From the NCBI GenBank assembly GCA_963840855.1, contig CAWJBB010000053.1, positions 20,996-84,995 of the forward strand: DNA of 64,000 nt, given 5' to 3'. The notes under the pieces are model-generated. The model saw only the letters and a program-made list of their open reading frames with translations, made no database searches and had not been told where the DNA came from. The stretch is from an uncultured delta proteobacterium (GTDB taxonomy: Bacteria; Desulfobacterota; Binatia; UBA9968). A program made the translations under genes and the position numbers. Positions 1 through 64,000 of this stretch are shown piece by piece. How positions within the stretch are numbered: position 1 is the first letter of the stretch; every line of letters begins with the position of its first letter.

Positions 1-554
1 CCTTAAATCCGAGACTTCTGCGATGCCGCGACGCTCGCCTTACTACGATGTCGTCACAGGTAACGAAGTAGTCGCATCGTCCGTGTTCCGCGCAGGCCAA
101 ATGCAGAGCGTCTCTGGGTCTTATTTTGCTAACTCTTACAACCCGCTTGGCCAATGTCAGAATCTCAGGTGACGGCGTAATTGTATCCGTGCACAGCCGG
201 GATGACAACTGCACCCATTCTTTGCGATCCTCATAAGGATTCAGACCGTTTTCATAGTCCAATACGAATGACCACACTAGCGTTAAGATTTTCTTTGCGG
301 CGAGCGCGTAAATTCCCTCGATAGCCGTGCTTTCCAGCCGGATGCGTAGCTGGCTTGGATCGTCAAAGCAGCGATTATATATGTTCATATCGCAGTATAT
401 TCTCACCGTGAAAATCCGGCTTCATGCCGACCGTCTGCTTTAAAAATATTTACGTCATTCTACGTTACGTCTGCACGTATTGACAAGCTTACTTTGCGAA
501 TCGCAGGGCGGTTGCCTAATTTTCCCATCCCTGCAATAAATTTAGCCACTCATA

Positions 555-1730
555 ATGGCGAATTTTATCGATAAGGAGTTGGATAGTCTTAAGCAAGCCG
601 GCCTCTATCGAACCCTGCGCCGTGTGGACGGAGACCAGGGGCCGACCTTGCTTTTGGACGGCCGGGAAGTCGTTAACTTCTCATCGAACAATTATCTCGG
701 CCTCGCCAACCATCCGGCGCTGCGCGAAGCCGCCAAGGCCGCCATCGACCGTTACGGTTGCGGCTCCGGCGCATCGCGCCTGATCTCGGGAAACATGGCG
801 CTTCACGAAGAGTTGGAAGCGAAAATCGCCGAGTTCAAGGGAACCGAAGCGGCGTTGGTTTTCAACTCCGGCTTTCAGGCAAATACCGGAGTCATCCCGG
901 CGCTGGTCGGTCCCGACGACGTAGTTTTCAGCGACGCGCTGAATCACGCCAGCATCATCGACGGTTGTCGGCTGGCGCGGGCCAAGATCGTCGTTTACGA
1001 GCACTGCAATATGGATCAGCTGCAACGAGGTCTGCAAGAAGCGCCGAGGGATGGCCGCAAGCTGATCGTCACAGAATCGTTGTTCAGCATGGACGGCGAC
1101 GAAGCGCCGCTCGCAGAAATTGTCGAACTCGCGGAACGCTACGGCGCCGTAGTAATGATCGATGAGGCCCATGCCACCGGCGTGTACGAACCGAACGGCG
1201 CGGGTTTGATCGCCAAGCTCGACCTGGGCGGGCGCGTGTTGGTGCAGATGGGTACTCTGGGCAAAGCGTTGGGCGGCTTTGGCGCCTATATTGCGGGAAG
1301 CAGGGCGCTGAGAGAGTTGTTGATCAATCGCTGCCGCAGTTTCATTTTCACGACCTCGCTGCCGCCGGCGGTGATGGCGATGGCCATCGCCGCCATCGAG
1401 CTGGTTCGAAAGGAGCCGGAACGACGCGCGGCGCTGCGGCGAAATTGCCAAACTTTGCGAAGCGGCCTCCAGGCGCTTGGTTACAAGGTCGGTGGCAGCC
1501 AGAGCCAGATCCTGCCGCTCATCGTCGGCGACGCCGACGCGTGCATGAAATTCTCCGAGTATTTATTATCCCGCGGCGTGTTTGCCCAGGGGATTCGCCC
1601 GCCCACGGTGCCGCCGGCAACCTCGCGCCTGCGAATTACCGTAATGGCAACCCACCCACCGGATCACCTGCGCCAGGCGCTGGCGGTTTTTGAAGAAGCG
1701 CGTGATCTGCATCGGGACGCTCGTGAATAA
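555..1730 (+). CDS. bioF: 8-amino-7-oxononanoate synthase
   Basis: NFSSNNYLGL, SDALNHASIIDG, DEAH, GTLGKALG PLP motifs; next to bioA/bioD. Confidence 0.95.
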   Translation: MANFIDKELDSLKQAGLYRTLRRVDGDQGPTLLLDGREVVNFSSNNYLGLANHPALREAAKAAIDRYGCGSGASRLISGNMALHEELEAKIAEFKGTEAALVFNSGFQANTGVIPALVGPDDVVFSDALNHASIIDGCRLARAKIVVYEHCNMDQLQRGLQEAPRDGRKLIVTESLFSMDGDEAPLAEIVELAERYGAVVMIDEAHATGVYEPNGAGLIAKLDLGGRVLVQMGTLGKALGGFGAYIAGSRALRELLINRCRSFIFTTSLPPAVMAMAIAAIELVRKEPERRAALRRNCQTLRSGLQALGYKVGGSQSQILPLIVGDADACMKFSEYLLSRGVFAQGIRPPTVPPATSRLRITVMATHPPDHLRQALAVFEEARDLHRDARE

Positions 1731-1740
1731 ATTAAGACGC

Positions 1741-1822
1741 CTCATCCGTCATTCCCGCGCATGCGGGAATCTAGGCCACAGAAATGGTTCTGGATGCCCG
1801 CTTTCGCGGGCATGACGATGAG
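1741..1822. repeat. REP/MITE-like double palindrome (ATTCCC-N8-GGGAAT type)
   Basis: GTC-ATTCCC-gcgcatgc-GGGAAT at 1748-1770 and inverted ATGCCC-gctttcgc-GGGCAT-GAC at 1794-1816. Confidence 0.75.
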
Positions 1823-1870
1823 CAGTCATCGAATGTTTTTGCGGGCTCCTGGACAGGATATTAGAGATTT

Positions 1871-1905
1871 GACGATTGAGAATCGAGGATAGAAGATCGA
1901 CGGCC
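1871..1905. repeat. heptamer tandem array, GA(G/A)GAT-type word, single arm
   Basis: gacgatt gagaatc gaggata gaagatc; same word as 8064-8121. Confidence 0.7.
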
Positions 1906-1917
1906 CGAAGTAACACG

Positions 1918-3270
1918 ATGGATTACGAAGCTCTCAAGCGACTGGACCACAAGTATCTCTGGCACCCGTTTACGCAGATGCAGGAATGGGTGGCCGAGGA
2001 GCCCTGCATCATCAGCGAAGGCGACGGGCATTATCTGATCGATGTTCACGGCCGAAAATATTTGGACGGCGTCTCGTCCCTCTGGTGCAATGTCCACGGC
2101 CATCGCAAGAAAGAAATCGACGACGCGGTTAAAGCACAGCTCGACCGCATCGCCCATTCGACCTTGCTCGGCTTGAGCCATGTGCCGGGCATTCAATTGG
2201 CCGAGAAGCTGATCGCGATCGCGCCCACGGGACTCAAGCGGGTTTTTTACTCCGACAACGGCGCCACGGCCGTCGAGATCGCGCTCAAAATGGCGGTGCA
2301 ATATTGCCAGCTCAAGGGGACGAAGCAGCGGACGGGGATAGCGACTCTGGCGCAGTCCTACCACGGTGACACCGTGGGCTCCATGAGTATGGGCTACTCG
2401 GAAACCTTTCACCGGTTCCACAAGAGCCTGCTGTTCCCGGTGCTGCGCATCACGCCGCCGCACCTGTTTCGCTATGGTCAGGGCATGAGCGAGAGCGCCG
2501 CGCTCGGTGCGGCGATGAACGAAGCGGAAGAAAAACTTGGGCAAAACAAAGACAGTCTGGCCGCGCTGGTCATGGAACCGCTCATGCAAGGCGCCGCGGG
2601 CATGTGGTCGCAGCCCGTCGAGTACGTCAAGGCAATGGCGGAACTATGCCGGCGCAGCGGAATCCTTTTCGTCCTCGATGAGGTCGCCACCGGCTTCGGC
2701 CGCACCGGCAAGATGTTCGCGGCTGAACACGCCGGCGTGACGCCGGATATTCTCTGCCTTGCCAAGGGCATCACCGGCGGCTATCTGCCGCTGGCTGCGA
2801 CAGTTACGACGGAGGAGGTCTATGCGGCATTTCTCGGCGACTACGACGAGTTCAAAACTTTCTTTCATGGCCACACCTACACCGGCAATCCGCTCGGTTG
2901 CGCCGCGGCGCTGGCCAGCCTCGAACTGTTCGAACGGGAAAACATCATAGAAAAAATGCAGCCAAGGATCGCGTGCTTGCACAGACGGCTCGCCGGCGAG
3001 TTCTTGCGGTTGCCCCATGTAAGCGACGTGCGCCAATGGGGCTACATGATCGGCATTGAATTGGTCGAAGACAAGAAAAGCCTGAAGAATTACGCGACGG
3101 AGCGAAGGATCGGCCACAAGGTGATCGTCGCAGCGCGCAATCATGGGGTGATGATCCGCCCGCTAGGCGACGTGATCATACTGATGCCGCCTTTAACCAT
3201 CACCGATGACGAGCTCACGACGCTCTTGAACGTGGTTTATGACTGCATTCGCAGTGTTACGGAGGGTTAA
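1918..3270 (+). CDS. bioA: adenosylmethionine-8-amino-7-oxononanoate aminotransferase
   Basis: WHPFTQM, SSLWCNVHGH, DEVATGFGRTG, AKGITGGYLP, HGHTYTGNP; ATG at 1918 preferred because the upstream extension is repeat-derived. Confidence 0.95.
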   Translation: MDYEALKRLDHKYLWHPFTQMQEWVAEEPCIISEGDGHYLIDVHGRKYLDGVSSLWCNVHGHRKKEIDDAVKAQLDRIAHSTLLGLSHVPGIQLAEKLIAIAPTGLKRVFYSDNGATAVEIALKMAVQYCQLKGTKQRTGIATLAQSYHGDTVGSMSMGYSETFHRFHKSLLFPVLRITPPHLFRYGQGMSESAALGAAMNEAEEKLGQNKDSLAALVMEPLMQGAAGMWSQPVEYVKAMAELCRRSGILFVLDEVATGFGRTGKMFAAEHAGVTPDILCLAKGITGGYLPLAATVTTEEVYAAFLGDYDEFKTFFHGHTYTGNPLGCAAALASLELFERENIIEKMQPRIACLHRRLAGEFLRLPHVSDVRQWGYMIGIELVEDKKSLKNYATERRIGHKVIVAARNHGVMIRPLGDVIILMPPLTITDDELTTLLNVVYDCIRSVTEG

Positions 3271-3296
3271 CCGATCTTTTGGGGCATGCGGTAGCT

Positions 3297-3364
3297 TCAT
3301 TCTGAGGCCGCAGGCCGAAGAATCTCAATGCAGATCCTTCGTCGCTCTCGCTCCTCAGGATGAC
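3297..3364. repeat. REP-like inverted repeat element
   Basis: TCATTCTGAGG...GAAGAATCT / AGATCCTTC...CCTCAGGATGA between bioA and bioD. Confidence 0.7.
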
Positions 3365-3399
3365 AAACCTCTGAAGGTTCGGAGGACTGTGGCTTCTCT

Positions 3400-4104
3400 A
3401 TGGGTCAAGGGATTTTCATCACCGGCACGGACACCGGCGTCGGCAAGACCTACGTGACATGCGGTCTCGCCGCGCTCCTCCGCGAGTCCGGTTATCGCGT
3501 CGGCGTCATGAAGCCGGCTGAAACCGGTTGCGACGGCGGCGATGGCAAACTGGTGCCGCAAGACGCGCTGGCGCTGAAGGCCGCGGCCGGGTGCGAATTT
3601 TCTCTGGAAAAAATCTGTCCCTATCAATTCCGCGAGCCGCTGGCGCCGAGCGTCGCCGCTGAGCGTGAAGGACGGCGCATCGACGTCGAACGGCTGATGG
3701 ATATCTACCGCGAGATCAGCGCCGCCCACGATATTACCCTTGTCGAAGGCGCGGGCGGTTTGATGGTGCCGCTCGTGCCGAGCTACACCTACGCCGATTT
3801 CGCAAGTGTCTTGAAACTGCTAGTAATCGTCGTAGCGGCGAACAAGCTCGGTGCCATCAATCATTTGCTGTTGACGCTGGAGCATGCGAGCTGCAAGGAT
3901 CTCGGAGTCCTCGGGTATGTTCTGAATCAGCTGGAGCCCGCGACGTCGCTGGCGGCGGAGACCAATCGCGAGGCACTCTTCTCGCTCACGGCTGTGCCAT
4001 GTTTGGGCGAGCTGTCCTACGCTGGAGTCGCCGCGGGAGCAACGGCTGCGGTCGGTGCAGAATTGGATAGCAAGTTTCTCGCCGCGTTATTGCCGAGTCG
4101 GTAG
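3400..4104 (+). CDS. bioD: dethiobiotin synthase
   Basis: ITGTDTGVGKT P-loop, KPAETG, VEGAGG, LGAINH. Confidence 0.95.
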   Translation: MGQGIFITGTDTGVGKTYVTCGLAALLRESGYRVGVMKPAETGCDGGDGKLVPQDALALKAAAGCEFSLEKICPYQFREPLAPSVAAEREGRRIDVERLMDIYREISAAHDITLVEGAGGLMVPLVPSYTYADFASVLKLLVIVVAANKLGAINHLLLTLEHASCKDLGVLGYVLNQLEPATSLAAETNREALFSLTAVPCLGELSYAGVAAGATAAVGAELDSKFLAALLPSR

Positions 4105-4142
4105 AAGGCTATGCGGACGGGAAAGCCAATAGGAGATGTTTT

Positions 4143-4910
4143 GTGAGAAAACTCTTGATTCGACTGCGACAGCAGTTGGGCGCGACAAAGATTGCGCGCA
4201 GAGTATATCGCCGGCTGCCGTCCAACAAGCGCTGCAAGGAATGTCTCGTGCCTTTCCTCGGATTGTTCTCCATTCCTTTCAGCCTGGTGCACATCAGGCC
4301 CTCGCGCAAGAATCCCAACCTGTGCACCCTTTGATATGAGCTGGCTCCTCCGGGCGGGGAGCTCTGCCATATCTCGGTGCTCTTCGTTGACGTGCGCGGC
4401 TTTACGTCGCTGGCGGAGCGGCTGCCGCCCGCGGAAGTGGCGCAGCGTCTCAATCGCTTCTACGCTCTCGCCTCCAAGGCTATTTTTCACTATGACGGCA
4501 CGCTGGACAAGCTCGTCGGCGATCAGGTCATGGCTTTTTTCGGCGCACCGCTCTACGCCGAGGATCACCCGGCCAGAGCGGTGCAAGTGGCGGTAAGAAT
4601 TCTCGAAGGGGTCAAGGATCTTGCTCAGGGAGGCGGCCTGAAGGTCGGCGCCGGCATCGCCACGGGGGAGGCCTTTGTCGGCAACGTGGGGGAAGGTGCG
4701 GTGACGGACTATACGGTGCTCGGAGATACAGTCAACGTGGCGGCGCGCCTGCAGGGCGCCGCCGCGGCCGGACAGATACTCGTCACCGAAGAAACCTATG
4801 CGCAGGTCGCGGCCAAGTTTCCCAATCTTCCGAGTCGCGATATCGAGCTGAAGGGGAAAAGCGAACCGGTCCGCGTCCGAGCGATTGTCGTGAATGGCAT
4901 CCGAGATTGA
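4143..4910 (+). CDS. class III adenylate cyclase with N-terminal CxxC...CxxU module; in-frame TGA at 4332-4334 (candidate selenocysteine)
   Basis: ORFs 4143-4334 and 4377-4910 are in one frame separated only by TGA; AGGAG RBS at 4131; FVDVRGFT, DKLVGD, GDTVNVAARL cyclase motifs. Confidence 0.8.
4333..4373 (+). promoter_or_regulatory. candidate bacterial SECIS hairpin
   Basis: GATATG(4333-38)/CATATC(4368-73) lower stem; GCTCC(4344-48)/GGAGC(4358-62) upper stem; bulged U4349; GGGC apical loop starting 17 nt after UGA (folded by eye). Confidence 0.65.
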
Positions 4911-4973
4911 CCGAGCGCCCATGGGTCGCGCCATCTCACCAGAAAACCAATAGAAAATTGCGAATGCTTTCCG

Positions 4974-5357
4974 TCAAGACTTCCGTTTTTCCTCGTTAAT
5001 GAAGTTAAGAATTTTTTGGCGGAGATCTTCGTCGGCACGCGCAATCTCGAAGATCTGGCTGTAACTTTCTTCAGTGAGTCCTTCCTTCGTCAGAGCTCCT
5101 TGCATCTTTGATACCGCTTCATTTTGAATTTCTTTGCCCTCTTCTGGATTCTTAGCTTCTTTCAGCCGAGGCTCATACACTTGCCGAATCTTCTCAACCT
5201 CCACGTAAACTTTTGCGAAAGACCTGAGTTGGCTCTCACTCACGCTCAGTTGCGGCTTGAGCGATTCTTGCGCCTGAACTTGTTTTGCGCATGGAAGGAT
5301 GAGAAATCCGGCGACAAAAATCGCTGCGACGGTCTTCAGACTCGCTATTTGCATCAC
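4974..5357 (-). CDS. DUF4168-like exported protein
   Basis: signal peptide; SESQLRSFAKVYVEVEKIRQ and GLTEESYSQI helical pattern. Confidence 0.75.
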   Translation of the reverse strand: MMQIASLKTVAAIFVAGFLILPCAKQVQAQESLKPQLSVSESQLRSFAKVYVEVEKIRQVYEPRLKEAKNPEEGKEIQNEAVSKMQGALTKEGLTEESYSQIFEIARADEDLRQKILNFINEEKRKS

Positions 5358-5391
5358 CTACCTCCTTCTGGGAAAAGATTTCTTTTTTTGG

Positions 5392-5408
5392 AGCAATACA
5401 CATGCCAA
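5392..5408 (-). promoter_or_regulatory. sigma-54 -24/-12 promoter
   Basis: minus strand TTGGCATGTGTATTGCT, GG-N10-GC, 35 nt before the start. Confidence 0.75.
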
Positions 5409-5573
5409 TCGTCTCCAGCATGATTATCCAACGTTATTAGATAGATCTTTGTGTCGCGGAGGATGTCGTTGAATGAGTTTCCCTGCAGCTCAGACCAGAA
5501 ATCTCTAACAAGATGGGAGTTTGCTCAATTGCGCAAATCCGCAGCAGATTGCATATTGGGCGGGGTCGTTTCC

Positions 5574-6836
5574 TCAACGACGGCGCATTTCGGTTCCGAA
5601 ACTTCTTAAGTTCGGCAGCATTATCCAGCAGACCAAGGTAAGCAGTCCGCCGACGGCGCAGCCGACGAGCAGTGCGCCGGGCGCTCCTATGAGCGCGGCG
5701 ATGAAACCCACTTCGGTTGCGCCCACCGCGCTCGCTCCTTGAGAGAACATGTTGAAAACGGCGAAAGCTCGGCCGCGAACTTGATCTGGAGTTAGAAGAT
5801 GAAAGGTGGTCTGGCGCATAACCGCTTGCAGTGAATTCACGAGTCCCAGGACGCCGAGTAGAAAGACCGACAGCCAGAAGTTCGTCGATAGTGCGAAAAT
5901 GCCCACGGCCACCGCGTAAGTAAGAAACGACCAGAGTACCACAAGTCCTTTGTGCTCGACATCGCCGATCAGAAGCAGAAGGAAGGTTCCGATAATCCCG
6001 CCGACCGCCGGAGCCGAGGACAATACACCGAAGCCCGCAGGTCCCACGGACAGAATATCTTTGGCAAAGATCGGCAACAGCGGCCGGTAACAGCCCGCGC
6101 CGGCGACTATGAAGTCGAGCACGACCATCGCTAAGATAATGGGCTCTGAACCAAGAAACCGCAGGCCGCCTAAAAAACTGCCAACGGAAAATGCTTCCTT
6201 TTTGTGATCCGGTGCTGCCGATGTTTGCATGAGAATAATGCCGATTGCTGCGGGGAGATAGAATATTGCATTGAATAGATACGCGCTGCCGATATCCATC
6301 CATTCAAGACTGACGCCGGCTACCATAGGGCCGATGAAATGGGACGCTTGACCGACGCTGGAATTTAACGACACCGCATTGGTAAGATGGGAACGGGGTA
6401 CGAGCTTCGAGATCAGCGCCATCCGAGCCGGATTGAGGACGATATTCAGCGCCGAAGTCAGAGCGGTGCCGACGAGGATATGCCAAACGCGAACGGCGCC
6501 GGTCAGGGTCAAGGTCCCCAGCGCGACGGCAACCAGCAAGTTTCCCGCCACAGTGATGAGGAGCAGCTTCTTGCGGTCGACAAAGTCCGCCAATGTCCCG
6601 CCGAACAGTCCCAGGGCAAATAAAGGAATTCCTTGTGCTAAACCCGTCAGCCCAAGCTGAAAGGCGGAGCCTGATAATTCATAAACCTGATAGAGATTCT
6701 GGATCTGGCGCATGTGCTGTGCCGTCGTGGCAGAAAGCGCAACGAAAAAAAGCAGGCGGTAATCGCGGTACGCGAGAGATGCCCACGGCCGGAGCGCAAG
6801 GGCCGGTCCGCGGCTTGGTTGTGGATCAGCGGCCAT
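5574..6836 (-). CDS. MFS transporter (MFS_3/EntS-like)
   Basis: about 12 hydrophobic segments, GGTLADFVDRKK motif A, RGRAF. Confidence 0.9.
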   Translation of the reverse strand: MAADPQPSRGPALALRPWASLAYRDYRLLFFVALSATTAQHMRQIQNLYQVYELSGSAFQLGLTGLAQGIPLFALGLFGGTLADFVDRKKLLLITVAGNLLVAVALGTLTLTGAVRVWHILVGTALTSALNIVLNPARMALISKLVPRSHLTNAVSLNSSVGQASHFIGPMVAGVSLEWMDIGSAYLFNAIFYLPAAIGIILMQTSAAPDHKKEAFSVGSFLGGLRFLGSEPIILAMVVLDFIVAGAGCYRPLLPIFAKDILSVGPAGFGVLSSAPAVGGIIGTFLLLLIGDVEHKGLVVLWSFLTYAVAVGIFALSTNFWLSVFLLGVLGLVNSLQAVMRQTTFHLLTPDQVRGRAFAVFNMFSQGASAVGATEVGFIAALIGAPGALLVGCAVGGLLTLVCWIMLPNLRSFGTEMRRR

Positions 6837-6849
6837 TACGTGGCGGGTG

Positions 6850-8016
6850 CTACCTGCGATAATTCCTCATGACCTCGTCGTGAAGAAGTTTCAGCGGGAT
6901 TTTCTTGGCGGCGGCGATCTTTCTCAGATCGTCGTATTCGGGCGCAGCGCGTTTTCTGCCGCCGGGAAGCTCGGCGACTTTGACCCGGACGTTGCCGTAG
7001 CGCGTCTTTACGTTTTCCAGCGAACGGTTGAGGATCACTCGGCCCACCGGGTAGAAGCGAACGCCGATGCTGGTGGTTTCATCCAGGAGGATGCGCGCTA
7101 GCTCGTCGCGGTCTTTAGGTTCGGCAATCACGCTGAGCAGTGTGGCCGGCCGGTTCTTCTTCATCTGCACCGGCGCGAGAAACACGTCGCGGGCGCCGGC
7201 GGCGAAGAGGCGGTCCATGACATAATCGTGGAACTGGGGATTCATGTCATCGATGTTGGTCTCGATGACGAGCATGGATTCTTCTTTCCATCCGGCTTCG
7301 CCGCCGGAACCTAGAACGACGCGAAAGAGATTGGGGCGATGAGCAAACTCTTTTTGCCCAGTGCCGTAACCGACGCTCTCGACGGTCATGGGCGAATGCG
7401 CGCCGAAGCTTTTGCCCAACGCGCTGACAATGGCCGCGCCGGTGGGCGTTACGGTTTCATCGTCGACATCGATTCCTTTGACGGGAAGTCCCTTGAGCAA
7501 TTCGAGCGTCGCTGGCCCTGGAACCGGCAGCGGACCATGCCGTGTCCGGGTAAGGCCGCGGCCCAACGGAATGGGCGAAAAATGAAATGCCTCGATCCTT
7601 AACTCATGCGCGGCCACGGCGGCGCCGACAATATCGACGATCGAATCGGTGGCGCCAACTTCGTGAAAGTGAACCTTGTCCACGGGAATACCGTGGACCT
7701 TGGCTTCGGCTTCGGCGAGGCGAGCAAATATCTTGAGCGCAGTGTCTTTGACATCGGGATGAAGCTTGCTGCGCCGGATCAGCCGTCGAATCTGGTTCCA
7801 CGACCGGGCCGGATCGTTTTGCCCGCAGACCACGTGAAATTGGACAGCGCGGATGCCGTGGACGGTTTTCTTCGAAGTCTTCAGGCCAAACCGCAGAACG
7901 GGAATTTTCTTAAGCTCGCTTTTCAACTTGGCAAGCGATAAACCGGCATCGAGAAGCGCCGCGACAAACATGTCGCCGCTGACGCCGCCGATCAGGTCTC
8001 CGTAGGCGATTTTCAC
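6850..8016 (-). CDS. larC: nickel-pincer cofactor biosynthesis protein LarC
   Basis: GVSGDM, VHFHEVGATDSIVD, HGPLPVPGPAT, TPTGAA, ETNIDD, MKKNRP, ETTSIGVR, PEYDD. Confidence 0.93.
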   Translation of the reverse strand: MKIAYGDLIGGVSGDMFVAALLDAGLSLAKLKSELKKIPVLRFGLKTSKKTVHGIRAVQFHVVCGQNDPARSWNQIRRLIRRSKLHPDVKDTALKIFARLAEAEAKVHGIPVDKVHFHEVGATDSIVDIVGAAVAAHELRIEAFHFSPIPLGRGLTRTRHGPLPVPGPATLELLKGLPVKGIDVDDETVTPTGAAIVSALGKSFGAHSPMTVESVGYGTGQKEFAHRPNLFRVVLGSGGEAGWKEESMLVIETNIDDMNPQFHDYVMDRLFAAGARDVFLAPVQMKKNRPATLLSVIAEPKDRDELARILLDETTSIGVRFYPVGRVILNRSLENVKTRYGNVRVKVAELPGGRKRAAPEYDDLRKIAAAKKIPLKLLHDEVMRNYRR

Positions 8017-8063
8017 GGCGTACCCCGGCGATGCATAGATAGTCGCGCGGTTCCCATGGAGGC

Positions 8064-8121
8064 GAGGACAGAGAATAGAGGATAGAAGATCGCGATTCTC
8101 AATCCTCTATCTTCGATCCCC
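8064..8121. repeat. inverted heptamer array pair (GAGGATA-type)
   Basis: gaggaca gagaata gaggata gaagatc - gc - gattctc aatcctc tatcttc gatcccc. Confidence 0.85.
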
Positions 8122-8128
8122 GGTGTAT

Positions 8129-9340
8129 TCACCAATCCCGATGCGCTTCCCTGCCGCTGGTCTCGACGCGGACGATTTCCGCCTTGAACGGTTTTCCGAG
8201 CAGCGTGTCGATGAGCCAGTTGATCACCAGCGGACGCGCCCGCGGGCTGCGGATCGAATGTCTCTCGCCTTCGAAGACGTAGAGCAGTTTTGGCGCCGGT
8301 ATCTCGCCCATTAGTTCGTAGACAAACTTCATATCGCAGTGCTCATCGTCTTCGCCGGCGACGACCATGTAGGGGCAAGTTATTCTGGAGGTGACCCCTT
8401 TCAGCGTGAGCGTCTTGGCGAATTCGTCGAAGGCCGCTTCGTCCTCATAGCCCGACATGTACATGTAATTGAGTTTGAACGTCGGCGACGACATGTTGAA
8501 GATTGCGTACTGGCCGGGTTCCATGCAGACACCGCTCACGGCGCAGGCCTTGAAGCGTTTTTCTGCAGCGACCACGCGGGGCGCCCAATAGGACCCCATG
8601 CTGGAACCCATGACGCCGATGCGCCCGGCGTCGATCTCCGGCCGTTTGACCAAGTAATCGCAGGCGAGCTTGCCCGCGTCGGCGTAATTCGCCGCGTTGC
8701 ACACAAGACCGCCCTCGCGGGTCTCTCCCTGGCCGGGGCCGTCGATGGCCAGCACCGCGAAACCCCGTTCGAGAAACGGATCGCCGGCGGCCGGATTGTC
8801 TTCCTTCACGCCGTCCATGCCGGGGATGTACATGATACAGGGAACTTTTTCACCGGTTCTTGTATTCGGTGGCAGGTGCAAAATCGCATGAATTTTTTTG
8901 CCGTCGTAAGGCAGCTCGACGCGCTCGATGGGCCGGCCGGCGTATTGGATAAACTTGTCGTAGCAAGCACGTTTGCGCTCCTGCCAATGGATGCGCTGGG
9001 GATTACCATCTTCGTAGATCGCCCACATAGCGTTGGTGTAGAAACAGGACGCGATATAGTAATGCTCGCGGGCTTCGGGCCAATGGCCGGCACTCTCCTC
9101 CGCACGCGCCTGTTCTTCACGGCGCGCCGCGGCGCGGGAGAATTCGCGCGTGATATCGACGAATTTCTGGATTCTCCGGCAAATTTCCTGAAGATCGCTT
9201 TGGACGCCGGGGCCGCAGTTGCGCAGTATCTTTCCCGTTCTTCCCTGGTCCCAATCGATGCCGCGGGTTTGAATCACTTGATCCAATATCCAGCGCTGCT
9301 CGCGCCAGCGCCTCACTTTTCGTTCTGTTTCGATTCGCAT
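8129..9340 (-). CDS. alpha/beta hydrolase (FrsA / dihydroxypseudooxynicotine hydrolase-like)
   Basis: PGMDGVKE, DGPGQGE, GSSMG nucleophile elbow, GEDD and RH catalytic positions. Confidence 0.8.
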   Translation of the reverse strand: MRIETERKVRRWREQRWILDQVIQTRGIDWDQGRTGKILRNCGPGVQSDLQEICRRIQKFVDITREFSRAAARREEQARAEESAGHWPEAREHYYIASCFYTNAMWAIYEDGNPQRIHWQERKRACYDKFIQYAGRPIERVELPYDGKKIHAILHLPPNTRTGEKVPCIMYIPGMDGVKEDNPAAGDPFLERGFAVLAIDGPGQGETREGGLVCNAANYADAGKLACDYLVKRPEIDAGRIGVMGSSMGSYWAPRVVAAEKRFKACAVSGVCMEPGQYAIFNMSSPTFKLNYMYMSGYEDEAAFDEFAKTLTLKGVTSRITCPYMVVAGEDDEHCDMKFVYELMGEIPAPKLLYVFEGERHSIRSPRARPLVINWLIDTLLGKPFKAEIVRVETSGREAHRDW

Positions 9341-9374
9341 GAGACCTCCGTGGGTCGAGCCATACGGGTTGACG

Positions 9375-9465
9375 GTTCAAAGTTCAAGTTCAAGGTTCAA
9401 GGTTTCGCGTTCAAGGTTGAGGTTGGGACTCGCGGACGTTGAACTTTGAACGTTGAACCTTGAAC
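9375..9465. repeat. inverted heptamer array pair (GTTCAAG-type)
   Basis: about 6 x GTTCAAN, short spacer, then 4 x NTTGAAC. Confidence 0.9.
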
Positions 9466-9615
9466 GAAATCGTGGCGACGACTCTAGTCAAAAACCGCGG
9501 CGATGGCAAATTCCGCACCGAACGGCAGAGCAATCGCCGCTGGTTGATTCTCCATAATTTTTATGATTAAAAACAATCGTAGCCTATCTTGCTGGGATCA
9601 TTACGGAAATTCACG

Positions 9616-10002
9616 ATGTTGTTTGATTTCGCTAATGTATTTGTGTTTACCGCGCTGGGACTCGGCTTCGTCGGCGTCAACCTGCTGATCGGCAAATTGT
9701 TGCGCCCGTCGAATCCGCAGATCCGAAAATTATCGACCTATGAATGCGGCGAGCCTTCCACCGGCAGCGCGTGGGTCAATTTCAATATCCGTTTTTATCT
9801 CGTCGCTCTGGTTTTCATCATCTTCGAGGTTGAAATCGCCTTTCTTTTCCCGGTGGCCGTCGTCTTTCGCGGCCTAGTGGAAAGTGGGGACGGGTTATTG
9901 GCATTCGTGAAGGCATTTATCTTCGTCGGCACGCTGTTTCTTGGTCTGATCTATGCGTGGGTTAAAGGCGACTTGGAGTGGGTGAAAAAGGTCAAGATAT
10001 GA
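9616..10002 (+). CDS. nuoA: complex I subunit A
   Basis: [34 protein letters not shown]; ATG 9616 preferred. Confidence 0.95.
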
Positions 10003-10027
10003 TCTAGTGAGGGTCTTAGAAATTCCC

Positions 10028-10540
10028 ATGAAACCATTGATAAACTCTCTGCCAGAAACTGTTTTTACGACCAAGGTTGACGACTTGCTCAATTGGGGCA
10101 GGGCGTCGTCGCAATGGTATATGCTGTTTGGTTTGGCTTGCTGCGCCATCGAACTGATGCAGACCGGCGGACCGCGCGCCGATCTGGATCGCTTCGGCGC
10201 CGTACCGCGCGCCACGCCGCGCCAGTCCGATCTCATGATCGTCGCCGGTACTTTGACCTATAAAATGGCCAAGCGCACCAAGCTGCTTTACGATCAAATG
10301 CCGGACCCCAAATATGTGATCTCGATGGGCAGTTGCGCGAATTGCGGCGGCCTGTTTCAACTGGCCTACTCGGTCTGTAAGGGCGTCGATAAAATTGTTC
10401 CCGTGGACGTTTATGTTCCGGGGTGCCCGCCGCGGCCTGAAGCGCTCACCGAGGGGCTGCTCAGAATCCAAGATCTCATGATGCGCGAACGCTGGTTGGT
10501 GAAACCTTCCCGTCCGGCGACTGAAACGGCTGAAGCATAA
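10028..10540 (+). CDS. nuoB: complex I subunit B
   Basis: [28 protein letters not shown]. Confidence 0.96.
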
Positions 10541-10543
10541 GGG

Positions 10544-11050
10544 ATGGACGCTCAACAGATTTTCGCGCGCCTCGAACAACAGTTTCCCGGCAAGGTCCAC
10601 GATTTCAAGGGGGATGTTGCTGAGCCCTATTTGAAAGCGGATCGGACGGCCATCGTCGATGTCTGCCGGTTTCTGCGCGACGATAAGGATCTGAAATTCG
10701 AAGTTTTATCGGATCTGACCGCGCTGGATTGGCCCAAAGAGGAAATAATCCAGGTTGTTTACCACCTATTTACGTATACTCATCGACAGCAGATCGTGCT
10801 CAAAGTGGACTTGCCGCGGGACAATCCCACGATCGCCACGGTTGAAGGCATATGGAAAGTGGCAAACTGGTTTGAACGCGAAGTTTACGATCTTTTCGGC
10901 GTGATCTTCGAGGGCCATAGCGATCTTCGACGAATTATGTTGCCCGAAGACTGGGTCGGATATCCGCTGCGCAAAGACTATGTCGAGCAGGAAGAATACG
11001 ACGGCATCAGCACGCAGCGCGCGCCGCTGGTTGAGAAGCTGCTTCGCTAA
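10544..11050 (+). CDS. nuoC: complex I subunit C
   Basis: ANWFEREVYDLFG, GHSDLRRI, GYPLRKDY. Confidence 0.95.
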   Translation: MDAQQIFARLEQQFPGKVHDFKGDVAEPYLKADRTAIVDVCRFLRDDKDLKFEVLSDLTALDWPKEEIIQVVYHLFTYTHRQQIVLKVDLPRDNPTIATVEGIWKVANWFEREVYDLFGVIFEGHSDLRRIMLPEDWVGYPLRKDYVEQEEYDGISTQRAPLVEKLLR

Positions 11051-11062
11051 TCCCTTAAAGCT

Positions 11063-12205
11063 ATGAACGAGACCATACAAGAACAGGGCCCGGGTTTTTT
11101 CGCCGAGGAAATGACCATAAGCGTGGGGCCGCAGCACCCGAGCACCCACGGGGTGCTGCGCTTCGTCGTCAAAACCGACGGCGAAGTGATCAGCGAGGCG
11201 ATCCCGGACGTCGGCTATCTGCATCGTTCCATCGAAAAAATCGGCGAAAAGGTCACTTGGCACGGCTATGTGCCCTACACCGACCGCGCCGATTACCTGG
11301 CGGCGATGTTTGCCAATCAGGCGTTTTGCCTTGCCGCTGAAAAACTGGCGGGAACGGAGGTCACGCGCCGGGGGGAGTTTTGCCGGGTGATCGCTTGCGA
11401 GCTGAACCGTATCGCGAGCCATTTGATTTCGGTAGGCACCTTTGGCCAAGACATTGGCGCCATGACGCCGTTCGTGCATGCGCTGCGCGAACGCGAGACC
11501 ATTAATAATCTTATGGAAGAGATTTGCGGCGCCCGGCTGACCTACAATTATATTCGCATCGGCGGCGTGGGTTACGATATCGTACCGGGAACCTGTTCGC
11601 GCATCGTTGAATTTCTCGATCACTTCGAACCTATCGTCGATGAGTTCAATCGGCTACTGTCCGGCAACAAGATTTTTATCGAGCGGCTCGCCGGCGTCGC
11701 GGTGGTGAGCAAGGAAGACGCGCTTTCCTACAATTTAGTAGGTCCCAACCTGCGCGGCTCCGGAATCAAGTGGGACATCCGGCGCGACATTCCCTATTCA
11801 ATATATCCGGAATTGGATTTCGAAGTTCCAGTGGGCACGGCGCAGGTGGGCGTGCTCGGCGATAGTTTCGACCGGTACTGGGTGCGCATCTGTGAGTTGC
11901 AGGAGAGCTGTAAGATCCTGCGCCAATGTCTGAAAATGATGCCCAAGGGGCCGGCCATCGCCAAAGTGCCGCGCAAGTTTAGACCGCCGGTGGGCGAACG
12001 CTATGCCAGGGTGGAGGCGCCGCGCGGCGATATGGGCTTCTATGTGGTCAGCGACGGCAGTGAATATCCGTACCGGGTGCGCATTCGCACCGGTTCGTTT
12101 GCCGCTATGGCCATCATCGACAAACTCAGCAAAGGCATTATGGTCGCCGATCTGATCGCGCTCATCGGCAGTCTCGACGTCGATGCGCCGGAGATCGACC
12201 GCTAG
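11063..12205 (+). CDS. nuoD: complex I subunit D
   Basis: GPQHPSTHGVLR, GYLHRSIEK, DRADY, EAPRG, C-terminal EIDR; no NiFe CxxC ligands. Confidence 0.96.
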   Translation: MNETIQEQGPGFFAEEMTISVGPQHPSTHGVLRFVVKTDGEVISEAIPDVGYLHRSIEKIGEKVTWHGYVPYTDRADYLAAMFANQAFCLAAEKLAGTEVTRRGEFCRVIACELNRIASHLISVGTFGQDIGAMTPFVHALRERETINNLMEEICGARLTYNYIRIGGVGYDIVPGTCSRIVEFLDHFEPIVDEFNRLLSGNKIFIERLAGVAVVSKEDALSYNLVGPNLRGSGIKWDIRRDIPYSIYPELDFEVPVGTAQVGVLGDSFDRYWVRICELQESCKILRQCLKMMPKGPAIAKVPRKFRPPVGERYARVEAPRGDMGFYVVSDGSEYPYRVRIRTGSFAAMAIIDKLSKGIMVADLIALIGSLDVDAPEIDR

Positions 12206-12216
12206 TCATTGAAGGG

Positions 12217-12250
12217 GTTCAAAAGTTCAAGGTTCAAGGTTAGAGTTAGG
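12217..12250. repeat. GTTCAAG heptamer array, single arm, at the nuoD-nuoH junction
   Basis: gttcaaaa gttcaag gttcaag gttagag. Confidence 0.75.
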
Positions 12251-12276
12251 GATAGTGCTTACGCGGTTCATCACAC

Positions 12277-13473
12277 ATGCAAGCGTATATTGACCAGTTG
12301 ATCGAACAAGGTTACTTCACCGGCGCGCCCAAAGAAGTCGTTTACGCGGCTGCCATGGTGCTGATCGCTCTCGTCGTGCTCTCGGTGTTCGTGGCCCCCT
12401 TGGCCGGGGTTACCAGTTGGCTCGAACGGCGGGTCTGGGCCAGGATGCAGTCCCGCGTCGGGCCAAATCGCGTCGGGCCGCAAGGCATTCTCCAGTGGAT
12501 CGCCGACGGCATCAAGAATTTATTGAAAGAAGATTTGATTCCCTCGGCGGCGGACGCCAAACTTTTCTCGCTGGCTCCCTACGTCGTGTTCATGGGCTTT
12601 CTTTGCACGTTCGTGGTGATTCCTTTCGGCAGCCAGCTCATCGTCGCCGATCTTAACATCGGCATACTTTATATTCTCGCGGTCACCTCGCTCGTAGTGG
12701 TCGGCATTCTCATGGCCGGTTGGTCGTCGAACAACAAATGGTCGTTGCTCGGCGGCATGCGTTCCGCGGCGCAAATCGTGAGCTATGAGATTCCCGCGGG
12801 AGTTGCCATCCTGACCATTGTTTTTCTCGCCGGCACCCTGAGCATGCAAGGTATCATCGAGGCTCAAGGTTGGGCGCCCTGGGACTGGTTCTTGTTCAAC
12901 AATCCATTTACCTTCGCGGCATTTTTTCTCTACTTTACGGCGGCGTTGGCCGAGGGCAACCGCACGCCCTTCGACATTCCTGAAGCCGAATCGGAACTGG
13001 TCGCTGGCTACGTCACCGAGTACAGCGGCATGCGATTTTTGTTTTTCTTCTTCGCGGAGTGGGGCAATTTGTACGTGATCGGCGCCGTGGCAACGACGCT
13101 TTTTCTTGGCGGTTGGCAGGTTGCGCCGCTGGCGCTATTTGAGAATAACCCGGTTCTGTTGAACGTCGCGCAATTCATCACGTTTTTTCTCAAAGCGTAT
13201 TTCTGGGTTTTCGTCGCGATGTGGGTCAGGGCGACGTTGCCGCGCGTGCGCGTCGACCAGCTCATGGCGCTTTGTTGGAAATACATGGTGCCGCTGTCGT
13301 TCCTCTGCCTCATGGGAACCATTGGCTTTATGTTCATGCCGAAGGACATCCAGCGCATCGTCAGCGCGGCGATGTTCGGGCTCGGGGTCGCGCTGGTGAT
13401 CATTTTCTTTATGCGGGTCGTCTTTCAAATTCGCCACGCCAAGCCGGAGCTTTATTTCAAGCCGCACATTTAA
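12277..13473 (+). CDS. nuoH: complex I subunit H
   Basis: ERRVWARMQSRVGPNRVG, RTPFDIPEAESELVAG, TEYSG. Confidence 0.96.
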   Translation: MQAYIDQLIEQGYFTGAPKEVVYAAAMVLIALVVLSVFVAPLAGVTSWLERRVWARMQSRVGPNRVGPQGILQWIADGIKNLLKEDLIPSAADAKLFSLAPYVVFMGFLCTFVVIPFGSQLIVADLNIGILYILAVTSLVVVGILMAGWSSNNKWSLLGGMRSAAQIVSYEIPAGVAILTIVFLAGTLSMQGIIEAQGWAPWDWFLFNNPFTFAAFFLYFTAALAEGNRTPFDIPEAESELVAGYVTEYSGMRFLFFFFAEWGNLYVIGAVATTLFLGGWQVAPLALFENNPVLLNVAQFITFFLKAYFWVFVAMWVRATLPRVRVDQLMALCWKYMVPLSFLCLMGTIGFMFMPKDIQRIVSAAMFGLGVALVIIFFMRVVFQIRHAKPELYFKPHI

Positions 13474-13486
13474 TAACTGAGGATTT

Positions 13487-14044
13487 ATGACCGTTACCAG
13501 TTACGTAAGAGATATTACCGACACGGTGAAATCGGTTTTCGAGGGAATGTCGATCACGTTTTCCCACCTGGCGCGCCGTCCGATGACGATTCAGTATCCG
13601 GATAAGATCCCGGTGCCGATTCAGGAGACGCTGCCACTGCGCTACCGCGGCATTCTCGAAGTCGATATGGATATCTGTACCGGCTGCCTGGCTTGTGAAA
13701 GAGATTGTCCGATCACCTGCATCACCATCGGCATCGAGATGGACAAAGAAACCAAGCAGCGCCAGTTTACCCATTTCGACATTGACGTCTGTAAATGCAT
13801 GTATTGCGGCTTGTGCTCGGAGGCCTGCCCGACGGGCGCGATCCGCCATTCGCAGGAGTTTGAAGGCGCAAGCTACAACCCGGCGGGTTTGGTACGCCAC
13901 TTCGTGCCGCAACCCCAGCCCTTGTATAAACCGAAAAAGGGCGGGGAAACAGAGCCGAAATTAGTCGCAAAGGTGGACATTGGGCTAAAATATCTGGATG
14001 AATTCGCCACGCCGGATGGCGGAGGTGGCGCGGAGGAGAAGTAA
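13487..14044 (+). CDS. nuoI: complex I subunit I
   Basis: TIQYP and two CxxCxxCxxxCP ferredoxin motifs. Confidence 0.95.
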   Translation: MTVTSYVRDITDTVKSVFEGMSITFSHLARRPMTIQYPDKIPVPIQETLPLRYRGILEVDMDICTGCLACERDCPITCITIGIEMDKETKQRQFTHFDIDVCKCMYCGLCSEACPTGAIRHSQEFEGASYNPAGLVRHFVPQPQPLYKPKKGGETEPKLVAKVDIGLKYLDEFATPDGGGGAEEK

Positions 14045-14153
14045 GCGGCGCAAAAAAGGGCGTTCTTCCCCTTGATCCAGAACGATTCTTCCGGTAAATG
14101 AGCCGGAAGCCCTTCAACACTTTCGGGTTTCCACGACAGATTTCTAAGGTAGC

Positions 14154-14654
14154 ATGGAAATATCTACGGTCGTTTTTTATCTGGTTGCGGTAATCACGGT
14201 GGGTTCCGCCGTGGTGGTCGCCGTTTCCCACAATATTATTTACTCGGCGTTTTCCCTGCTCGGGACCTTCATGGGGGCAGCGGGGATCTACATTTTTCTT
14301 GGCGCCGACTTTGTCGCGGCGGTGCAAGTTCTGATTTACGTCGGCGGTATTCTCGTCCTGATACTCTTCGCCGTGATGCTGACTCATCGCATCACCGATG
14401 TTGAAATTACCAACCGCGCCGCCGGACGGATTCCCGCGCTGATAATCGTCGGCGTGTTTTTCGCCTTGCTTGTGCAGACGGTCAGGGAAACGTCGTGGGT
14501 CAAGGTCAAGGAGGTCGCCTACCAGCCCACCACCGCGAAGATCGGCGATTTGTTCCTGGAGCAATATCTGCTGCCGTTTGAGCTTGCCTCCCTGGTGCTT
14601 CTGGCGGCCATGATCGGCGCCGTCGTATTGTCCCGCAAGGAGATCAAAGAGTAG
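14154..14654 (+). CDS. nuoJ: complex I subunit J
   Basis: QVLIYVGGILVL, LLPFELAS. Confidence 0.95.
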   Translation: MEISTVVFYLVAVITVGSAVVVAVSHNIIYSAFSLLGTFMGAAGIYIFLGADFVAAVQVLIYVGGILVLILFAVMLTHRITDVEITNRAAGRIPALIIVGVFFALLVQTVRETSWVKVKEVAYQPTTAKIGDLFLEQYLLPFELASLVLLAAMIGAVVLSRKEIKE

Positions 14655-14656
14655 CC

Positions 14657-14980
14657 ATGATCGCCGGCTTTTCGCCCCACGAGCTGTCGTCCTATCTCGT
14701 CATCGGCGCCATTCTTTTTTGTCTGGGGCTGTTTACGGTTTTGACGCGGCGCAACGCCATCAGCGTGCTCATGGGCGTGGAGTTGATACTTAACAGCGCC
14801 AATATTAACTATGTCGCGTTCTCTCACTTCGGTAGCGGGAATCTGGACGGGCAGTTGTACGCCATATTCGTGATCATGCTCGCCGCCGCCGAAGCGGCGG
14901 TCGGCTTGGCCATCGTTCTCGCCATTTTCCAGATCTTCCATACCATCGACGTCGAGGCCGCGGAGACGCTGAAGGAGTAG
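14657..14980 (+). CDS. nuoK: complex I subunit K
   Basis: RRNAISVLMGVELILN, AAAEAAVGLA. Confidence 0.96.
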   Translation: MIAGFSPHELSSYLVIGAILFCLGLFTVLTRRNAISVLMGVELILNSANINYVAFSHFGSGNLDGQLYAIFVIMLAAAEAAVGLAIVLAIFQIFHTIDVEAAETLKE

Positions 14981-14983
14981 CAA

Positions 14984-15068
14984 CGTGTTCGTGATGCGTG
15001 TTCGTGCTCGGATATTCCGGATGCTTCGTTCGATTTCTACGAGCACGAGCCACGAGCACGAGCCACGA
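14984..15068. repeat. inverted 6-7-mer array pair (CGTGYT / CGAGCA-type) at the nuoK-nuoL junction
   Basis: cgtgttcgtgatgcgtgttcgtgctcg ... cgagcacgagccacgagcacgagccacga. Confidence 0.8.
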
Positions 15069-15074
15069 TGAATT

Positions 15075-17108
15075 ATGGATAATCCGATACAGACTGACTA
15101 CCTGCGCTGGATCGTCTTCCTGCCGTTGATCGGCGCGATCATCAACGGCCTGTTGGGCGCGAAGATTCAAAAAGCATGGGGCGAGGGCGCCATCAGCTTC
15201 CTGGCTTGCGCGCCCGTGGTTTTCGCTTTCGGCTTGGCCTTGAACGCCTTTTTCACGCTGACAGGGTTAGAGCCGGAAAAGCGCTTCCTGATCGACAACC
15301 TCTTTCCCTGGATCCATCTCGGCACGCTGAACGTCGACATGGCTTTCCTGGTCGATCCGCTTTCGGCCGTGATGATCCTGGTCGTCACCGGCATCGGCGG
15401 CCTGATTCACATCTACGCTACCGGCTACATGCACGAAGACAAAGCTTTTTGGCGCTTCTTTGCCTTTCTCAATCTGTTCACGGCGGCGATGCTCACGCTG
15501 GTGTTGGGCGACAGCTTGCTGCTGCTATTCGTCGGTTGGGAAGGCGTGGGACTCTGCTCCTACGCCTTGATCGGCTTTTGGTATACCGACCACAACAACG
15601 CCCGCGCCGGCAACAAAGCCTTTATCGTCAACCGCGTCGGCGACTTTGGTTTTGTCCTTGGCATGTTTCTCCTCTTCTGGTCCCTCGACGCGCAAGGCCA
15701 CGGCACGTTGACGATCCGTGAAATGGTGAAATGGGCGCCGACGATCAAAGATACGATGCTGTGGGGCCTGCCGGTTATTACGCTGGCAACTCTTTTTCTC
15801 TTTGTTGGCGCCACCGGCAAGTCAGCGCAGATCCCGCTGTTTGTCTGGCTGCCCGACGCCATGGCCGGGCCGACGCCGGTGAGCGCGCTGATCCACGCGG
15901 CGACGATGGTCACCGCCGGCGTCTACATGACCGCGCGCATGAACGTCTTTTTCTCGATGGCCCCCGATACTTTGAACGTAATCGCGATCATCGGCGTAGC
16001 CACCGCTCTGGTGGCTGCCACCATCGCGCTGACGCAAAACGACATTAAGAAAGTGCTCGCCTATTCGACCGTGAGCCAGCTTGGCTACATGTTCATCGGC
16101 ATCGGCGTCGGCGGCTACGCCGCGGCTATCTTCCATCTGATGACCCATGCTTTCTTCAAAGCTTGCCTGTTCCTCGGCGCCGGCAGCGTTATCCACGCGA
16201 TGCACCATGAACAGGACATGCGCAAAATGGGCGGGCTCAAGCAATATATGCCGGTGACCTATATGACTTTCTTGATCTCGGTCATCGCCATCGCCGGGTT
16301 TCCACCCTTTGCCGGCTTTTTTTCCAAAGACGAGATCCTCTGGCTGGCTTACTCCGGTCATCACGAAATCATTTGGTTACTGGCGCTGTGCGGCGCGGGG
16401 ATGACGGCTTTCTACATGTTCCGCCAGCTTTTCATGGTGTTCTTCGGCGATTGCCGCGCCGATCATCACACCCGGGAGCACCTCCATGAGTCGCCCAGCG
16501 TCATGACCCTCCCGCTGGTCGTCCTAGCGGCCGGCGCCGTGGTAGCGGGCTGGATCGGACTCCCTGCCGTCTTCGGCGGCAGCCAATTCGCGCATTGGCT
16601 GGAGCCGGTGATTGCGCATGGCGAGCACCAGGGTTCTCACGCCGTGGAGTTGGGCCTGATGGGAATTTCTATCGCGGTGGCCGCCGCCGGCGTGATTTTC
16701 GCCTATCTGATGTATTATCGCGCCGCGTTATCGCCGGAACCTTTCGTCAATCTCGCCGGCGGTTTCTTCTACCGTTTGTTCGACCGCAAGTGGTACTTCG
16801 ATGAAATTTACCAGTTTGTTTTCGTCAACGGCACGTTGGTGCTGGCGCGCCTCGGCGCTCTGTTCGATCAATATATTATTGACGGAATCGTCGACGGTTC
16901 GGCGTCCCTCACTCGGTTTACCTCATGGCTCAACGGTCTGTTCGATGACTACATCATTGATGGCATCGTCAACGCGATCGCCAACAGCACGTTCTGGACG
17001 GGCAACCGGTTTCGCAGAATTCAGACCGGTAATATCAACAGTTACCTCTATGGAATTCTGATTGCGATCGCCCTTGCCGTCATCGTCAAGATACGTTACT
17101 GGAGCTGA
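15075..17108 (+). CDS. nuoL: complex I subunit L with extended lateral helix
   Basis: GWEGVG, GKSAQIP, WLPDAMAGPTPVSALIHAATMV, THAFFKA; duplicated LFDxYIIDGIV. Confidence 0.96.
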   Translation: MDNPIQTDYLRWIVFLPLIGAIINGLLGAKIQKAWGEGAISFLACAPVVFAFGLALNAFFTLTGLEPEKRFLIDNLFPWIHLGTLNVDMAFLVDPLSAVMILVVTGIGGLIHIYATGYMHEDKAFWRFFAFLNLFTAAMLTLVLGDSLLLLFVGWEGVGLCSYALIGFWYTDHNNARAGNKAFIVNRVGDFGFVLGMFLLFWSLDAQGHGTLTIREMVKWAPTIKDTMLWGLPVITLATLFLFVGATGKSAQIPLFVWLPDAMAGPTPVSALIHAATMVTAGVYMTARMNVFFSMAPDTLNVIAIIGVATALVAATIALTQNDIKKVLAYSTVSQLGYMFIGIGVGGYAAAIFHLMTHAFFKACLFLGAGSVIHAMHHEQDMRKMGGLKQYMPVTYMTFLISVIAIAGFPPFAGFFSKDEILWLAYSGHHEIIWLLALCGAGMTAFYMFRQLFMVFFGDCRADHHTREHLHESPSVMTLPLVVLAAGAVVAGWIGLPAVFGGSQFAHWLEPVIAHGEHQGSHAVELGLMGISIAVAAAGVIFAYLMYYRAALSPEPFVNLAGGFFYRLFDRKWYFDEIYQFVFVNGTLVLARLGALFDQYIIDGIVDGSASLTRFTSWLNGLFDDYIIDGIVNAIANSTFWTGNRFRRIQTGNINSYLYGILIAIALAVIVKIRYWS

Positions 17109-17129
17109 TTTTTAGGGAGCAGCTAGAAG

Positions 17130-18650
17130 ATGGATAACATTCTCACTTACATGACTTTTGTCCCTGTCGCCGGGGCTGTTCTCGTGTTGTTGCTGCCGAG
17201 CAATAATCATAACTTGATCCGTTGGGTTTCCGCTCTGGTCACGGTGCCGCCGCTGGCGATGGCCTGCTGGCTGTTCGCCAACTTCGATTCATCCAAGCCC
17301 GGTTTGCAATTCGTCGAAAAGTACCAGTGGATCCCGGCCTACAACATCAGCTACTACATGGGCATAGATGGGCTCAGCATCTCCATGGTGCTGCTCACCG
17401 CGCTGTTGTGTTTCCTTTGCATCTTCGCCTCCTGGGGCATCGAAAAAGGGGTCAAGGGCTACTTCGCGCTCTTTCTCATGCTCGATGCCGGCATGATGGG
17501 CGTGTTTTGCGCGCTGGACTTTTTTCTCTTCTATATTTTCTGGGAAGTGATGCTCTTGCCGATGTATTTTCTCATCGGCATCTGGGGCGGGCCGCGACGC
17601 GAGTATGCTGCCATCAAGTTTTTTCTTTACACGCTGTTCGGCAGCGTGTTGATGCTGCTCGCCATTTTGGCGCTCTATTTCAGCAGCGAACCGCATACTT
17701 TCGACATGACTGTGTTGATCGCCCAGGCCGACAAGTACGGCACAAAAACGTTGCCCATATGGCCTTTCGATCAGTGGGGTTGGGGCTTTCAGCATGTCAT
17801 CTGGATGGCGCTGTTTATCGGCTTCGCCATCAAGATTCCGGCCTTCCCATTTCATACCTGGCTGCCCGACGCCCACGTCGAGGCGCCCACGGCGGTGTCC
17901 GTCATCCTGGCCGGCGTGCTCCTCAAGATGGGCACCTACGGCATTCTCCGCATCAATTATCCGATGCTGCCCGTGGCAACGGCGGATTTGGCCTACTGGT
18001 TTCTCGGCGCTCTGGGCGCCTGGAACATTATCTACGGGGCGCTTTGCGCCATGGCGCAGAAAGATCTGAAAAAGCTCGTGGCCTATTCCAGCGTCAGCCA
18101 CATGGGTTACGTCATGCTCGGCATGGCGAGTTTCACGACCCAGGGCATCAACGGCGCGGTGCTGCAGATGTTCAATCACGGCACCATCACCGGCATGCTC
18201 TTTCTCCTGGTCGGCGTAATATACGACCGCGCGCACCATAGGGAGATCGAGGGGTTCGGCGGTCTGGCGGCGATCATGCCGCTTTATACGGGTGTTACCG
18301 CGCTAGCCTTCTTTGCGTCTATGGGCTTGCCGGGACTCTCGGGATTCATATCCGAAGTGCTGGTGCTGCTGGGCACCTGGCAGAAATATCCGGTTCTGAC
18401 GATCATTGGCGCCGCCGGCGTGGTTTTAACCGCCGGTTATCTGCTCTGGACCATCCAGCGCGTTTACCTCGGTCCGCCCAATGAAAAATACTTGAAGCTG
18501 TCGGAGATCAATGGCCGGGAGATGTTTACGTTAGTACCCTTGGGCTTAATCGTCATTGTTCTCGGCATATACCCGAGCCTCGTGCTGGATTTGCTGCGCG
18601 CCTCCCTGGATCATATCAACGAGATTGTCTTGCCGCATCTGCACAGTTAA
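17130..18650 (+). CDS. nuoM: complex I subunit M
   Basis: FWEVMLLP, PFHTWLPDAHVEAPT, LLKMG, AYSSVSHMG. Confidence 0.96.
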   Translation: MDNILTYMTFVPVAGAVLVLLLPSNNHNLIRWVSALVTVPPLAMACWLFANFDSSKPGLQFVEKYQWIPAYNISYYMGIDGLSISMVLLTALLCFLCIFASWGIEKGVKGYFALFLMLDAGMMGVFCALDFFLFYIFWEVMLLPMYFLIGIWGGPRREYAAIKFFLYTLFGSVLMLLAILALYFSSEPHTFDMTVLIAQADKYGTKTLPIWPFDQWGWGFQHVIWMALFIGFAIKIPAFPFHTWLPDAHVEAPTAVSVILAGVLLKMGTYGILRINYPMLPVATADLAYWFLGALGAWNIIYGALCAMAQKDLKKLVAYSSVSHMGYVMLGMASFTTQGINGAVLQMFNHGTITGMLFLLVGVIYDRAHHREIEGFGGLAAIMPLYTGVTALAFFASMGLPGLSGFISEVLVLLGTWQKYPVLTIIGAAGVVLTAGYLLWTIQRVYLGPPNEKYLKLSEINGREMFTLVPLGLIVIVLGIYPSLVLDLLRASLDHINEIVLPHLHS

Positions 18651-18653
18651 ATC

Positions 18654-20138
18654 ATGGACCTTAAAAATCTTGCCAGCTTAAGCTTCTTTTGGCCGGAGCT
18701 CATCCTGTTCGGCACCATTCTCTTAATCAGCATGCTCGATCTGGTGATGCGTAATGGGCGCGCGTTGGCGTCGGTTGCCATCCTTGGCTGCGCAGCATCC
18801 CTCCTCGCTACTTTCGATCTTTATAGCGCCCAGCCCGGCTGGTTATTTTACCGAATGATCGTGCTCGACAACTTCGCTTTGTTTTTCAAAGTTGTCGCCC
18901 TGGCGGCAATTATCCTGACTATCTGGATGTCCCTCGGCAGCAAAGAGATCGATCAGGTTCACCAGGGCGAATACTATACATTGCTCTTGACCTGTGGCCT
19001 GGGAATGATTTTCATGGCTTCGGCGAGCAATTTACTGACTGCCTATCTGTCTTTGGAGCTGGTCAGTCTAACTTCATATGTTTTGACTGGATTCCTGCCC
19101 CACAGCCGCCGCTCCAGCGAAGCGGCGTTAAAATATCTCATTTACGGCGGCGTTGCTTCGGGCACGATGATCTACGGCATGAGCTGGATTTTCGGCATGA
19201 CGGGGAGCCTGGACTACGCCGCGATTCAAGTGGCGCTGGCGCAGAATCAAGTGAGCAAGGTCGCCTTGTTCATGGCCTTCGTATTTATAATGGCCGGCTT
19301 TGGTTACAAGATCGTCTTTGTGCCATTTCACATGTGGTCGCCCGATGTCTACCAGGGCGCGCCGACCCCTTTCACGGCTTTTCTTTCGGTGGCATCCAAT
19401 GCGGCAGGCATAGCCATCATGATCCGCTTTTTCTTTCCCGGCGTGTCGAACATGGGCGCCGACGGCCAATGGACCACCGCGGCGGGAGTGGAGTGGCCCC
19501 ATGTCTTGCTCTTCGTCAGCATGATCACCATGACCGTCGGCAATCTCAGCGCTTTGAATCAGAAAAATTTAAAACGCATGCTCGCATACTCCGGCATCGC
19601 CCACGCCGGCTACATGCTCATGGGGCTTGCGGTACTGACCAATGACGGTCTTCAGGCGATTCTTTTCTACGTCGTCGTCTATCTCATCATGAATCTTGGC
19701 GCGTTTCTCGTCGTGGTCATGATCGCCAACGCCACGGGCAACGAAGACATCGATAGTTACCGGGGCCTGGCTTGGCGCGGCGCGGTGGTTCCCGCGGTCT
19801 GTCTGGCGGTATTTCTCTTTTCGTTGACCGGTCTGCCGCCCTTTGCCGGATTTATCGGAAAATTTTTTCTATTCGCCGCCGTGCTCAAAGCAGGCGGTGT
19901 CTTTGTCATCCTCGCCCTGGTGGCGGTGGCCAACAGCGTCGTTTCGCTCTATTACTACGCGAAAGTGGTGAAAGTGATGTTCCTGGACACCCCTGACCCG
20001 AGCGACAAGGCCGTTGCCGTTGATGGAGGCAATTTCACTCTGCTCCTGCCGCTGACAGTGCTCACCGTGGTTTTCGGAATTTACTTCTATCCCCTGAGCC
20101 ACTACGCTAGCCAGTCGCTCCGCTTCTTCATGAAGTAG
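18654..20138 (+). CDS. nuoN: complex I subunit N
   Basis: EAALKY, PFHMWSPDVYQGAPTP, KRMLAYSGIAHAGY, SLTGLPP. Confidence 0.96.
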   Translation: MDLKNLASLSFFWPELILFGTILLISMLDLVMRNGRALASVAILGCAASLLATFDLYSAQPGWLFYRMIVLDNFALFFKVVALAAIILTIWMSLGSKEIDQVHQGEYYTLLLTCGLGMIFMASASNLLTAYLSLELVSLTSYVLTGFLPHSRRSSEAALKYLIYGGVASGTMIYGMSWIFGMTGSLDYAAIQVALAQNQVSKVALFMAFVFIMAGFGYKIVFVPFHMWSPDVYQGAPTPFTAFLSVASNAAGIAIMIRFFFPGVSNMGADGQWTTAAGVEWPHVLLFVSMITMTVGNLSALNQKNLKRMLAYSGIAHAGYMLMGLAVLTNDGLQAILFYVVVYLIMNLGAFLVVVMIANATGNEDIDSYRGLAWRGAVVPAVCLAVFLFSLTGLPPFAGFIGKFFLFAAVLKAGGVFVILALVAVANSVVSLYYYAKVVKVMFLDTPDPSDKAVAVDGGNFTLLLPLTVLTVVFGIYFYPLSHYASQSLRFFMK

Positions 20139-20159
20139 CGACTTGTGTTGCGAACAACC

Positions 20160-20319
20160 AAGGTGGCGAAGACCAAACGCGCCATCGTTCTTGACGAAGG
20201 CCCGATGCTTGGCGGAGTCTGCGCGGAAATCGCCGCACTCATCCAGGAAAATCTTTTCTCCGACTTGAAGGGGCCGGTCCTGCGCGTCGGCGCGCAGCCC
20301 ATTCCTCCTCCGCACAGTG
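20160..20319 (+). pseudogene. C-terminal fragment of a 2-oxoacid dehydrogenase E1 beta (transketolase C-terminal domain)
   Basis: VAKTKRAIVLDEG...GVCAEIAALIQENLFSDLKGPVLRVG; N-terminal domain and final helix absent. Confidence 0.75.
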
Positions 20320-20941
20320 CTACGTCATCGGGATCATGATATGCTTTTGGTATGGCAGGCGTTCGCACAGCCCTTTGTACCAGGCGTTCAAATGGTCAAA
20401 TTTGGGCTGCTCGATGGGCAGGTTAAACCAGCGGTAGGCCCATACTCCAGCCGGAATATCGCCGATGGTAAAAGCTGTCGCCCCCGAGATATGGGTTTCG
20501 CGCCAGTTGGTTTTCGACCATTTGCCAAGCAGCGCTGGATTTTTCCAGCGCGGTCTTCACGGCATTCGGGTCGCGCTTGTCTGCCGGGGTGCGGATAAGA
20601 TTCCAGAACAACGGCACTATGGATGGGTTGAGCACTGAAAGCTGCCAGTCCATCCAGCGATTAGCGCTCGCCCTGCCTTCGGGCGTCGATGGCAGCAGCC
20701 GGCCTTGGCCGTATTTTTCGTTGAGGTAGCGCATGATGCTGTTCGATTCCCAGAGGATGAAATCGCCGTCCTGTATGGTTGGCACGAGCCCGTTGGGGTT
20801 CATATCCAAATAGGCTTTTTCCTTGTTACCGCCGAATTTTCCTCCCACGTCGAACCGTTCGAATTCAAGCCCCAGCTCGCCTAGGCACCACAGCACCTTT
20901 TGTACGTTGGATGAGTCCGTCCTGCCCCAGATTTTTATCAT
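20320..20941 (-). CDS. glutathione S-transferase (GstB-like), +1 frameshift near 20470
   Basis: WGRTDSSNVQKV, NPNGLVP, WESNSI; removing one T from a T4 run restores FTIGDIPAGVWAYRW...IMIPMT-stop at 20320. Confidence 0.88.
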
Positions 20942-21099
20942 AAGATCCTCCCAATCCGCGGATTACCGGTCAGTGATGCTCTTATCATTCTTCGATTCTC
21001 AAAGGTAGGCCTGCGGGGCCGCCGCTACAACAAATGGTCCCGACGGGTCTATCGTTTCAATATTTTATTTGTTATGAAAAGGGACATTTTTGAGAAGGG

Positions 21100-21501
21100 A
21101 TGGCACCTATGAGTTTGCGTTGGCTCGGATATCTTGCAGGTCTGGCATACTGGATCGCCCTTAGCGGTGCGGCTCAGGCCCAAACCGTTGCGGAAGGCAA
21201 AAGTCTTTACACTAGTTACTGTGCGGCCTGCCACGGCGATCAGGGTAAGGGGGATGGCGTCGCCGCTCGTTCCTTGCCGGTGAAACCCGCCGATCACACT
21301 AATGGCGCCGTTATGAATCAGTTTTCGGATAAGTTCTTGACGGACATCATTACCAAGGGTGGCAGTGCCGTGAACAAATCGGCTTTTATGCCCGCCTGGG
21401 GAAGCTCGCTGAACAATAAACAGGTTTCCGATATCGTCGCCTACATGAGGAGCATTGCCAATCCGCCCTATAATAAGGCGGAAAAAACCGGTGTAAAATA
21501 G
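21100..21501 (+). CDS. periplasmic monoheme cytochrome c
   Basis: signal peptide, CAACH, distal MPAW. Confidence 0.92.
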   Translation: MAPMSLRWLGYLAGLAYWIALSGAAQAQTVAEGKSLYTSYCAACHGDQGKGDGVAARSLPVKPADHTNGAVMNQFSDKFLTDIITKGGSAVNKSAFMPAWGSSLNNKQVSDIVAYMRSIANPPYNKAEKTGVK

Positions 21502-21520
21502 AATTTTTTCTCTTCCCCCC

Positions 21521-21548
21521 TTGACGAATGCCCAAGTGGGATTAAATT
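21521..21548 (+). promoter_or_regulatory. putative sigma-70 promoter for groESL
   Basis: TTGACG-16 nt-TAAATT. Confidence 0.45.
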
Positions 21549-21607
21549 GGGCGCATCCAACCTGCCCCTAGGGCATGTCAATCTACGTTCTATTTCAGGA
21601 GGGTTAT

Positions 21608-21898
21608 ATGGCTGTAAAGTTTCGTCCCCTACATGATAGGGTGATTGTAAAGCGCATCCAGGAAGAGGAAAAAACCGCCGGGGGAATCTTTATTCCCGAC
21701 ACCGCCAAAGAAAAGCCCCAGGAGGGCAAGGTCGTTGCGGTGGGCCCCGGCAAGCACGAAGACGGAAAAGTCATTCCATTGGGGGTGAAAGCGGGCGACA
21801 AGATCCTCTTCGGAAAGTATTCGGGCGCGGAAATCAAACTAGACGGCGAGGAACATCTGATCATGCGGGAAGATGACATCCTCGGAATCATTGAATAA
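21608..21898 (+). CDS. groES: co-chaperonin GroES
   Basis: [24 protein letters not shown]; GGAGG RBS before ATG 21608. Confidence 0.97.
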
Positions 21899-23536
<1,638 letters not shown>

Positions 23537-23560
23537 GCTGATTGGTTTGTTGGCTGATGC

Positions 23561-23595
23561 AAAAAGGGCGCTTGGGAAGCCATGCGCCCTTTTTT
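23561..23595 (+). terminator. intrinsic terminator after groEL
   Basis: AAAAAGGGCGC...GCGCCCTTTTT hairpin with U tail. Confidence 0.8.
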
Positions 23596-23810
23596 ATTGG
23601 TGCTTTCGCTGAACCTTTCAGTGAATCACTAAAATCCGGTAACGTTAACATCGCTTGTTTTGAGCGGAACGATTCTGGTTCTTACACCGCAGGATGGGTT
23701 GAGCCCTACGATACTGCTCTCACGTTTGTCAAAAACTGCAATCGATTGGGAGTGTTTTTGAGCAAATCTTCGCCTATGGTTCGTGCTGTTGGCGGTGTTA
23801 TAAGAATGGA

Positions 23811-23837
23811 AAAGGGGAAGCACTTGGCTTCCCCTTT
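23811..23837 (-). terminator. intrinsic terminator after hsp20
   Basis: AAAGGGGAAGC-acttg-GCTTCCCCTTT. Confidence 0.8.
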
Positions 23838-23862
23838 GTTCCGGTTTGGCCGATTGAAGCGA

Positions 23863-24309
23863 TTAGTTCAAGCTTATGGCGATCTGTCGTGGCTTGGCCT
23901 CTTCGGCTTTGGGAACTTGTATTTCAAGTATCCCATCCCGATAGGTCGCTCTGATGCCGTCGTGTTTCACGGTTTGCGGCAGGTAGAAGGATCGAGAAAA
24001 TTTACCTGCAACTCGCTCGGCCCGGTGGTACTGGACGCCATCGGCCGGCTCTTCAAACTTTCTCTCGCCACTGAGCGTCAAGGTCCCTTCGTTCACTTCC
24101 GTTTTGAGGTCCTCCTTTTTCATCCCCGGCAGCTCGACGCGAATGAGATACGAATCCTTACTTTCCAGAATGTCCACAGGAGGATACCAGCCTCCAGTGG
24201 CGGCACTCTGTTGCGCCCGTGTCCGACCGAACATGTCGTCGAACAAATCATTGATCCGGGACTGAACTCTGTTCACACCCTCAAATGGTTCCCATCTTAC
24301 TAATTCCAT
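23863..24309 (-). CDS. Hsp20/alpha-crystallin small heat shock protein
   Basis: WYPPVDI, ELPG, GKFSRSFYLP, ATYRDGILEI; ATG 24309 with GGAGG RBS. Confidence 0.95.
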   Translation of the reverse strand: MELVRWEPFEGVNRVQSRINDLFDDMFGRTRAQQSAATGGWYPPVDILESKDSYLIRVELPGMKKEDLKTEVNEGTLTLSGERKFEEPADGVQYHRAERVAGKFSRSFYLPQTVKHDGIRATYRDGILEIQVPKAEEAKPRQIAISLN

Positions 24310-24346
24310 AAATAACCCTCCTTGCACATTTTTTACTGACACAAAG

Positions 24347-24375
24347 AACCTAAGCACCGCATCCATGTCTGTCAA
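24347..24375 (-). promoter_or_regulatory. sigma-70 promoter for hsp20
   Basis: minus strand TTGACA-17 nt-TAGGTT. Confidence 0.6.
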
Positions 24376-24605
24376 GCCCCGGTGTTGATATTTCAAGCGC
24401 AACTTACAGTCGGACGGGTCTCTCTATCTAGTTCACCAATTGCGCGTGCTTTCTTCGTCTTGGAAAATAGCTCTTCGTGGTGCTATGAAGTAAATGCTTC
24501 GGCGTCAGGATGGACCTGCTTCTCGATCTGTAGCTTGGCTATTCTTTAATAGGCCAAACCCAAGCCAGGTCTGCCGGGACGCAGTCGCTACGGAGGTTAG
24601 TCATC

Positions 24606-25741
24606 ATGCCGAAGGAAGCCATTAGATCTTCGCGCCGTTCCGGTTGGTTTTACTTTTGGGCTGTGGCAGCGGTTTCTTTGATCACGGTTTTGATCGCGAA
24701 GCAATCCTGGATCGGCGGCGCTTCGCTCAATGACCCGCGGGCTGCGGCGCGAGCGGTGACGGCGCGCGGCGAGCTTTTCACCGACGAGAAATCGACCATT
24801 AGTTTATTCAAACAGGCGTCTCCTTCGGTGGTGCATATCACGGCAATCACCGTGCAGCGGGATTTCTTTTCACTCAACCTTTATCAAATTCCCGAAGGCA
24901 CCGGGTCCGGATTCGTTTGGGACACAAACGGCAACATCATCACCAATTTTCACGTGATTCAAAACGCCGATGCCGCGCAGGTGACGTTGGCCGATCAATC
25001 TGCCTGGAAAGCGCGCCGCGTCGGCGCAGCGCCGGACAAAGACTTGGCGGTCTTGCGCATCGACGCGCCGGCGAACCGGCTCAAGGCGATTCCACTGGGA
25101 ACGTCGAAAGACCTGCAAGTCGGCCAGAGAGTTTTTGCCATCGGTAATCCGTTCGGTCTCGACCAGTCTCTGACCACGGGAGTAATCAGCGCGCTGGGCC
25201 GGGAGATCGAGTCCGTGACGCGGCGGCCAATTCAAGGCGTCATTCAGACCGACGCCGCGATCAATCCGGGCAACTCAGGAGGACCGTTGCTCGACAGCGC
25301 CGGCAGATTGATCGGCGTGAATACCGCTATCTACAGCCCGTCCGGAGGATCGGCGGGGATCGGCTTTGCGATCCCGGCGGACACGGTGAATCGCATCGTG
25401 CCCGAGTTGATTCGTTACGGGAAAATATCCGGCCGGGATTGGGAATTCAAATCGCCGAAGAGCAGATCGCCGAGCGGCTCGGCGTGCCCGGCGTATTGGT
25501 CGTCGATGTCATCGCCGGTAGCGCGGCCGCCAAAGCCGGCATCCGTCCGACGCGGCGCGAAGCTTCGGGCAGCGTCCGTCTGGGCGACGTCATCACCGCC
25601 GTCGACGGCAGGAAGACGGAATCGCCGAACGAACTATTTCTCGCCCTCGAGAAATACCGTGTCGGCGACGCCGTAAACGTCACCTTGCTGCGCGACGGCA
25701 AAACGGTTCAAACCAAGATAACTTTGGAAGCCGTACAGTAG
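24606..25741 (+). CDS. HtrA/DegP-family serine protease with one PDZ domain; -1 frameshift near 25426
   Basis: TNFHVI, DLAVL, GNSGGP; PDZ (RPGLGI...GDVITAVDG) continues in the other frame. Confidence 0.9.
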
Positions 25742-25777
25742 CCAGCGCGCCGCGTGGAGCGGTGCGATTGGCGTGGC

Positions 25778-25925
25778 CTACAGCGGCCTGATTTGCATCT
25801 TGCGGAACCTCACCACTCCTCTGCCCCACTGAAGGGCGATGGGCCCGCTGGCAAACTTGCTGTCCTGGACATCGACGGTCTGGATGCCATTGAGCATGAC
25901 GGTAAGGCGCGGGCCTTTAACCGTG
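25778..25925 (-). pseudogene. C-terminal fragment of DUF1080 / 3-keto-disaccharide hydrolase
   Basis: TVKGPRLTVMLNG...SGPIALQ...VRFRKMQIRPL; upstream part unrelated. Confidence 0.7.
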
Positions 25926-26045
25926 GGGTCTGACGAGCCAGCGGGCGGTCCCTTCTTTCCGCACCTCGTCCGTTTGGCCAACGGCTTTTTTGGCTTACGG
26001 ACGGCGCTGGATAATTGGCTAAATTTATCGTAATCATGCTCCATC

Positions 26046-26564
26046 ATGGCGATGGTTTCCGACTTTTTGCATAAGGTGACCTTATTTCAGGATCTCGACG
26101 GGCCCACCCTCGCGACGCTTACCTCGCTCTTGGCTCTGAAGAAGATCAAAGCGGGGGACACGATCTTTCGTGAAATGGATACCTCGGATGCGCTTTACGT
26201 CGTGGAGCGGGGGACGGTTGTGGTAAGCAAACATGTTCACGGCGATGTGGATGTCGTTATAACCCGCTTTCATCCCGGTGACTTTTTTGGCGAGATGGGA
26301 TTATTCGACGCCGGGCCCCGTTCCGCATCGGCGCAGGCCGAGATCGATACTCTCGTATGGCTGCTTCGGCGCGATGCCTTCCATCAAATCATGTCAGATC
26401 ACGCGGAGATAGCCGCAAAGATCTGTTACCGGCTAGTGGGTGTTTTTATTCAGCGCCTGCGTGCCACCAATGAACAGGCGCGTGAGGCGATCCGGTGGGG
26501 GCTGGAAGCCACCGGTTATTCCCCTACGACTGACCCGGTACTGCTCGGCCGCAAATCCACATAA
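26046..26564 (+). CDS. stand-alone cyclic nucleotide-binding domain protein
   Basis: IFRE, LYVVERG, FFGEMGLFDAGPRSASA phosphate-binding cassette; no HTH. Confidence 0.9.
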   Translation: MAMVSDFLHKVTLFQDLDGPTLATLTSLLALKKIKAGDTIFREMDTSDALYVVERGTVVVSKHVHGDVDVVITRFHPGDFFGEMGLFDAGPRSASAQAEIDTLVWLLRRDAFHQIMSDHAEIAAKICYRLVGVFIQRLRATNEQAREAIRWGLEATGYSPTTDPVLLGRKST

Positions 26565-26570
26565 CTTCCG

Positions 26571-27807
26571 ATGCCCGATCCGGCGAAACTTGAACTTTTA
26601 ACACGCACCCCCGGCGAGAGTGGCTTCCAAGTCCATGAGGTGGAAAGCAGCCAGGCTCACCTGCTTTTCAAGCCTAAACGTTTGCCGCAGTCGGAATGGG
26701 AGCTCACGCGCTCAGCCGCGCGGCCCCGACGGTTCCCGGAACTATACCCTGCGAAGTTTCCGGCGTGACCGTTACCTTCTGCTCAGCCCAAGGGAAAACT
26801 TTCTCTGGGAACTCTTTGACGGCAATCATTCGCTCACCGAGATTGGCAAAGCCTTTCATTTTCAGTTCGGTGCTTTCGACTACGGCGTGATCCGGCAATT
26901 TCTGGCGAAACTCTACCACGCCGGACTTCTCGAAGAGATTGCCGCCGCCTCCGATTTTCACCGGTCTCGTCCAGACAAGCAACGCCGCTGGTGGACACGA
27001 GCCGTCAATTCTCTCCTTAGGCTCCGGTCTCGGCTCTCTTTCAAATTAGTCAACGCCGACCGGTATTGCGCGCTGCTTTTCAATCGTGGTGGTTTTTTGC
27101 TCTTTCACCCCATCGCTTTCTGGGCGAGCATTATTTTCACGGCGATTGCGCTGTTTGCCGTTAGTCGCCTCGCGCCTCAAGCCCGAGAAATTTCCCTGCG
27201 CCTGGCCGCTTGGCCGCTACTTGTCACGACAATCATAATCGCTCTGCTCCCAATCGTGTCCATGCTCCACGTCTTGGTTCACGCACTCGCTTGTAAGTCC
27301 TACGGCCGAAAGGTGCGCGAGATGGGCTTTTTCATGTTACAGGGGATCGTCCCGACATTTTACGCCGATGTCACGGATATCTTCATGTCGAGCCGACGGG
27401 CTCGGGTGGTTGTGGATCTGGCCGGGCCGATGGTTGAGGTGGTACTCGGAAGTCTTGCGTTCATATGCGCCTATTGGTCGACGCCTGGGTTCGGGCAGTC
27501 CTTGTTTTTCGGCGCGGGCATCTTGCTTTGGGAAGGCGCCGTAATCAATCTCTACCCGTTCAGCTTCCTTGAATTGGACGGTTACAACATACTTTCGGAT
27601 CTTTTAGCTATGCCGACGCTCAGACGACAAGCCCTGGCGCTCTATCCCACCCTGCCACGCCGATTTCGAACCGGTGAGATGTTGCGAAGGTCTGAATGGA
27701 TACTACTGGGATACCTCGGCCTCTGCCTTGTCTCCGTGCTCGTTTATCTTGTGATGCATCTGGATGTTATCGGCATTGAAATAAGTGATTGGCGCTTCAC
27801 GGGTTGA
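26571..27807 (+). CDS. PqqD/RRE-like domain plus M50-like membrane protein with degenerate HExxH; +1 frameshift near 26720
   Basis: FLWELFDGNHSLTEI...LAKLYHAGLL; HVLVH; YADVTD; AGP; NLYPF..LDGY; ATG 26571 follows the cNMP gene by 6 nt. Confidence 0.7.
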
Positions 27808-27866
27808 CGATTCGATGGCGACTTCATAGTGTGCGGCAAAGCACTTCTGCAATTCCGGAGGCAGTT

Positions 27867-28880
27867 ATGGCGGAAAAGAATGAACAATATGTCGAACATT
27901 GGGGCCGGGAAGGCTTCTACGGCGATGGTGTCAATGTCATTCGCCCGCGCCATGTGCCGGACTATATTTCGGTTAAGGGTCCCCACGCTCCGCATCGCCT
28001 GAGAATAGCAGATGTTTCGGTGGCGGATCGTGGCGAGCCGGAGGCTCTGCCGATGCCGATTCTCTCAGCGCGCTCGGGCGTCCAGCTGAGTATCTGCCGC
28101 AGCGAGCGACCCATGCCGTTCATTGTGTCTAATGTCGAAGCCGATGAAGTCCATTTTATACAAGAGGGCGAAATCGGTTTTGCCACCGCATACGGGAATA
28201 TCACCGGCGTGCCGGGCGACTTCGTGTTCATACCTAGAGCGGTGCCGTATAGCGCCCGGCCATTGCGCGGGCCAAGCCTATCGGTGATCGTGGAAACTCC
28301 GGGAGCGATGCGATTTGACGCGGCGCCACCGTTCTCCGCCGAGAGCGAGGCTGCGATTCTCGAGAGCTCAGAGTGCCGCGAAGGTGAAACGATTTTGCTG
28401 GTAAAATCGTTCGACGGCGTGACGCGCTACGTCAAACCGCACAATGTATTAGCGGCTGTATCCATGAACGGCGGGACTAACCCGGTGTGGAAAATGAACC
28501 TGAAAAACATCCCACCGAATGAAGCCGGCCATCCGACTCAATTCGCCGCCTCGCCAAACAAAGACGAATTGCTCTATACCCTCAGTGCGAGGCACCGCAG
28601 GCGGCCGCCGATCCATTACAACGCGGACTACGATGAGGTCATCCTTTATTTTTCAGGCCCTGGCGCGTGGGGAGGGGTTAAGGACCCAGGAACTTTGACT
28701 TGGGTGCCAAAAGGCATAGCTCACCACGGGCCGTCGGAGGATGTGGCCGAGGGCTACCACGCGTGGATGCTGGAATCGCGTTCGACGTTGCGGCTTACAG
28801 ACGCCGGACTCAAAGTCGCGCAGCTGATGGAGCTCGATATGTATGGTCCGCATCCATCGAGCGGCGGGGCGGTCGTCTAA
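27867..28880 (+). CDS. homogentisate 1,2-dioxygenase-like bicupin
   Basis: GREGFYG, NVEADEVHF, HYNADYDEV, HHGP; GGAGG RBS before ATG 27867. Confidence 0.7.
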   Translation: MAEKNEQYVEHWGREGFYGDGVNVIRPRHVPDYISVKGPHAPHRLRIADVSVADRGEPEALPMPILSARSGVQLSICRSERPMPFIVSNVEADEVHFIQEGEIGFATAYGNITGVPGDFVFIPRAVPYSARPLRGPSLSVIVETPGAMRFDAAPPFSAESEAAILESSECREGETILLVKSFDGVTRYVKPHNVLAAVSMNGGTNPVWKMNLKNIPPNEAGHPTQFAASPNKDELLYTLSARHRRRPPIHYNADYDEVILYFSGPGAWGGVKDPGTLTWVPKGIAHHGPSEDVAEGYHAWMLESRSTLRLTDAGLKVAQLMELDMYGPHPSSGGAVV

Positions 28881-28987
28881 AATACTAAACTTGACGGATT
28901 GTAGAATTTTGGGCGATACGCTGGATACTAGGCCGTTGAACAGGTTGCGAGATCGCTGATTTCGTGAAGTTCATTTAATAATAGTGC

Positions 28988-30094
28988 TTATGGGTTGAAC
29001 GGCACCCACCGCTCCGCTCCAGCCCGGATGCCGTAACGCGTCGGATCCAAAAGGTGCCACGCCGGGATCGCGTGTCCAAAAGCAAGGTTATTCTCGAACT
29101 TGCCGGCGATGTGCATGCCGATCAGAAGCCCGCGGTCGTCGGACGATATGAGCGGCGATCCGCTCTGACCCATCCGGGTACGCGATTCGAGCTCAGAGAA
29201 AATGAGACTTTCGTGGATGACATCTCTTGCGCGCGGCATACTGTAGTCGATGGAAGGCTGAAAAAAGCCGCGAAGCTTGGCTCGGATGCGTTTGCCTACG
29301 ACACACACATCATATTCGGCCGGGACATCTTCTTCCGACCGCGCCCAATCGAGTATCTTGACGCTGCCCAGCGTTTGGCGCAGTGCCTCCAGATCTTTGA
29401 CGATCGCAATCTGGGCATCGTGGCTCAATCTGGGGCCGTCCCCGAGCCGGCCTTTGACGTTGATGGTGTTCCCGAGGTTCAGTCCGCTGCTGGCGAGATC
29501 GACGGACGCGCCGAGGACATCGTCGGGGTGGAAAATCTTTGATAAGCTGAAGACATGCCGGCAGCTTATGGCGAAGGGGCGGTCGCCGAACGCCGATCGA
29601 TGCATGGCGCAGGTGACGCTCCCGAGAGATTCTTCTCCGTCTGACTTTGCAAGTATCTGATCGCCCAGCGCCTGAGGCTTGAAGCCCGCGTGGATCGAGG
29701 CATCGTCGACGTCGGTCGGCACGGCGCAGCGCTTGCGCTTGCCGCGCACGCGCCAATAAGCGAAAAGATGGGTGGGGAGCATCTCCTCCTCGTTCTCCTC
29801 GGAGGCTCTAACCCATTTGTGCTTAACCACGAAGATAACAGAGGGGATGCGGACGAGGCGCCGCCGGCCGGTTCTTTTTTGGCGCTTCCATTTATAGCCG
29901 ATGGCGACGTCGATCACATTGCGATACGCCCGGCAGAGCTCGGCGCCGCGCGTTTCGACGAGTTCCTGAACCAGCCGGAGTTGATCGGCGCGGCTCAGCT
30001 CCTTGAGGAAGACGTTGCGAGCTGTAGCGTTGTCCAGCGGCCTCCGCCGACGCGTTCTGCTTTCGGTTCTTCGCATCCAATCCTTACGATTCAT
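28988..30094 (-). CDS. Nal1-like trypsin-fold serine protease
   Basis: NVIDVAIGYK...VPTDV pro-region; SCRHVF, HDAQIA, GQSGS, IGMHIAG. Confidence 0.65.
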   Translation of the reverse strand: MNRKDWMRRTESRTRRRRPLDNATARNVFLKELSRADQLRLVQELVETRGAELCRAYRNVIDVAIGYKWKRQKRTGRRRLVRIPSVIFVVKHKWVRASEENEEEMLPTHLFAYWRVRGKRKRCAVPTDVDDASIHAGFKPQALGDQILAKSDGEESLGSVTCAMHRSAFGDRPFAISCRHVFSLSKIFHPDDVLGASVDLASSGLNLGNTINVKGRLGDGPRLSHDAQIAIVKDLEALRQTLGSVKILDWARSEEDVPAEYDVCVVGKRIRAKLRGFFQPSIDYSMPRARDVIHESLIFSELESRTRMGQSGSPLISSDDRGLLIGMHIAGKFENNLAFGHAIPAWHLLDPTRYGIRAGAERWVPFNP

Positions 30095-30108
30095 ATAGCC
30101 AAGTGCAT

Positions 30109-31725
30109 TTAGCGCGTAACCCTAATATTCGCAGGGCGTACCCCCCGCGCTATTCCGTCGCCCTTCGTGATCAAGGCATCGATAATCAGTGCGTCATCTG
30201 TAACTTTAGCCCCGCTAGTAGTTTGCGCGCTTTTGATTTTGGCCGTGACGATCTTCCTCGCCAGGTCGGTTGTTACGGTATCGACAACTATCTTAAGTCC
30301 CGCTGCTTCGATGATTTGACCCTGGATCGAGTCGGCAAACGCTTTTAGGTTTTTTTCGTCGAGTACGAGAGGACTTTTGACCCCGGCCCCCGCGCCGCCG
30401 GGAGCTGCGGGAGGCGGAAGCGGTGATGGTGGTGTTTCGCCGGCGGGCGTCTCGACGACGCGGACTTTGGTTCGCTGCACGTTGTGCAGTGCGTCCTCGA
30501 CCCGAAGATCGTATTCGTAGATCTTAGCGTCGGCGGATGCGGCAAACGTAAATGTTCTGTCTGTGCCTACCGGCAGCACGAGCGATACGCCTTCGGCAGG
30601 TTGAGGTTCGAGTCTCGAGATAAACGGGGCTTTGCCACCGACGGCGGTGACGCTCGCGATTTTGCCTCGCGGCAACGTTAGCCCAGTCGGAGGATCCAGG
30701 GTAAAAGCGAGCTCGACTTCCTCGACCCCGCATTTCTTTAGGGTCTCGGTCGGCTTGTAACGGACGGCGCTGTCCACGATTGCCTGTACCCGATCGGTCT
30801 CGACGGACAGTTGACTGACTGCGATGTTCATGTCCTTTAGCTCACTATCCAGCTTTGCCTGAAGCTCGTCCCGTCGCTGCGGTAAGGCACTCTGCGGCTG
30901 GTCTTTCGCCGCGCTAGGGGGCCCTAATAGTTCGGCTGCCTTTCCCGACGTGGGCACGAGGGTCCGCGCAGTTTGGCCGAGCCCCTGGACCAAGACGCGA
31001 AGGCTGTCCACATCCGGCTGCGTTCTTTTGAGCTGCTGTGTGACCAAAGTATCGATCTCGCCGATCTTTGTGCTCAGCAACTCGCCGGCCCGCTCGTGCA
31101 GATCCAGCAGCGCATAGCCGTCCTTCAGAGCTTGTTGAGCGCGGGCGATCACTTCCCTGGCCGAAGCGAGGCTCTGCGCCGCAGCGCTCGATTGAAGCGT
31201 TGGCGCGTCAAGATCGATCTCAGCGATAAGGCGCGCCACTTCTCGGGCGTGCCCCTCGGCTTTAGCGCCATGTTTGCTGATTTCGTCGAGGCCATTTTTG
31301 AGGCTCGCCTTGTCGATCTTCAGTGGAAGCACGGCTTGCACTGCGCAGGTGATGCCGTTCATGCCGGCGATGTAAACGTCCTGCCGCAAGGGATTGTTGA
31401 ACCATTGCCCCAATGTGAATGCTCCTGCGCCGGCGAGCGCCAAGTATCCAATGGTCTGGGGGTGTGCCCCCCCGATACCGGCTCCAATCGTGCCGGCACC
31501 GAGCGGAATCAGCGCCATGGCTAGCACATTGGGCACAGTCGTGTAAGTTGCCATGCCCTTTTTGTATGCCTCCCGGCCGTCGTTGGCGTACTTGATGGCC
31601 TGGTCCAGTGTGGTAGGCGGGTCGGGTCTCTGCCAGGTGACGTGTGGATTGATGAGTGCGCAGCCTTCAAGCACCAGAATAGCTAGCGTCGCGACAATTC
31701 CACTCAGTTTAACCTTCTTACTCAT
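30109..31725 (-). CDS. hypothetical lipoprotein with coiled coils and C-terminal beta domains
   Basis: lipobox LEG-C; Gly/Ala-rich hydrophobic hairpin; Pro-rich linker. Confidence 0.7.
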   Translation of the reverse strand: MSKKVKLSGIVATLAILVLEGCALINPHVTWQRPDPPTTLDQAIKYANDGREAYKKGMATYTTVPNVLAMALIPLGAGTIGAGIGGAHPQTIGYLALAGAGAFTLGQWFNNPLRQDVYIAGMNGITCAVQAVLPLKIDKASLKNGLDEISKHGAKAEGHAREVARLIAEIDLDAPTLQSSAAAQSLASAREVIARAQQALKDGYALLDLHERAGELLSTKIGEIDTLVTQQLKRTQPDVDSLRVLVQGLGQTARTLVPTSGKAAELLGPPSAAKDQPQSALPQRRDELQAKLDSELKDMNIAVSQLSVETDRVQAIVDSAVRYKPTETLKKCGVEEVELAFTLDPPTGLTLPRGKIASVTAVGGKAPFISRLEPQPAEGVSLVLPVGTDRTFTFAASADAKIYEYDLRVEDALHNVQRTKVRVVETPAGETPPSPLPPPAAPGGAGAGVKSPLVLDEKNLKAFADSIQGQIIEAAGLKIVVDTVTTDLARKIVTAKIKSAQTTSGAKVTDDALIIDALITKGDGIARGVRPANIRVTR

Positions 31726-31853
31726 ATAATTCCTTCAATCACCATTGAGACAAGGTAGTTCGCCGCTATGCTCTCGAACAAAACCGTCACAGTATCGGAC
31801 TCCCCCTAAAGTTGCATTGCGCTTGTCGTGTGATTGACTGACCGCGATTTGTA

Positions 31854-31870
31854 AGCAATCTTAGGTCCAG
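31854..31870 (-). promoter_or_regulatory. possible sigma-54 promoter
   Basis: minus strand CTGGACCTAAGATTGCT, GG-N10-GC. Confidence 0.45.
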
Positions 31871-31966
31871 GCAGGTCGTGCCAACGACGGATGACACCCC
31901 ACCATAGTTCTTGCCTGGTTACCCGTGTTAGTGGCGTTGGTCCATGTGCGACGATGGCGGCGAGAA

Positions 31967-31997
31967 AACGTTGTTCACAAAAGCTGTGAACAGCGTT
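31967..31997. promoter_or_regulatory. inverted repeat, candidate activator binding site
   Basis: TGTTCACA-aaagc-TGTGAACA about 100 bp upstream of the possible sigma-54 site. Confidence 0.4.
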
Positions 31998-32182
31998 GCA
32001 TGCTGTAAACTCAGGTTTCCTTTGTGCTCACACCCGCCAAGACATTGGTTATTCTTTTGGTCGGCTGTGAAAATTTTGTCGAATGAAAAATGTTTATAAG
32101 TCAGATAGTTGATTTTCGAATAACTCTTGACGCCAAGCCGTCTATTGGACTCTCGCCTTTAGATCCGTTGTGGTCCGTCCCG

Positions 32183-32992
32183 CTAAGTTATCTTCAGCAG
32201 CCTTTTAATGTTGCCCGACATGATCAGGCGAAGATCTTCGATCTTGAGCTTTAGGTGGCGCTGGGCGTGTTTGACGATCTTCTCGATCTCCCAGTCCATC
32301 GGGTTGAAGGGATGATCCGAGCCGTAAAGAACCCGGTCGGCCCCGGCCCAGGCAATCGATTCGCAGAAGAACGGCAGCCAGCCGACGCCCGAGCTGTCCA
32401 TGTGAACGTTTTCACATTTCTTGGCGATCTCGACGACGTCCCTTACGCCTTCGACGAGGCCCGAATGGCCCATGATGATGGGCAGCTTGGGAAAATCCCT
32501 GGCCACTTCGCCAATGCGTTTGGGACTGGCGTCCTCTCCCAAGCCGCAGTGAAAAAGAACGGTCAAGCCGTGGTGCTCAGCGGCTGCCATTAAAGGATAG
32601 ACTTTTTCTTTATCGTTGGCCGGGCAGTGCTCTATGAGCGGGTGGATCTTGATCCCTTTGAGCCCGAGCTTCACGCCTTCCTCGAGCACCTGAAGGGTGT
32701 CTTTGGGACCGTTGCCCGGGCTGAGCCTCATGAAGCCGTGAATTCTCCCCGAATGTTTCTTCATCTGCTCGGAGATGTACTGGTTAGTTTCCCGGTAATC
32801 CGATGGCTCGCCGATGCCGATGGCGAAGGTGACGACGCCATCGACGCCGGCGTCGTCCATCGACTGGAGCATATCTTCCGCCATGAATTTCATGATCGGC
32901 GGAATCTGGTGAATGGCGAGCTTTTTCCGTGCCCCCATGTGGGAGTGCGCGTCGATGACCTCGATTTTTTCTCCCTCGACGTTAACCATCAT
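32183..32992 (-). CDS. amidohydrolase 2 family metallohydrolase
   Basis: IDAHSH, GIKIHP, LFHCG, MGHSG, YGSDHP. Confidence 0.88.
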   Translation of the reverse strand: MMVNVEGEKIEVIDAHSHMGARKKLAIHQIPPIMKFMAEDMLQSMDDAGVDGVVTFAIGIGEPSDYRETNQYISEQMKKHSGRIHGFMRLSPGNGPKDTLQVLEEGVKLGLKGIKIHPLIEHCPANDKEKVYPLMAAAEHHGLTVLFHCGLGEDASPKRIGEVARDFPKLPIIMGHSGLVEGVRDVVEIAKKCENVHMDSSGVGWLPFFCESIAWAGADRVLYGSDHPFNPMDWEIEKIVKHAQRHLKLKIEDLRLIMSGNIKRLLKIT

Positions 32993-33011
32993 GCGCTCCG
33001 CAAAAGACCGC

Positions 33012-33060
33012 GTTCCGCGGGTTCCAATCGTTCAAAATGTTTCCATCGTTCCAAACGTTT
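33012..33060. repeat. nonamer array (GTTCxAxxC), single arm
   Basis: gttccaatc gttcaaaat gtttccatc gttccaaac. Confidence 0.75.
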
Positions 33061-33127
33061 GTAAGAGCAAGCTTGCCACGGAGACGCAGGATTCACGCGA
33101 AATGATAAAAATTCTTCTCCGTAATTC

Positions 33128-34153
33128 TCATACTCCCCCGAATCCCTCATCCTGCGCTTCGGCCAACAACCACGGATCTTTGATTTCCGTCGTCGGGCCT
33201 TTGCCGCTCAGTACATTGGCCACTTCCCGGGCGGCGTGGGTTTGGCAGTCGACATAAGATTCGTCGGAGTTCGCCGCGGTGTGGCAGGTGACGATGACGT
33301 TCTGCAAAGTGAGGAGTTTGTGATCCGCAGGCAGCGGTTCGGGCTCGGTGACGTCGAGGGCCGCGCCGGCGAGCTCGCCGGCGACCAGGGCATCGAACAA
33401 CGCGTCGGAATCCACCAGGCCGCCGCGGGCGCAGTTGATTAGATAAGCGGTGTTCTTCATCGCTTTGAACTGCGGCGTGCTGAACATATTGCGCGTTTGT
33501 TTGGTCAGCGGCGCGTGCAGGCTGATGAAATCGGAAGTGGCGATCAGCTCGTCTAACGGCACCATCTTCACGCCCATCTTTTCGGCGATCTTCGGATCGA
33601 GATAGGGATCGAAGGTCTGGACATTTAGCCGCATGCCCTGGGCGCGCGGCGCGACTTGCTTGCCGACATGGCCCAGCCCGACGATTCCCATGGTGCGTCC
33701 TTGAATCCGATAAACCCGGCCGCGGTAGGCGTGGAGTTCCGCTGTGTGGCGGCGCCATTTGCCGTCATGCACGTACTGATTCATGCGCACGAGCTTGCGT
33801 GAAATCGCGATCAGCAGGCCGATGGCCTGCTCCGCCACCTCGATGGAATTGCATCCCGCGGCATTGCAAATGATCATGCCGTGATCTTTCGCGGCCTTGA
33901 GATCCATGCGGTCGACGCCGACGCCAGTGCGGCAGACGACTTTAACCCGTTTCAATTGTGAAATAATCTCGCGCGAGAGCGGCACCGATCCATGCATGAT
34001 GATGCCGTCGGCGTCCTTGGCCATTTCCACCACGTCGGCGTCGCTGGTGGGCCGTCTGATCGTCATGTCGGCGTCGATCTCGGCGAGGATCGGCTTGATC
34101 AAATGCACCGGCACTTCGTTGCTGCCAAAGTAAACGACGTGAAACTTGGCCAT
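33128..34153 (-). CDS. D-2-hydroxyacid dehydrogenase family
   Basis: GVGVD, GLGHVG, NCARG, DVTEPEP, HTA. Confidence 0.9.
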   Translation of the reverse strand: MAKFHVVYFGSNEVPVHLIKPILAEIDADMTIRRPTSDADVVEMAKDADGIIMHGSVPLSREIISQLKRVKVVCRTGVGVDRMDLKAAKDHGMIICNAAGCNSIEVAEQAIGLLIAISRKLVRMNQYVHDGKWRRHTAELHAYRGRVYRIQGRTMGIVGLGHVGKQVAPRAQGMRLNVQTFDPYLDPKIAEKMGVKMVPLDELIATSDFISLHAPLTKQTRNMFSTPQFKAMKNTAYLINCARGGLVDSDALFDALVAGELAGAALDVTEPEPLPADHKLLTLQNVIVTCHTAANSDESYVDCQTHAAREVANVLSGKGPTTEIKDPWLLAEAQDEGFGGV

Positions 34154-34329
34154 GTAACTACACCTCCAGACTATAAAGGCGCTTGGGATTGTCCCATCAA
34201 CTTTTCATAAATAGGACGAGTTAGTAGCGCGAGTCAACCGGAGTGTTGCAGGCTCGAGGCGAGAGGCCGCAGGCGCGGCTTATTCATGCGAGGACAGCGT
34301 GTGGAACTAGTTAACTTTCGGTGAATCGG

Positions 34330-34393
34330 GTTCAAAACGTTCAAGCTGTTCAAGCCGTTCAAAAACGTTTGGAACGGTTTGAACGGCTGGAAC
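34330..34393. repeat. inverted nonamer array pair
   Basis: 4 x GTTCAANNC followed directly by gtttggaac ggtttgaac ggctggaac. Confidence 0.88.
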
Positions 34394-34473
34394 TCTGATG
34401 AGGTGCTTCGGCCCCGCGGAACCTCGCTACATAGACTGCGCACGCGGAGTCGTAGTAAATTGAGCACGCTGCC

Positions 34474-36156
34474 ATGAACGTCCGACACACGCGTTTGATC
34501 ACGGGTTTCACCTTGCTTACCTACCTGGCGACTCATTTGCTCAATCACGCGCTTGGTTTGATCTCGCTGGAAGCCATGGAAATCGGGCGCCTATGGTTTC
34601 TGGCGTTTTGGCGAAACCCTCTGGCAACCGCGGCGCTCTATGCCTCGTTCCTCGTGCATTTTGGCCTGGCGCTCTGGTCGCTATACCAACGTCATCATTT
34701 GCGAATGCCTCTCTGGGAAGCGCTCCAGCTCAGCCTCGGCCTTTGTATTCCGCTTTTACTTGCTGCGCACTTTGCCGGCACTCGGTTGGCGCACGGCTGG
34801 TATGGCGTCGAGGACAGCTACTCGAAAATCGTTCTTACCTTGTGGAAACTAAGCCCAATCCATGGTTGGAGACAGTCGATTCTCATCCTGATCGCCTGGA
34901 TTCATGGCTGCATCGGATTTCATTTCTGGTTGCGGCTGCGTCCCTGGTACTCCCGTTACGCGCAAACTTTTTTTGCCCTAGCATTGCTTCTGCCGGTGCT
35001 GGCCCTGCTTGGGTTTGCCCAAGCCGGCCGTGAGATTGATCACTTGATTGATCGAGATCCAGGTTGGATCGAACGGACAGAGCGAGCGTCTAAGTCTCTT
35101 GGCTCGGGACAAGGACAGGATCTGGTAACCGTTCGCGATGGAATCATATATGGGTTTTGGTTGTGTCTTGGCGGCGTGTGGATTGCACGGACCATCCGGC
35201 ACACCTATCAGAGACGCCGGAGAATTCGGGTCATCTATCCGGGAAACCGCGAGGTCCAAGTGCCGCGCGGCTTCAGCGTTCTTGAAGCGAGCCGTTTCGC
35301 GCGCATTGCCCACGCTTCCGTTTGCGGCGGCCGCGGCCGCTGCTCGACCTGCCGGGTGCGCGTGGTGCCCCCTATGTCCGCGTTGCCGCCGCCGAGCTCC
35401 GCGGAACAAAGAGTCTTGCAGCGGGTGGGCGCGCCGCCCAATGTGCGGCTGGCTTGCCAGCTTCGCCCAACCGCGGATCTGTCGGTTATCCCGTTGTTGC
35501 CCGCGCATGCAGCGGCGAGCGACGGTTACGCGCAACCGGCTTATCTTGCCGGCCAGGAGCGCGCCATCGCCGTGTTGTTCGCAGACTTGCGGACCTTCAC
35601 CGGTATCGCGGAACGAAAACTGCCCTACGATCTGGTGTTTCTCTTGAACAGCTACTTTGACGCTGTGGGTAATGCGATCACAAGCGGCGGTGGCATCGTC
35701 GACAAATTTATCGGCGATGGGGTTATGGCGCTGTTCGGAGTCGAGACCACTCTTGAAATGGCTTGCCGGCAAGCGTTAGCCGCGGCCCATGTCATGGTCA
35801 GAGAAGTCGAGGTTCTCAGCCAAAAGCTCGCGGTGGAGTTGCCTGTGCCACTGAAAATCGGTATCGGGATACATAGCGGCCCGGCGATTGTAGGGCGGAT
35901 GGGCTTTGGCTCTAACGTTCACCTCACCGCCATCGGCGATACCGTCAATGTTGCAAGCCGCCTGCAAGATTTGACCAAGGAATATGGTTGCCAGCTGGTG
36001 ATCTCGGAGCAGGTGGCAATGCACGCCGGTCTCGATCCATCGATCTTGCCGCGCCATGAGCTGACCGTCAGAAATCGAGTGGAGCCGCTGGCTATCTTCG
36101 TGGTCGACGAAATTGAATCAATCGTGAAAGAGTTGAGCGCCATGGATAAAAGATGA
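34474..36156 (+). CDS. CyaC-like adenylate cyclase (His-bearing membrane anchor, 2Fe-2S ferredoxin domain, class III cyclase)
   Basis: transmembrane His residues; CGGRGRCSTC...RLACQ; FADLRTFT, DKFIGD, GDTVNVASRL. Confidence 0.88.
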   Translation: MNVRHTRLITGFTLLTYLATHLLNHALGLISLEAMEIGRLWFLAFWRNPLATAALYASFLVHFGLALWSLYQRHHLRMPLWEALQLSLGLCIPLLLAAHFAGTRLAHGWYGVEDSYSKIVLTLWKLSPIHGWRQSILILIAWIHGCIGFHFWLRLRPWYSRYAQTFFALALLLPVLALLGFAQAGREIDHLIDRDPGWIERTERASKSLGSGQGQDLVTVRDGIIYGFWLCLGGVWIARTIRHTYQRRRRIRVIYPGNREVQVPRGFSVLEASRFARIAHASVCGGRGRCSTCRVRVVPPMSALPPPSSAEQRVLQRVGAPPNVRLACQLRPTADLSVIPLLPAHAAASDGYAQPAYLAGQERAIAVLFADLRTFTGIAERKLPYDLVFLLNSYFDAVGNAITSGGGIVDKFIGDGVMALFGVETTLEMACRQALAAAHVMVREVEVLSQKLAVELPVPLKIGIGIHSGPAIVGRMGFGSNVHLTAIGDTVNVASRLQDLTKEYGCQLVISEQVAMHAGLDPSILPRHELTVRNRVEPLAIFVVDEIESIVKELSAMDKR

Positions 36157-36174
36157 GACAAGGAGAGGAAACAT

Positions 36175-37327
36175 ATGAAACGCAGCAGTGAGCGAATTCT
36201 CGTGACCCATGTCGGCAGTCTGGCGCGGCCGCAGGACCTGATGGAAATGCTCGTGGCGAGAAACGAGGGTAGTCCTTACAATTCGGACGCGCTCGCCAGG
36301 CGGACAAGGGAAGCCGTGGGTGAGGTCGTGCAAAAGCAGATCGAGTGTGGCGTCGATATCGTCAACGACGGCGAGTTGGGGAAATCGAATTTCTCCCGCT
36401 ACACGCGCGAACGGTTGGGCGGGTTCGTCGAGCGCCCGGCCGATTCTAACTTCAAACCGACGTCGATTTTTGGCCGCGACATGGTTGAGTTCACCGAATA
36501 TTTCAATCGCGGCGGACGGACTTCCATCGGCCATCACGCAAGGGTCTTTTACTGCGTGGAGCCGCTCAAGTATGTCGGCCAAGACGAAGTGAAATCAGAC
36601 ATCGAGAATCTAAAAGCCGCGCTCCAGGGGAAAAAAATCGAAGAGGCGTTCTTGCCTGCCATTGCGCCCGGCACTATGGAGCACTGGATGAAAAACGAGT
36701 ACTACCCGAGCGACGAAGCCTATCTCTTCGCCATCGCCGAGGCGATGCGCGAAGAGTATCAAGCGATCATTGACGCTGGTTTCGTTCTCCAGATCGACGA
36801 TCCAGACCTGGCGGATGCCTGGCAGATGCATCCAGCAGATGAGCGTGGCCGATTACCGCAAATATCAAGAGATGCGCATCGACGCGCTGAATCATGGCTT
36901 GAAGGATTTGCCCGTCGACCGCATCCGCTTTCACATGTGCTGGGGCAGTTATCATGGCCCGCACAAGTACGATATCCCGTTGAAGGATATCGCCGATCTT
37001 ATTCTAAAAGTGCGCGCTGGGGCGTATTCCATCGAGGCTTCCAACCCTCGCCATGACCACGAGTGGCGCGTGTGGAAAGAGGTCAAGCTTCCCGAAGATA
37101 AGGTGCTCATCCCCGGTGTCGTCGGTCATTGCAGCGATTTCATCGAGCATCCGCGCGCCATCGCCGATCGGCTCGTGCGCTACGCGGAAATCGTGGGCCG
37201 GGAAAACGTCATCGCCGGCACCGATTGCGGTATTGGTTCGCGGGTCGGCCATCCCCAGGTCGGCTGGGCGAAGTTTCAAGCGATGGCCGAGGGCGCACGG
37301 CTGGCGACCAAGGAACTTTGGGGGTAA
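36175..37327 (+). CDS. cobalamin-independent methionine synthase II family (core type); +1 frameshift near 36834
   Basis: THVGSL, DGE, LQIDDP, HMCWG, E, DCG zinc ligands split across two frames. Confidence 0.85.
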
Positions 37328-37334
37328 TCGATTG

Positions 37335-37472
37335 GTTCAAAGTTCAAGGTTCAATGTTCAAAGTACGAGCCCTCGTTCAATGGAGTTATGAATTGGGTTT
37401 AACGTTCAAAGCTCAAAATGACAAGAACTTGTTGCAACGGCGGGTCCGAATCCGATACCTTGAACTTTGAAC
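37335..37472. repeat. inverted GTTCAAN heptamer arrays with about 95 bp spacer
   Basis: 4 x GTTCAAN ... cttgaac tttgaac. Confidence 0.8.
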
Positions 37473-37492
37473 TCACATAAAGGAGCAGTACC

Positions 37493-38467
37493 ATGAAAAT
37501 CGCCGTCATTGACGACTATCAGAACGCGTTCAAAACGCTTAAATGCTACGCCAAGCTCAGCGGCCACGAAGTGACCGCCTTTACGGATACGGAGACAGAT
37601 CCGGCGCGCCTTGCCGAGCGGTTGAAGGACGCCGAGGTTCTCGTGTTGACGCAACAGCGTTCGAGTTTTCCGCGCGCGGTGATCGAACGGTTGCCCAATC
37701 TGAAATTGATCAGCCAGACCGGCTCCGGCACGGCGCATATCGACGTGGCGGCCTGCACGGAACGGGGAATCGCCGTGGCGGCCGGGGGATCGGGCAGGTC
37801 GAATGCGACGGCGGAGCTGACATGGGCGTTGATCTTGAGCGCTCTGCGCAATGTTCCCTATGAGGTCAAGCAGTTAAAAGAGGGGCGCTGGCAGTCAACC
37901 GCGGGCGTGGAGATTAAAGATAAGACGCTGGGAATTTACGCCTACGGAAAAATCGGCTCCATCGTCGCCGGGGTCGGCAAGGCGTTCGGCGCGCGCGTCG
38001 TTTGCTGGGGACGGGAGGGATCGACGAAACGCGCGCGCGAAGCGGGCTTCGAAGTGGCGGCGAGCCGGGAGGCATTCTTCGCCGGCGCCGATATTCTCAG
38101 TTTGCACCTGCCGCTCAATAAAGAAACCCGCGGCATCGTCACCCGCGACGATCTGGCGCGCATGAAAACCACCGCGCTGTTTGTCAACCCGAGCCGCTCC
38201 GGGCTGGTTGCTGAAGGCGCGCTGGAAGACGCGCTCAAGGCCGGGCGGCCCGGCTTCGCCGCGGTCGATGTGTACGGAAAAGAGCCGATCATCGGCGCCG
38301 ACCATCCCTTGCTGAAGATGGATAACGCAACTTGCACGCCGCATCTCGGCTACGTAACGAGGGAGGCCTATGAGCAATACTACGGCTTTGTCGTCGATCA
38401 CATTGTCGCCTTCGCTGCGGGCAAACCGACTAACATCGTGAATCCCGAGGCATTAGGAAAGAAATAA
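37493..38467 (+). CDS. D-2-hydroxyacid dehydrogenase family
   Basis: VIDDYQ, GKIG, SLHLPL, DVYGKEP, TPHLGY. Confidence 0.9.
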   Translation: MKIAVIDDYQNAFKTLKCYAKLSGHEVTAFTDTETDPARLAERLKDAEVLVLTQQRSSFPRAVIERLPNLKLISQTGSGTAHIDVAACTERGIAVAAGGSGRSNATAELTWALILSALRNVPYEVKQLKEGRWQSTAGVEIKDKTLGIYAYGKIGSIVAGVGKAFGARVVCWGREGSTKRAREAGFEVAASREAFFAGADILSLHLPLNKETRGIVTRDDLARMKTTALFVNPSRSGLVAEGALEDALKAGRPGFAAVDVYGKEPIIGADHPLLKMDNATCTPHLGYVTREAYEQYYGFVVDHIVAFAAGKPTNIVNPEALGKK

Positions 38468-38473
38468 GTTCCC

Positions 38474-38646
38474 GTTCAAAACGTTCAAATCGTTCAAGCC
38501 GTTCAAAACGTTTTGAACCAACAGTTGTGGTTTCCAGAGTTTCATCTCGCGTGCGCGCCTACCGGTTCAACGGCGGAATCCTGATTCAAACCGGGCGAGA
38601 CGGTTTGAACGGAGCGCAGCGGTTGAACGACTTGAACGATTTGAAC
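38474..38646. repeat. inverted nonamer arrays between convergent genes
   Basis: 4 x GTTCAANNC ... ggtttgaac, cggttgaac gacttgaac gatttgaac. Confidence 0.85.
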
Positions 38647-38655
38647 CACCGATAA

Positions 38656-39637
38656 TTACGGCCGCCAGCCGGCTTTCGTCAGTTCCTCGTCGGCTTTCTT
38701 CGCGAAGCTGAAATCGTAGGCGCGCTGGATCGGCACTTCTTTGGTCACTTTCGTGACCAGGCGAACGATGTCGAGATCGTTCTTTTGGGTTTCCTCGTCG
38801 ACGACGCCATTGGTCGTAAAGGTGCCGATCGTGTCGTCGTAAGTGCGCTCCGCCAGTTCTTTCTTCAATTCGGAAAACTTTACGATGGCATTGACCGCTA
38901 CTTCGCGATTCTGCCGGACCAGGCGCAAGGCCTTCACTAGCGCGCGCATAACTCCGAGCATCACTTTGGGCTGCTCTTTGATGAAGCGATCGTTGGTTGC
39001 CACGGTCCCCCAGGAATTCTTCACTTCTTTGCCTAGATACATGATTTCTTTCATGCCCTGCTCGAGGGCCGGATAGCGATCGTCCGTGCCCATGAGCCCC
39101 GCGTCCACGGTGCCCGCCATGAGCGCGGTAAGGCGCTCGCCCGAACCCATGCCGAGAAACGTCACATCCTTATTTGCGTCCAGCCCATATTGGGGCGCGA
39201 CCTTTTTCAGCATGAAGGTCGCGACGGCGGCGACGCTGGTCACGGCGATTCTCTTATTCTTCAATTCTTTCAGGCTGCTGTACTGCGGCCGGACCATGAG
39301 CCACTGCAAGCACCTGGTCGTTGACGGCCAACACGGTTTTGAGCGGCGCATTGCCGTTCGTGACGGCGACCAGGGCGCTGCTGCCGGAGCCGGTGAAATG
39401 CATGTCTCCGGCAACCACGGATTGAATGCCGACGGTGGATGCCATGATCGCGATATTGAGATCGATCCCTTCCTCGGCCATGTAGCCGCGCTCCTTGGCG
39501 AGGGGAAAAATTACGAATTGAAACGACTTCGACGGCAAGGTGACGTGGATCTTCTCAAGGGCGAATGCCGATTTGCCGGGAAGCAGCAAAGCGCCGACTA
39601 CTAACGACCAAACTATCATCTTAATGAATTTCGTCAT
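38656..39637 (-). CDS. ABC substrate-binding protein (NMT1/TauA-like); +1 frameshift near 39309
   Basis: signal peptide, AKERGYMAEEGID, LKELKNKRIAV, GTVDA; deleting one base gives NDQVLQWLMVRP. Confidence 0.85.
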
Positions 39638-39869
39638 TATTCATTCCCTCCTATTGACTCAAATCGATACGGACCGGGTTGGGACGGAACCGGGCACGAT
39701 CCGCATTATAGGCAGCGTGAATTTTTCTTGTCGAGGGCCGGAGGGGTAAAACAATTCGCCAGGGATTCGTATTCGCCTGCCCTCGACGGCGCGCGCCCGA
39801 CTGTTGCTCGCACGGAGCGGATGCGGTTATAAGTTGGCGAGCATCAGCAAAGCTTGGAGGGTTTTTCCT

Positions 39870-41294
39870 ATGGCCATTAGAACCGGGGCAAATTACATCA
39901 AGGCGCTGCGCGACGGGCGGGAGGTGTGGCATGCCGGGCGGCGCATCGACGATGTCACTGCCCATGCCGGATTTTCCGGCACGATCAAGACCCTCGCCGA
40001 TCTGTATGACAAGCAGCATGCGCCGGAGTGCCGCGATATCATGACGCTGGACTATGAAGGCGAGCGCATCTCCTACAGCTATCTGCCGCCGCAAAACGCC
40101 GAGCAGCTGGCGCTCAAGCGGCGCAACATCGAGTTCTGGTCGCAGGCGACATTTGGCCAGATGGGCCGTTTCCCGGAATTCGTCGCGGAACTGGTCGTGG
40201 GTTTGCGCGACTGGGCGCACATCATTGAGCAGACCAATAAGCAATGGGCGGAAAACGCCAGGGCCTACCATCGCTACGCGAGCCGCAATGACCTATGTCT
40301 TACCCACGCCCTTACCGATCAATACTACGACCGCACCAAACCCGTCAGCGGGCAGGAAGATCCGGATTTGATCTTGCATATCGTCGGCGAGACCAAAGAG
40401 GGCCCTGTCATCAGGGGCTTGCGCACGCTGGCCACTCTGGCGCCGATTTCCGACGAAGTGTTGGTTTACCCCAACCGGCCGCGGGAGCCGGGCGAAGCGG
40501 ACTATGCGGTTGCGTTCGCGATTCCGATGAACACAAAAGGCTTGAAGATCGTGTGCCGCGATCTCTACGCAGAAAACGCCGATCCGGAGCGGCAACCGTT
40601 GACCGCGCGCTTCGACGAAGTCGATGCCGCGCTGATTTTTGACGACGTGGTGGTGCCGTGGGAACGGATCTTCGTCTACAAAGATCCAAAGCTGCTGGCG
40701 GGGATCATGTACATTCACACCTGGGGGCAGTACTCGACGATGCTCCGCTTGATCACCAAGCTGGAAGGGTTCCTTGGCGTCGCCCAGCTGTTGACGCAGA
40801 TGGCGAAGCGCAACACCAGCGCTTCCTCGCAAATACTTTTATCGAGCCTGATGCAAGACATAGAAATTCTCCGCTGCTGCATTCAAGCCGCAGAATCCAA
40901 GGGCTACCGGGCCGCCGGGGGCACATGGGCGCCGCTGTTGAGCGCGGCCTATCGCGTGCATAGCATCGAAGCGTCCGATCGCGCCGAAAGAACGATGGAA
41001 GGCTTGTTGACGAGCACTCTTATGCTCAGCGGCGGCGCCTCGGATCTAAGCAATACAGAGATCGGGCCGTTTATCGACCGCTATTTTCGCGGCGGCGCGC
41101 CGAGCACCAAGGAGCACTTGCGTCTGATGGCCGTCGCCGCCGATATGGTCATGACTGCTTTTGGTAAGCGCAGCCAATTGTACGAGCGGCTGCAAAGCGG
41201 CGAAGTCGACCGGATGCGCCAGCGGCTTTACGGCCAGTATCTGGATCCGGCGCCGCAGGAAAGAATGCTGCGGTTTGTCAAGGAGATGGGCTGA
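39870..41294 (+). CDS. 4-hydroxyphenylacetate 3-hydroxylase family flavoprotein
   Basis: RTGANYIKALRDGREVW, GQMGR, ARFDEVDAALIFDDVVVPWERIF; ATG 39870 with GGAGG RBS. Confidence 0.88.
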   Translation: MAIRTGANYIKALRDGREVWHAGRRIDDVTAHAGFSGTIKTLADLYDKQHAPECRDIMTLDYEGERISYSYLPPQNAEQLALKRRNIEFWSQATFGQMGRFPEFVAELVVGLRDWAHIIEQTNKQWAENARAYHRYASRNDLCLTHALTDQYYDRTKPVSGQEDPDLILHIVGETKEGPVIRGLRTLATLAPISDEVLVYPNRPREPGEADYAVAFAIPMNTKGLKIVCRDLYAENADPERQPLTARFDEVDAALIFDDVVVPWERIFVYKDPKLLAGIMYIHTWGQYSTMLRLITKLEGFLGVAQLLTQMAKRNTSASSQILLSSLMQDIEILRCCIQAAESKGYRAAGGTWAPLLSAAYRVHSIEASDRAERTMEGLLTSTLMLSGGASDLSNTEIGPFIDRYFRGGAPSTKEHLRLMAVAADMVMTAFGKRSQLYERLQSGEVDRMRQRLYGQYLDPAPQERMLRFVKEMG

Positions 41295-41303
41295 CGCGGC
41301 GGA

Positions 41304-41332
41304 TTGACAATTATTATGCGGCTTGGCATAAC
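41304..41332 (+). promoter_or_regulatory. sigma-70 promoter
   Basis: TTGACA-17 nt-CATAAC. Confidence 0.55.
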
Positions 41333-41355
41333 GCGCGAAGAGGGATTCTAAAAAA

Positions 41356-41955
41356 ATGTCAATGGTGAAATGCCAAGCGGTTATGCCGCAACTAAGAAAA
41401 ATCGTTATAGCGTGCTTCTTCTTGGTGGCCGGTTTCCAAGCTCAGAGCCGGGCCCAAGAAACCATTCCATTCGTGCCGTCGCCCATGCCGGTGGTGCTGC
41501 GGATGCTCGAAGTGGCGGAATTTAAGAACGGCGACGTGCTTTACGATATGGGCAGCGGCGACGGGCGCATCATTATCCAAGCGGCAAAAAAATACGGCGT
41601 GCGCGGCGTCGGTGTCGATCTCAATCCTGAATTAGTGGAAAAGGCGAGAGCCAACGCGAAAGAGGAAGGCGTCAGCCACCTCGTCGAGTTTCGCGCCGCC
41701 GACGGCCTCACCGTGGATATTTCCGAAGCCACGGTGGTCACGCTTTACATGTTCAAGTGGTTCAATAATCAACTCCGCCCCAAGCTACAAGCGCTCAAAC
41801 CCGGTTCGCGGGTCATCGCCCATGACTTCGACATCGACGACTGGAAACCGACGAAGATCGAATACGTCAACCCCAGCGAGTCGGGCTCCTCTGAATTCAG
41901 CGAACCGCGCACTCTCTACATCTGGAGAGTCGAGCCTCCCGCGCCGGCGCCGTAA
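41356..41955 (+). CDS. class I SAM-dependent methyltransferase (FAM173-like)
   Basis: PFVPSP, DMGSGDGR, ATVVTLY, LKPGSRV; signal-peptide-like N-terminus. Confidence 0.85.
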   Translation: MSMVKCQAVMPQLRKIVIACFFLVAGFQAQSRAQETIPFVPSPMPVVLRMLEVAEFKNGDVLYDMGSGDGRIIIQAAKKYGVRGVGVDLNPELVEKARANAKEEGVSHLVEFRAADGLTVDISEATVVTLYMFKWFNNQLRPKLQALKPGSRVIAHDFDIDDWKPTKIEYVNPSESGSSEFSEPRTLYIWRVEPPAPAP

Positions 41956-42245
41956 TCCTGTACGACCTTTCGGCGCTCAGTCGCGTCAAATTTTGCCGGT
42001 CGGTCATTTCTTTGGGCATGCGATCGAAGCACGGAGATTGACTCGCGCCAGAGACGCAAAGCATCGCTAAGGGTACGGAAGAGAATTATTGATCAAGAAT
42101 TATTTACGAACTCTGCGTCTCCGTGTCCGTTGTTATTTTCCGGTTTTGCGGCCTTGGCGCTGCTTTGTGCGTAGATAGTCCGATTCTATCAGTTGCGGCT
42201 TCGCCACGCGGGCATGAAATGGCGGCCGCCGGCGAAAGGATAGAA

Positions 42246-43448
42246 ATGGAATCAGCGGCGCAAGGCTATTCGTTAACCGAGCGTGATTGGCGTTGGCGGC
42301 GGGTGCGCGAGAACGCGGCAAAGGCCGGATTCGATTGCATCTTCGTGCCGCTATGCGTCGACGGCAGAAACCTGCATCTATCGCTCGAACAGTCCCGCGG
42401 CGCCCGTTCGGATTGCCGCTTCCTCACTCAACTCGAAAACGCCGCCGTGATTTTGCCGACGGATGGTCGCCAGCCCATCATCGTTTCCGACATGGAGGAA
42501 GGAAACGATTGGGTGCCGGACTTCCGGCCCATAGAACGCTCCTGGGGTGAGAGCATGGCGCAGGCGCTGATCGACGCCGGCATGGAGCGGGCGCGCATCG
42601 GTGTCTCCGGCATCCGGCGCGGCTTTTATACCCACGGGCGCGCCTTTCACGGCGTGGTCAATCATTCGTCCTACGTCGAAGTGCGGCAGCGTCTATCCAA
42701 CGCCAGGTTCGAAAACGCCACTGACGTGGTCGGCTATGCCCGCTATGTCAAGAGCGAGGAACAAATCGCCTGTCTTCGGCGCGGTGCCGCCATCGCCGCC
42801 GCGGGCATCGAAAAAATGATCGAGCTGGCGCGCCCGGGGATGGACGAGGGCCTGCTCTATGCGCGGGTCATGCACCGGATGATCTCGCTGGGAAGCGAGT
42901 ATTATCCCATGGCGTTTTACAGCGGGCCCCATGGCGGCGGGCGCTTGCCGCGCTTCGAAGATCCCACGGAGGGGCGGTTTCTTCAGCCAGGATATCGTAT
43001 CGCCAACGAAGTCGACGCCGTCTTCGGCGGACTTATCGCTCAGGAACAGCAACCCATCATCCTGGGGCCGATTCCCGAATCGTGGAAGCCCGCCATCGAA
43101 CTGCAGCGCGAGTTGTATTACGCGGGGTTGGAACACCTAACGCCGGGGAAACCCTTCGCCGAGTTCATGGACATGATCAACAGCTTCGGCGAAAAACGCG
43201 GCATGAAGAGCCAGCTGCTCATGCATGGGCGTGGTTACGGCGACGACGGGCCGTTATTTACGCCGCAAAACCAGGGCATGCGCAACCGCGACGTGCTGAT
43301 TGAAAAAGGCAATGTCTTTATCGTGAAGCCGATCGCCCGCAGCGCCGACGGCAGCTTCGATACCAGTTGGGGCGGCTGCGTGCTGGTCACCGACAAAGGC
43401 GGCGAGCCGTTGGTAAAGCGCACGCCGGGAATGGTATCGATCACTTGA
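42246..43448 (+). CDS. M24/creatinase-fold protein
   Basis: ERDWRWRRVR, RYVKSEEQI, HGRG; AAAGGA RBS before ATG 42246. Confidence 0.8.
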   Translation: MESAAQGYSLTERDWRWRRVRENAAKAGFDCIFVPLCVDGRNLHLSLEQSRGARSDCRFLTQLENAAVILPTDGRQPIIVSDMEEGNDWVPDFRPIERSWGESMAQALIDAGMERARIGVSGIRRGFYTHGRAFHGVVNHSSYVEVRQRLSNARFENATDVVGYARYVKSEEQIACLRRGAAIAAAGIEKMIELARPGMDEGLLYARVMHRMISLGSEYYPMAFYSGPHGGGRLPRFEDPTEGRFLQPGYRIANEVDAVFGGLIAQEQQPIILGPIPESWKPAIELQRELYYAGLEHLTPGKPFAEFMDMINSFGEKRGMKSQLLMHGRGYGDDGPLFTPQNQGMRNRDVLIEKGNVFIVKPIARSADGSFDTSWGGCVLVTDKGGEPLVKRTPGMVSIT

Positions 43449-43453
43449 GTGAC

Positions 43454-43526
43454 GTCTAGTGTCCGGTGTCTAGGGTCTCGGGTTTAAGAAATCTCAACGC
43501 TAGACTCTAGACCCGGGACTCCAGAC
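43454..43526. repeat. inverted heptamer array pair (GTCTAGG-type)
   Basis: gtctagt gtccggt gtctagg gtctcgg ... gctagac tctagac ccgggac tccagac. Confidence 0.85.
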
Positions 43527-43542
43527 TGAAGGAGTTAATTCG

Positions 43543-44733
43543 ATGCCTTGGACCACACCGCCTGGAGCCGGCGCGACGGTTTACATCTGGAACGGTTACA
43601 CACTCGCCGAGCGCGATCGGCGTTGGCAGGCCGTAAGAGCAAACGCCGCGAAGGCCGGCTTTGATTGCATCCTTGTACCTCTCGGAAATGGGATAGACGG
43701 ACGGTATATGACACAGCTGCGTTGCTCGGCGATGGTTTTGCCTGCCGACGGGCGCGCGCCGATCGTCATCGCCGATCGCAGGTCGAGCAACGACTGGGTT
43801 CCCGACCCTTGGCAAACGGGCCGCGAGTGGGCCGAACCTATGGGCGAGGCGCTGCTCGATTTGGGCATGGACCGAGCGCGGGTCGGCGTTGTCGGGCTAA
43901 AAGGCGGTTCGCTCACCCATTGCAGCTCGATTGACGGCGTGGTCAATCACACCGCTCTGGAACTCGTCGCGCGCAAGGTGCCGAACGCGAGTTTCGAAGA
44001 CGCCACCGACGTCGTCGGCGCCGTGCGTTACGTCAAGAGCGATGAGGAAATCGCTTTCGTGCGGCGCGCGGCGGAAGTGGCCACCGCGGGACTGGATGAA
44101 TTGATTGAATCGGCGCGGCCTGGAGCCGACGCCGGGATGTTTTACGCCGGCGCGTTACAACGGCTGCTGGAACTACGCAGCGAATATTTCCCAATGGCGC
44201 TGACCATCGATCCCATCGGCACGGCGCGACCGAAGCGCTACACCAACCCGCCCGCCGGCCGGCGGCTGGAGAAGAACGCGCTGATAATCAATGAAGTGAA
44301 CGCGATCATCGGCGCGCAGTTAGCGCAGGTGTGCCAGCCGCTTGTTCTTGGCCCGATTCCCGAGTCATGGAAGCCGGTGATCGAGTTACAGAGGAAAGTC
44401 TACGAAGCCGGCTTGGAGTTGATCAAACCGGGAGTCACGATTGGCGCCCTAATCGACTTCGTGAACGGCTTCGGCGCCAAGCGCGGCATGAAAACACTGA
44501 TCCAAATGCACGGCTGCGGCTACGGTGACGACGGTCCGGTGCTTAACGAAAAATTCCCCGGCGTCCGCGCGCGCGAGTTGCGCGTCGAAAGAGGCAACGC
44601 ATTTATCTGGAAACCCATCGCGATGACGGCTGATGAACGGATTCAATTCTGCTGGGGCGGGCCGGTTCTGGTGACGGAAAACAGCGCCGAAGGGTTGTTT
44701 AAGAGAGCGCATGGCATGGTATCGGTTGCTTGA
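43543..44733 (+). CDS. M24/creatinase-fold protein, tandem paralogue
   Basis: shares NAAKAGFDCI, RYVKS, SEY, LGPIPESWKP, GYGDDGP, GMVS with the upstream gene. Confidence 0.8.
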   Translation: MPWTTPPGAGATVYIWNGYTLAERDRRWQAVRANAAKAGFDCILVPLGNGIDGRYMTQLRCSAMVLPADGRAPIVIADRRSSNDWVPDPWQTGREWAEPMGEALLDLGMDRARVGVVGLKGGSLTHCSSIDGVVNHTALELVARKVPNASFEDATDVVGAVRYVKSDEEIAFVRRAAEVATAGLDELIESARPGADAGMFYAGALQRLLELRSEYFPMALTIDPIGTARPKRYTNPPAGRRLEKNALIINEVNAIIGAQLAQVCQPLVLGPIPESWKPVIELQRKVYEAGLELIKPGVTIGALIDFVNGFGAKRGMKTLIQMHGCGYGDDGPVLNEKFPGVRARELRVERGNAFIWKPIAMTADERIQFCWGGPVLVTENSAEGLFKRAHGMVSVA

Positions 44734-44743
44734 GTCCCTAATC

Positions 44744-44872
44744 GTTCAAGGTTCGAGGGTTCAACGTAGCGCCTTCAGCGCGGTTCAAGGTTTCGGGTTT
44801 AAGGTTGGGGGAAGGCGGACGTTGAACATTGAACTTTGAACGTTGAACCGGCGAAGCCAATGAACATTGAAC
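44744..44872. repeat. inverted GTTCAAG heptamer arrays
   Basis: gttcaag... then gttgaac attgaac tttgaac gttgaac; central GGTT-GGG...GCGGACGTTGAAC resembles 9421-9465. Confidence 0.85.
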
Positions 44873-44877
44873 CGCAC

Positions 44878-45933
44878 ATGATGCTGAGCTACGACGTCAT
44901 CGCGTGGGGTAAACCCCTGGAGCGAATCGAGCGCACGCTACCGCATCCTGCGGGCACGGAAGTGCTGGTCCGGCTCAAGTATTGCGGCGTGTGCCATAGC
45001 GACGTGCATATTCGCGACGGCTACTTCGATCTCGGCGGCGGCAAGCGTTTGCTCATGGCGGAGCGCGGCATAACCTTGCCTGTGACGCTGGGGCACGAAC
45101 CGTTCGGCACGGTTATCGCCGCGGGACCTGATGCCGGCGATGTCTTTCTCGGCGAGGACCGTCTCATCTATCCATGGACCGGCTGCGGCGACTGCGCGCG
45201 CTGTCGCCAAGGGTTAGACAACTATTGCATGGCGCCGCGCATGATCGGCATTCAGCGCAGCGGCGGCTATGCCGATCATCTTCTTGTGCCGCATCCGCGT
45301 TACCTCATCGACGCCGGCGGCATTGATTCGGCCTGGGCAGCGACGTTGTCATGTTCAGGGCTTTCGACTTATGCCGCAGTGGCGAAATTAAAACCGATCC
45401 CGCCGAACGAATGGGTCGCCGTGATGGGCGCGGGCGGCCTGGGACTTTCGGCCATCGCGATGTTGCGCGCGCTGGGGCATGAACGCATCGTCTCGGTGGA
45501 TATCGACGCGCGCAAATTGGCGGCGGCGGAAAAAAGCGGCGCGGCGGCGGCATTTGATGGCCGTGATGCCGACGCCGCGAAGAAGTTAAGAGAATTCACC
45601 GGTGGGTTTTTATACGGGGCCGTGGATTTCGTGGGCATGAAAGAGACTGCCGAGCTGGCGCTCGGCGCTTTGCGCAAAGGCGGCCGGCTGATCCTGGTGG
45701 GACTGTACGGCGGCGAGATCCCGCTGTCGATCGGTTCGACGATCCTGCGGGCGCTGACAATTCAAGGCTCCCATGTTGGGTCGGTTGGTGAGCTAAAAGA
45801 AGTCGTGGCGCTTGCGCGTCAAGGCAAACTCCAACCGATACCGATTCAGACGCGGCCGCTCGGGGAAGTCAGCCGCACCCTCGATGAATTGAAAGCGGGA
45901 GAAATTATCGGACGAGTGGTGGCGGAGATTTAA
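44878..45933 (+). CDS. zinc-dependent alcohol dehydrogenase
   Basis: CGVCHSD, GHE, CxxCxxC...C, GAGGLG; start uncertain. Confidence 0.92.
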   Translation: MMLSYDVIAWGKPLERIERTLPHPAGTEVLVRLKYCGVCHSDVHIRDGYFDLGGGKRLLMAERGITLPVTLGHEPFGTVIAAGPDAGDVFLGEDRLIYPWTGCGDCARCRQGLDNYCMAPRMIGIQRSGGYADHLLVPHPRYLIDAGGIDSAWAATLSCSGLSTYAAVAKLKPIPPNEWVAVMGAGGLGLSAIAMLRALGHERIVSVDIDARKLAAAEKSGAAAAFDGRDADAAKKLREFTGGFLYGAVDFVGMKETAELALGALRKGGRLILVGLYGGEIPLSIGSTILRALTIQGSHVGSVGELKEVVALARQGKLQPIPIQTRPLGEVSRTLDELKAGEIIGRVVAEI

Positions 45934-45937
45934 AAAT

Positions 45938-46025
45938 GTTCCTGGTTTCAAGTTTCTGGTTTCTAGTTTGAACTCTGGAATTCAGTACCTCATAAACTAG
46001 AAACCTGGAACTAGAAACTGGAAAC
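45938..46025. repeat. inverted heptamer array pair (GTTTCTG / TAGAAAC-type)
   Basis: gttcctg gtttcaa gtttctg gtttcta ... tagaaac ctggaac tagaaac tggaaac. Confidence 0.88.
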
Positions 46026-46053
46026 TAAAGGAGTACGCTCCAAGCAGGGAGGG

Positions 46054-47277
46054 ATGACCACACATAGTAAACAAGGCAAGTGGCTCTTCATCACCTTCGC
46101 CGCCGCCGCCGTGCTGATGATCACGATGGGGGCGCGGCAGACTTTGGGCCTGTTCGTGTTTCCGATCAATAATTCGACGGGGCTTGGCCTTGTGACGATC
46201 AGCTTTGCGCTGGCCGTGGGGCAGTTTATCTGGGGCGCGATCCAACCGCTCGCCGGCGCAGTCGCGGACCGCTATGGTCCGGGGCGGGTGCTGGTCGGCG
46301 GTGTGTTGATGCTTGCTTTAGGCAGCGCGCTCACGCCGTTTTTGACCACGGGACTCGGTTTGGTGACAGCCATCGGTTTCTTATCAGCCATCGGCTCGGG
46401 CGCGGCGAGCTTTTCGGTGCTGATTGGCGCGGTGGCGCAGCGCATCTCCGCTTCACATCGCGGCAGCGCCGCGGGCGTTATCAATGCCGGAGGCTCTTTC
46501 GGTCAGTTCGTATTCGCGCCGCTTCTGCAGAAATTGATTTCGCTGTTTGGCTGGATGGGCGCCATGTGGTCGTTGGCGCTGATCACGCTCTTGGCGTTGC
46601 CTTTGGTGCAATCTCTGCGCGCGCCGCGGCCGGCGGGGCATGCCGGGGGCGGCGCTGCCGCCGGCGCGGGAAGCTTGCGCATGGCGGTGCGCCGCGCGCT
46701 TGCCGACCGCAGCTATCTATTACTCCACGCGGGTTTTTTTACCTGCGGCTTTCACGTGGCGTTGGTCGTTACGCACTTGCCAGGGGAAGTGAGCCTTCAA
46801 GGACTGCCGCCCCACGTGGCCAGCTGGTCTCTGGCGACCATCGGATTGGGCAACATCTGCGGCAGCCTCGCCGCGGGCTGGTGCGTCAATCGCTACCGGA
46901 GCAAATTCGTGCTTTCTTACGTTTACGGTGCGCGCGCGCTGCTGGTATTGCTCTACTTGGCGGCGCCCAAGAGCGAGTGGACATTTTATCTTTTCGCCGT
47001 GGGCCTCGGTTTCACCTGGTTGGCAACCGTTCCGCCCACCGCGGGAGTGATCGGTAAGTTATACGGCCCGCGTTATCTGGCGACGCTGTTCGGCCTGACG
47101 TTACTATCGCATCAGACCGGCGGCTTTCTCGGCGCCTGGTTGGGCGGCATCGCAGTCGTTCATCATGGCGATTATCTGCCGATGTGGTACGCGGATATAC
47201 TTCTGGCGACGCTGGCTGCGCTCTGCAATTTTCCGATTCGCGAACCGCTGGTCGAGCGCGGCGCCGTGCCAGTGTAG
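46054..47277 (+). CDS. MFS transporter
   Basis: GAVADRYG motif A, GFFTCGFHV, WLATVPPT, HQTGGFLG. Confidence 0.9.
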   Translation: MTTHSKQGKWLFITFAAAAVLMITMGARQTLGLFVFPINNSTGLGLVTISFALAVGQFIWGAIQPLAGAVADRYGPGRVLVGGVLMLALGSALTPFLTTGLGLVTAIGFLSAIGSGAASFSVLIGAVAQRISASHRGSAAGVINAGGSFGQFVFAPLLQKLISLFGWMGAMWSLALITLLALPLVQSLRAPRPAGHAGGGAAAGAGSLRMAVRRALADRSYLLLHAGFFTCGFHVALVVTHLPGEVSLQGLPPHVASWSLATIGLGNICGSLAAGWCVNRYRSKFVLSYVYGARALLVLLYLAAPKSEWTFYLFAVGLGFTWLATVPPTAGVIGKLYGPRYLATLFGLTLLSHQTGGFLGAWLGGIAVVHHGDYLPMWYADILLATLAALCNFPIREPLVERGAVPV

Positions 47278-47398
47278 CAGGCTGCTGAAGAACTTCTCCG
47301 GAGTTCTTCGACGGACGAACCGAGAGGGCTTTCAAATGAACGAGAAAATTCCGTTATGAAAAATCTATTTCGCTGATGCTTATCAAGGAGGACCGACA

Positions 47399-48406
47399 AT
47401 GATTATCGATGTGCACGGACATGTTTCGGCGCCCACGGAACTATGGGCTTATAAGGCGAATCTCTTATCGGCGCGGGGGGCGCATGGGCGCGGCGGGGTG
47501 AACGTTTCCGATGATGAGATCCGCGCGGCGGCAAACCGCAAAGAGAACTGGGCCAAGGGGCATCTCGATTACATGAAAGATCACGGCACGGATTTGCAGC
47601 TGATCTCACCCCGGCCGTTTCAGTTGATGCAGTCGGAAAAACCGGCGAAGCTGGTCCATTGGTTCACGGAGGAATGCAACAATATCATCCATCGCCAGAT
47701 GAAACTTCTCCCTGGCACCTTCATCGGCGTGTGCGCGTTGCCGCAAACAGCGGGGGACCCCATCGAGAAGGCGATTCCCGAGCTTGTCCGCTGCGTCACG
47801 CAGCTGGGCTTCGTCGGTTGCTTATTGAACCCGGACCCGTTTGAAAACAGCGGCCAGGAAGCGCCGCCGCTGGGCGATCGCTACTGGTACCCGCTCTATG
47901 AAAAACTCTGCGAGCTGGACGTACCCGCCCATATTCACGGCACCGGCTCGCGCTCGGAGCGCAGCCCCTATTCGGTTCACTTTATCAATGAAGAAACCAT
48001 CGCGGTTTTCGGCCTCGTGAATTCCACTGTCTTCAAAGATTTTCCCAATTTGAAAATTGTCGTCAGCCACGGCGGCGGGGCGGTTCCGTACCAGCTCGGC
48101 CGCTTCGAAGCGCCGACGTTGAGGCGCGGCACGGGTGAACGGTTTTCGGCCGGAGCGCGCAAGCTGTATTACGACACCGTGCTCTATACCGAAGACGCGC
48201 TCCGCTTGTTGATCAAAACCGTCGGCGTCGACCGTTGCCTTTTCGGCACCGAATGCCCCGGCGTCGGCTCGTCGGTGGATCCGGCGAGCGGCCGCTCGAT
48301 GGATAACGTGCGGCCGATGATCGAAAATATCGAGTGGCTCAACGCCGAGGACAAGCAAAGGATTTTTTGCGATAATGCGAAGGCGGTCTTCAAACTAAAA
48401 GTATAA
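47399..48406 (+). CDS. ligY: LigY-like meta-cleavage product hydrolase (amidohydrolase 2)
   Basis: MIIDVHGHVSAP.ELWAYKA, QLISPRPFQ, APPLGDRYWYPLYEKLCELD, SERSPYS.HFINEET, FG.ECPGVGS match LigY as recalled. Confidence 0.75.
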   Translation: MIIDVHGHVSAPTELWAYKANLLSARGAHGRGGVNVSDDEIRAAANRKENWAKGHLDYMKDHGTDLQLISPRPFQLMQSEKPAKLVHWFTEECNNIIHRQMKLLPGTFIGVCALPQTAGDPIEKAIPELVRCVTQLGFVGCLLNPDPFENSGQEAPPLGDRYWYPLYEKLCELDVPAHIHGTGSRSERSPYSVHFINEETIAVFGLVNSTVFKDFPNLKIVVSHGGGAVPYQLGRFEAPTLRRGTGERFSAGARKLYYDTVLYTEDALRLLIKTVGVDRCLFGTECPGVGSSVDPASGRSMDNVRPMIENIEWLNAEDKQRIFCDNAKAVFKLKV

Positions 48407-48417
48407 AACTTAGACGC

Positions 48418-48460
48418 GTTCGAAGTTCCAGCCGTTCTAATCGTTCCAGCCGTTTCATCG
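48418..48460. repeat. nonamer array, single arm
   Basis: gttccagcc gttctaatc gttccagcc. Confidence 0.7.
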
Positions 48461-48572
48461 GGATTGAGAGCGGGTTCGAGATTGCGGAATTTGTATTGCG
48501 CGAAAATGTTCCAGGTTTACGCAAATTTCACCAGCGGTCTTTGCCCTTCAGTTACAAATGCTTCGGATTATT

Positions 48573-48681
48573 CTCGCGCCAAGACGCCAAGAACGCCAAG
48601 TTCGGAATCATTTTTTTCCTTTGCGGCCTTTGCGCCTTTGCGCGAGTCACTCCGATTCGGTTGCGGCTTTGCCGCGCTAGG
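48573..48681. repeat. inverted CGCCAAG / CTTTGCG arrays plus small palindrome
   Basis: ctcgcgccaag acgccaag aacgccaag ... ctttgcg gc ctttgcg c ctttgcgcgag; GCGGC-ttt-GCCGC; partial relatives at about 42042-42071 and 52652-52672. Confidence 0.8.
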
Positions 48682-48701
48682 TTTGTTCAAAGGGTAAAAT
48701 T

Positions 48702-48758
48702 ATGTTCTCGCGCGAAGAAAATGAGCTGTTGACCCGGGTTGGGCCGGGCACGCCAATG
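48702..48758 (+). pseudogene. N-terminal stub of a phthalate dioxygenase/LigXa-type Rieske oxygenase
   Basis: MFSREENELLTRVGPGTPM, then the sequence breaks into a repeat array. Confidence 0.75.
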
Positions 48759-48770
48759 GCGGTGCCAGCC

Positions 48771-48813
48771 GTTCAAGTCGTTCAAAAGTTCCAATCGTTC
48801 AAAACGTTTTGAA
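48771..48813. repeat. nonamer array
   Basis: gttcaagtc gttcaaaa gttccaatc gttcaaaac gttttgaa. Confidence 0.8.
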
Positions 48814-48903
48814 TCCGTTTGGTGCCCGCTCCGTAGGAGAGTCACTCGTCAGTCTGCGCTCGATCGTGGTTTTGCCCCGGACCGCGAATAGTTCGGTCTA
48901 GCG

Positions 48904-49866
48904 CTAAAACTCCCCTACCTTGAGTTGCAGCATCTTTAACGCCGCGCGGCCCGCGATGCCGTAAGGATTGGCGAAGGATTCCTGCATCTCAAAGTGGTTG
49001 AAGCCTTCGCCGACGATCAGTTCTACCGGTTTGCCGGCGGCTTTCACGGCGGCGGCGAATTCGCGCGACTGGCGTTGGAACTCCGGCGTCTCCTGAGTGC
49101 CGTAGGCAATAATGACGGGCGCGTTGAGTTTATCGAGATGGCGCTGGCTGCTGAGCTTTTCTTCGATCTCGTCGGTAAATTTCACATACTCGCTCCGCTT
49201 CGATAGTCTAACCGGTTTCAAGTCGTACATGCCGCTGACGAGCAGCCCGCCTTTAATTACATCCGGCGGCAGGCCGTAATCGTTAACCCAGTCGGTGACA
49301 AGGGTCACGCCCGCGAGATGGGCGCCGGAGGAATGGCCGGTTATAAAAGTACGCTCGGCATCGCCGCCGAAGGATGCCGCGTTTTTGTAAACCCACGTAA
49401 CCGCGCGCCGCACTTGTTCAATCATCGGCAGCAGGCTGCCGCCGGCGTCCTGTACCTGCACGAAGTCGGGCACGACGAAATGCGCGCCGGCATTCATGAA
49501 CATCTCAGCGGGGAAGGCAAAGTCCTTGGCCGTGCCGTTACGCCAGGCGCCGCCGTGGATATAGATCACAACCGGCGCGTTTTGCCGCCGCGTCTTATAG
49601 ACATCGAGTTTTTCGACTTCGGTTGGGCCGTAGGCGACGCGCTGCGGCAGGCCAAGGCGTCTCAACACCGACTCACTGGCAATCTTGCGTCGAGCAGCAA
49701 TTAGAGGTTGGTTAGGGGCGTAAACCGTCTGGTCGTAGGCGTCGTCCAGCTCTTTCTGGTCCATGTCAAGCCAGACAATCGGACCTCTATTTCGGACGGT
49801 TGATTGACTTACTGGTTGATCTAGATTGGTGTTAATAGCCACGATAACTCCGATTTTTTCGTTCAA
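48904..49866 (-). CDS. alpha/beta hydrolase (arylformamidase-like); start uncertain
   Basis: HGGAW oxyanion motif, GHSSG, ETPEF, NHF. Confidence 0.85.
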   Translation of the reverse strand: MNEKIGVIVAINTNLDQPVSQSTVRNRGPIVWLDMDQKELDDAYDQTVYAPNQPLIAARRKIASESVLRRLGLPQRVAYGPTEVEKLDVYKTRRQNAPVVIYIHGGAWRNGTAKDFAFPAEMFMNAGAHFVVPDFVQVQDAGGSLLPMIEQVRRAVTWVYKNAASFGGDAERTFITGHSSGAHLAGVTLVTDWVNDYGLPPDVIKGGLLVSGMYDLKPVRLSKRSEYVKFTDEIEEKLSSQRHLDKLNAPVIIAYGTQETPEFQRQSREFAAAVKAAGKPVELIVGEGFNHFEMQESFANPYGIAGRAALKMLQLKVGEF

Positions 49867-50086
49867 GGTTCAAAGTTCAAAGTTCAACGTCAATGCGTTG
49901 GAATAGCCGCGTGCTTTGGATCTAATCTTTTAGAGCAGATAGCGGCGTTGGGTCAAGGGGAAACCAAAGCCCGAAACGGTGGCCACCTGTTTCCTCCCAC
50001 GCCGACGCAGACGTGGGAAAAGCAAGAGGCCTGCGCGTTTGAGGGTTTGATCCGTAACATTGAACTTTGAACCTTGAACTTTGAAC
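49861..50086. repeat. inverted GTTCAAN arrays enclosing about 170 bp of divergent promoter region
   Basis: 4 x GTTCAAN (49861-49888) and 4 x NTTGAAC (50059-50086). Confidence 0.88.
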
Positions 50087-50217
50087 GACCCCAATCGGTT
50101 GAAACGCTTGAACTGGAGCGAAGCTACAGAAATAGCAGCGATATTTCGGTTGACAGCAAGCCGGGATTCAGTATTAATCGGACAATCGCTACCGGCTGTT
50201 GAGCATCGAGCAACATT

Positions 50218-51974
50218 ATGCCCCGCCGCAAAAGTTTCCGTCTTGTCCTGATCAAGCCGTCGCACTACGACGATAACGGTTATGTTATTCAGTGGGTGCG
50301 CTCGGCAATCCCGTCCAATTCGCTCGGTTCATTACACGCGCTTGCCGCCGATTGCGCGGCGCGGCGGGTACTGGGCTCTGACGTTGATATTGAAATCGAG
50401 GCCTATGACGAAACCAATACCCGCATTAAGCCGTCGCGCGTCGCCCGGCGCGTACTGGCGGCCGATGGCGGCATGGTGGGCTTGGTCGGCGTGCAATCGA
50501 ACCAGTTCCCCCACGCCATCGACATAGCGCGGCCTCTCAGAGCTGCAGGTGTCCCGGTTGTTATCGGCGGGTTTCACGTCAGCGGCTGTCTTGCCATGCT
50601 TCCTGAGATGCCAGACGACATCAAGGACGCACTGGCGATGGGCATTGCGATCTTTGCTGGCGAGGCCGAGGGCCGGCTCGAGCGGGTGTTGAAAGATGCC
50701 TGGGCGAAGCAACTCCAGCCAATTTACAATTATATGGATGACCTGCCGGCGATGGAAGGCGCTGTCTTTCCCATCCTGCCGCCGGCGGCGGTCACGCGCA
50801 CGGCCGGTTCTTATACCAGCTTCGACGCGGGACGCGGCTGTCCCTTCCAGTGTTCCTTCTGCACGATTATCAACGTGCAGGGCCGCAAATCGCGCCACCG
50901 CAGCGCCGATGACGTGGAAAAGATCGTGCGCGCCAACTTCGCCAACGGCGTGAAAAGTTTTTTTATTACCGACGACAATTTCGCGCGCAATCGCAACTGG
51001 GAAGCCATCTTCGACCGCATGATAGAATTGCGCGAGCGCGAGGGACTCAAAGTCAGCTTTATCATTCAAGTCGATACGATGTGCCATAAGATCCCGCACT
51101 TCATCGAGAAGGCCGCCCGGGCCGGTTGCCACAGAGTCTTCATCGGTCTTGAGAACATCAACCCGGACAATCTGTTGTCGGCGAAAAAAAAGCAGAATCG
51201 CATTACCGAATACCGTACCATGCTGCAACGCTGGAAGGCGGTGCGCGTGGTGACTTATTGCGGCTATATTCTCGGTTTTCCGGCGGATAACCCGCAAAGT
51301 ATCTTGGCTGATATTGAGATTATCAAGGAAGAACTGCCGGTCGACTTGCTGGAATTCTTTTGCCTGACGCCGCTGCCGGGCTCCGAGGATCATAAGAAAC
51401 TGTCGGCGCAAAAAATATGGATGGATCCGGACATGAACAAGTACGATCTGGAACATGTCACGACGGGTCACAGCCGGATGTCACGCGAAGAATGGCAGGG
51501 GATCTATCATCGCGTGTGGGATGCTTATTATACGCCGGAGCATATCGAGCGGGTGATGCGGCGCGCCGCCGCCTGCGGCTTGAGCGCGGGCAACGTGATG
51601 TTCTATTGCCTATGGTTTTTTGGCTGCAAGACGCTGGAAGGGATCCATCCGCTGGAGGGCGGTTACTTGAGACGGATGTACCGGCGCGACCGCCGTCCGG
51701 GGCTAGCGCGGGAATGGCCGGTGCTGTTCCACGCAAAATACTTGAGACATGTCTGGCGCAGCCATCGGGGGATACTCAGTCTATGGCGGCGCTTCAACAA
51801 GGTGCGCAAAGAGATCAAAGCCAATCCTAATAGCCGCGCCTATACCGATTTGGCCTTGACGCCGGTCGACGAAACAGACACCGAGTCACTGGCACTGTTC
51901 ACCGTGACCGACGCAGCCCAGGCGGCGCTGAAAAAACACGGTAGCGCGCTGCCGCGGCAGGGGTCAGAGCGTAA
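50218..51974 (+). CDS. cobalamin-binding radical SAM protein; probable frameshift near the 3' end
   Basis: VIGGFHVS B12-binding region, GCPFQCSFC, ITDDNF; ORF-track end at 52089 runs through a REP and into the next gene, TAA at 51972 in another frame is more plausible. Confidence 0.82.
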
Positions 51975-52005
51975 TCTTACAAGTCTCGTTCCAGCCGTTC
52001 CAATC

Positions 52006-52031
52006 GTAGGGGCGCAGCATGCTGCGCCCCT
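52006..52031. repeat. GTAG-family REP palindrome preceded by two nonamers
   Basis: GT-AGGGGCGCAGCATGCTGCGCCCCT perfect palindrome. Confidence 0.8.
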
Positions 52032-52037
52032 TGCGGT

Positions 52038-52562
52038 TCAGCCGATTTTCTTTAACTTTTCCTTGTACATTTCCTGTCGCCTCACATAGCCCGGCGCGGC
52101 GCGGTGCATTTTTTCGATGTCTTCGTCGGATAGTTGCCTGACGACCTTGGCCGGTGCGCCGAAGATGAGGGAACGGTCGGGGAAGCTTTTGCCTTCGGGC
52201 ACCAGCGCAGCTGCGCCGATCAAGCAGTCTTTGCCGATGACCGCGCCGTTCATTATTACAGCTTGAATTCCGATCAGCGATCCATCGCCTATGGTGCAGC
52301 CGTGGAGCATTGCCTGATGCCCGATGGTCACATGGACGCCGATCGTGAGCGGATATCCCCGATCGACGTGAAGCACCGCGCCATCTTGCACGTTGGAGGC
52401 TTCGCCGATTTGAATCGTGTCGTTATCGCCGCGGATCACCGCGCCGGGCCAGATGCTGACTCGTTCTCCTAACGTCACCTTGCCGATAACGGTTGCCTCG
52501 ACAGCCACGTACGCCGAGGCTGGAATGTCAGGCTTGTCTTCGCCGAGCTGGTAGATCGACAT
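52038..52562 (-). CDS. gamma-carbonic anhydrase family (YrdA/PaaY-like)
   Basis: IRGD, SNVQDG, three His, hexapeptide repeats; AGGAG RBS before ATG 52562. Confidence 0.92.
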   Translation of the reverse strand: MSIYQLGEDKPDIPASAYVAVEATVIGKVTLGERVSIWPGAVIRGDNDTIQIGEASNVQDGAVLHVDRGYPLTIGVHVTIGHQAMLHGCTIGDGSLIGIQAVIMNGAVIGKDCLIGAAALVPEGKSFPDRSLIFGAPAKVVRQLSDEDIEKMHRAAPGYVRRQEMYKEKLKKIG

Positions 52563-52764
52563 AGTTTCTCCTCGAATTGAGCGATAATATTCCATTCCAA
52601 GATATTTGAGGTTCTCAGCTGGATTCTCGATTATTAAAGCGGAAAAAGACGACTCGCGCAAAGATGCAAAGGAAGAGCATTGTCCTTTCGAACGAAGAGA
52701 GTACGATCCCTGAGTTTGAACTTTGAACCGCATGTGACATCTTGCTTAAAAAGAATACTTACCC

Positions 52765-53919
52765 ATGGAAAAGTTTTTTGCCACCTGCCCGCGCGGCCTG
52801 GAGCTGCTCCTGGCGGATGAATTGCGTGAACTCAATGGTGCAAAGATTCATGCGGTCGGCGGCGGCGTCCAGTTCGCCGGTGATTTTATCCTCTGCTACC
52901 GGGTCAATCTCCAAAGCCGCGTCGCCAGCCGGGTGCTATGGCAGGTGGCAACTGACCGTTACCGGAGCGAGGAGGATATTTACCGCGCCGCCTACGTGCT
53001 GCCATGGACCGATTGGTTTGATCCGGCGCGCACTATCCGGGTCGACGTCTCGGCGACCAAGAGCCCGCTAACCAGTCTCAATTTCGTCACGCTCAAGATC
53101 AAAGACGCGGTGTGCGACAAAGTGCGCCGGCTTTCGGGACGCCGCCCCAGCGTAGATACCCGCGAGCCCGATATTCCGATCCAGGGCCATCTGACCGATC
53201 GCGAATTTACGCTCTATCTCGACACCACGGGGGAGCCGTTGTTCAAGCGCGGCCGACGCCTGGCCACGGGAGAAGCGCCGCTCAGGGAAAATCTCGCCGC
53301 CGGGATTCTTCTCCTCGCCGGTTGGGTTCCCGGCACACCGCTGCTCGATCCCATGTGCGGCAGCGGCACGATCCTGCTCGAAGCGGCGCACATGGCCCTC
53401 GATATCGCGCCAGGGCTCGGACGCCACTTCGCTTTCGAAAAATTCAAAAATTTCGACGCACGGTACTGGCGCGAGCTGTTGCAACAAAGCGCAGCCCGGC
53501 AAAAACCCAAGGCGCCGCTGGCGATTTATGGCAGCGATCTCTCCGCAGACACACTGAAAGCGGCGCGCGCTAATTTAATGGCTTCCGGTTTGGAGAAAAT
53601 CGTGGGCCTCAAACGGGCCGACGTTCTGGAAATCTCCGCGCCAGCCATAGAAGGCATCATCGTCACCAATCCGCCATACGGGGTGCGTCTCGGCGAGCAG
53701 CAGGCACTGGCGGAGTTTTACCCAAAGCTCGGCGACGTATTAAAAAAACAATTCAGCGGTTGGCGCGCCTACCTTCTCAGCGCCGACATGCGCCTGCCCA
53801 AGCTCATCCGTCTCGCCGCGTCCAAGCGTACGCCGCTTTTCAACGGCGCACTCGAATGCCGCCTGTTCGAATACAAGATGGTCGAAGGGGGAATGCGGAA
53901 AAAAAAGACCGACGGGTGA
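52765..53919 (+). CDS. THUMP-domain rRNA m2G methyltransferase (RlmL-like)
   Basis: FATCPRGLE, APLRENLAA, DPMCGSGT, NPPYG. Confidence 0.92.
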   Translation: MEKFFATCPRGLELLLADELRELNGAKIHAVGGGVQFAGDFILCYRVNLQSRVASRVLWQVATDRYRSEEDIYRAAYVLPWTDWFDPARTIRVDVSATKSPLTSLNFVTLKIKDAVCDKVRRLSGRRPSVDTREPDIPIQGHLTDREFTLYLDTTGEPLFKRGRRLATGEAPLRENLAAGILLLAGWVPGTPLLDPMCGSGTILLEAAHMALDIAPGLGRHFAFEKFKNFDARYWRELLQQSAARQKPKAPLAIYGSDLSADTLKAARANLMASGLEKIVGLKRADVLEISAPAIEGIIVTNPPYGVRLGEQQALAEFYPKLGDVLKKQFSGWRAYLLSADMRLPKLIRLAASKRTPLFNGALECRLFEYKMVEGGMRKKKTDG

Positions 53920-54135
53920 TCTGCTCAACATGACGTTGACATTGCCCTGTTCGGTTTGGCAGGCAACTGGACGCCGTCCGCGCGCGCGTGATATAGGCAG
54001 AAGAGTTTTATCTCGCTTTGCGATCTCGACATAGCTCGTCGCCTTTCGCCGGCTCTGGAGTTTACCCTGCGTTCACCGAAAATCGACAAACAAGAGACCC
54101 CTGCTCCAAGTATCGAAGCCGGGGAGCGCGCGGCA

Positions 54136-55395
54136 TTGCGCCGGTCGCGCGGCACTCTCGATCGGTTCCTTCGGCTGCGGGCTTTGGAAGCGCTGCACCA
54201 CCGCGAGTTTCGATTACTATGGTACGGCCAGATATTTACTGCGATGGCGACCTGGATGGACCAGGTCACACGCGGCTGGCTGATTTATGAGCTGACCAAC
54301 TCATCGTTTCAGCTCGGTTTGGTGCGCGGAATTCAGGCGATACCGATTCTACTGCTCTCGCCTTTGGCGGGGAGCGCCGCCGACCGTTATTCGCGCAAAA
54401 TGCAGGTGATCGTGGCCCAGGTGGTGGACGGCGTGCTGTACAGTGCCCTGGCCGTGCTGATACTTACCGGCAATATCGAGCCGTGGCATGTTTACGTCAC
54501 CGCCTTCGGCATGTCGATCGTCTGGACCTTTCAACAGCCGTCCCGGGCAGCCATGATCGGCGATGCGGTGCCGCTCGGGCAGATAACCAACGCCATCGGC
54601 CTCAACTCCATCGTTTTCAACGTCGCGCGCAGCGGCGGCCCCGCTCTGGCAGGTTTCCTCATCGCGATCTTCGGCACCGGCGGATCCTATGGCGCGCAGG
54701 CGATCTTTTATCTTTTGGCGACGATCTGGACCATCCAATTGCGCTCTCCGCAGCATGCTCTGTCCGGCGCACACGGCGGCTCCGCACACAAGCAATCCTT
54801 TCGTCAGAGCATTATCGAAGGGTGGAAGTTCAGCTGGCGGAACGAGGCGGTTCGCGCAAGCCTTCTCATTGTGATCGCAGCGTCGTTGTTTATCATCCCG
54901 TTCATGACCCTGTTGCCGGTGTTTGCGCGGGATATTCTCGGCGTCGGCGCCAGCGGGCAGGGGCTGCTTCTGAGCGCAATGGGCGTGGGCGCCCTCGGCA
55001 GCTCGGTTCTCATCGCCGCCATCGGTGACCGGTTGCCGCGGATAAACATCATGCTGGGAGGCGTGACGTTATACGGGATCATTATCGTTGCCTTCGCGTT
55101 TTCTCCCTGGTTCCATTTTTCACTGGTGCTGATGGTGATTGTCGGTGTCGTTCACGTCACCTCCCACGCGCTAGCCCAGACCGTCATTCAAACTTATTCG
55201 CCCGTCGAATTCCGCGGCCGAACCATGGCTATTTTTCACATGACCCACGTCGTGCTGTTGGCAGGCGGTATATTCATTGGCGCACTGTCGTCGTTCGTGG
55301 GAGCTCAGTGGGCCGCGGCGTCGATGAGCATTGCCGGCACGGCGGCGGTAACCGCGATCTACATGGCGTTGCCGCGCGCCCGGCTCATACGATAG
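54136..55395 (+). CDS. MFS transporter (MFS_3-like)
   Basis: GSAADRYSRK, NAIGLNS, FRGR. Confidence 0.88.
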   Translation: MRRSRGTLDRFLRLRALEALHHREFRLLWYGQIFTAMATWMDQVTRGWLIYELTNSSFQLGLVRGIQAIPILLLSPLAGSAADRYSRKMQVIVAQVVDGVLYSALAVLILTGNIEPWHVYVTAFGMSIVWTFQQPSRAAMIGDAVPLGQITNAIGLNSIVFNVARSGGPALAGFLIAIFGTGGSYGAQAIFYLLATIWTIQLRSPQHALSGAHGGSAHKQSFRQSIIEGWKFSWRNEAVRASLLIVIAASLFIIPFMTLLPVFARDILGVGASGQGLLLSAMGVGALGSSVLIAAIGDRLPRINIMLGGVTLYGIIIVAFAFSPWFHFSLVLMVIVGVVHVTSHALAQTVIQTYSPVEFRGRTMAIFHMTHVVLLAGGIFIGALSSFVGAQWAAASMSIAGTAAVTAIYMALPRARLIR

Positions 55396-55414
55396 GAACG
55401 GCTGCGCGCAGACT

Positions 55415-56301
55415 TCACAGGTGTTTAAAAAAAAATCTCTTATCCTGCTCTGGTAATCCGAACCCAGCTGACCATGGACAATCCCCGCCGTGAACCAAAA
55501 TTCGGCGCTGGGATTTTTTGCCAGTGCTTGCCGCAACGATTGCCCGTGGGAAAAGGGGATTACCTCATCAGCAGACGAATGGATCAAGAGAATGGGAATC
55601 GTGGTATCGCGGACTCGCTCTGCCGGTGCGACATCGCGCAGGTCGATGCCGAGAAAAAGGTTGGCCCAGAGACCGACGAGATAGGCCATGGGATAATTGA
55701 GCAGGGGAATTCTAAAGAGCTGAAAGGCCATGTCGCCGAGATTGGCGTAACTGGATTCGGATATGACCGCGCGGATCTCGGAAGCTTTCTCGATGGCCAT
55801 TAAAGCCACTGCCCCACCCATGGAAAAACCCCACACGCCGACTTCCGCTATCCCTCGGCCTTTGAGAAATTGAATGGCCGCCAGGAGGTCCTCGACCTCT
55901 TTAGCTCCTACCGTGGAATAGCTCCCCTCGCTTTCTCCCAGATAGCGGAAATCGAACAACAGGAGGTTGAAATCTTCGTGGAGAAACGCCAACGGCGGCA
56001 AGATATTTCCCTTGTCCGCGGGATAGCCATGAAGCAGAATTACGGTGTTCCCGGTGGTTTTTGCGCATGGAATGTACCAACCGCGCAAGGTGAGGCCGTC
56101 CGCCGTTTTGAACGAGACGTCCTGGTAACCCATCTTCAAATCGCGCGGCGTTATCGAGGAAATAATTTTCGGCGGGCGAATGGAAATATAAAAACCCCAG
56201 AGGCTCGTAACGACTAGAAATGCAAGAACTATAAGGACAATGCGCAAGATAGTCGGGCCCACTTCCGCGCGTATTTTCCCCGTCTGAGAGGGGACTGTCA
56301 A
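55415..56301 (-). CDS. membrane-anchored alpha/beta hydrolase; homopolymer frameshift at 55427-55435
   Basis: LLHGY, DFRYLGESEG, GFSMGG, D and H; adding one base to the A9 run gives ...KHL-stop at 55415 and removes a 225-nt antisense overlap. Confidence 0.82.
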
Positions 56302-57524
56302 CCTGCGCCTTTACTGCCGCGATAAAGATTCAGAGGCAGCAAAACGAACGCGGCGAGCAAGACAAACCCGCCGGCGAGAAGAAAAGCGGCTTTCATGCCG
56401 TATAGGCCGATAAAATATCCCGCCGCAATGGGCGTGGGGACGACCACGATTTCCGTCACCAGCGAGGCCAGGCCGTAGGAAGAAGCTTGAATATTGGCGC
56501 CCGCCACATCGAGGACCGCCGCGTAGGTGATGTTCATCAAAGTATAGAAAAACAGACCGTTGGCCGCGATCACGATGCTGAGCGCAAGGCCCGCCGGGAC
56601 CACTCCCAAGAGCATGAACAGCGCTCCTTGCAGGATGAAGGACGGAAACAGCACGACCTTGCGGCCGAAACGATCCGACAGGACGCCCAAGATCGGTTGA
56701 GAAATCGTGCCCATTGCATGGAGCAGCGCGACAAAGAATCCCAGGGCCAAAGGCGAATACCCCAGGTGTTCCTGCAAATAGATGGGCAAAAACGTCATCA
56801 CCACAAGACGGCCCATCATGGCCAGCCCCTTGGCGGCTGAGATTCCTAAGAACACCGGGTGACGCGCCAACTGCAAAATTTCACGGATCTGCGTGGAGCG
56901 CGAAGCTTGGGTTTCTCCCGCGCTGAACAATTTCTTCAAACTCCGCCACACGACAAATCCGGCGAACAAAGCGGGGATGAATTGCAGCGTCAAAAAGTCT
57001 TGCCATTGAAGCGCAACGAGCAACGCGCCGACGGCGAGCGGTGTGAGGGTATCGCTGACGGTGGCGCCCATGCCGTGCACGGCGAGCGCCATGGCGCGGC
57101 TTTCGGGAAAACGATTGGATAAAGAGGCGGCGGCGGGCGGGTGCCACAATGCGGTTCCCAACCCGATGAGGCCCGCACCGCATAGGGCCAGAATAAAAGC
57201 GGACGAGATTCCCATGAAGAAGTAACCCGCGCCCATGGAAAAGAGCGCGCCCGCGAGAAAGAGCGCCCGGTAGCGCAGCATCGCGTCGGCGATCAATCCC
57301 ACGGGAAAATCCAGGGTGCCTTGAACCAGTTGCCGCGCCGAAGTCAGCCCTCCCACCTGGACATCATTGAGACCCAAGCCGGCTTTGATCGACGGCAGCA
57401 CGACCGGGAAGAGTTGTTGAAACCAGTGAATGACGAAGTGGCCGGAGGTGATTACACTGAGCAGTTTCAGTCGCTCCGGCCCGAGCGCGCGGACCGAATC
57501 CGAGATGTTTTTCACGTTGAGCAT
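56298..57524 (-). CDS. MFS transporter (Fsr-like)
   Basis: GHFVIH, WHPP, GVLSDRFGRK. Confidence 0.88.
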   Translation of the reverse strand: MLNVKNISDSVRALGPERLKLLSVITSGHFVIHWFQQLFPVVLPSIKAGLGLNDVQVGGLTSARQLVQGTLDFPVGLIADAMLRYRALFLAGALFSMGAGYFFMGISSAFILALCGAGLIGLGTALWHPPAAASLSNRFPESRAMALAVHGMGATVSDTLTPLAVGALLVALQWQDFLTLQFIPALFAGFVVWRSLKKLFSAGETQASRSTQIREILQLARHPVFLGISAAKGLAMMGRLVVMTFLPIYLQEHLGYSPLALGFFVALLHAMGTISQPILGVLSDRFGRKVVLFPSFILQGALFMLLGVVPAGLALSIVIAANGLFFYTLMNITYAAVLDVAGANIQASSYGLASLVTEIVVVPTPIAAGYFIGLYGMKAAFLLAGGFVLLAAFVLLPLNLYRGSKGAG

Positions 57525-57878
57525 GTATGAGCGAGCAGCGGCGAAGCTTGTGCGTTTCGGATTCCGGCTTAGCTAATGACTCTAGACGTAAGACTCGAAA
57601 TTAACATGTAACGCAATGCCATCTTCGCCTGCAAGGCTAGATGCTGGTATTTTGCGAAAAACGGGAAAAGGGGTATGTTAGTCCGCAAGCGTCATGGAAG
57701 CTCATGGCATGCTTAGTCCCTGCAATCGAGTTCAATCTGGCGAATCATGTTGCAACGTTCGATCAGTTCGCTCGCGGGTGAGCTAAGAAGCTTCACTCTA
57801 ATCTAAGGCTGGGGCCAATGGTGGTAGACGCAGTTTGAAGAGTGACTGAATGCTAAATCGCGGCACGGGAGGGTAAAA

Positions 57879-58928
57879 ATGAGTCTCTTTAGCCGTTGGC
57901 TCGCATTCGGTTTCTGGGCGATTATTTTGTTGTTCCCAAGCAACAGTGACTCTCAGCCAACCTATTACCAAGGTAAGACAATCACGGTCATTCAAGGGCG
58001 AAGCGCCGGAGGCGTGGGCGATTTAAGATTCAGGGCTGTCTTCCAGTTCTTGCAAAAACATATTCCCGGCAATCCGGTTGTCGTTTCCGAATACATGCCC
58101 GGAGGAGGAGGTAGAAAGGCCGCGAATCAAGTCTACAGGGCGAAGGGAGACGGACTTACTATTGGGGCCTCCTCCCCTGGTATTCTTGCAAGCGCAGTGC
58201 TGGGTGAGCCGGGTGTCGAATATGATCCTCAAAAGTTTATCTATCTCGGGTCGCCGTGGAGCGTAAATTACAATATTTTTACAACCCGGAAGGGTGCCGG
58301 TTTAAACAGCCTGGAGAAGCTGCGCGGAGCCACGGGGCTCAGGATCGGAGCCCAATCCGTGGGCCATGTGCAGTACATCCGCGGCAGATTGTTCGCTTGG
58401 CTCTTGGATCTTAAAGACCCGAAATTCGTTGTTGGTTATTCGGGACGTGAGTTGGATGTGGCATTGGAGCGAGATGAGATCGATGCTAGAGCCGAGTCTG
58501 TTGATAATTTGTTTACAGGGGAGCTTGAGAAGGAGAGAAAGGTCAAGGATTTTCACGCGATCCTGGAGATTCCGAAAGGCCATCGTCCTCCAGAATTCGC
58601 CCAATTGCCTGAAATCGAGGCTTTCGTCCGGGTCGAGGTCGAAAGGCGAGTCCTGACGATGTCGCGGGTTTTCTGGGGGGTTGGAACGCTAATTTTTTTG
58701 CCTCCGAATACTCCGGCAAAACTTGCGGAAGTTCTCAGGCAGGCTTTTCGCAGTTCGTTTAAAGACCGACAATTCCACGAACAGTACAGAAAACTTCTTG
58801 GAGCTGATCCAACGCCGCTGATGCCGGAAGACCAGCAGAGACTTATCGAGGAGCTCCCGCGCGACCCTGACGTCGTCGAGGTTTTTAAGAAAATCGCCGG
58901 AGTGGGTCCGTTGCCGCCGCGCAGATAA
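57879..58928 (+). CDS. TctC/Bug-like periplasmic binding protein
   Basis: signal peptide, YYQGKTI, GGVGD, IPGNP, MPGGGG, DGLTI. Confidence 0.85.
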   Translation: MSLFSRWLAFGFWAIILLFPSNSDSQPTYYQGKTITVIQGRSAGGVGDLRFRAVFQFLQKHIPGNPVVVSEYMPGGGGRKAANQVYRAKGDGLTIGASSPGILASAVLGEPGVEYDPQKFIYLGSPWSVNYNIFTTRKGAGLNSLEKLRGATGLRIGAQSVGHVQYIRGRLFAWLLDLKDPKFVVGYSGRELDVALERDEIDARAESVDNLFTGELEKERKVKDFHAILEIPKGHRPPEFAQLPEIEAFVRVEVERRVLTMSRVFWGVGTLIFLPPNTPAKLAEVLRQAFRSSFKDRQFHEQYRKLLGADPTPLMPEDQQRLIEELPRDPDVVEVFKKIAGVGPLPPRR

Positions 58929-59139
58929 GGATAAGAGCGGACCGTTGGAGCGCCCGGCCTGAGTAGTGACTTAACGGAATTAAGGTGTTTCAGCCATCAT
59001 ACTATTATGCTGGTTAGCGATCGCCGGTTTGGCAGGGACGTTTTGAGGCCTTCCCTATCGACCACAGAAACAACGCGAAAAGTAGAATGTCCCCCTTGCT
59101 CTCTAGAGGGAAAGTGATTTAGCCCTAAAATTAGATTGA

Positions 59140-60337
59140 AATTCTCCTACGTGTCGATACTGTGAGATTTGTCCGTTGCGTCGTACAGTTCAATCCTGCG
59201 ACGAATTTGGCCCTTTCCCCTCGACGAATCTGGTTCCGCTTCTCCGCGTAAGTAATCGTTTTCGCAATTACCGCCTGCGTGATAGCCTCCATAACGTGGT
59301 GGGAATGAAGAAAGCGGCTCTCTTAGCAACCCTGGCCGTCGCACTCACGGTGTGCGGGGCTGTGGCCACGGCGCAGCAGCCGTCAAAAGTTATCCGCTTA
59401 GGATGTTTGCTAGCCGACTCCGCTTCCTCAGAAAAAAGCCGCGTTGAGGCCTTCCGGCAAGGTCTGCGCGAGCTTGGGTATGTGGAGGGCAAAAACATTG
59501 TCATTGAGTGGCGATTTGGGGACGGAAAGCAAGATCGGCTACCCGCGCTCGCGGCCGAACTGGTGCGTCTCAAGGTAGACATCATCGTCACGGGTGGTTC
59601 GTCAGCAACCCGTGCTGCCAAGGAAGCGACGACCACGATTCCCATTGTGATGATGCAGGATGCCGATCCAGTTGGAAGCGGGTTCGTCGCCAGCCTTGCC
59701 CGACCCGGCGGGAACATCACTGGGTTGTCTACTCTCGCCCCGGAGCTAAGCGGGAAACGACTGGAGCTTTTGAAGGAGATCATTCCTAAGCTTTCCCGCG
59801 TGGCCGTCTTCGGGACTTCAACTCAGCCGGGCAACGCACAAATGTTAGGAGAGGTGGAGCTCGTCGCAAAGGCGTTTGGAGTGAAGCTTCAATATCTAGA
59901 CGTCCTAAGTTCCAAGGATATTGCGATCGCATTCCAAGCCGCAAGCAAGGGGCGTGCTGACGCAGTCCTTATGCTGTTGGGCCGCGTCGCCATTTCTCAG
60001 CGAACAGAGATTGCAGAGCTCGCGGTAAAGAACCGGCTCCCGGTAATATACGAAAGGGAAATATATGTCGAAGCCGGGGGGCTTATGAGCTACGGCGTGA
60101 ACTGGAACGACTTGGACCGGCGCGCCGCCGTGTACGTGGTTAAAGTTTTGAAAGGCACCAAGCCCGCCGACCTTGCAGTGGAGCAGCCGAAGAAGTTTGA
60201 GTTCATCATCAACCTCAAAGCTGCGAAGCAGATCGGCCTGACGATTCCGCCGAACGTGCTGGTGAGAGCGGATAGAGTCATCAAGTGATGGCAGAAAACC
60301 AAGCGGCGATGCCAGGATTGAACTGAATTCTCCTACG
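59140..60337. repeat. 12-bp direct repeats flanking the binding-protein gene
   Basis: AATTCTCCTACG at 59140-59151 and 60326-60337, each with GATTGA just upstream. Confidence 0.6.
59305..60288 (+). CDS. ABC substrate-binding protein (PF04392-type)
   Basis: FRQGLRELGYVEGKN, ASLARPGGNITG, KRLELLKE, GGLMSYG, INLKAAKQIGL. Confidence 0.92.
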   Translation: MKKAALLATLAVALTVCGAVATAQQPSKVIRLGCLLADSASSEKSRVEAFRQGLRELGYVEGKNIVIEWRFGDGKQDRLPALAAELVRLKVDIIVTGGSSATRAAKEATTTIPIVMMQDADPVGSGFVASLARPGGNITGLSTLAPELSGKRLELLKEIIPKLSRVAVFGTSTQPGNAQMLGEVELVAKAFGVKLQYLDVLSSKDIAIAFQAASKGRADAVLMLLGRVAISQRTEIAELAVKNRLPVIYEREIYVEAGGLMSYGVNWNDLDRRAAVYVVKVLKGTKPADLAVEQPKKFEFIINLKAAKQIGLTIPPNVLVRADRVIK

Positions 60338-60733
60338 CTCCAAATCACACGCCAACTTCAACTTCCTCGCCGATCAATCCCATTTACTATCGGGTGGGCT
60401 GTCTTTTGAGCTGACTTCGCTCGGCTCACGAAAAGTTGGTGCTGCTCCCTATCTGCCGTTTCGATATCACGAGAATCACCAACTGGTGCGATGGGATTGA
60501 GTGGCATCCTGCGCAGGACTCAAGTCAAGTATGAGTTGGTCTCATTGGATCAGAACGTTCATCGGACTGACCATCACGGGTAGATTAGACAATTTCGATA
60601 GCCGTTAGTGAAAGGGCAAGTTCGCCGGTCAGTGCGACAATTTTGTTTTTTCGGGCGACGCAGTGTAGGCGCGAATTATCCGTGTTTAGAAATCAACAGA
60701 CGGTTCTGGAACTCGCGGGAACGATCAATAGTG

Positions 60734-60750
60734 CTGGCATAGATCGTGCG
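60734..60750 (+). promoter_or_regulatory. sigma-54 promoter
   Basis: CTGGCATAGATCGTGCG, GG-N10-GC. Confidence 0.55.
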
Positions 60751-60883
60751 TCTTTTCTATCTGTTTTTAGTTTCTTATTGCGATCCAGTCACTATACCTT
60801 CTTAACAGGAATGAATTAGATACTCAGAGTAAGCATTGAGATTTGTGCAACTGCTTGGGGCAAATTTGATAAAGGAGAATAAA

Positions 60884-62248
60884 ATGATTTTGAATGTAAG
60901 TTTGATTCAGATCAAGAATACTACTCTCAAGGCGGAACTGGGGCATCTCATAAAAACGACATTTAAACGCGCCGCTAAGGTTCCGGGAATTTTTGGACTG
61001 ATGTTAGCGTTAGTTTTTTGTAGCAGCTGGAACGTAGCAGCGGTATTTGCGGCCGTTCCCAACACCGGACCGGTAACCGACCACTACATCATCAAAATAC
61101 GTCTGATTGAAAACGCCGCTGCCGTTGCTAATGAAATGGCCTTCACTCACGGTTTGGCGGTGGGACACATTTATCGACATGCGCTCAACGGTTTTTCAGC
61201 CCGCGTGCCCCAGGGTCGCCTAAATGCATTACGAAGTGATCCGCGTGTGGTTTCAATTGTGGCTGACCGATACGTGAGTATCGATAGACCACCGTGCGCA
61301 ACTCCTCCGTGTGGAGGAAGCGGTGGCGGTGATAGTAATGATCCTCCGCAAAAGATTCCCAACGGGATCCTCCGCATAAACGGGCACTTGAGTGGTACCG
61401 CCTCCGGCGACGGCGTCGGAACGGTGGATATCGATGTCGCGGTTCTCGATACTGGAATCCATAATCATAAAGATTTAACGGTAGTAGGTGGCTTCAACTG
61501 TTCCACTGGTTCTTCCGTCAAATACAGCGACGGCAATGGCCATGGTACCCACGTGGCCGGTACAATTGCTGCGAAAGACAATAGTTTTGGCGTCGTCGGC
61601 GTTGCTCCAGGCGCACGTTTATGGGCGGTACGCGTGCTCAACAGTGCTGGAAGCGGCACTTGGGCGTCGGTAATCTGCGGTATCGACTTTGTTACTGCCA
61701 ATGCAGCCATCATCAAAGTAGCGAACATGAGCTTGAGTGGTGCTGGTAGTAAAGGTTCCTGCACGGACGGCGGCATGCACGAGGCAATTTGCAATTCGGT
61801 TAATGCGGGTGTTACCTACGTCGTCGCCGCTGGTAACGAAGATAGTGACGCGACCAATCACGTGCCTGCAGCCTATGATGAAGTCATAACTGTGTCCGCG
61901 TTGGCAGACTTCGACGGTGACGCTGGTGGTTTAGGCAGTCCTACTTGCCTTTTCGATGACGACGACACTTTTGCAAGCTTCAGTAACTACGGTGAGGATG
62001 TGGATATCATCGCTCCGGGCGTTTGCATCCTGTCCACCTGGAATGATGGCGGTTATAACACCATAAGCGGTACATCGATGGCTTCGCCGCATGTCGCCGG
62101 GGCTGCGGCTCTGTACAAAGCAGCAAATCCCAACGCGACTCCCGGGGATATCAAAGCTGTTCTCCAGAGCGTCGGTAGTCTAAATTGGAATAATTTCGAC
62201 GATCCCGATGGAGTTAAAGAAAGGTTACTAGACGTTGGGGGTTTTTAA
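60884..62248 (+). CDS. subtilisin-like S8 serine protease with I9-type prodomain
   Basis: VLDTGI, HGTHVAG, AAGN, GTSMASPHVAG; AAGGAG RBS before ATG 60884. Confidence 0.95.
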   Translation: MILNVSLIQIKNTTLKAELGHLIKTTFKRAAKVPGIFGLMLALVFCSSWNVAAVFAAVPNTGPVTDHYIIKIRLIENAAAVANEMAFTHGLAVGHIYRHALNGFSARVPQGRLNALRSDPRVVSIVADRYVSIDRPPCATPPCGGSGGGDSNDPPQKIPNGILRINGHLSGTASGDGVGTVDIDVAVLDTGIHNHKDLTVVGGFNCSTGSSVKYSDGNGHGTHVAGTIAAKDNSFGVVGVAPGARLWAVRVLNSAGSGTWASVICGIDFVTANAAIIKVANMSLSGAGSKGSCTDGGMHEAICNSVNAGVTYVVAAGNEDSDATNHVPAAYDEVITVSALADFDGDAGGLGSPTCLFDDDDTFASFSNYGEDVDIIAPGVCILSTWNDGGYNTISGTSMASPHVAGAAALYKAANPNATPGDIKAVLQSVGSLNWNNFDDPDGVKERLLDVGGF

Positions 62249-62310
62249 TTTATTACGCTAATTGCGTTTAGCTCATAACAATTGAAATGAGTTCTACATC
62301 GTTTAACCCA

Positions 62311-62346
62311 CGCGGGGAGGAGTTAATACGCTCTTTCCCGCGTTTT
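62311..62346 (+). terminator. probable intrinsic terminator
   Basis: CGCGGGGAGGAG...CTCTTTCCCGCG followed by TTTT. Confidence 0.6.
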
Positions 62347-62547
62347 CTCCTAAAGACTCTACGTCGGGCCACCGTTTTTTTCAGCGTAACCACTACAACG
62401 TCGAGATCGAACTGATTTCTCCTTCAATGTAATCCCACCTGGGGTTCGCATTTCTGAGCCCAGTTCATACTCGGGCTCGATGTAGCCCCCTTGACCTTCA
62501 AATATACCGGCCCGCCTTATGCGCGTTTGTTGGGCTACCCTTTCCAA

Positions 62548-62735
62548 GCGGATGCCAAGCAGAAAGTCATGGACATTATTCGCCGCATCGGCGCGCGCGC
62601 TTTCGACGGCGGCCCGGCGTCCAACGCCTACGTCATCGAGGCATCACCGGCGTCATCATTTATTTGAACCGAAAGTACAAGTCGAAGCATGGCAGCATCA
62701 AGATCACAGGAATCGACGAAACGGTAGCGCGCTAG
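62548..62735 (+). pseudogene. C-terminal remnant of NADPH-dependent F420 reductase (NpdG/Fno)
   Basis: ADAKQKVMDIIRRIGARAFDGGPASNAYVIE / ITGVIIYLNRKYKSKHGSIKITGI across a frameshift near 62641. Confidence 0.7.
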
Positions 62736-62975
62736 AGAACATCGCAGAGCTATGTGTATAAGCGCCTGAAAGTTTTCTTGCGGCCATCTTGTCTTCATTT
62801 GACCTGACACCTTCCAATCCACACCCTTAAATACATCTTCAGTTTCGCTGAGCGACTTGCCGCCCTCATCGCCGGTATCCCAGAATTTCTTTTCGTCAGG
62901 TAATTTTTACTGGACCGATTCGAATGTGCTTTTCAATCGCGCTGGGATATCAGCCAGTTAGCCGCGGTCGGCTGA

Positions 62976-62992
62976 TTGGCATATCCATTGCT
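62976..62992 (+). promoter_or_regulatory. sigma-54 promoter
   Basis: TTGGCATATCCATTGCT, 38 nt before the start. Confidence 0.75.
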
Positions 62993-63029
62993 CCCCTCCC
63001 GGTGATTCAAAAGAATAAGGAGGGTTAAT

Positions 63030-63611
63030 ATGAAAAATACAAAATCTATCATTCTAGGCGGGTTGCTTGCGGGGGCTCTGATTTTCCCAGGAATCCCCGC
63101 GACGGCTGACGCCAAGGATGGTGCGGAGCAGCATGGCCATCATCGTAAATGGGACGGCCATCATGGGCGCGGTGATAAGCATCATTTTAAGCATGATGTG
63201 AATCGTGGCAGAGTACATGGATCGCGGAGGGATGGTCATCATGAGTGGAGGGGGCATGACGGGCGCCGTGATGATCATCGCTTTGGTCGAAACGTCAGTC
63301 ACGGCAATCGCGGTCACCACAATAAGCCGGAGATTCGAGAAGATTTCGAAAAGATTCGCGAGGCGCGAAACGAGATCCGGCAAGATCGAGGTCAATTGCG
63401 CAAAGACTATCGCGAGCTGAAAAGAGATAAAGTCGAACTACGGCGAGATATCCGTAAGGGCGCCAGCCCTGCGGAAATCGCCCGGGACCGAAGCGAGATC
63501 AAAGAGGATTGGCAAAAGATCGCCGCAAGTAGAAGGGAACTTCGACAGGATCAAGCGACACTCGACGCGGCGCGACGGGAGCTGAGACAGGATTTGCGCA
63601 ATCAGTACTAG
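63030..63611 (+). CDS. exported His/Gly/Arg-rich protein with charged coiled-coil repeats
   Basis: AAGGAGG RBS, signal peptide, many HH dyads, ELRRD/ELRQD repeats. Confidence 0.8.
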   Translation: MKNTKSIILGGLLAGALIFPGIPATADAKDGAEQHGHHRKWDGHHGRGDKHHFKHDVNRGRVHGSRRDGHHEWRGHDGRRDDHRFGRNVSHGNRGHHNKPEIREDFEKIREARNEIRQDRGQLRKDYRELKRDKVELRRDIRKGASPAEIARDRSEIKEDWQKIAASRRELRQDQATLDAARRELRQDLRNQY

Positions 63612-64000
63612 TTCGATCCTTAGTGAGTGACCGGCCGCCCGTTAGTGGGCGGCCAGTCGCTTCCAAGTTAACCCGTTGGCGTTTACGAAAATCACTACCC
63701 AAATCGCCTTCGACTTGCGGCTCCTTACTTGAGCACCCTTAGACTTCGTTGGAACCCTTTGTCGCTAACCAAAAATCGCAGCTTGCCTCTCGCGCTCGCC
63801 CTGAACCGATTGGCGAACCGGTAGAGCAAGCAATCCGGACGCACAGCCATATCGGTTGAGTTAGTCGGCTACCCTTCGACACCCTTTTGCGAAAACCTTT
63901 GTATGTTGTCCACGCGCGACGGCGGGTAAAAATTACGCTGCAGAAACAGTTTTGTTTCTAAGAAGAGGTCATTCTAAATGCCTGGAACCGGCCAGTCTTG

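What the first reader, a model, noticed from the sequence alone, without database searches (positions are those of the whole stretch)
4143..4910. Candidate new selenoprotein: adenylate cyclase with a CxxC...CxxU sensor module and SECIS
Seen: a 63-codon ORF (RBS AGGAG, GTG) containing CKEC ends NPNLCTL-TGA, and the same frame continues without another stop (YELAPPGGELCHISVLFVDVRG) into an intact class III cyclase, giving 255 aa with the UGA at codon 64, exactly the fourth Cys position of a C31xxC34...C61xxC64 arrangement. Directly 3' lies a hairpin with a bulged U and a G-initiated apical loop 17 nt after the UGA. Known: bacterial Sec insertion uses such an element just 3' of UGA, Sec usually aligns with conserved Cys, and I recall cyclase homologues with CxxC...NPxxCxxC N-termini. 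The 4377 ORF alone starts within the first catalytic strand, so it is unlikely to be a complete gene. Inference: a selenium-containing metal/redox switch controlling cAMP synthesis; I know of no described Sec nucleotide cyclase family. The other disruptions in this window are indels, not nonsense changes.
Basis: partly seen in the sequence, partly recalled or inferred. Interest (0 to 1): 0.92.

Follow-up and report, generated by a model that had tools for sequence, protein, structure and literature searches.

The report
Selenocysteine-containing adenylate cyclase gene
A soil bacterium's cAMP-making enzyme carries a conserved in-frame UGA that most likely encodes selenocysteine in a four-cysteine-type sensor module, which would make it the first selenium-containing nucleotide cyclase.

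Summary
Window 4143-4910 (+) is one 255-codon frame with TGA at codon 64 (4332-4334), the fourth position of C31xxC34...C61xxU64, ahead of an intact class III cyclase domain.

The TGA is not an accident. The same codon is TGA in 8 of 8 Binatia orthologues (70-95% identity), in 31 of 32 species-representative loci (Binatia, Dehalococcoidia, Chloroflexota), and in two further divergent clades. All 11 full-length database homologues have Cys there.

A 6-bp hairpin with a CGGGY loop lies 16 nt after the UGA and meets the published bacterial SECIS criteria. In 42 distinct Sec sequences its synonymous sites are frozen (Gly+8 GGG 42/42, Pro+6 CCG 40/41), but they vary in a 36-sequence Cys clade.

The genome encodes selA, selB, selD (itself with TGA) and a TGA-bearing fdhA. 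tRNA-Sec was not found in this 94%-complete assembly, but it is present in 4 of 5 other carriers tested.

No searched selenoprotein catalogue or NCBIfam model names a cyclase.

Verdict: most likely a genuine, widespread and apparently undescribed selenoprotein family. The metal or redox sensor role of the module is inferred, not shown.

The parts
4131..4135 (+). Shine-Dalgarno-like AGGAG, 7 nt before the GTG start
   Evidence: Read directly. Orthologues begin at the same place (MRKLLIR...).
4143..4910 (+). Full coding sequence of the Sec-containing class III adenylate cyclase: 255 codons, with UGA = Sec at codon 64 and a TGA stop at 4908-4910
   Evidence: After read-through, complete ORFs of 215-300 codons were found at 82 related loci.
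4200..4361 (+). N-terminal Cys3Sec module (residues 20-73): RCKEC ... SRKNPNLCTLU. It matches no Pfam or NCBIfam family.
   Evidence: The four ligand columns (C31, C34, C61, C/U64) are invariant in 63 of 63 aligned sequences. No family hit. pLDDT is 93-95 in the full-length model but 64.7 when the module is modelled alone.
4233..4244 (+). First ligand pair, C31-K-E-C34
4323..4334 (+). Second ligand pair, C61-T-L-U64; the UGA is at 4332-4334
4345..4361 (+). Conserved bSECIS core: 6-bp stem CUCCUC/GGGGAG (positions 14-19 and 25-30 from the U of UGA) with apical loop CGGGC (20-24)
   Evidence: RNAalifold on 42 sequences found 6 pairs with 249 of 252 cells paired; pair 15-29 is U-A in 39, G-U in 2 and A-A in 1. 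Synonymous sites are frozen. It meets the criteria quoted in PMC13188914, section 5.
4333..4373 (+). Extended hairpin predicted for this window only (lower stem GAUAUG/CAUAUC, unpaired A8 and U11)
   Evidence: The lower stem is not conserved: 9 of 42 sequences.
4368..4865 (+). Class III (PF00211) cyclase catalytic domain, residues 76-241
   Evidence: The closest structures by Foldseek are CyaC of S. platensis (1wc1, TM 0.88 by target) and, by sequence, CyaB of P. aeruginosa (3r5g, E 1.2e-27). D83, K123, D127, T191, N198 and R202 are invariant or nearly invariant.

Best explanation
Window 4143-4910 is a single gene for a soluble class III adenylate cyclase. Codon 64, UGA, is decoded as selenocysteine by the SelA/SelB/SelD/tRNA-Sec system. 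Decoding is directed by a short stem-loop (CUCCYC-CGGGY-GGGGAG) that starts 13 nt after the UGA and lies within the codons for A-P-P-G-G-E.

Sec is the fourth ligand of an invariant CxxC...CxxC/U module that precedes the catalytic domain and packs against it. Shown here: conservation of the UGA, the Cys/Sec pairing, RNA-level constraint on the hairpin, Sec machinery in the carrier genomes, and an intact catalytic domain.

Inferred: the Cys3Sec module binds a metal (Zn or Fe) or forms a C61-U64 selenenylsulfide. Its oxidation or metal state would then tune cAMP synthesis by the cyclase dimer. The family has switched between Sec and Cys several times.
For: **Conserved UGA.**
- The same codon is TGA in 8 of 8 orthologues from relatives (70-95% identity).
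- It is TGA in 31 of the 32 genome-contig loci L045-L076; the other one is frameshifted at the site.
- It is TGA in 30 of 80 metagenome loci, even though that scan used a Cys-biased pattern.

**Three separate Sec clades, each followed by different residues**...CTL*YELAPPGGE...CNR*ELHWETGRL and ...CNY*DDVLPTGGAE.

**Cys in homologues.** Cys sits at that column in 11 of 11 database homologues that span it and in 47 of 80 metagenome loci. One Sec/Cys pair is about 80% identical (L128 TGT, L129 TGA).

**Coding on both sides of the UGA.** Conserved residues upstream use many synonymous codons.

**RNA-level constraint on the hairpin.** In 42 distinct Sec sequences: Ala+4 GCT 35/37, Pro+5 CCY 41/41, Pro+6 CCG 40/41, Gly+8 GGG 42/42, Glu+9 GAG 39/39. 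The Cys clade (n=36) has Gly+8 as GGC 16, GGA 15, GGT 4, GGG 1. The two GCG (Ala+4) sequences are the two with GUG at +9, which keeps pair 15-29.

**bSECIS criteria met**. The other two Sec clades have their own 8-9 bp hairpins with GGC/GGA/GGU loops 18 nt after the UGA. The genome's own fdhA has GUCCCC-GGUCU-GGGGAC 18 nt after its UGA.

**Sec machinery.**
- selA scores 616 bits.
- selB scores 208+193 bits.
- selD contains 1 TGA.
- selB is over the cut-off in 5 of 5 other carriers.
- tRNA-Sec is over the cut-off in 4 of 5.
- selA is present in 39 of 41 relatives.

**Gene-caller footprints.** 109 of the 120 best database hits are 169-219 aa proteins that start just after the UGA. At least 17 of 150 representatives are 46-92 aa proteins that end at it.

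**Structure.** AlphaFold gives mean pLDDT 91.8 for the read-through protein.
Against: - No tRNA-Sec was found in this assembly. The best Rfam score is 43 bits against a cut-off of 47. ARAGORN finds only 39 tRNAs and none is Sec. Nothing lies near the sel operon.
- selB of this assembly is split between two reading frames, either by an assembly indel or by a real lesion.
- Hairpin stability alone does not separate Sec from Cys forms. Mean MFE of the 48 nt after the codon is -15.8 (n=56) against -15.9 (n=44), p=0.91. Hairpin potential is therefore partly a by-product of the P-x-G-G codons.
- The stem is almost invariant, so true covariation is thin: 1 pair with a double change, seen in 2 sequences.
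- No selenium, protein or activity data exist.
- The sensor role rests on motif logic and a predicted model whose coordinates I could not inspect. The module modelled alone is of low confidence.
Confidence: 0.87

Rival explanations
1. There are two genes. A 63-residue Cys-rich peptide ends at a genuine UGA stop, and the cyclase is translated separately from a downstream start (CTG near 4341 or GTG at 4377). The two products might then assemble.
For: Gene callers produce exactly these two products in public databases. UGA is also this gene's true terminator at 4908-4910.
Against: - The stop falls exactly on a column that is Cys in every uninterrupted homologue.
- The 14 codons between the UGA and 4377 are conserved as protein and stay in frame in every relative.
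- No conserved in-frame start follows. The 4377 start would cut the first strand, E73-85.
- The frozen synonymous sites form a SECIS-like hairpin, not a ribosome-binding site.
Confidence: 0.05
2. The UGA is read through, but by a standard tRNA (near-cognate Cys or Trp) rather than Sec-tRNA. The protein would then contain no selenium.
For: tRNA-Sec was not found in this assembly, and selB is split between two frames.
Against: - Carriers have selA, selB and selD, and most have tRNA-Sec.
- The same genome keeps TGA at the canonical Sec sites of fdhA and selD.
- The hairpin has the position and loop of a SelB-binding element.
- The assembly is 94% complete and lists only 39 tRNAs.
Confidence: 0.04
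3. The gene is a pseudogene or carries a sequencing error: a nonsense change in a Cys codon (TGC/TGT to TGA).
For: A single-base change would be enough. This assembly has apparent frame breaks in other genes (selB, fdhA).
Against: - The same TGA appears in dozens of independent assemblies at 55-95% protein identity, in two phyla by record titles.
- Both flanks are under protein-level conservation.
- Contigs from other runs carry the same codon.
Confidence: 0.01

Closest known systems
Class IIIb soluble adenylate cyclases (CyaC of Spirulina platensis, PDB 1wc1; CyaB of Pseudomonas aeruginosa, PDB 3r5g)
   Same: The catalytic fold and sequence match: Foldseek E 1.6e-18, TM 0.88 by target, 34% identity over 192 columns, and phmmer E 1.2e-27 to 3r5g. 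The conserved D83, D127, K123, T191, N198 and R202 have the spacing I recall for the metal-binding, adenine-binding and transition-state residues of CyaC. The residue roles are recalled, not tested.
   Different: Those enzymes have no N-terminal CxxC...CxxC/U module and no selenocysteine. All structural matches cover only residues ~70-249. The regulatory input here is a roughly 70-residue module of no named family.
[quoted passage not shown]
   Same: Sec replaces a Cys in a CxxC-type pair of a small Cys4 module. It is decoded from UGA with a hairpin immediately downstream, and Cys-containing homologues exist (table passages seen).
   Different: This is a different protein family. Here the module is fused to a second-messenger-forming enzyme. 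No 'cyclase' entry occurs in the main text or tables of those catalogues.
E. coli fdhF-type bSECIS and the consensus bSECIS model (PMC13188914, section 5)
   Same: The element is a stem-loop directly 3' of the UGA inside the coding region. It has a 5-nt apical loop with G in the second position followed by G, a 6-8 bp upper stem and 16-nt spacing, and it folds well below -7.5 kcal/mol. It resembles the SECIS of this genome's own fdhA.
   Different: The spacing is at the lower limit of the model (16 nt). The first and last loop bases (C...C/U/A) do not pair as in the commonest pattern. SelB binding is untested.

Membership tests
Bacterial selenoprotein gene (UGA-Sec with bSECIS) | In-frame UGA conserved at the same codon in orthologues, with coding conservation on both sides | tested here: met
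   8 of 8 orthologues in relatives. 31 of 32 genome-contig loci. Two further clades. Synonymous variation at conserved residues upstream and downstream.
Bacterial selenoprotein gene (UGA-Sec with bSECIS) | Cys-containing homologues align Cys with the UGA | tested here: met
   11 of 11 spanning homologues in alignment A1. 47 of 80 metagenome loci have TGC/TGT at the site. The tree needs 5 Sec/Cys changes.
Bacterial selenoprotein gene (UGA-Sec with bSECIS) | bSECIS: 3-9 nt apical loop, 4-16 bp upper stem, G in the first two loop positions, 16-37 nt from the UGA, MFE <= -7.5 kcal/mol (criteria read in PMC13188914, section 5) | tested here: met
   Loop CGGGY of 5 nt, 6 conserved base pairs, 16-nt spacing, consensus energy -9.9 and window fold -22.2 kcal/mol. 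Synonymous sites are frozen in Sec forms but not in the Cys clade. Caveat: overall MFE does not differ between Sec and Cys forms.
Bacterial selenoprotein gene (UGA-Sec with bSECIS) | The genome encodes selA, selB and selD | tested here: met
   selA scores 616 bits. selD scores 383 bits and has 1 in-frame TGA. selB is found as 208+193 bits in two reading frames. fdhA has a TGA at its canonical site.
Bacterial selenoprotein gene (UGA-Sec with bSECIS) | The genome encodes tRNA-Sec (selC) | tested here: inconclusive
   Not found in G000 (94% complete, 39 tRNAs). Found over the Rfam cut-off in 4 of 5 other carrier genomes, including one of the same genus.
Bacterial selenoprotein gene (UGA-Sec with bSECIS) | Selenium is actually incorporated at the UGA | not testable with these tools
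   Needs 75Se labelling or mass spectrometry.
Class III nucleotide cyclase (PF00211) | Catalytic domain above Pfam's gathering score, with the cyclase fold | tested here: met
   82.8 bits against 21.9. Foldseek TM 0.88 by target to 1wc1.
Class III nucleotide cyclase (PF00211) | Catalytic residues present: two metal Asp, the Lys and Thr/Asp adenine pair, and the Asn/Arg transition-state pair | tested here: met
   D83, D127, T191, N198 and R202 are invariant and K123 is at least 90% conserved in 82 sequences. The residue roles are assigned from recall of the CyaC literature.
Class III nucleotide cyclase (PF00211) | Homodimeric active site and cAMP-forming activity | not tested
Cys4 zinc-ribbon / treble-clef-like metal module | Four invariant Cys-type ligands in two CxxC pairs | tested here: met
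   C31, C34, C61 and C/U64 are invariant in 63 of 63 sequences.
Cys4 zinc-ribbon / treble-clef-like metal module | Fold or family match to a known zinc-binding module | tested here: inconclusive
   No Pfam hit at E<=0.1. No NCBIfam hit at E<=1. No named Atlas cluster for the module of the Cys homologue P0011. The isolated-module model has pLDDT 64.7, too low for a fold search. DSSP of the full model puts C31/C34 between two bridge residues and C61/U64 at the start of helix 62-66. This resembles a treble clef, from recall.
Cys4 zinc-ribbon / treble-clef-like metal module | Metal binding | not testable with these tools
   Needs metal analysis of purified protein.

The most novel reading that the evidence does not exclude
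This would be the first selenoprotein in second-messenger signalling. A Cys3Sec metal or selenenylsulfide site would act as a highly reactive, reversible redox (or metal) switch on an adenylate cyclase. The UGA/SECIS would also make synthesis of the full-length enzyme depend on selenium supply, so that cAMP output would report both redox state and selenium status. Some relatives fuse the same module and cyclase directly to a cNMP-binding Crp-type regulator (P0177). That fusion suggests a self-contained path from sensing to transcription.
Probability: 0.3. Interest if true: 0.9.

Novelty: new variant of a known kind. Interest (0 to 1): 0.8.

Why it matters
Almost all known bacterial selenoproteins are redox enzymes, or are implicated in metal or metalloid handling. 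A selenocysteine in the regulatory module of a cAMP-forming enzyme would extend selenium biology to signal transduction.

It would also correct a systematic annotation error. 109 of the 120 best database hits are called as truncated cyclases, and short orphan peptides mark the other half of the gene.

The natural Sec/Cys pairs, as close as about 80% identity, offer a way to test what Sec adds to a Cys4-type sensor. The gene occurs in uncultured soil lineages (Binatia, Dehalococcoidia) whose signalling is essentially unknown.

Tried and rejected
**Hairpin stability as a Sec/Cys discriminator: rejected.** Mean MFE of the 48 nt after the codon is -15.8 (56 Sec) against -15.9 kcal/mol (44 Cys), p=0.91. 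At least 2 of the 44 Cys rows were chance matches of my regular expression.

**The window's long lower stem and bulged U as part of the element: rejected.** Only 9 of 42 relatives have a CRTATC complement.

**Search for tRNA-Sec in G000: nothing found.**
- Rfam whole-genome search: best hit 43 bits, below the 47-bit cut-off.
- ARAGORN: 39 tRNAs, none Sec.
- Rfam at the E-value threshold around the sel operon: only chance miRNA hits.

**Fold of the N-terminal module alone.** The model has pLDDT 64.7, so I ran no fold search on it.

**Dehalococcoidia-class sample.** Only 3 of 301 genomes hold a relative of the Cys form P0008 at E<=1e-60, and all 3 have TGA. This gave no Cys-form DNA from that class. 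Cys-form DNA came from the metagenome scan instead.

**selA presence is not discriminating.** It is found in 39 of 41 relatives, so co-occurrence with the TGA form carries little weight within this order.

**RNA-library contigs.** X15 starts at 4330 and X17 ends at 4316, so neither bridges the codon. Only X16 does, and DNA carry-over in that library cannot be excluded.

**Tree.**
- Only complete read-through ORFs of 215-300 codons entered it (82 rows).
- Of the 16 paralogue loci L029-L044, only 4 passed my script's filters.
- The metagenome scan's pattern required Cys at the site, so Sec:Cys proportions are not frequencies.

**Supplements and the BSepDB website could not be seen.** Its 111 families are not all named in the main text, so the family could be listed there under another name.

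**One unpublished genome contributes.** G015 (locus L024) is unpublished and is one of the 8 orthologues. Its contig seems also to be L047, one of the 42 sequences. No conclusion depends on it.
Full report
**Observation.** The sequence is as described. AGGAG lies at 4131-4135 and GTG at 4143. A 63-codon ORF ends ...SRKNPNLCTL-TGA at 4332-4334. The same frame runs on without another stop to TGA at 4908-4910, giving 255 codons. Cys is at codons 31, 34 and 61, and the TGA is codon 64. Pfam places a class III cyclase domain at residues 76-241 (82.8 bits against a cut-off of 21.9). The alternative ORF from GTG 4377 would begin at residue 79, inside the first predicted strand (E73-85) of a confident AlphaFold model (mean pLDDT 91.8, pTM 0.89).

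**Is the TGA conserved?** A protein search with the read-through product gave a telling pattern. Of the 120 best hits, 109 are 169-219 aa proteins at 65-94% identity that cover only 62-73% of the query. Those I aligned start just after the stop (MAPPGGE..., VLFVDV...). The other 11 are full length at 56-64% identity. All 11 that span the site have Cys aligned with codon 64 (NPxxCTxCYE).

- A six-frame search of 41 related genomes found an orthologue in 8, counting the window's own, at 70-100% identity. Each has one TGA. In all 8 it is the same codon: RKNPNLCTL*YE[LF]APPGGE.
- A scan of species-representative genomes returned 32 full-length loci (L045-L076). Their record titles name Candidatus Binatia, Dehalococcoidia, Chloroflexi/Chloroflexota and a few other labels. 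Of these, 31 have TGA at the site and one is frameshifted there; none has Cys.
- A metagenome scan deliberately seeded with Cys forms returned 80 loci. Of these, 47 have TGC/TGT and 30 have TGA at the site; of the other 3, one has Cys in a variant motif and two are more distant.
- Searching the N-terminal 70 residues against 1.84 billion representatives found at least 17 of 150 listed proteins that are 46-92 aa long and end exactly at query position 62-63. These are the other half of the split annotation.

**More than one Sec clade.** Besides the window's clade (...CTL*YELAPPGGE) there are two others. One is a Binatia paralogue clade (...NPNLCNR*ELHWETGRLSE; L032, L034, L035, L040). The other comes from metagenomes (...RKNPEMCNY*DDVLPTGGAE). 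On a maximum-likelihood tree of 86 rows (47 Sec, 39 Cys), the Sec/Cys label needs 5 changes, at least 4 of them forced by well-supported branches. Two Cys forms nest within the window's Sec clade beside a Sec form about 80% identical (row selection is described under Tried and rejected). Both flanks of the UGA evolve as coding sequence: invariant residues upstream (R, P, G, S, T) use three to six synonymous codons each.

**SECIS.** The window's 48 nt from the UGA fold at -22.2 kcal/mol (z = -2.41; 4 of 200 shuffles fold as well). Across 42 distinct Sec sequences of this clade, RNAalifold keeps only a 6-bp stem (positions 14-19 and 25-30 from the U of UGA) with loop C-G-G-G-Y. In it, 249 of 252 cells are paired. 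Pair 15-29 is U-A in 39 sequences, G-U in 2 (both sides changed) and A-A in 1. The lower stem and bulged U of the window are not conserved (9 of 42).

The element meets the published consensus, which I read in section 5 of PMC13188914. That consensus requires a loop of 3-9 nt, a stem of 4-16 bp, a G in the first two loop positions, spacing of 16-37 nt and MFE <= -7.5 kcal/mol. Here the spacing is 16 nt, the lower limit.

One result counts against a simple reading. Overall folding energy does not separate Sec from Cys forms (-15.8 against -15.9 kcal/mol, p = 0.91), because P-x-G-G codons pair by themselves.

The discriminating evidence is synonymous constraint.

| Codon after UGA | Sec clade (n=42) | Cys clade (n=36) |
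|---|---|---|
| Ala+4 | GCT 35/37 | residue differs (Leu/Met/Phe) |
| Pro+5 | CCC or CCT 41/41 | CCG 25, CCC 9, CCT 2 |
| Pro+6 | CCG 40/41 | residue at +6 varies |
| Gly+8 | GGG 42/42 | GGC 16, GGA 15, GGT 4, GGG 1 |
| Glu+9 | GAG 39/39 | residue differs (mostly Ala) |

Other invariant Pro and Gly codons of the same genes show 0.7-1.9 bits of codon entropy and rarely use GGG. The other two Sec clades encode different residues yet have their own 8-9 bp hairpins with GGC/GGA/GGU loops 18 nt after the UGA. The genome's own fdhA has GUCCCC-GGUCU-GGGGAC at the same distance.

**Sec machinery.** The window's genome (94% complete, 93 contigs) has a selA-selB-selD cluster on contig C1. selA scores 616 bits. 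selD scores 383 bits and has one in-frame TGA. selB is found as two pieces of 208 and 193 bits in different frames. An fdhA carries TGA at the canonical ...ARI*HS site and is also split into three pieces. The frame breaks may be assembly indels, but I did not test that.

tRNA-Sec was not found in this assembly. It is over the Rfam cut-off in 4 of 5 other carrier genomes tested, including one of the same genus. selB is over the cut-off in 5 of 5 other carriers, and selA is in 39 of 41 relatives.

**Reads.** Logan contigs of one DNA run (4100-4559) and one metatranscriptome-library run (4187-4449) bridge the codon with no other letter at 4332-4334. The second does not prove transcription.

**The protein.** The catalytic domain is closest to the soluble cyclases CyaC of S. 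platensis (1wc1; E 1.6e-18, TM 0.88 by target) and CyaB of P. aeruginosa (3r5g; E 1.2e-27). D83, D127, T191, N198 and R202 are invariant and K123 is nearly so in 82 sequences. From recall of the CyaC literature, their spacing matches the metal-binding Asp pair, the Lys/Thr adenine pair and the Asn/Arg pair. This suggests an ATP-using, possibly bicarbonate-responsive class IIIb enzyme.

The N-terminal module (about residues 20-70) has four invariant ligand positions in 63 of 63 sequences. It matches no Pfam, NCBIfam or named Atlas family. It is modelled with pLDDT 93-95 in the full protein but only 64.7 alone. That difference suggests the module packs on the catalytic domain. DSSP places C31/C34 in a knuckle between two bridge residues and C61/U64 at the start of a short helix, which resembles a treble-clef zinc site (recalled comparison). 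One relative fuses the module and cyclase to a cNMP-binding domain and a Crp-type HTH.

**Mechanism proposed.**
- Shown: a conserved UGA, an RNA element under selection, Sec machinery and an intact cyclase.
- Inferred: SelB delivers Sec-tRNA at codon 64. The Cys3Sec site binds Zn or Fe, or cycles through a C61-U64 selenenylsulfide. Its state then controls the cyclase dimer.
- The rivals (two genes, read-through by a standard tRNA, pseudogene) are each contradicted by several results and together get about 0.1.

**Novelty.**
- 'Cyclase' does not occur in the main text or tables of the 2022 and 2026 catalogues of prokaryotic selenoproteins (PMC9312934, PMC13188914; passages and sections seen).
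- Nor does it occur in deep-Sep (PMC12013277; passages seen), BSepDB (PMC13326102; section 11 seen) or Haft and Gwadz 2022 (passages seen).
- Full-text searches pairing selenoprotein or selenocysteine with cyclase terms, or with Binatia, gave no relevant paper.
- BSepDB lists Dehalococcoidia bacterium UBA1141 among the ten richest selenoproteomes. That organism's genome holds L066, a TGA form of this gene. The family may therefore sit unnamed in that database or in supplements, which I could not see.

**Verdict.** This is most likely a genuine, widespread and apparently undescribed selenoprotein family: a selenocysteine-containing adenylate cyclase. Confidence in the Sec reading is about 0.85-0.9. 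Confidence in the sensor mechanism is about 0.5.

Noticed in passing
G000 contig C1:38583-40521 (not in the window): selB of the window's genome is split into two overlapping reading frames: 187 codons, then 475 codons, with the junction near 39961-40007. This is either an assembly indel or a real frameshift. If real, it would matter for Sec decoding in this organism.
   Followed up: partly
G000 contig C40:300397-303685 (not in the window): The formate dehydrogenase alpha subunit matches in three separate pieces. It has one TGA at the canonical ...ARI*HS Sec site. Its downstream hairpin (GUCCCC-GGUCU-GGGGAC) resembles the cyclase's.
   Followed up: partly
L032, L034, L035, L040 (genomes G008, G024, G007, G005): A second cyclase paralogue clade in related Binatia (~40% identity) also has TGA at the homologous site (NPNLCNR*ELHWETGRLSE). 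Its first ligand pair reads C-L-A-D rather than CxxC. At E<=1e-40 the protein search found only the window's own gene in the window's genome.
   Followed up: partly
L156, L158, L166-L168, L170, L171, L173, L174, L176-L178, L180, L182, L186: A third Sec clade from metagenomes (RKNPEMCNY*DDVLPTGGAE) has its own 9-bp hairpin with a bulged C. On the tree it nests among Cys-form clades.
   Followed up: partly
P0177 (498 aa): This protein has the same N-terminal module and cyclase domain, fused to a cyclic-nucleotide-binding domain and a Crp-type helix-turn-helix.
   Followed up: no
P0132 (1513 aa): This long protein matches part of the N-terminal module in 7 stretches and hits Pfam BCMA-Tall_bind. 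It may be a Cys-rich repeat protein. Unexplained.
   Followed up: no
window 555-4104 (+) and 4974-8016 (-): Neighbouring genes: a class I/II aminotransferase (555-1730), a class III aminotransferase (1876-3270) and an AAA_26 protein (3400-4104) lie upstream. By recall these look like bioF, bioA and bioD. Downstream on the other strand are a DUF4168 protein, an MFS transporter and a nickel-insertion (LarC-type) protein. I saw no evident functional link to the cyclase.
   Followed up: partly
L072, L076, L069: Three relatives have frame breaks in or near the gene. L072 loses the frame right at the RKNP motif. L076's match length is not a multiple of three. L069 lacks the first CxxC in frame.
   Followed up: no
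window 4017-4934 (-): A 305-codon antisense ORF overlaps the whole cyclase gene. I treated it as a by-product of G+C-rich coding sequence and did not test it.
   Followed up: no

Follow-up and report, generated by a model that had tools for sequence, protein, structure and literature searches.

A tandemly duplicated 26-residue unit in the lateral helix of NuoL from a Binatia nuo operon with a single nuoM gene

Introduction

The 2M complex I of Nitrospira and other lineages reportedly has two nuoM genes in its cluster and an insert of about 26 residues in the lateral helix (HL) of NuoL. For the Nitrospira 2M NuoL, Yu, Chadwick, Lingappa and Leadbetter (2022, mBio, PMC9040806) give an insert of 26 residues. 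The same paper puts a similar case in print, a long-helix NuoL with a single nuoM: Complex_I_1 and Complex_I_2 of Ca. Manganitrophaceae have a 26-residue HL insertion together with canonical single nuoL, nuoM and nuoN genes, and the authors' account of these complexes leaves the meaning of the insertion open. Beyond that paper, a search of literature outside the subscription journals yielded no account of an HL insertion in a cluster that has only one nuoM. More than three antiporter-like subunits are described, again in PMC9040806, for the Green complex I of rhizobia and for Manganitrophaceae Complex_I_3, whose MrpD2 has a 26-residue HL insertion as well. According to Belevich et al. (2011, PMC3274701), the lateral helix of E. 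coli meets NuoM at the HL kink (P564, L565, N566).

Here we describe a nuo locus of the lineage Binatia within a 64-kb stretch of DNA, the whole of which is called the window. It shares with 2M complex I a NuoL HL insert of about 26 residues, located as in two-nuoM loci (Nitrospiraceae, Anaerolineae and others), and a cluster free of nuoEFG; nuoC and nuoD are separate, as a citing paper says of the Nitrospirales 2M complex. Unlike 2M clusters, the window has one nuoM. The locus resembles, as far as their published description goes, Manganitrophaceae Complex_I_1 and Complex_I_2 in combining a 26-residue HL insertion with single nuoL, nuoM and nuoN genes in canonical order, the Manganitrophaceae however belonging to Nitrospirota. 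In the Green complex I and Complex_I_3, additional genes (for MrpD-like subunits and two NuoM) are described as filling the extra positions; the window lacks any such gene.

Results

The operon has the order nuoABCDHIJKLMN: 11 contiguous genes on the plus strand, with a single nuoM and without nuoEFG. It comprises nuoA (9589..10002; Pfam Oxidored_q4, E 1.9e-33; start taken as the longest ORF), nuoB (10007..10540; Oxidored_q6, E 1.1e-28), a nuoC gene apart from nuoD (10544..11050; Complex1_30kDa, E 1.3e-45), nuoD (11063..12205; Complex1_49kDa, E 4.6e-89), nuoH (12277..13473; NADHdh, E 8.5e-114), nuoI (13487..14044; Fer4 family matches), nuoJ (14154..14654; Oxidored_q3, E 3.2e-38) and nuoK (14657..14980; Oxidored_q2, E 1.2e-25). 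The 677-residue product of nuoL (15075..17108; P0001) scored above the curated cutoff of NCBIfam TIGR01974 (742.6 bits, cutoff 407.5) and carries the Proton_antipo_N, _M and _C domains (PF00662, PF00361, PF01010). It is followed by nuoM (17130..18650; 506 aa, P0002; TIGR01972, 602 bits, cutoff 263.8) and nuoN (18654..20138; 494 aa, P0003; TIGR01770, 390 bits, cutoff 332.6), NuoN and NuoM being about 25% identical. The gap of 72 nt between nuoD and nuoH has no space for nuoEFG, and the scanned ORFs of the 64-kb window gave no Pfam match of NuoE, NuoF or NuoG type. The original prediction had described nuoL, nuoM and nuoN as contiguous and single; this was borne out by the NCBIfam matches, which identify one TIGR01972 protein where a 2M cluster has two nuoM genes, and by a tblastn search of the whole window with NuoM on both strands, in which nuoL, nuoM and nuoN alone were matched and neither a second nuoM nor a remnant was found. 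A Pfam scan of the window's ORFs of at least 150 aa judged to be genes gave no further Proton_antipo_M ORF. The spacings between nuoL and nuoM (21 nt) and between nuoM and nuoN (3 nt) hold no remnant.

The translated HL region of NuoL, from KWYFDE to QTG, spans residues 572-652 (16788..17030, plus strand), with an anchor distance of 77 aa. Canonical NuoL has 51-56 aa here, which confirms the lengthening first noticed (about 80 against about 55 aa). The extra length is accounted for by a tandem repeat: LFDQYIIDGIVDG starts at nt 16860 (residue 596) and LFDDYIIDGIVNA at nt 16938 (residue 622), a period of 78 nt or 26 residues. Unit 1 (residues 596-621, 16860..16937, plus strand) reads LFDQYIIDGIVDGSASLTRFTSWLNG and unit 2 (residues 622-647, 16938..17015, plus strand) reads LFDDYIIDGIVNAIANSTFWTGNRFR. 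Between the units, 13 of 26 residues and 41 of 78 bases are identical, and over the first 13 codons the figures are 10 of 13 residues and 30 of 39 bases; the best 13-residue self-match was 10 in the real NuoL versus 6-7, and once 9, in 30 protein shuffles. As 17 of the 37 base differences between the units fall at third codon positions, the duplication is old and no assembly echo, in agreement with the diverged codons seen at the outset.

Each unit aligns to the single VDxxxVDG kink motif of canonical NuoL, as found in M. smegmatis NuoL (8e9g_L), T. elongatus NdhF1 and P. denitrificans NuoL. In a MAFFT alignment, the kind of check suggested with the original prediction, the canonical motif was set opposite unit 2 and canonical single-M NuoL showed one clean gap of exactly one unit, a net gain of 26 residues in the window NuoL. 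The 78-nt repeat represents a single structural unit of HL, a D-x4-DG-x-VN kink and the helical stretch after it, that was duplicated in tandem long ago and has been conserved. HL thereby gains 26 residues, which if helical amount to about 39 Å, roughly the width of one antiporter-like subunit. The core fold, the KWYFDE start, the kink, QTG and the anchor helix TM16 are as in canonical NuoL/Nqo12/ND5 (E. coli 3RKO, T. thermophilus 4HE8, M. smegmatis 8E9G and others), whereas the window HL has two kink units and the canonical HL one.

HL lengths were compared among 151 rows, i.e. the window NuoL and the 150 nearest cluster representatives. A regular expression measuring the distance from the YFDE anchor to QTG placed 64 rows at 51-56 aa and 28 (the window included) at 77-78 aa and left 59 unclassified, and a 26-position HMM of the unit found no copy in 63 rows, one in 58, two in 29 and three in 1; this HMM misses many single canonical motifs, and both sets of counts serve as lower bounds for the long class only. 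HL lengths step by about 26 residues (51-56, 77-80 and 103-105 aa), with three units in two NuoL proteins (P0215 and P0204). QTG-x4-Y ahead of TM16 is conserved in all three helix classes, and the QTG/TM16 end is alike across them.

Among the matches listed, the 77-aa spacing is kept in 120 of 120 close homologs (82-99% identity, some named Candidatus Binatia), and in 117 of these 120 clusters, from independent sources, the protein is 677-680 aa long (667 aa in one and 675 aa in two). Sixteen diverse long-helix sequences have no gaps across both motifs and the 26-residue spacing between them, with D29, D34, G35, V37 and N38 conserved in the first copy and D55, D60, G61, V63 and N64 in the second. 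The conserved motif copies and spacings demonstrate that the exact length is under selection. The window NuoL belongs to a widespread long-helix class, which mostly has the 11-gene nuoABCDHIJKLMN operon without nuoEFG and mostly one nuoM. The class spans at least nine phyla, includes Binatia, Acidobacteriota, Myxococcota, Planctomycetota, Ignavibacteriota and Bacteroidota, and has Melioribacter sp. (L010) and Minicystis rosea DSM 24000 (L011) among its named or cultured carriers. Complete genomes holding one-nuoM operons of this class include CP016211.1, CP054675.1, OY970334.1 and OY970380.1. Homologs of the window NuoL are annotated plainly as 'subunit L' by their sources.

An AlphaFold2 model of NuoL had a pLDDT of 89.8, and its Foldseek matches were all NuoL, ND5 or NdhF chains. 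The model has a helix at residues 572-624, a break at 625-629, a second helix at 630-650, a break at 651-653 and a transmembrane helix at 654-676, the latter being TM16 (17034..17102, plus strand); these helices, with the alignment to HL and TM16 of solved NuoL chains, identify HL and its C-terminal membrane anchor. The extra unit is predicted to be helical and not a loop, at low confidence over unit 2 (pLDDT 46-64, as means of 10-residue blocks, around residues 611-660, and below 50 at 623-630 and 649-653). Superposition on solved NuoL gave about 13 Å rmsd over the whole length versus 2.4-2.9 Å for the core (Foldseek TM 0.77-0.82), and no single stretch of a PDB chain matched the two units together. 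A complex prediction with two copies of NuoM (residues 1-500) returned a score of 0.00 (mark 0.42), which speaks neither for nor against binding. A shifted TM15 was considered as the source of the extra length and rejected, since one-nuoM and two-nuoM loci have homologous NuoL cores and the same HL class.

A peptide pattern, [NH]K[YW][YF][VFI]DExY, had 407 confirmed matches, and nuoM genes were counted in the best 80 of these, a biased sample. The window's own RKWYFDEIY falls outside the pattern, so that close Binatia relatives are under-sampled, the only other Binatia locus fetched (L005) having a long helix and one nuoM. Within these 80, one nuoM was found at 41 of 52 readable long-helix loci and two nuoM at the remaining 11. 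Seven rows labelled as one-nuoM end before the gene after nuoM becomes visible (L008, L015, L020, L021, L027, L050 and L079). All 11 two-nuoM loci had a long helix (77-82 aa) and fall into one HL class with the one-nuoM loci; none of the 11 canonical-helix loci had two nuoM. No room for nuoEFG was left in any of the 30 long-helix one-nuoM loci of this sample showing both nuoD and nuoH. The insert had been put forward as a 2M signature; with a single nuoM at most long-helix loci of the sample, it is not a specific one. At four long-helix loci (L046, L047, L048 and L053) a second, convergent nuoM-nuoN or nuoL-nuoM-nuoN set lies on the other strand within 10 kb; all four sets include nuoN, and two include nuoL.

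The two kink copies of the window are the most alike (BLOSUM 56, 11 of 15 residues identical) among the one-nuoM loci (n=49; median BLOSUM 37, 7 of 15). Nitrospiraceae loci too have the 77-aa spacing, with a degenerate second copy, and in contrast to the near-identical copies of the window, the second copy has diverged (2-5 of 15 identical) in four loci confirmed to carry two nuoM (L052, L056, L061 and L080). Where the two M proteins of a locus are similar, so are the kink copies (M1-M2 identity 80% and BLOSUM 55 in L040; 52% and 49 in L026), and where M1-M2 identity is 29-38%, BLOSUM scores are 13-27. Kink-copy similarity thus appears, by sequence comparison, to track the likeness of the two M proteins, a trend with very few independent points, since two nuoM genes arose independently only about four times (Nitrospiraceae, an Anaerolineae group, L026 and L040).

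A tree of the NuoL core, with the HL region excluded, was built from 71 of 81 rows by a quick search with SH-aLRT support only, several relevant forks scoring below 95. The rows left out were frameshifted or ambiguous (L023, L033, L055, L069), had NuoL absent or shorter than 560 aa (L029, L030, L031, L054) or had frameshifted C-termini (L044, L049). On this tree the minimum number of changes was 4 for nuoM number, 5 for HL class and 8 for the combined state. This last figure leaves room for at most one coincidence between a change of nuoM number and a change of HL class; nuoM gene number has therefore shifted repeatedly without a change in HL length. The window falls in a clade of 8 rows (Binatia, Myxococcota and Holophagaceae; SH-aLRT 98), all with one nuoM as far as visible. 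An Anaerolineae locus with one nuoM (L039) is nested in a two-nuoM clade in both the NuoL and NuoM trees. The 870-nt gap between nuoL and nuoM of L039 holds an unrelated ORF and no remnant of a lost nuoM.

Discussion

Of the original interpretation, the insert itself and its 2M-like position and length stand: the stated lengthening of the 2M HL agrees with the 26 residues given for Nitrospira in Yu et al. (2022) and with its place in two-nuoM loci. Its use as a diagnostic of 2M complexes and the proposal of a recent nuoM loss do not.

The best explanation, which we put forward tentatively and short of even probability, is that HL sets four antiporter positions and that NuoM fills two of them (L-M-M-N). 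HL would act as a ruler for four antiporter-like positions; in single-nuoM operons the same NuoM polypeptide would occupy two adjacent positions, one per kink motif, and TM16 would dock on NuoN as usual. Such an arm would yield a fifth pumped proton per two electrons, and two-nuoM operons would be later gene duplications dividing the two positions between paralogues. A donor of potential below that of NADH could pay for the fifth proton, as may be the case in loci without nuoEFG. The L-M-M-N arm is favoured because both units match the single canonical motif, which contacts NuoM in E. coli, because the spacing is exactly conserved, HL steps by about 26 residues and two nuoM occur only in long-helix loci, because nuoM number shifts without HL and kink-copy likeness tracks M1-M2 likeness, and because the QTG/TM16 end is alike in all classes and the extra unit helical in the model. 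On the other side, no complex I relative is known in which one antiporter-like gene product takes two positions, and self-association of NuoM poses the problem of runaway M-M-M assembly.

With the same tentativeness, this may extend to the whole long-helix class in its at least nine phyla: one nuoM product would occupy two adjacent positions in a five-proton pump behind a canonical-looking operon, two-nuoM complexes would have arisen by repeated later duplications, and the three-unit NuoL proteins (P0215 and P0204) would provide five antiporter positions. If one NuoM does fill two positions, proton-pumping stoichiometry is unreadable from gene content and is told instead by the HL length of NuoL, a feature overlooked by routine annotation. 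Estimates of energy yield would then shift for numerous phyla of soils and sediments, among them Binatia, Acidobacteriota, Myxococcota, Planctomycetota, Ignavibacteriota and Bacteroidota, and the repeated evolution of four-pump complexes would be explained.

The main rival, in our judgement only slightly less probable, has the three antiporter-like subunits of an ordinary L-M-N arm, in which the extra unit serves otherwise: the second kink may touch NuoN, with TM16 docking further along near NuoJ, K, A or H; alternatively, the unit might form a bulge or engage a partner encoded outside the operon. In that case the long helix would be a pre-adaptation merely permitting a second NuoM upon gene duplication, and the conserved extra unit would mark a new contact or partner in nuoEFG-less enzymes. 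This agrees with the gene content of the window and of most long-helix loci in the sample (one L, one M, one N), with the rule of one gene per position in known complex I relatives and with a model unsure about unit 2; the pairing of the long helix with nuoEFG-less operons in 30 of 30 loci could moreover be a lineage trait unrelated to the number of M subunits. However, were HL with its additional 39 Å to serve an L-M-N arm, a second NuoM would need a further unit, yet all two-nuoM loci have the same 77-82 aa. The second kink motif also stays near the first although NuoN is so distant from NuoM, and the shared QTG motif and TM16 speak against a new docking site.

A second, different NuoM might be supplied in trans by a paralogue elsewhere, such as in a second nuo operon, giving a hetero L-M-M'-N arm; we consider this unlikely. 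The nearby second sets at L046, L047, L048 and L053 establish that extra paralogues exist in such genomes, but with their nuoN and, in two cases, nuoL genes they look like second operons and not like orphan nuoM. In addition, the 64 kb of the window contain no second nuoM or remnant, the near-identity of the window's kink motifs fits one kind of partner, and persistence over at least nine phyla without the paralogue ever joining the operon seems improbable.

It is very improbable that the insert is a relic of a two-nuoM ancestor that recently lost one nuoM and whose helix has yet to shrink. Locus L039 suggests that such losses can happen; but the window's own clade has one nuoM as far as visible, like the other Binatia locus, both motif copies are conserved, the exact spacing is kept in every close homolog among the matches listed, and the junctions on either side of nuoM hold no remnant.

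Finally, an assembly or sequencing artefact is refuted by the 37 of 78 bases at which the units differ in an intact frame, and by the 677-680 aa protein found in independent sources.

A tandem duplication in the lateral helix of NuoL

The lateral helix (HL) of the window NuoL contains, as the original prediction held, two tandem 26-aa units on the plus strand: unit 1 at nt 16860-16937 (aa 596-621) and unit 2 at nt 16938-17015 (aa 622-647). They share 13/26 residues and 41/78 bases (10/13 residues and 30/39 bases over the first 13 codons), third codon positions accounting for 17 of the 37 base differences. The best 13-aa self-match of NuoL is 10; shuffled proteins gave 6-7, and 9 once. In phmmer searches, query residues 593-617 and 623-676 both fell on M. 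smegmatis 8e9g_L residues from 574, the single VDxxxVDG motif of solved NuoL chains being the alignment partner of both units. A profile of the long-helix C-terminus gave two overlapping matches on each of T. elongatus NdhF1, P. denitrificans NuoL and chloroplast NdhF (9grx_F), and a MAFFT alignment of thirteen C-termini placed one unit-sized gap in all four canonical rows; relative to canonical NuoL, the window C-terminus has a net insertion of one unit, matching in place and length the insert of two-nuoM NuoL. The YFDE-to-QTG distance, a measure of HL length, is 77 aa in the window. Among 151 rows (the window NuoL and its 150 nearest 50%-identity cluster representatives), a regular expression returned 51-56 aa in 64 and 77-78 aa in 28 including the window, 59 rows being unclassified; the spans stated in the prediction, about 80 versus about 55 aa, were therefore right. 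All 120 close homologs listed have the 77-aa spacing, and the closest NuoL homologs listed (82-99% identity), where named, belong to Candidatus Binatia or 'Deltaproteobacteria bacterium'.

The C-terminal 100 columns can be aligned gap-free across sixteen diverse long-helix sequences, and both motif copies are kept (D29, D34, G35, V37, N38 and D55, D60, G61, V63, N64). The E. coli counterpart of the motif is D563, P564, L565, N566, at the helix kink. Belevich et al. (2011; PMC3274701) place the residues past P564 nearest to NuoM in 3RKO, P552 between L and M and P572 between M and N, and describe a truncation of TM16, the C-terminal anchor helix, at Y590. From the kink position and flanking prolines, one unit therefore corresponds to the NuoM-contact kink plus the following helix, NuoM occupying about 20 helix residues; the 26 aa of a unit would measure about 39 Å if helical. 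These data show that the repeat is a real, old and selected duplication of the NuoM-contact unit. An assembly artefact, considered as its source, was contradicted.

A single nuoM in the operon

By ORFs and Pfam, the region 9589-20138 on the plus strand is an uninterrupted run of eleven genes (nuoA, B, C, D, H, I, J, K, L, M, N). The nuoD-nuoH gap is only 72 nt, and nuoEFG are therefore absent from this cluster. NuoL (TIGR01974, 742.6 bits), NuoM (TIGR01972, 602 bits) and NuoN (TIGR01770, 390 bits) all score above the NCBIfam cutoffs. Among the other window ORFs scanned with Pfam (sets of 20 and 34), none was antiporter-like or NuoE/F/G-like, and a tblastn search of the 64 kb, on both strands and with NuoM as query, matched nuoL, nuoM and nuoN only, in agreement with the predicted single nuoM. 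The operon is flanked upstream, on the minus strand, by a LarC-type nickel insertion protein gene (6850-8016). A cytochrome c gene and groES-groEL, the latter downstream, are also neighbours (21100-21501 and 21575-23536, plus strand), and farther downstream a 560-aa protein (34474-36156, plus strand) has a 2Fe-2S ferredoxin domain fused to an adenylate/guanylate cyclase domain.

Helix length and nuoM number across genomes

One genome per GTDB species was scanned with the long-helix C-terminal alignment and the pattern [NH]K[YW][YF][VFI]DExY. At least 599 stretches matched and 407 were confirmed, of which the best 80 were kept, a locus sample biased to query-like sequences. Antiporter-like ORFs were classed by phmmer with the window L, M and N; 16 ORFs were checked by NCBIfam, and both strands by tblastn. 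A long HL (77-85 aa) accompanied one nuoM followed by nuoN in 41 fetched loci, window excluded, from Ignavibacteriota, Bacteroidota, Balneolota, Myxococcota (including Minicystis rosea), Acidobacteriota, Planctomycetota, Poribacteria, Zixibacteria, Hyphomicrobiales, Verrucomicrobiota and one Binatia; in seven further loci with one nuoM the contig ends right after this gene, later content being unreadable. Two nuoM were found in 11 long-HL loci (four Nitrospiraceae, five of an Anaerolineae group, L040 and L026) and in 0/11 loci with a canonical HL (51-53 aa), all of which have one. The nuoD-nuoH gap was at most 444 nt in 30/30 long-helix one-nuoM loci where nuoD then nuoH are visible, which are therefore 11-gene operons like the window's; the four canonical loci with both genes visible have gaps of 1.8-4.4 kb. 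The window NuoL is thus an unexceptional representative of a large long-helix class, mostly with one nuoM and no nuoEFG. The proposed signature of complexes with two nuoM (2M) holds in one direction: all two-nuoM loci have the long helix, but most long-helix loci have one nuoM. The nuoM counts by HL class therefore make the long helix, in this sample, a requirement for two nuoM, yet no indicator of them.

The window finding is correct as an observation, known in kind and not special to the window. Yu et al. (2022; PMC9040806) reported a 26-aa HL insertion in MrpD2 of Complex_I_3. They leave undecided whether Manganitrophaceae Complex_I_1 and Complex_I_2, a finding of the same kind as ours, accommodate an additional subunit or represent a transitional state. 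Our literature search returned no further paper describing long-helix NuoL alongside a single nuoM. NuoC and NuoD are separate in Nitrospirales 2M complexes, which are thought to operate in reverse towards ferredoxin (PMC12342949), nuoM is duplicated in A. capsulatum complex I (PMC11636273), and complexes I, II, ACIII and IV are encoded in Binatota genomes (PMC8262859). Four Nitrospiraceae loci (L052, L056, L061, L080) have 2.8-2.9 kb between nuoD and nuoI without a match to the window NuoH, presumably accommodating a divergent nuoH and about 1.6 kb of other sequence.

History of the nuoM copies

A NuoL tree was built from the core with the HL region removed (IQ-TREE quick search under LG+C20 on 71 rows, with SH-aLRT as the only support measure). 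The window and the Binatia locus L005 form a pair (support 100) within an 8-row clade (98) that also holds Myxococcota and a Holophagaceae row; every row of it is long-helix and, as far as visible, one-nuoM. Two-nuoM rows occurred at four places: the Nitrospiraceae adjoin long-helix one-nuoM Thermoanaerobaculia (91), L026 falls among long-helix one-nuoM rows whose grouping is unresolved, the Anaerolineae group also contains the one-nuoM L039, and L040 adjoins the canonical L071 (98; HL 52 aa). The tree requires at least 5 changes of HL class, 4 of nuoM number and 8 of the combined state, the two kinds coinciding at most once. The two NuoM of L040 are sisters (96) in a quick-search NuoM tree of 83 rows (LG+G4), in which the distal copies drew a program warning of long-branch joins. 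Their 80% identity indicates a young duplication; the two copies are 52% identical in L026, 35-38% in the Anaerolineae group and 29-33% in Nitrospiraceae. L040 (nuoL-M-M-N at 7394-13997 of the Anaerolineae MAG DAOUDK010000040.1; HL 79 aa) appears to be a recent case in which a two-nuoM complex arose independently.

Readings of a long helix with one nuoM

HL length appears to vary in one-unit steps, reaching three units in the homologs P0215 and P0204; two-nuoM operons seem never to have a short helix and never more than the same long helix, and nuoM number has apparently flipped several times with the helix unchanged. In the simplest physical picture, HL would fix four antiporter positions, and one or two genes would fill the two middle ones. 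Our tentative preference is an L-M-M-N arm in which a single NuoM would be used twice. The likeness of the two kink motifs was measured as their best 15-aa match (BLOSUM score; identities). The median of the one-nuoM long-helix rows (n=49) was 37 (7/15), and the window reached 56 (11/15), L040 55 (10/15) and L026 49 (9/15); two-nuoM loci with NuoM copies at most 38% identical gave 13-27 (2-5/15), and canonical rows, the chance level, 8 (3/15). The motifs are hence most similar with a single kind of NuoM or two still-alike NuoM, the pattern expected if each copy co-evolves with the NuoM it contacts; the trend is suggestive only, because about four independent two-nuoM lineages underlie it.

It is possible, if somewhat doubtful, that the arm is L-M-N with the extra unit put to another use.

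In a confident AlphaFold2 model of the window NuoL (70-row alignment; pLDDT 89.8, pTM 0.86), helix 572-624 crosses unit 1 unbroken, a break at 625-629 falls in the unit 2 motif, and helix 630-650 is followed by a break at QTG and by TM16 (654-676). The extra segment is thus predicted as helix, not loop, with low certainty (pLDDT 46-64 as 10-residue block means over about aa 611-660). Foldseek against the PDB returned NuoL/ND5/NdhF chains only, with an rmsd of 2.4-2.9 Å over the core (595-633 columns) and about 13 Å over the whole length (663-699 columns), from which the helix end and TM16 would, as a rough inference, lie some tens of Å off their canonical place. A profile search of PDB chains matched both units in one stretch in none, and therefore no structure of the long-helix class was found by sequence. 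The finding points to a directly testable question, the subunit stoichiometry of a widespread enzyme class.

Supply of a second nuoM paralogue in trans is improbable. A relic of a lost second nuoM is very improbable: the spacers of 21 nt (nuoL-nuoM) and 3 nt (nuoM-nuoN) leave no room for a pseudogene, and the recent loss that the prediction offered as one of three options is contradicted by the analysis.

Other arrangements were seen among the fetched loci. L046, L047, L048 and L053 (Acidobacteriota, Udaeobacter MAGs) have a second, convergent nuoM and nuoN on the minus strand (about 15500-20300), accompanied in L047 and L053 by a visible nuoL; these sets follow the long-helix operon within 10 kb on its downstream side, and the genomes therefore have two nuo clusters tail to tail. 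Unrelated ORFs are inserted within the operons of L039 (about 209 aa, between nuoL and nuoM, 10324-11194) and L014 (698 aa, between nuoM and nuoN, 6857-8993), neither being antiporter-like. In three Terriglobales/Acidobacteriaceae loci (L064, L070, L077) HL is about 85 aa by eye, its first segment being about 8 residues longer than in the long class, and EWG or QWG stands in place of QTG. The three tandem units of P0215 (683 aa) and P0204 (768 aa), with YFDE-to-QTG distances of 103 and 105 aa, include two extra units that would match five antiporter-size positions; both proteins come from the search of cluster representatives. Finally, four Acidobacteriota loci (L037, L038, L043, L044) have the order nuoC-D-I-J-K-L-M-N-H, with nuoH relocated after nuoN.
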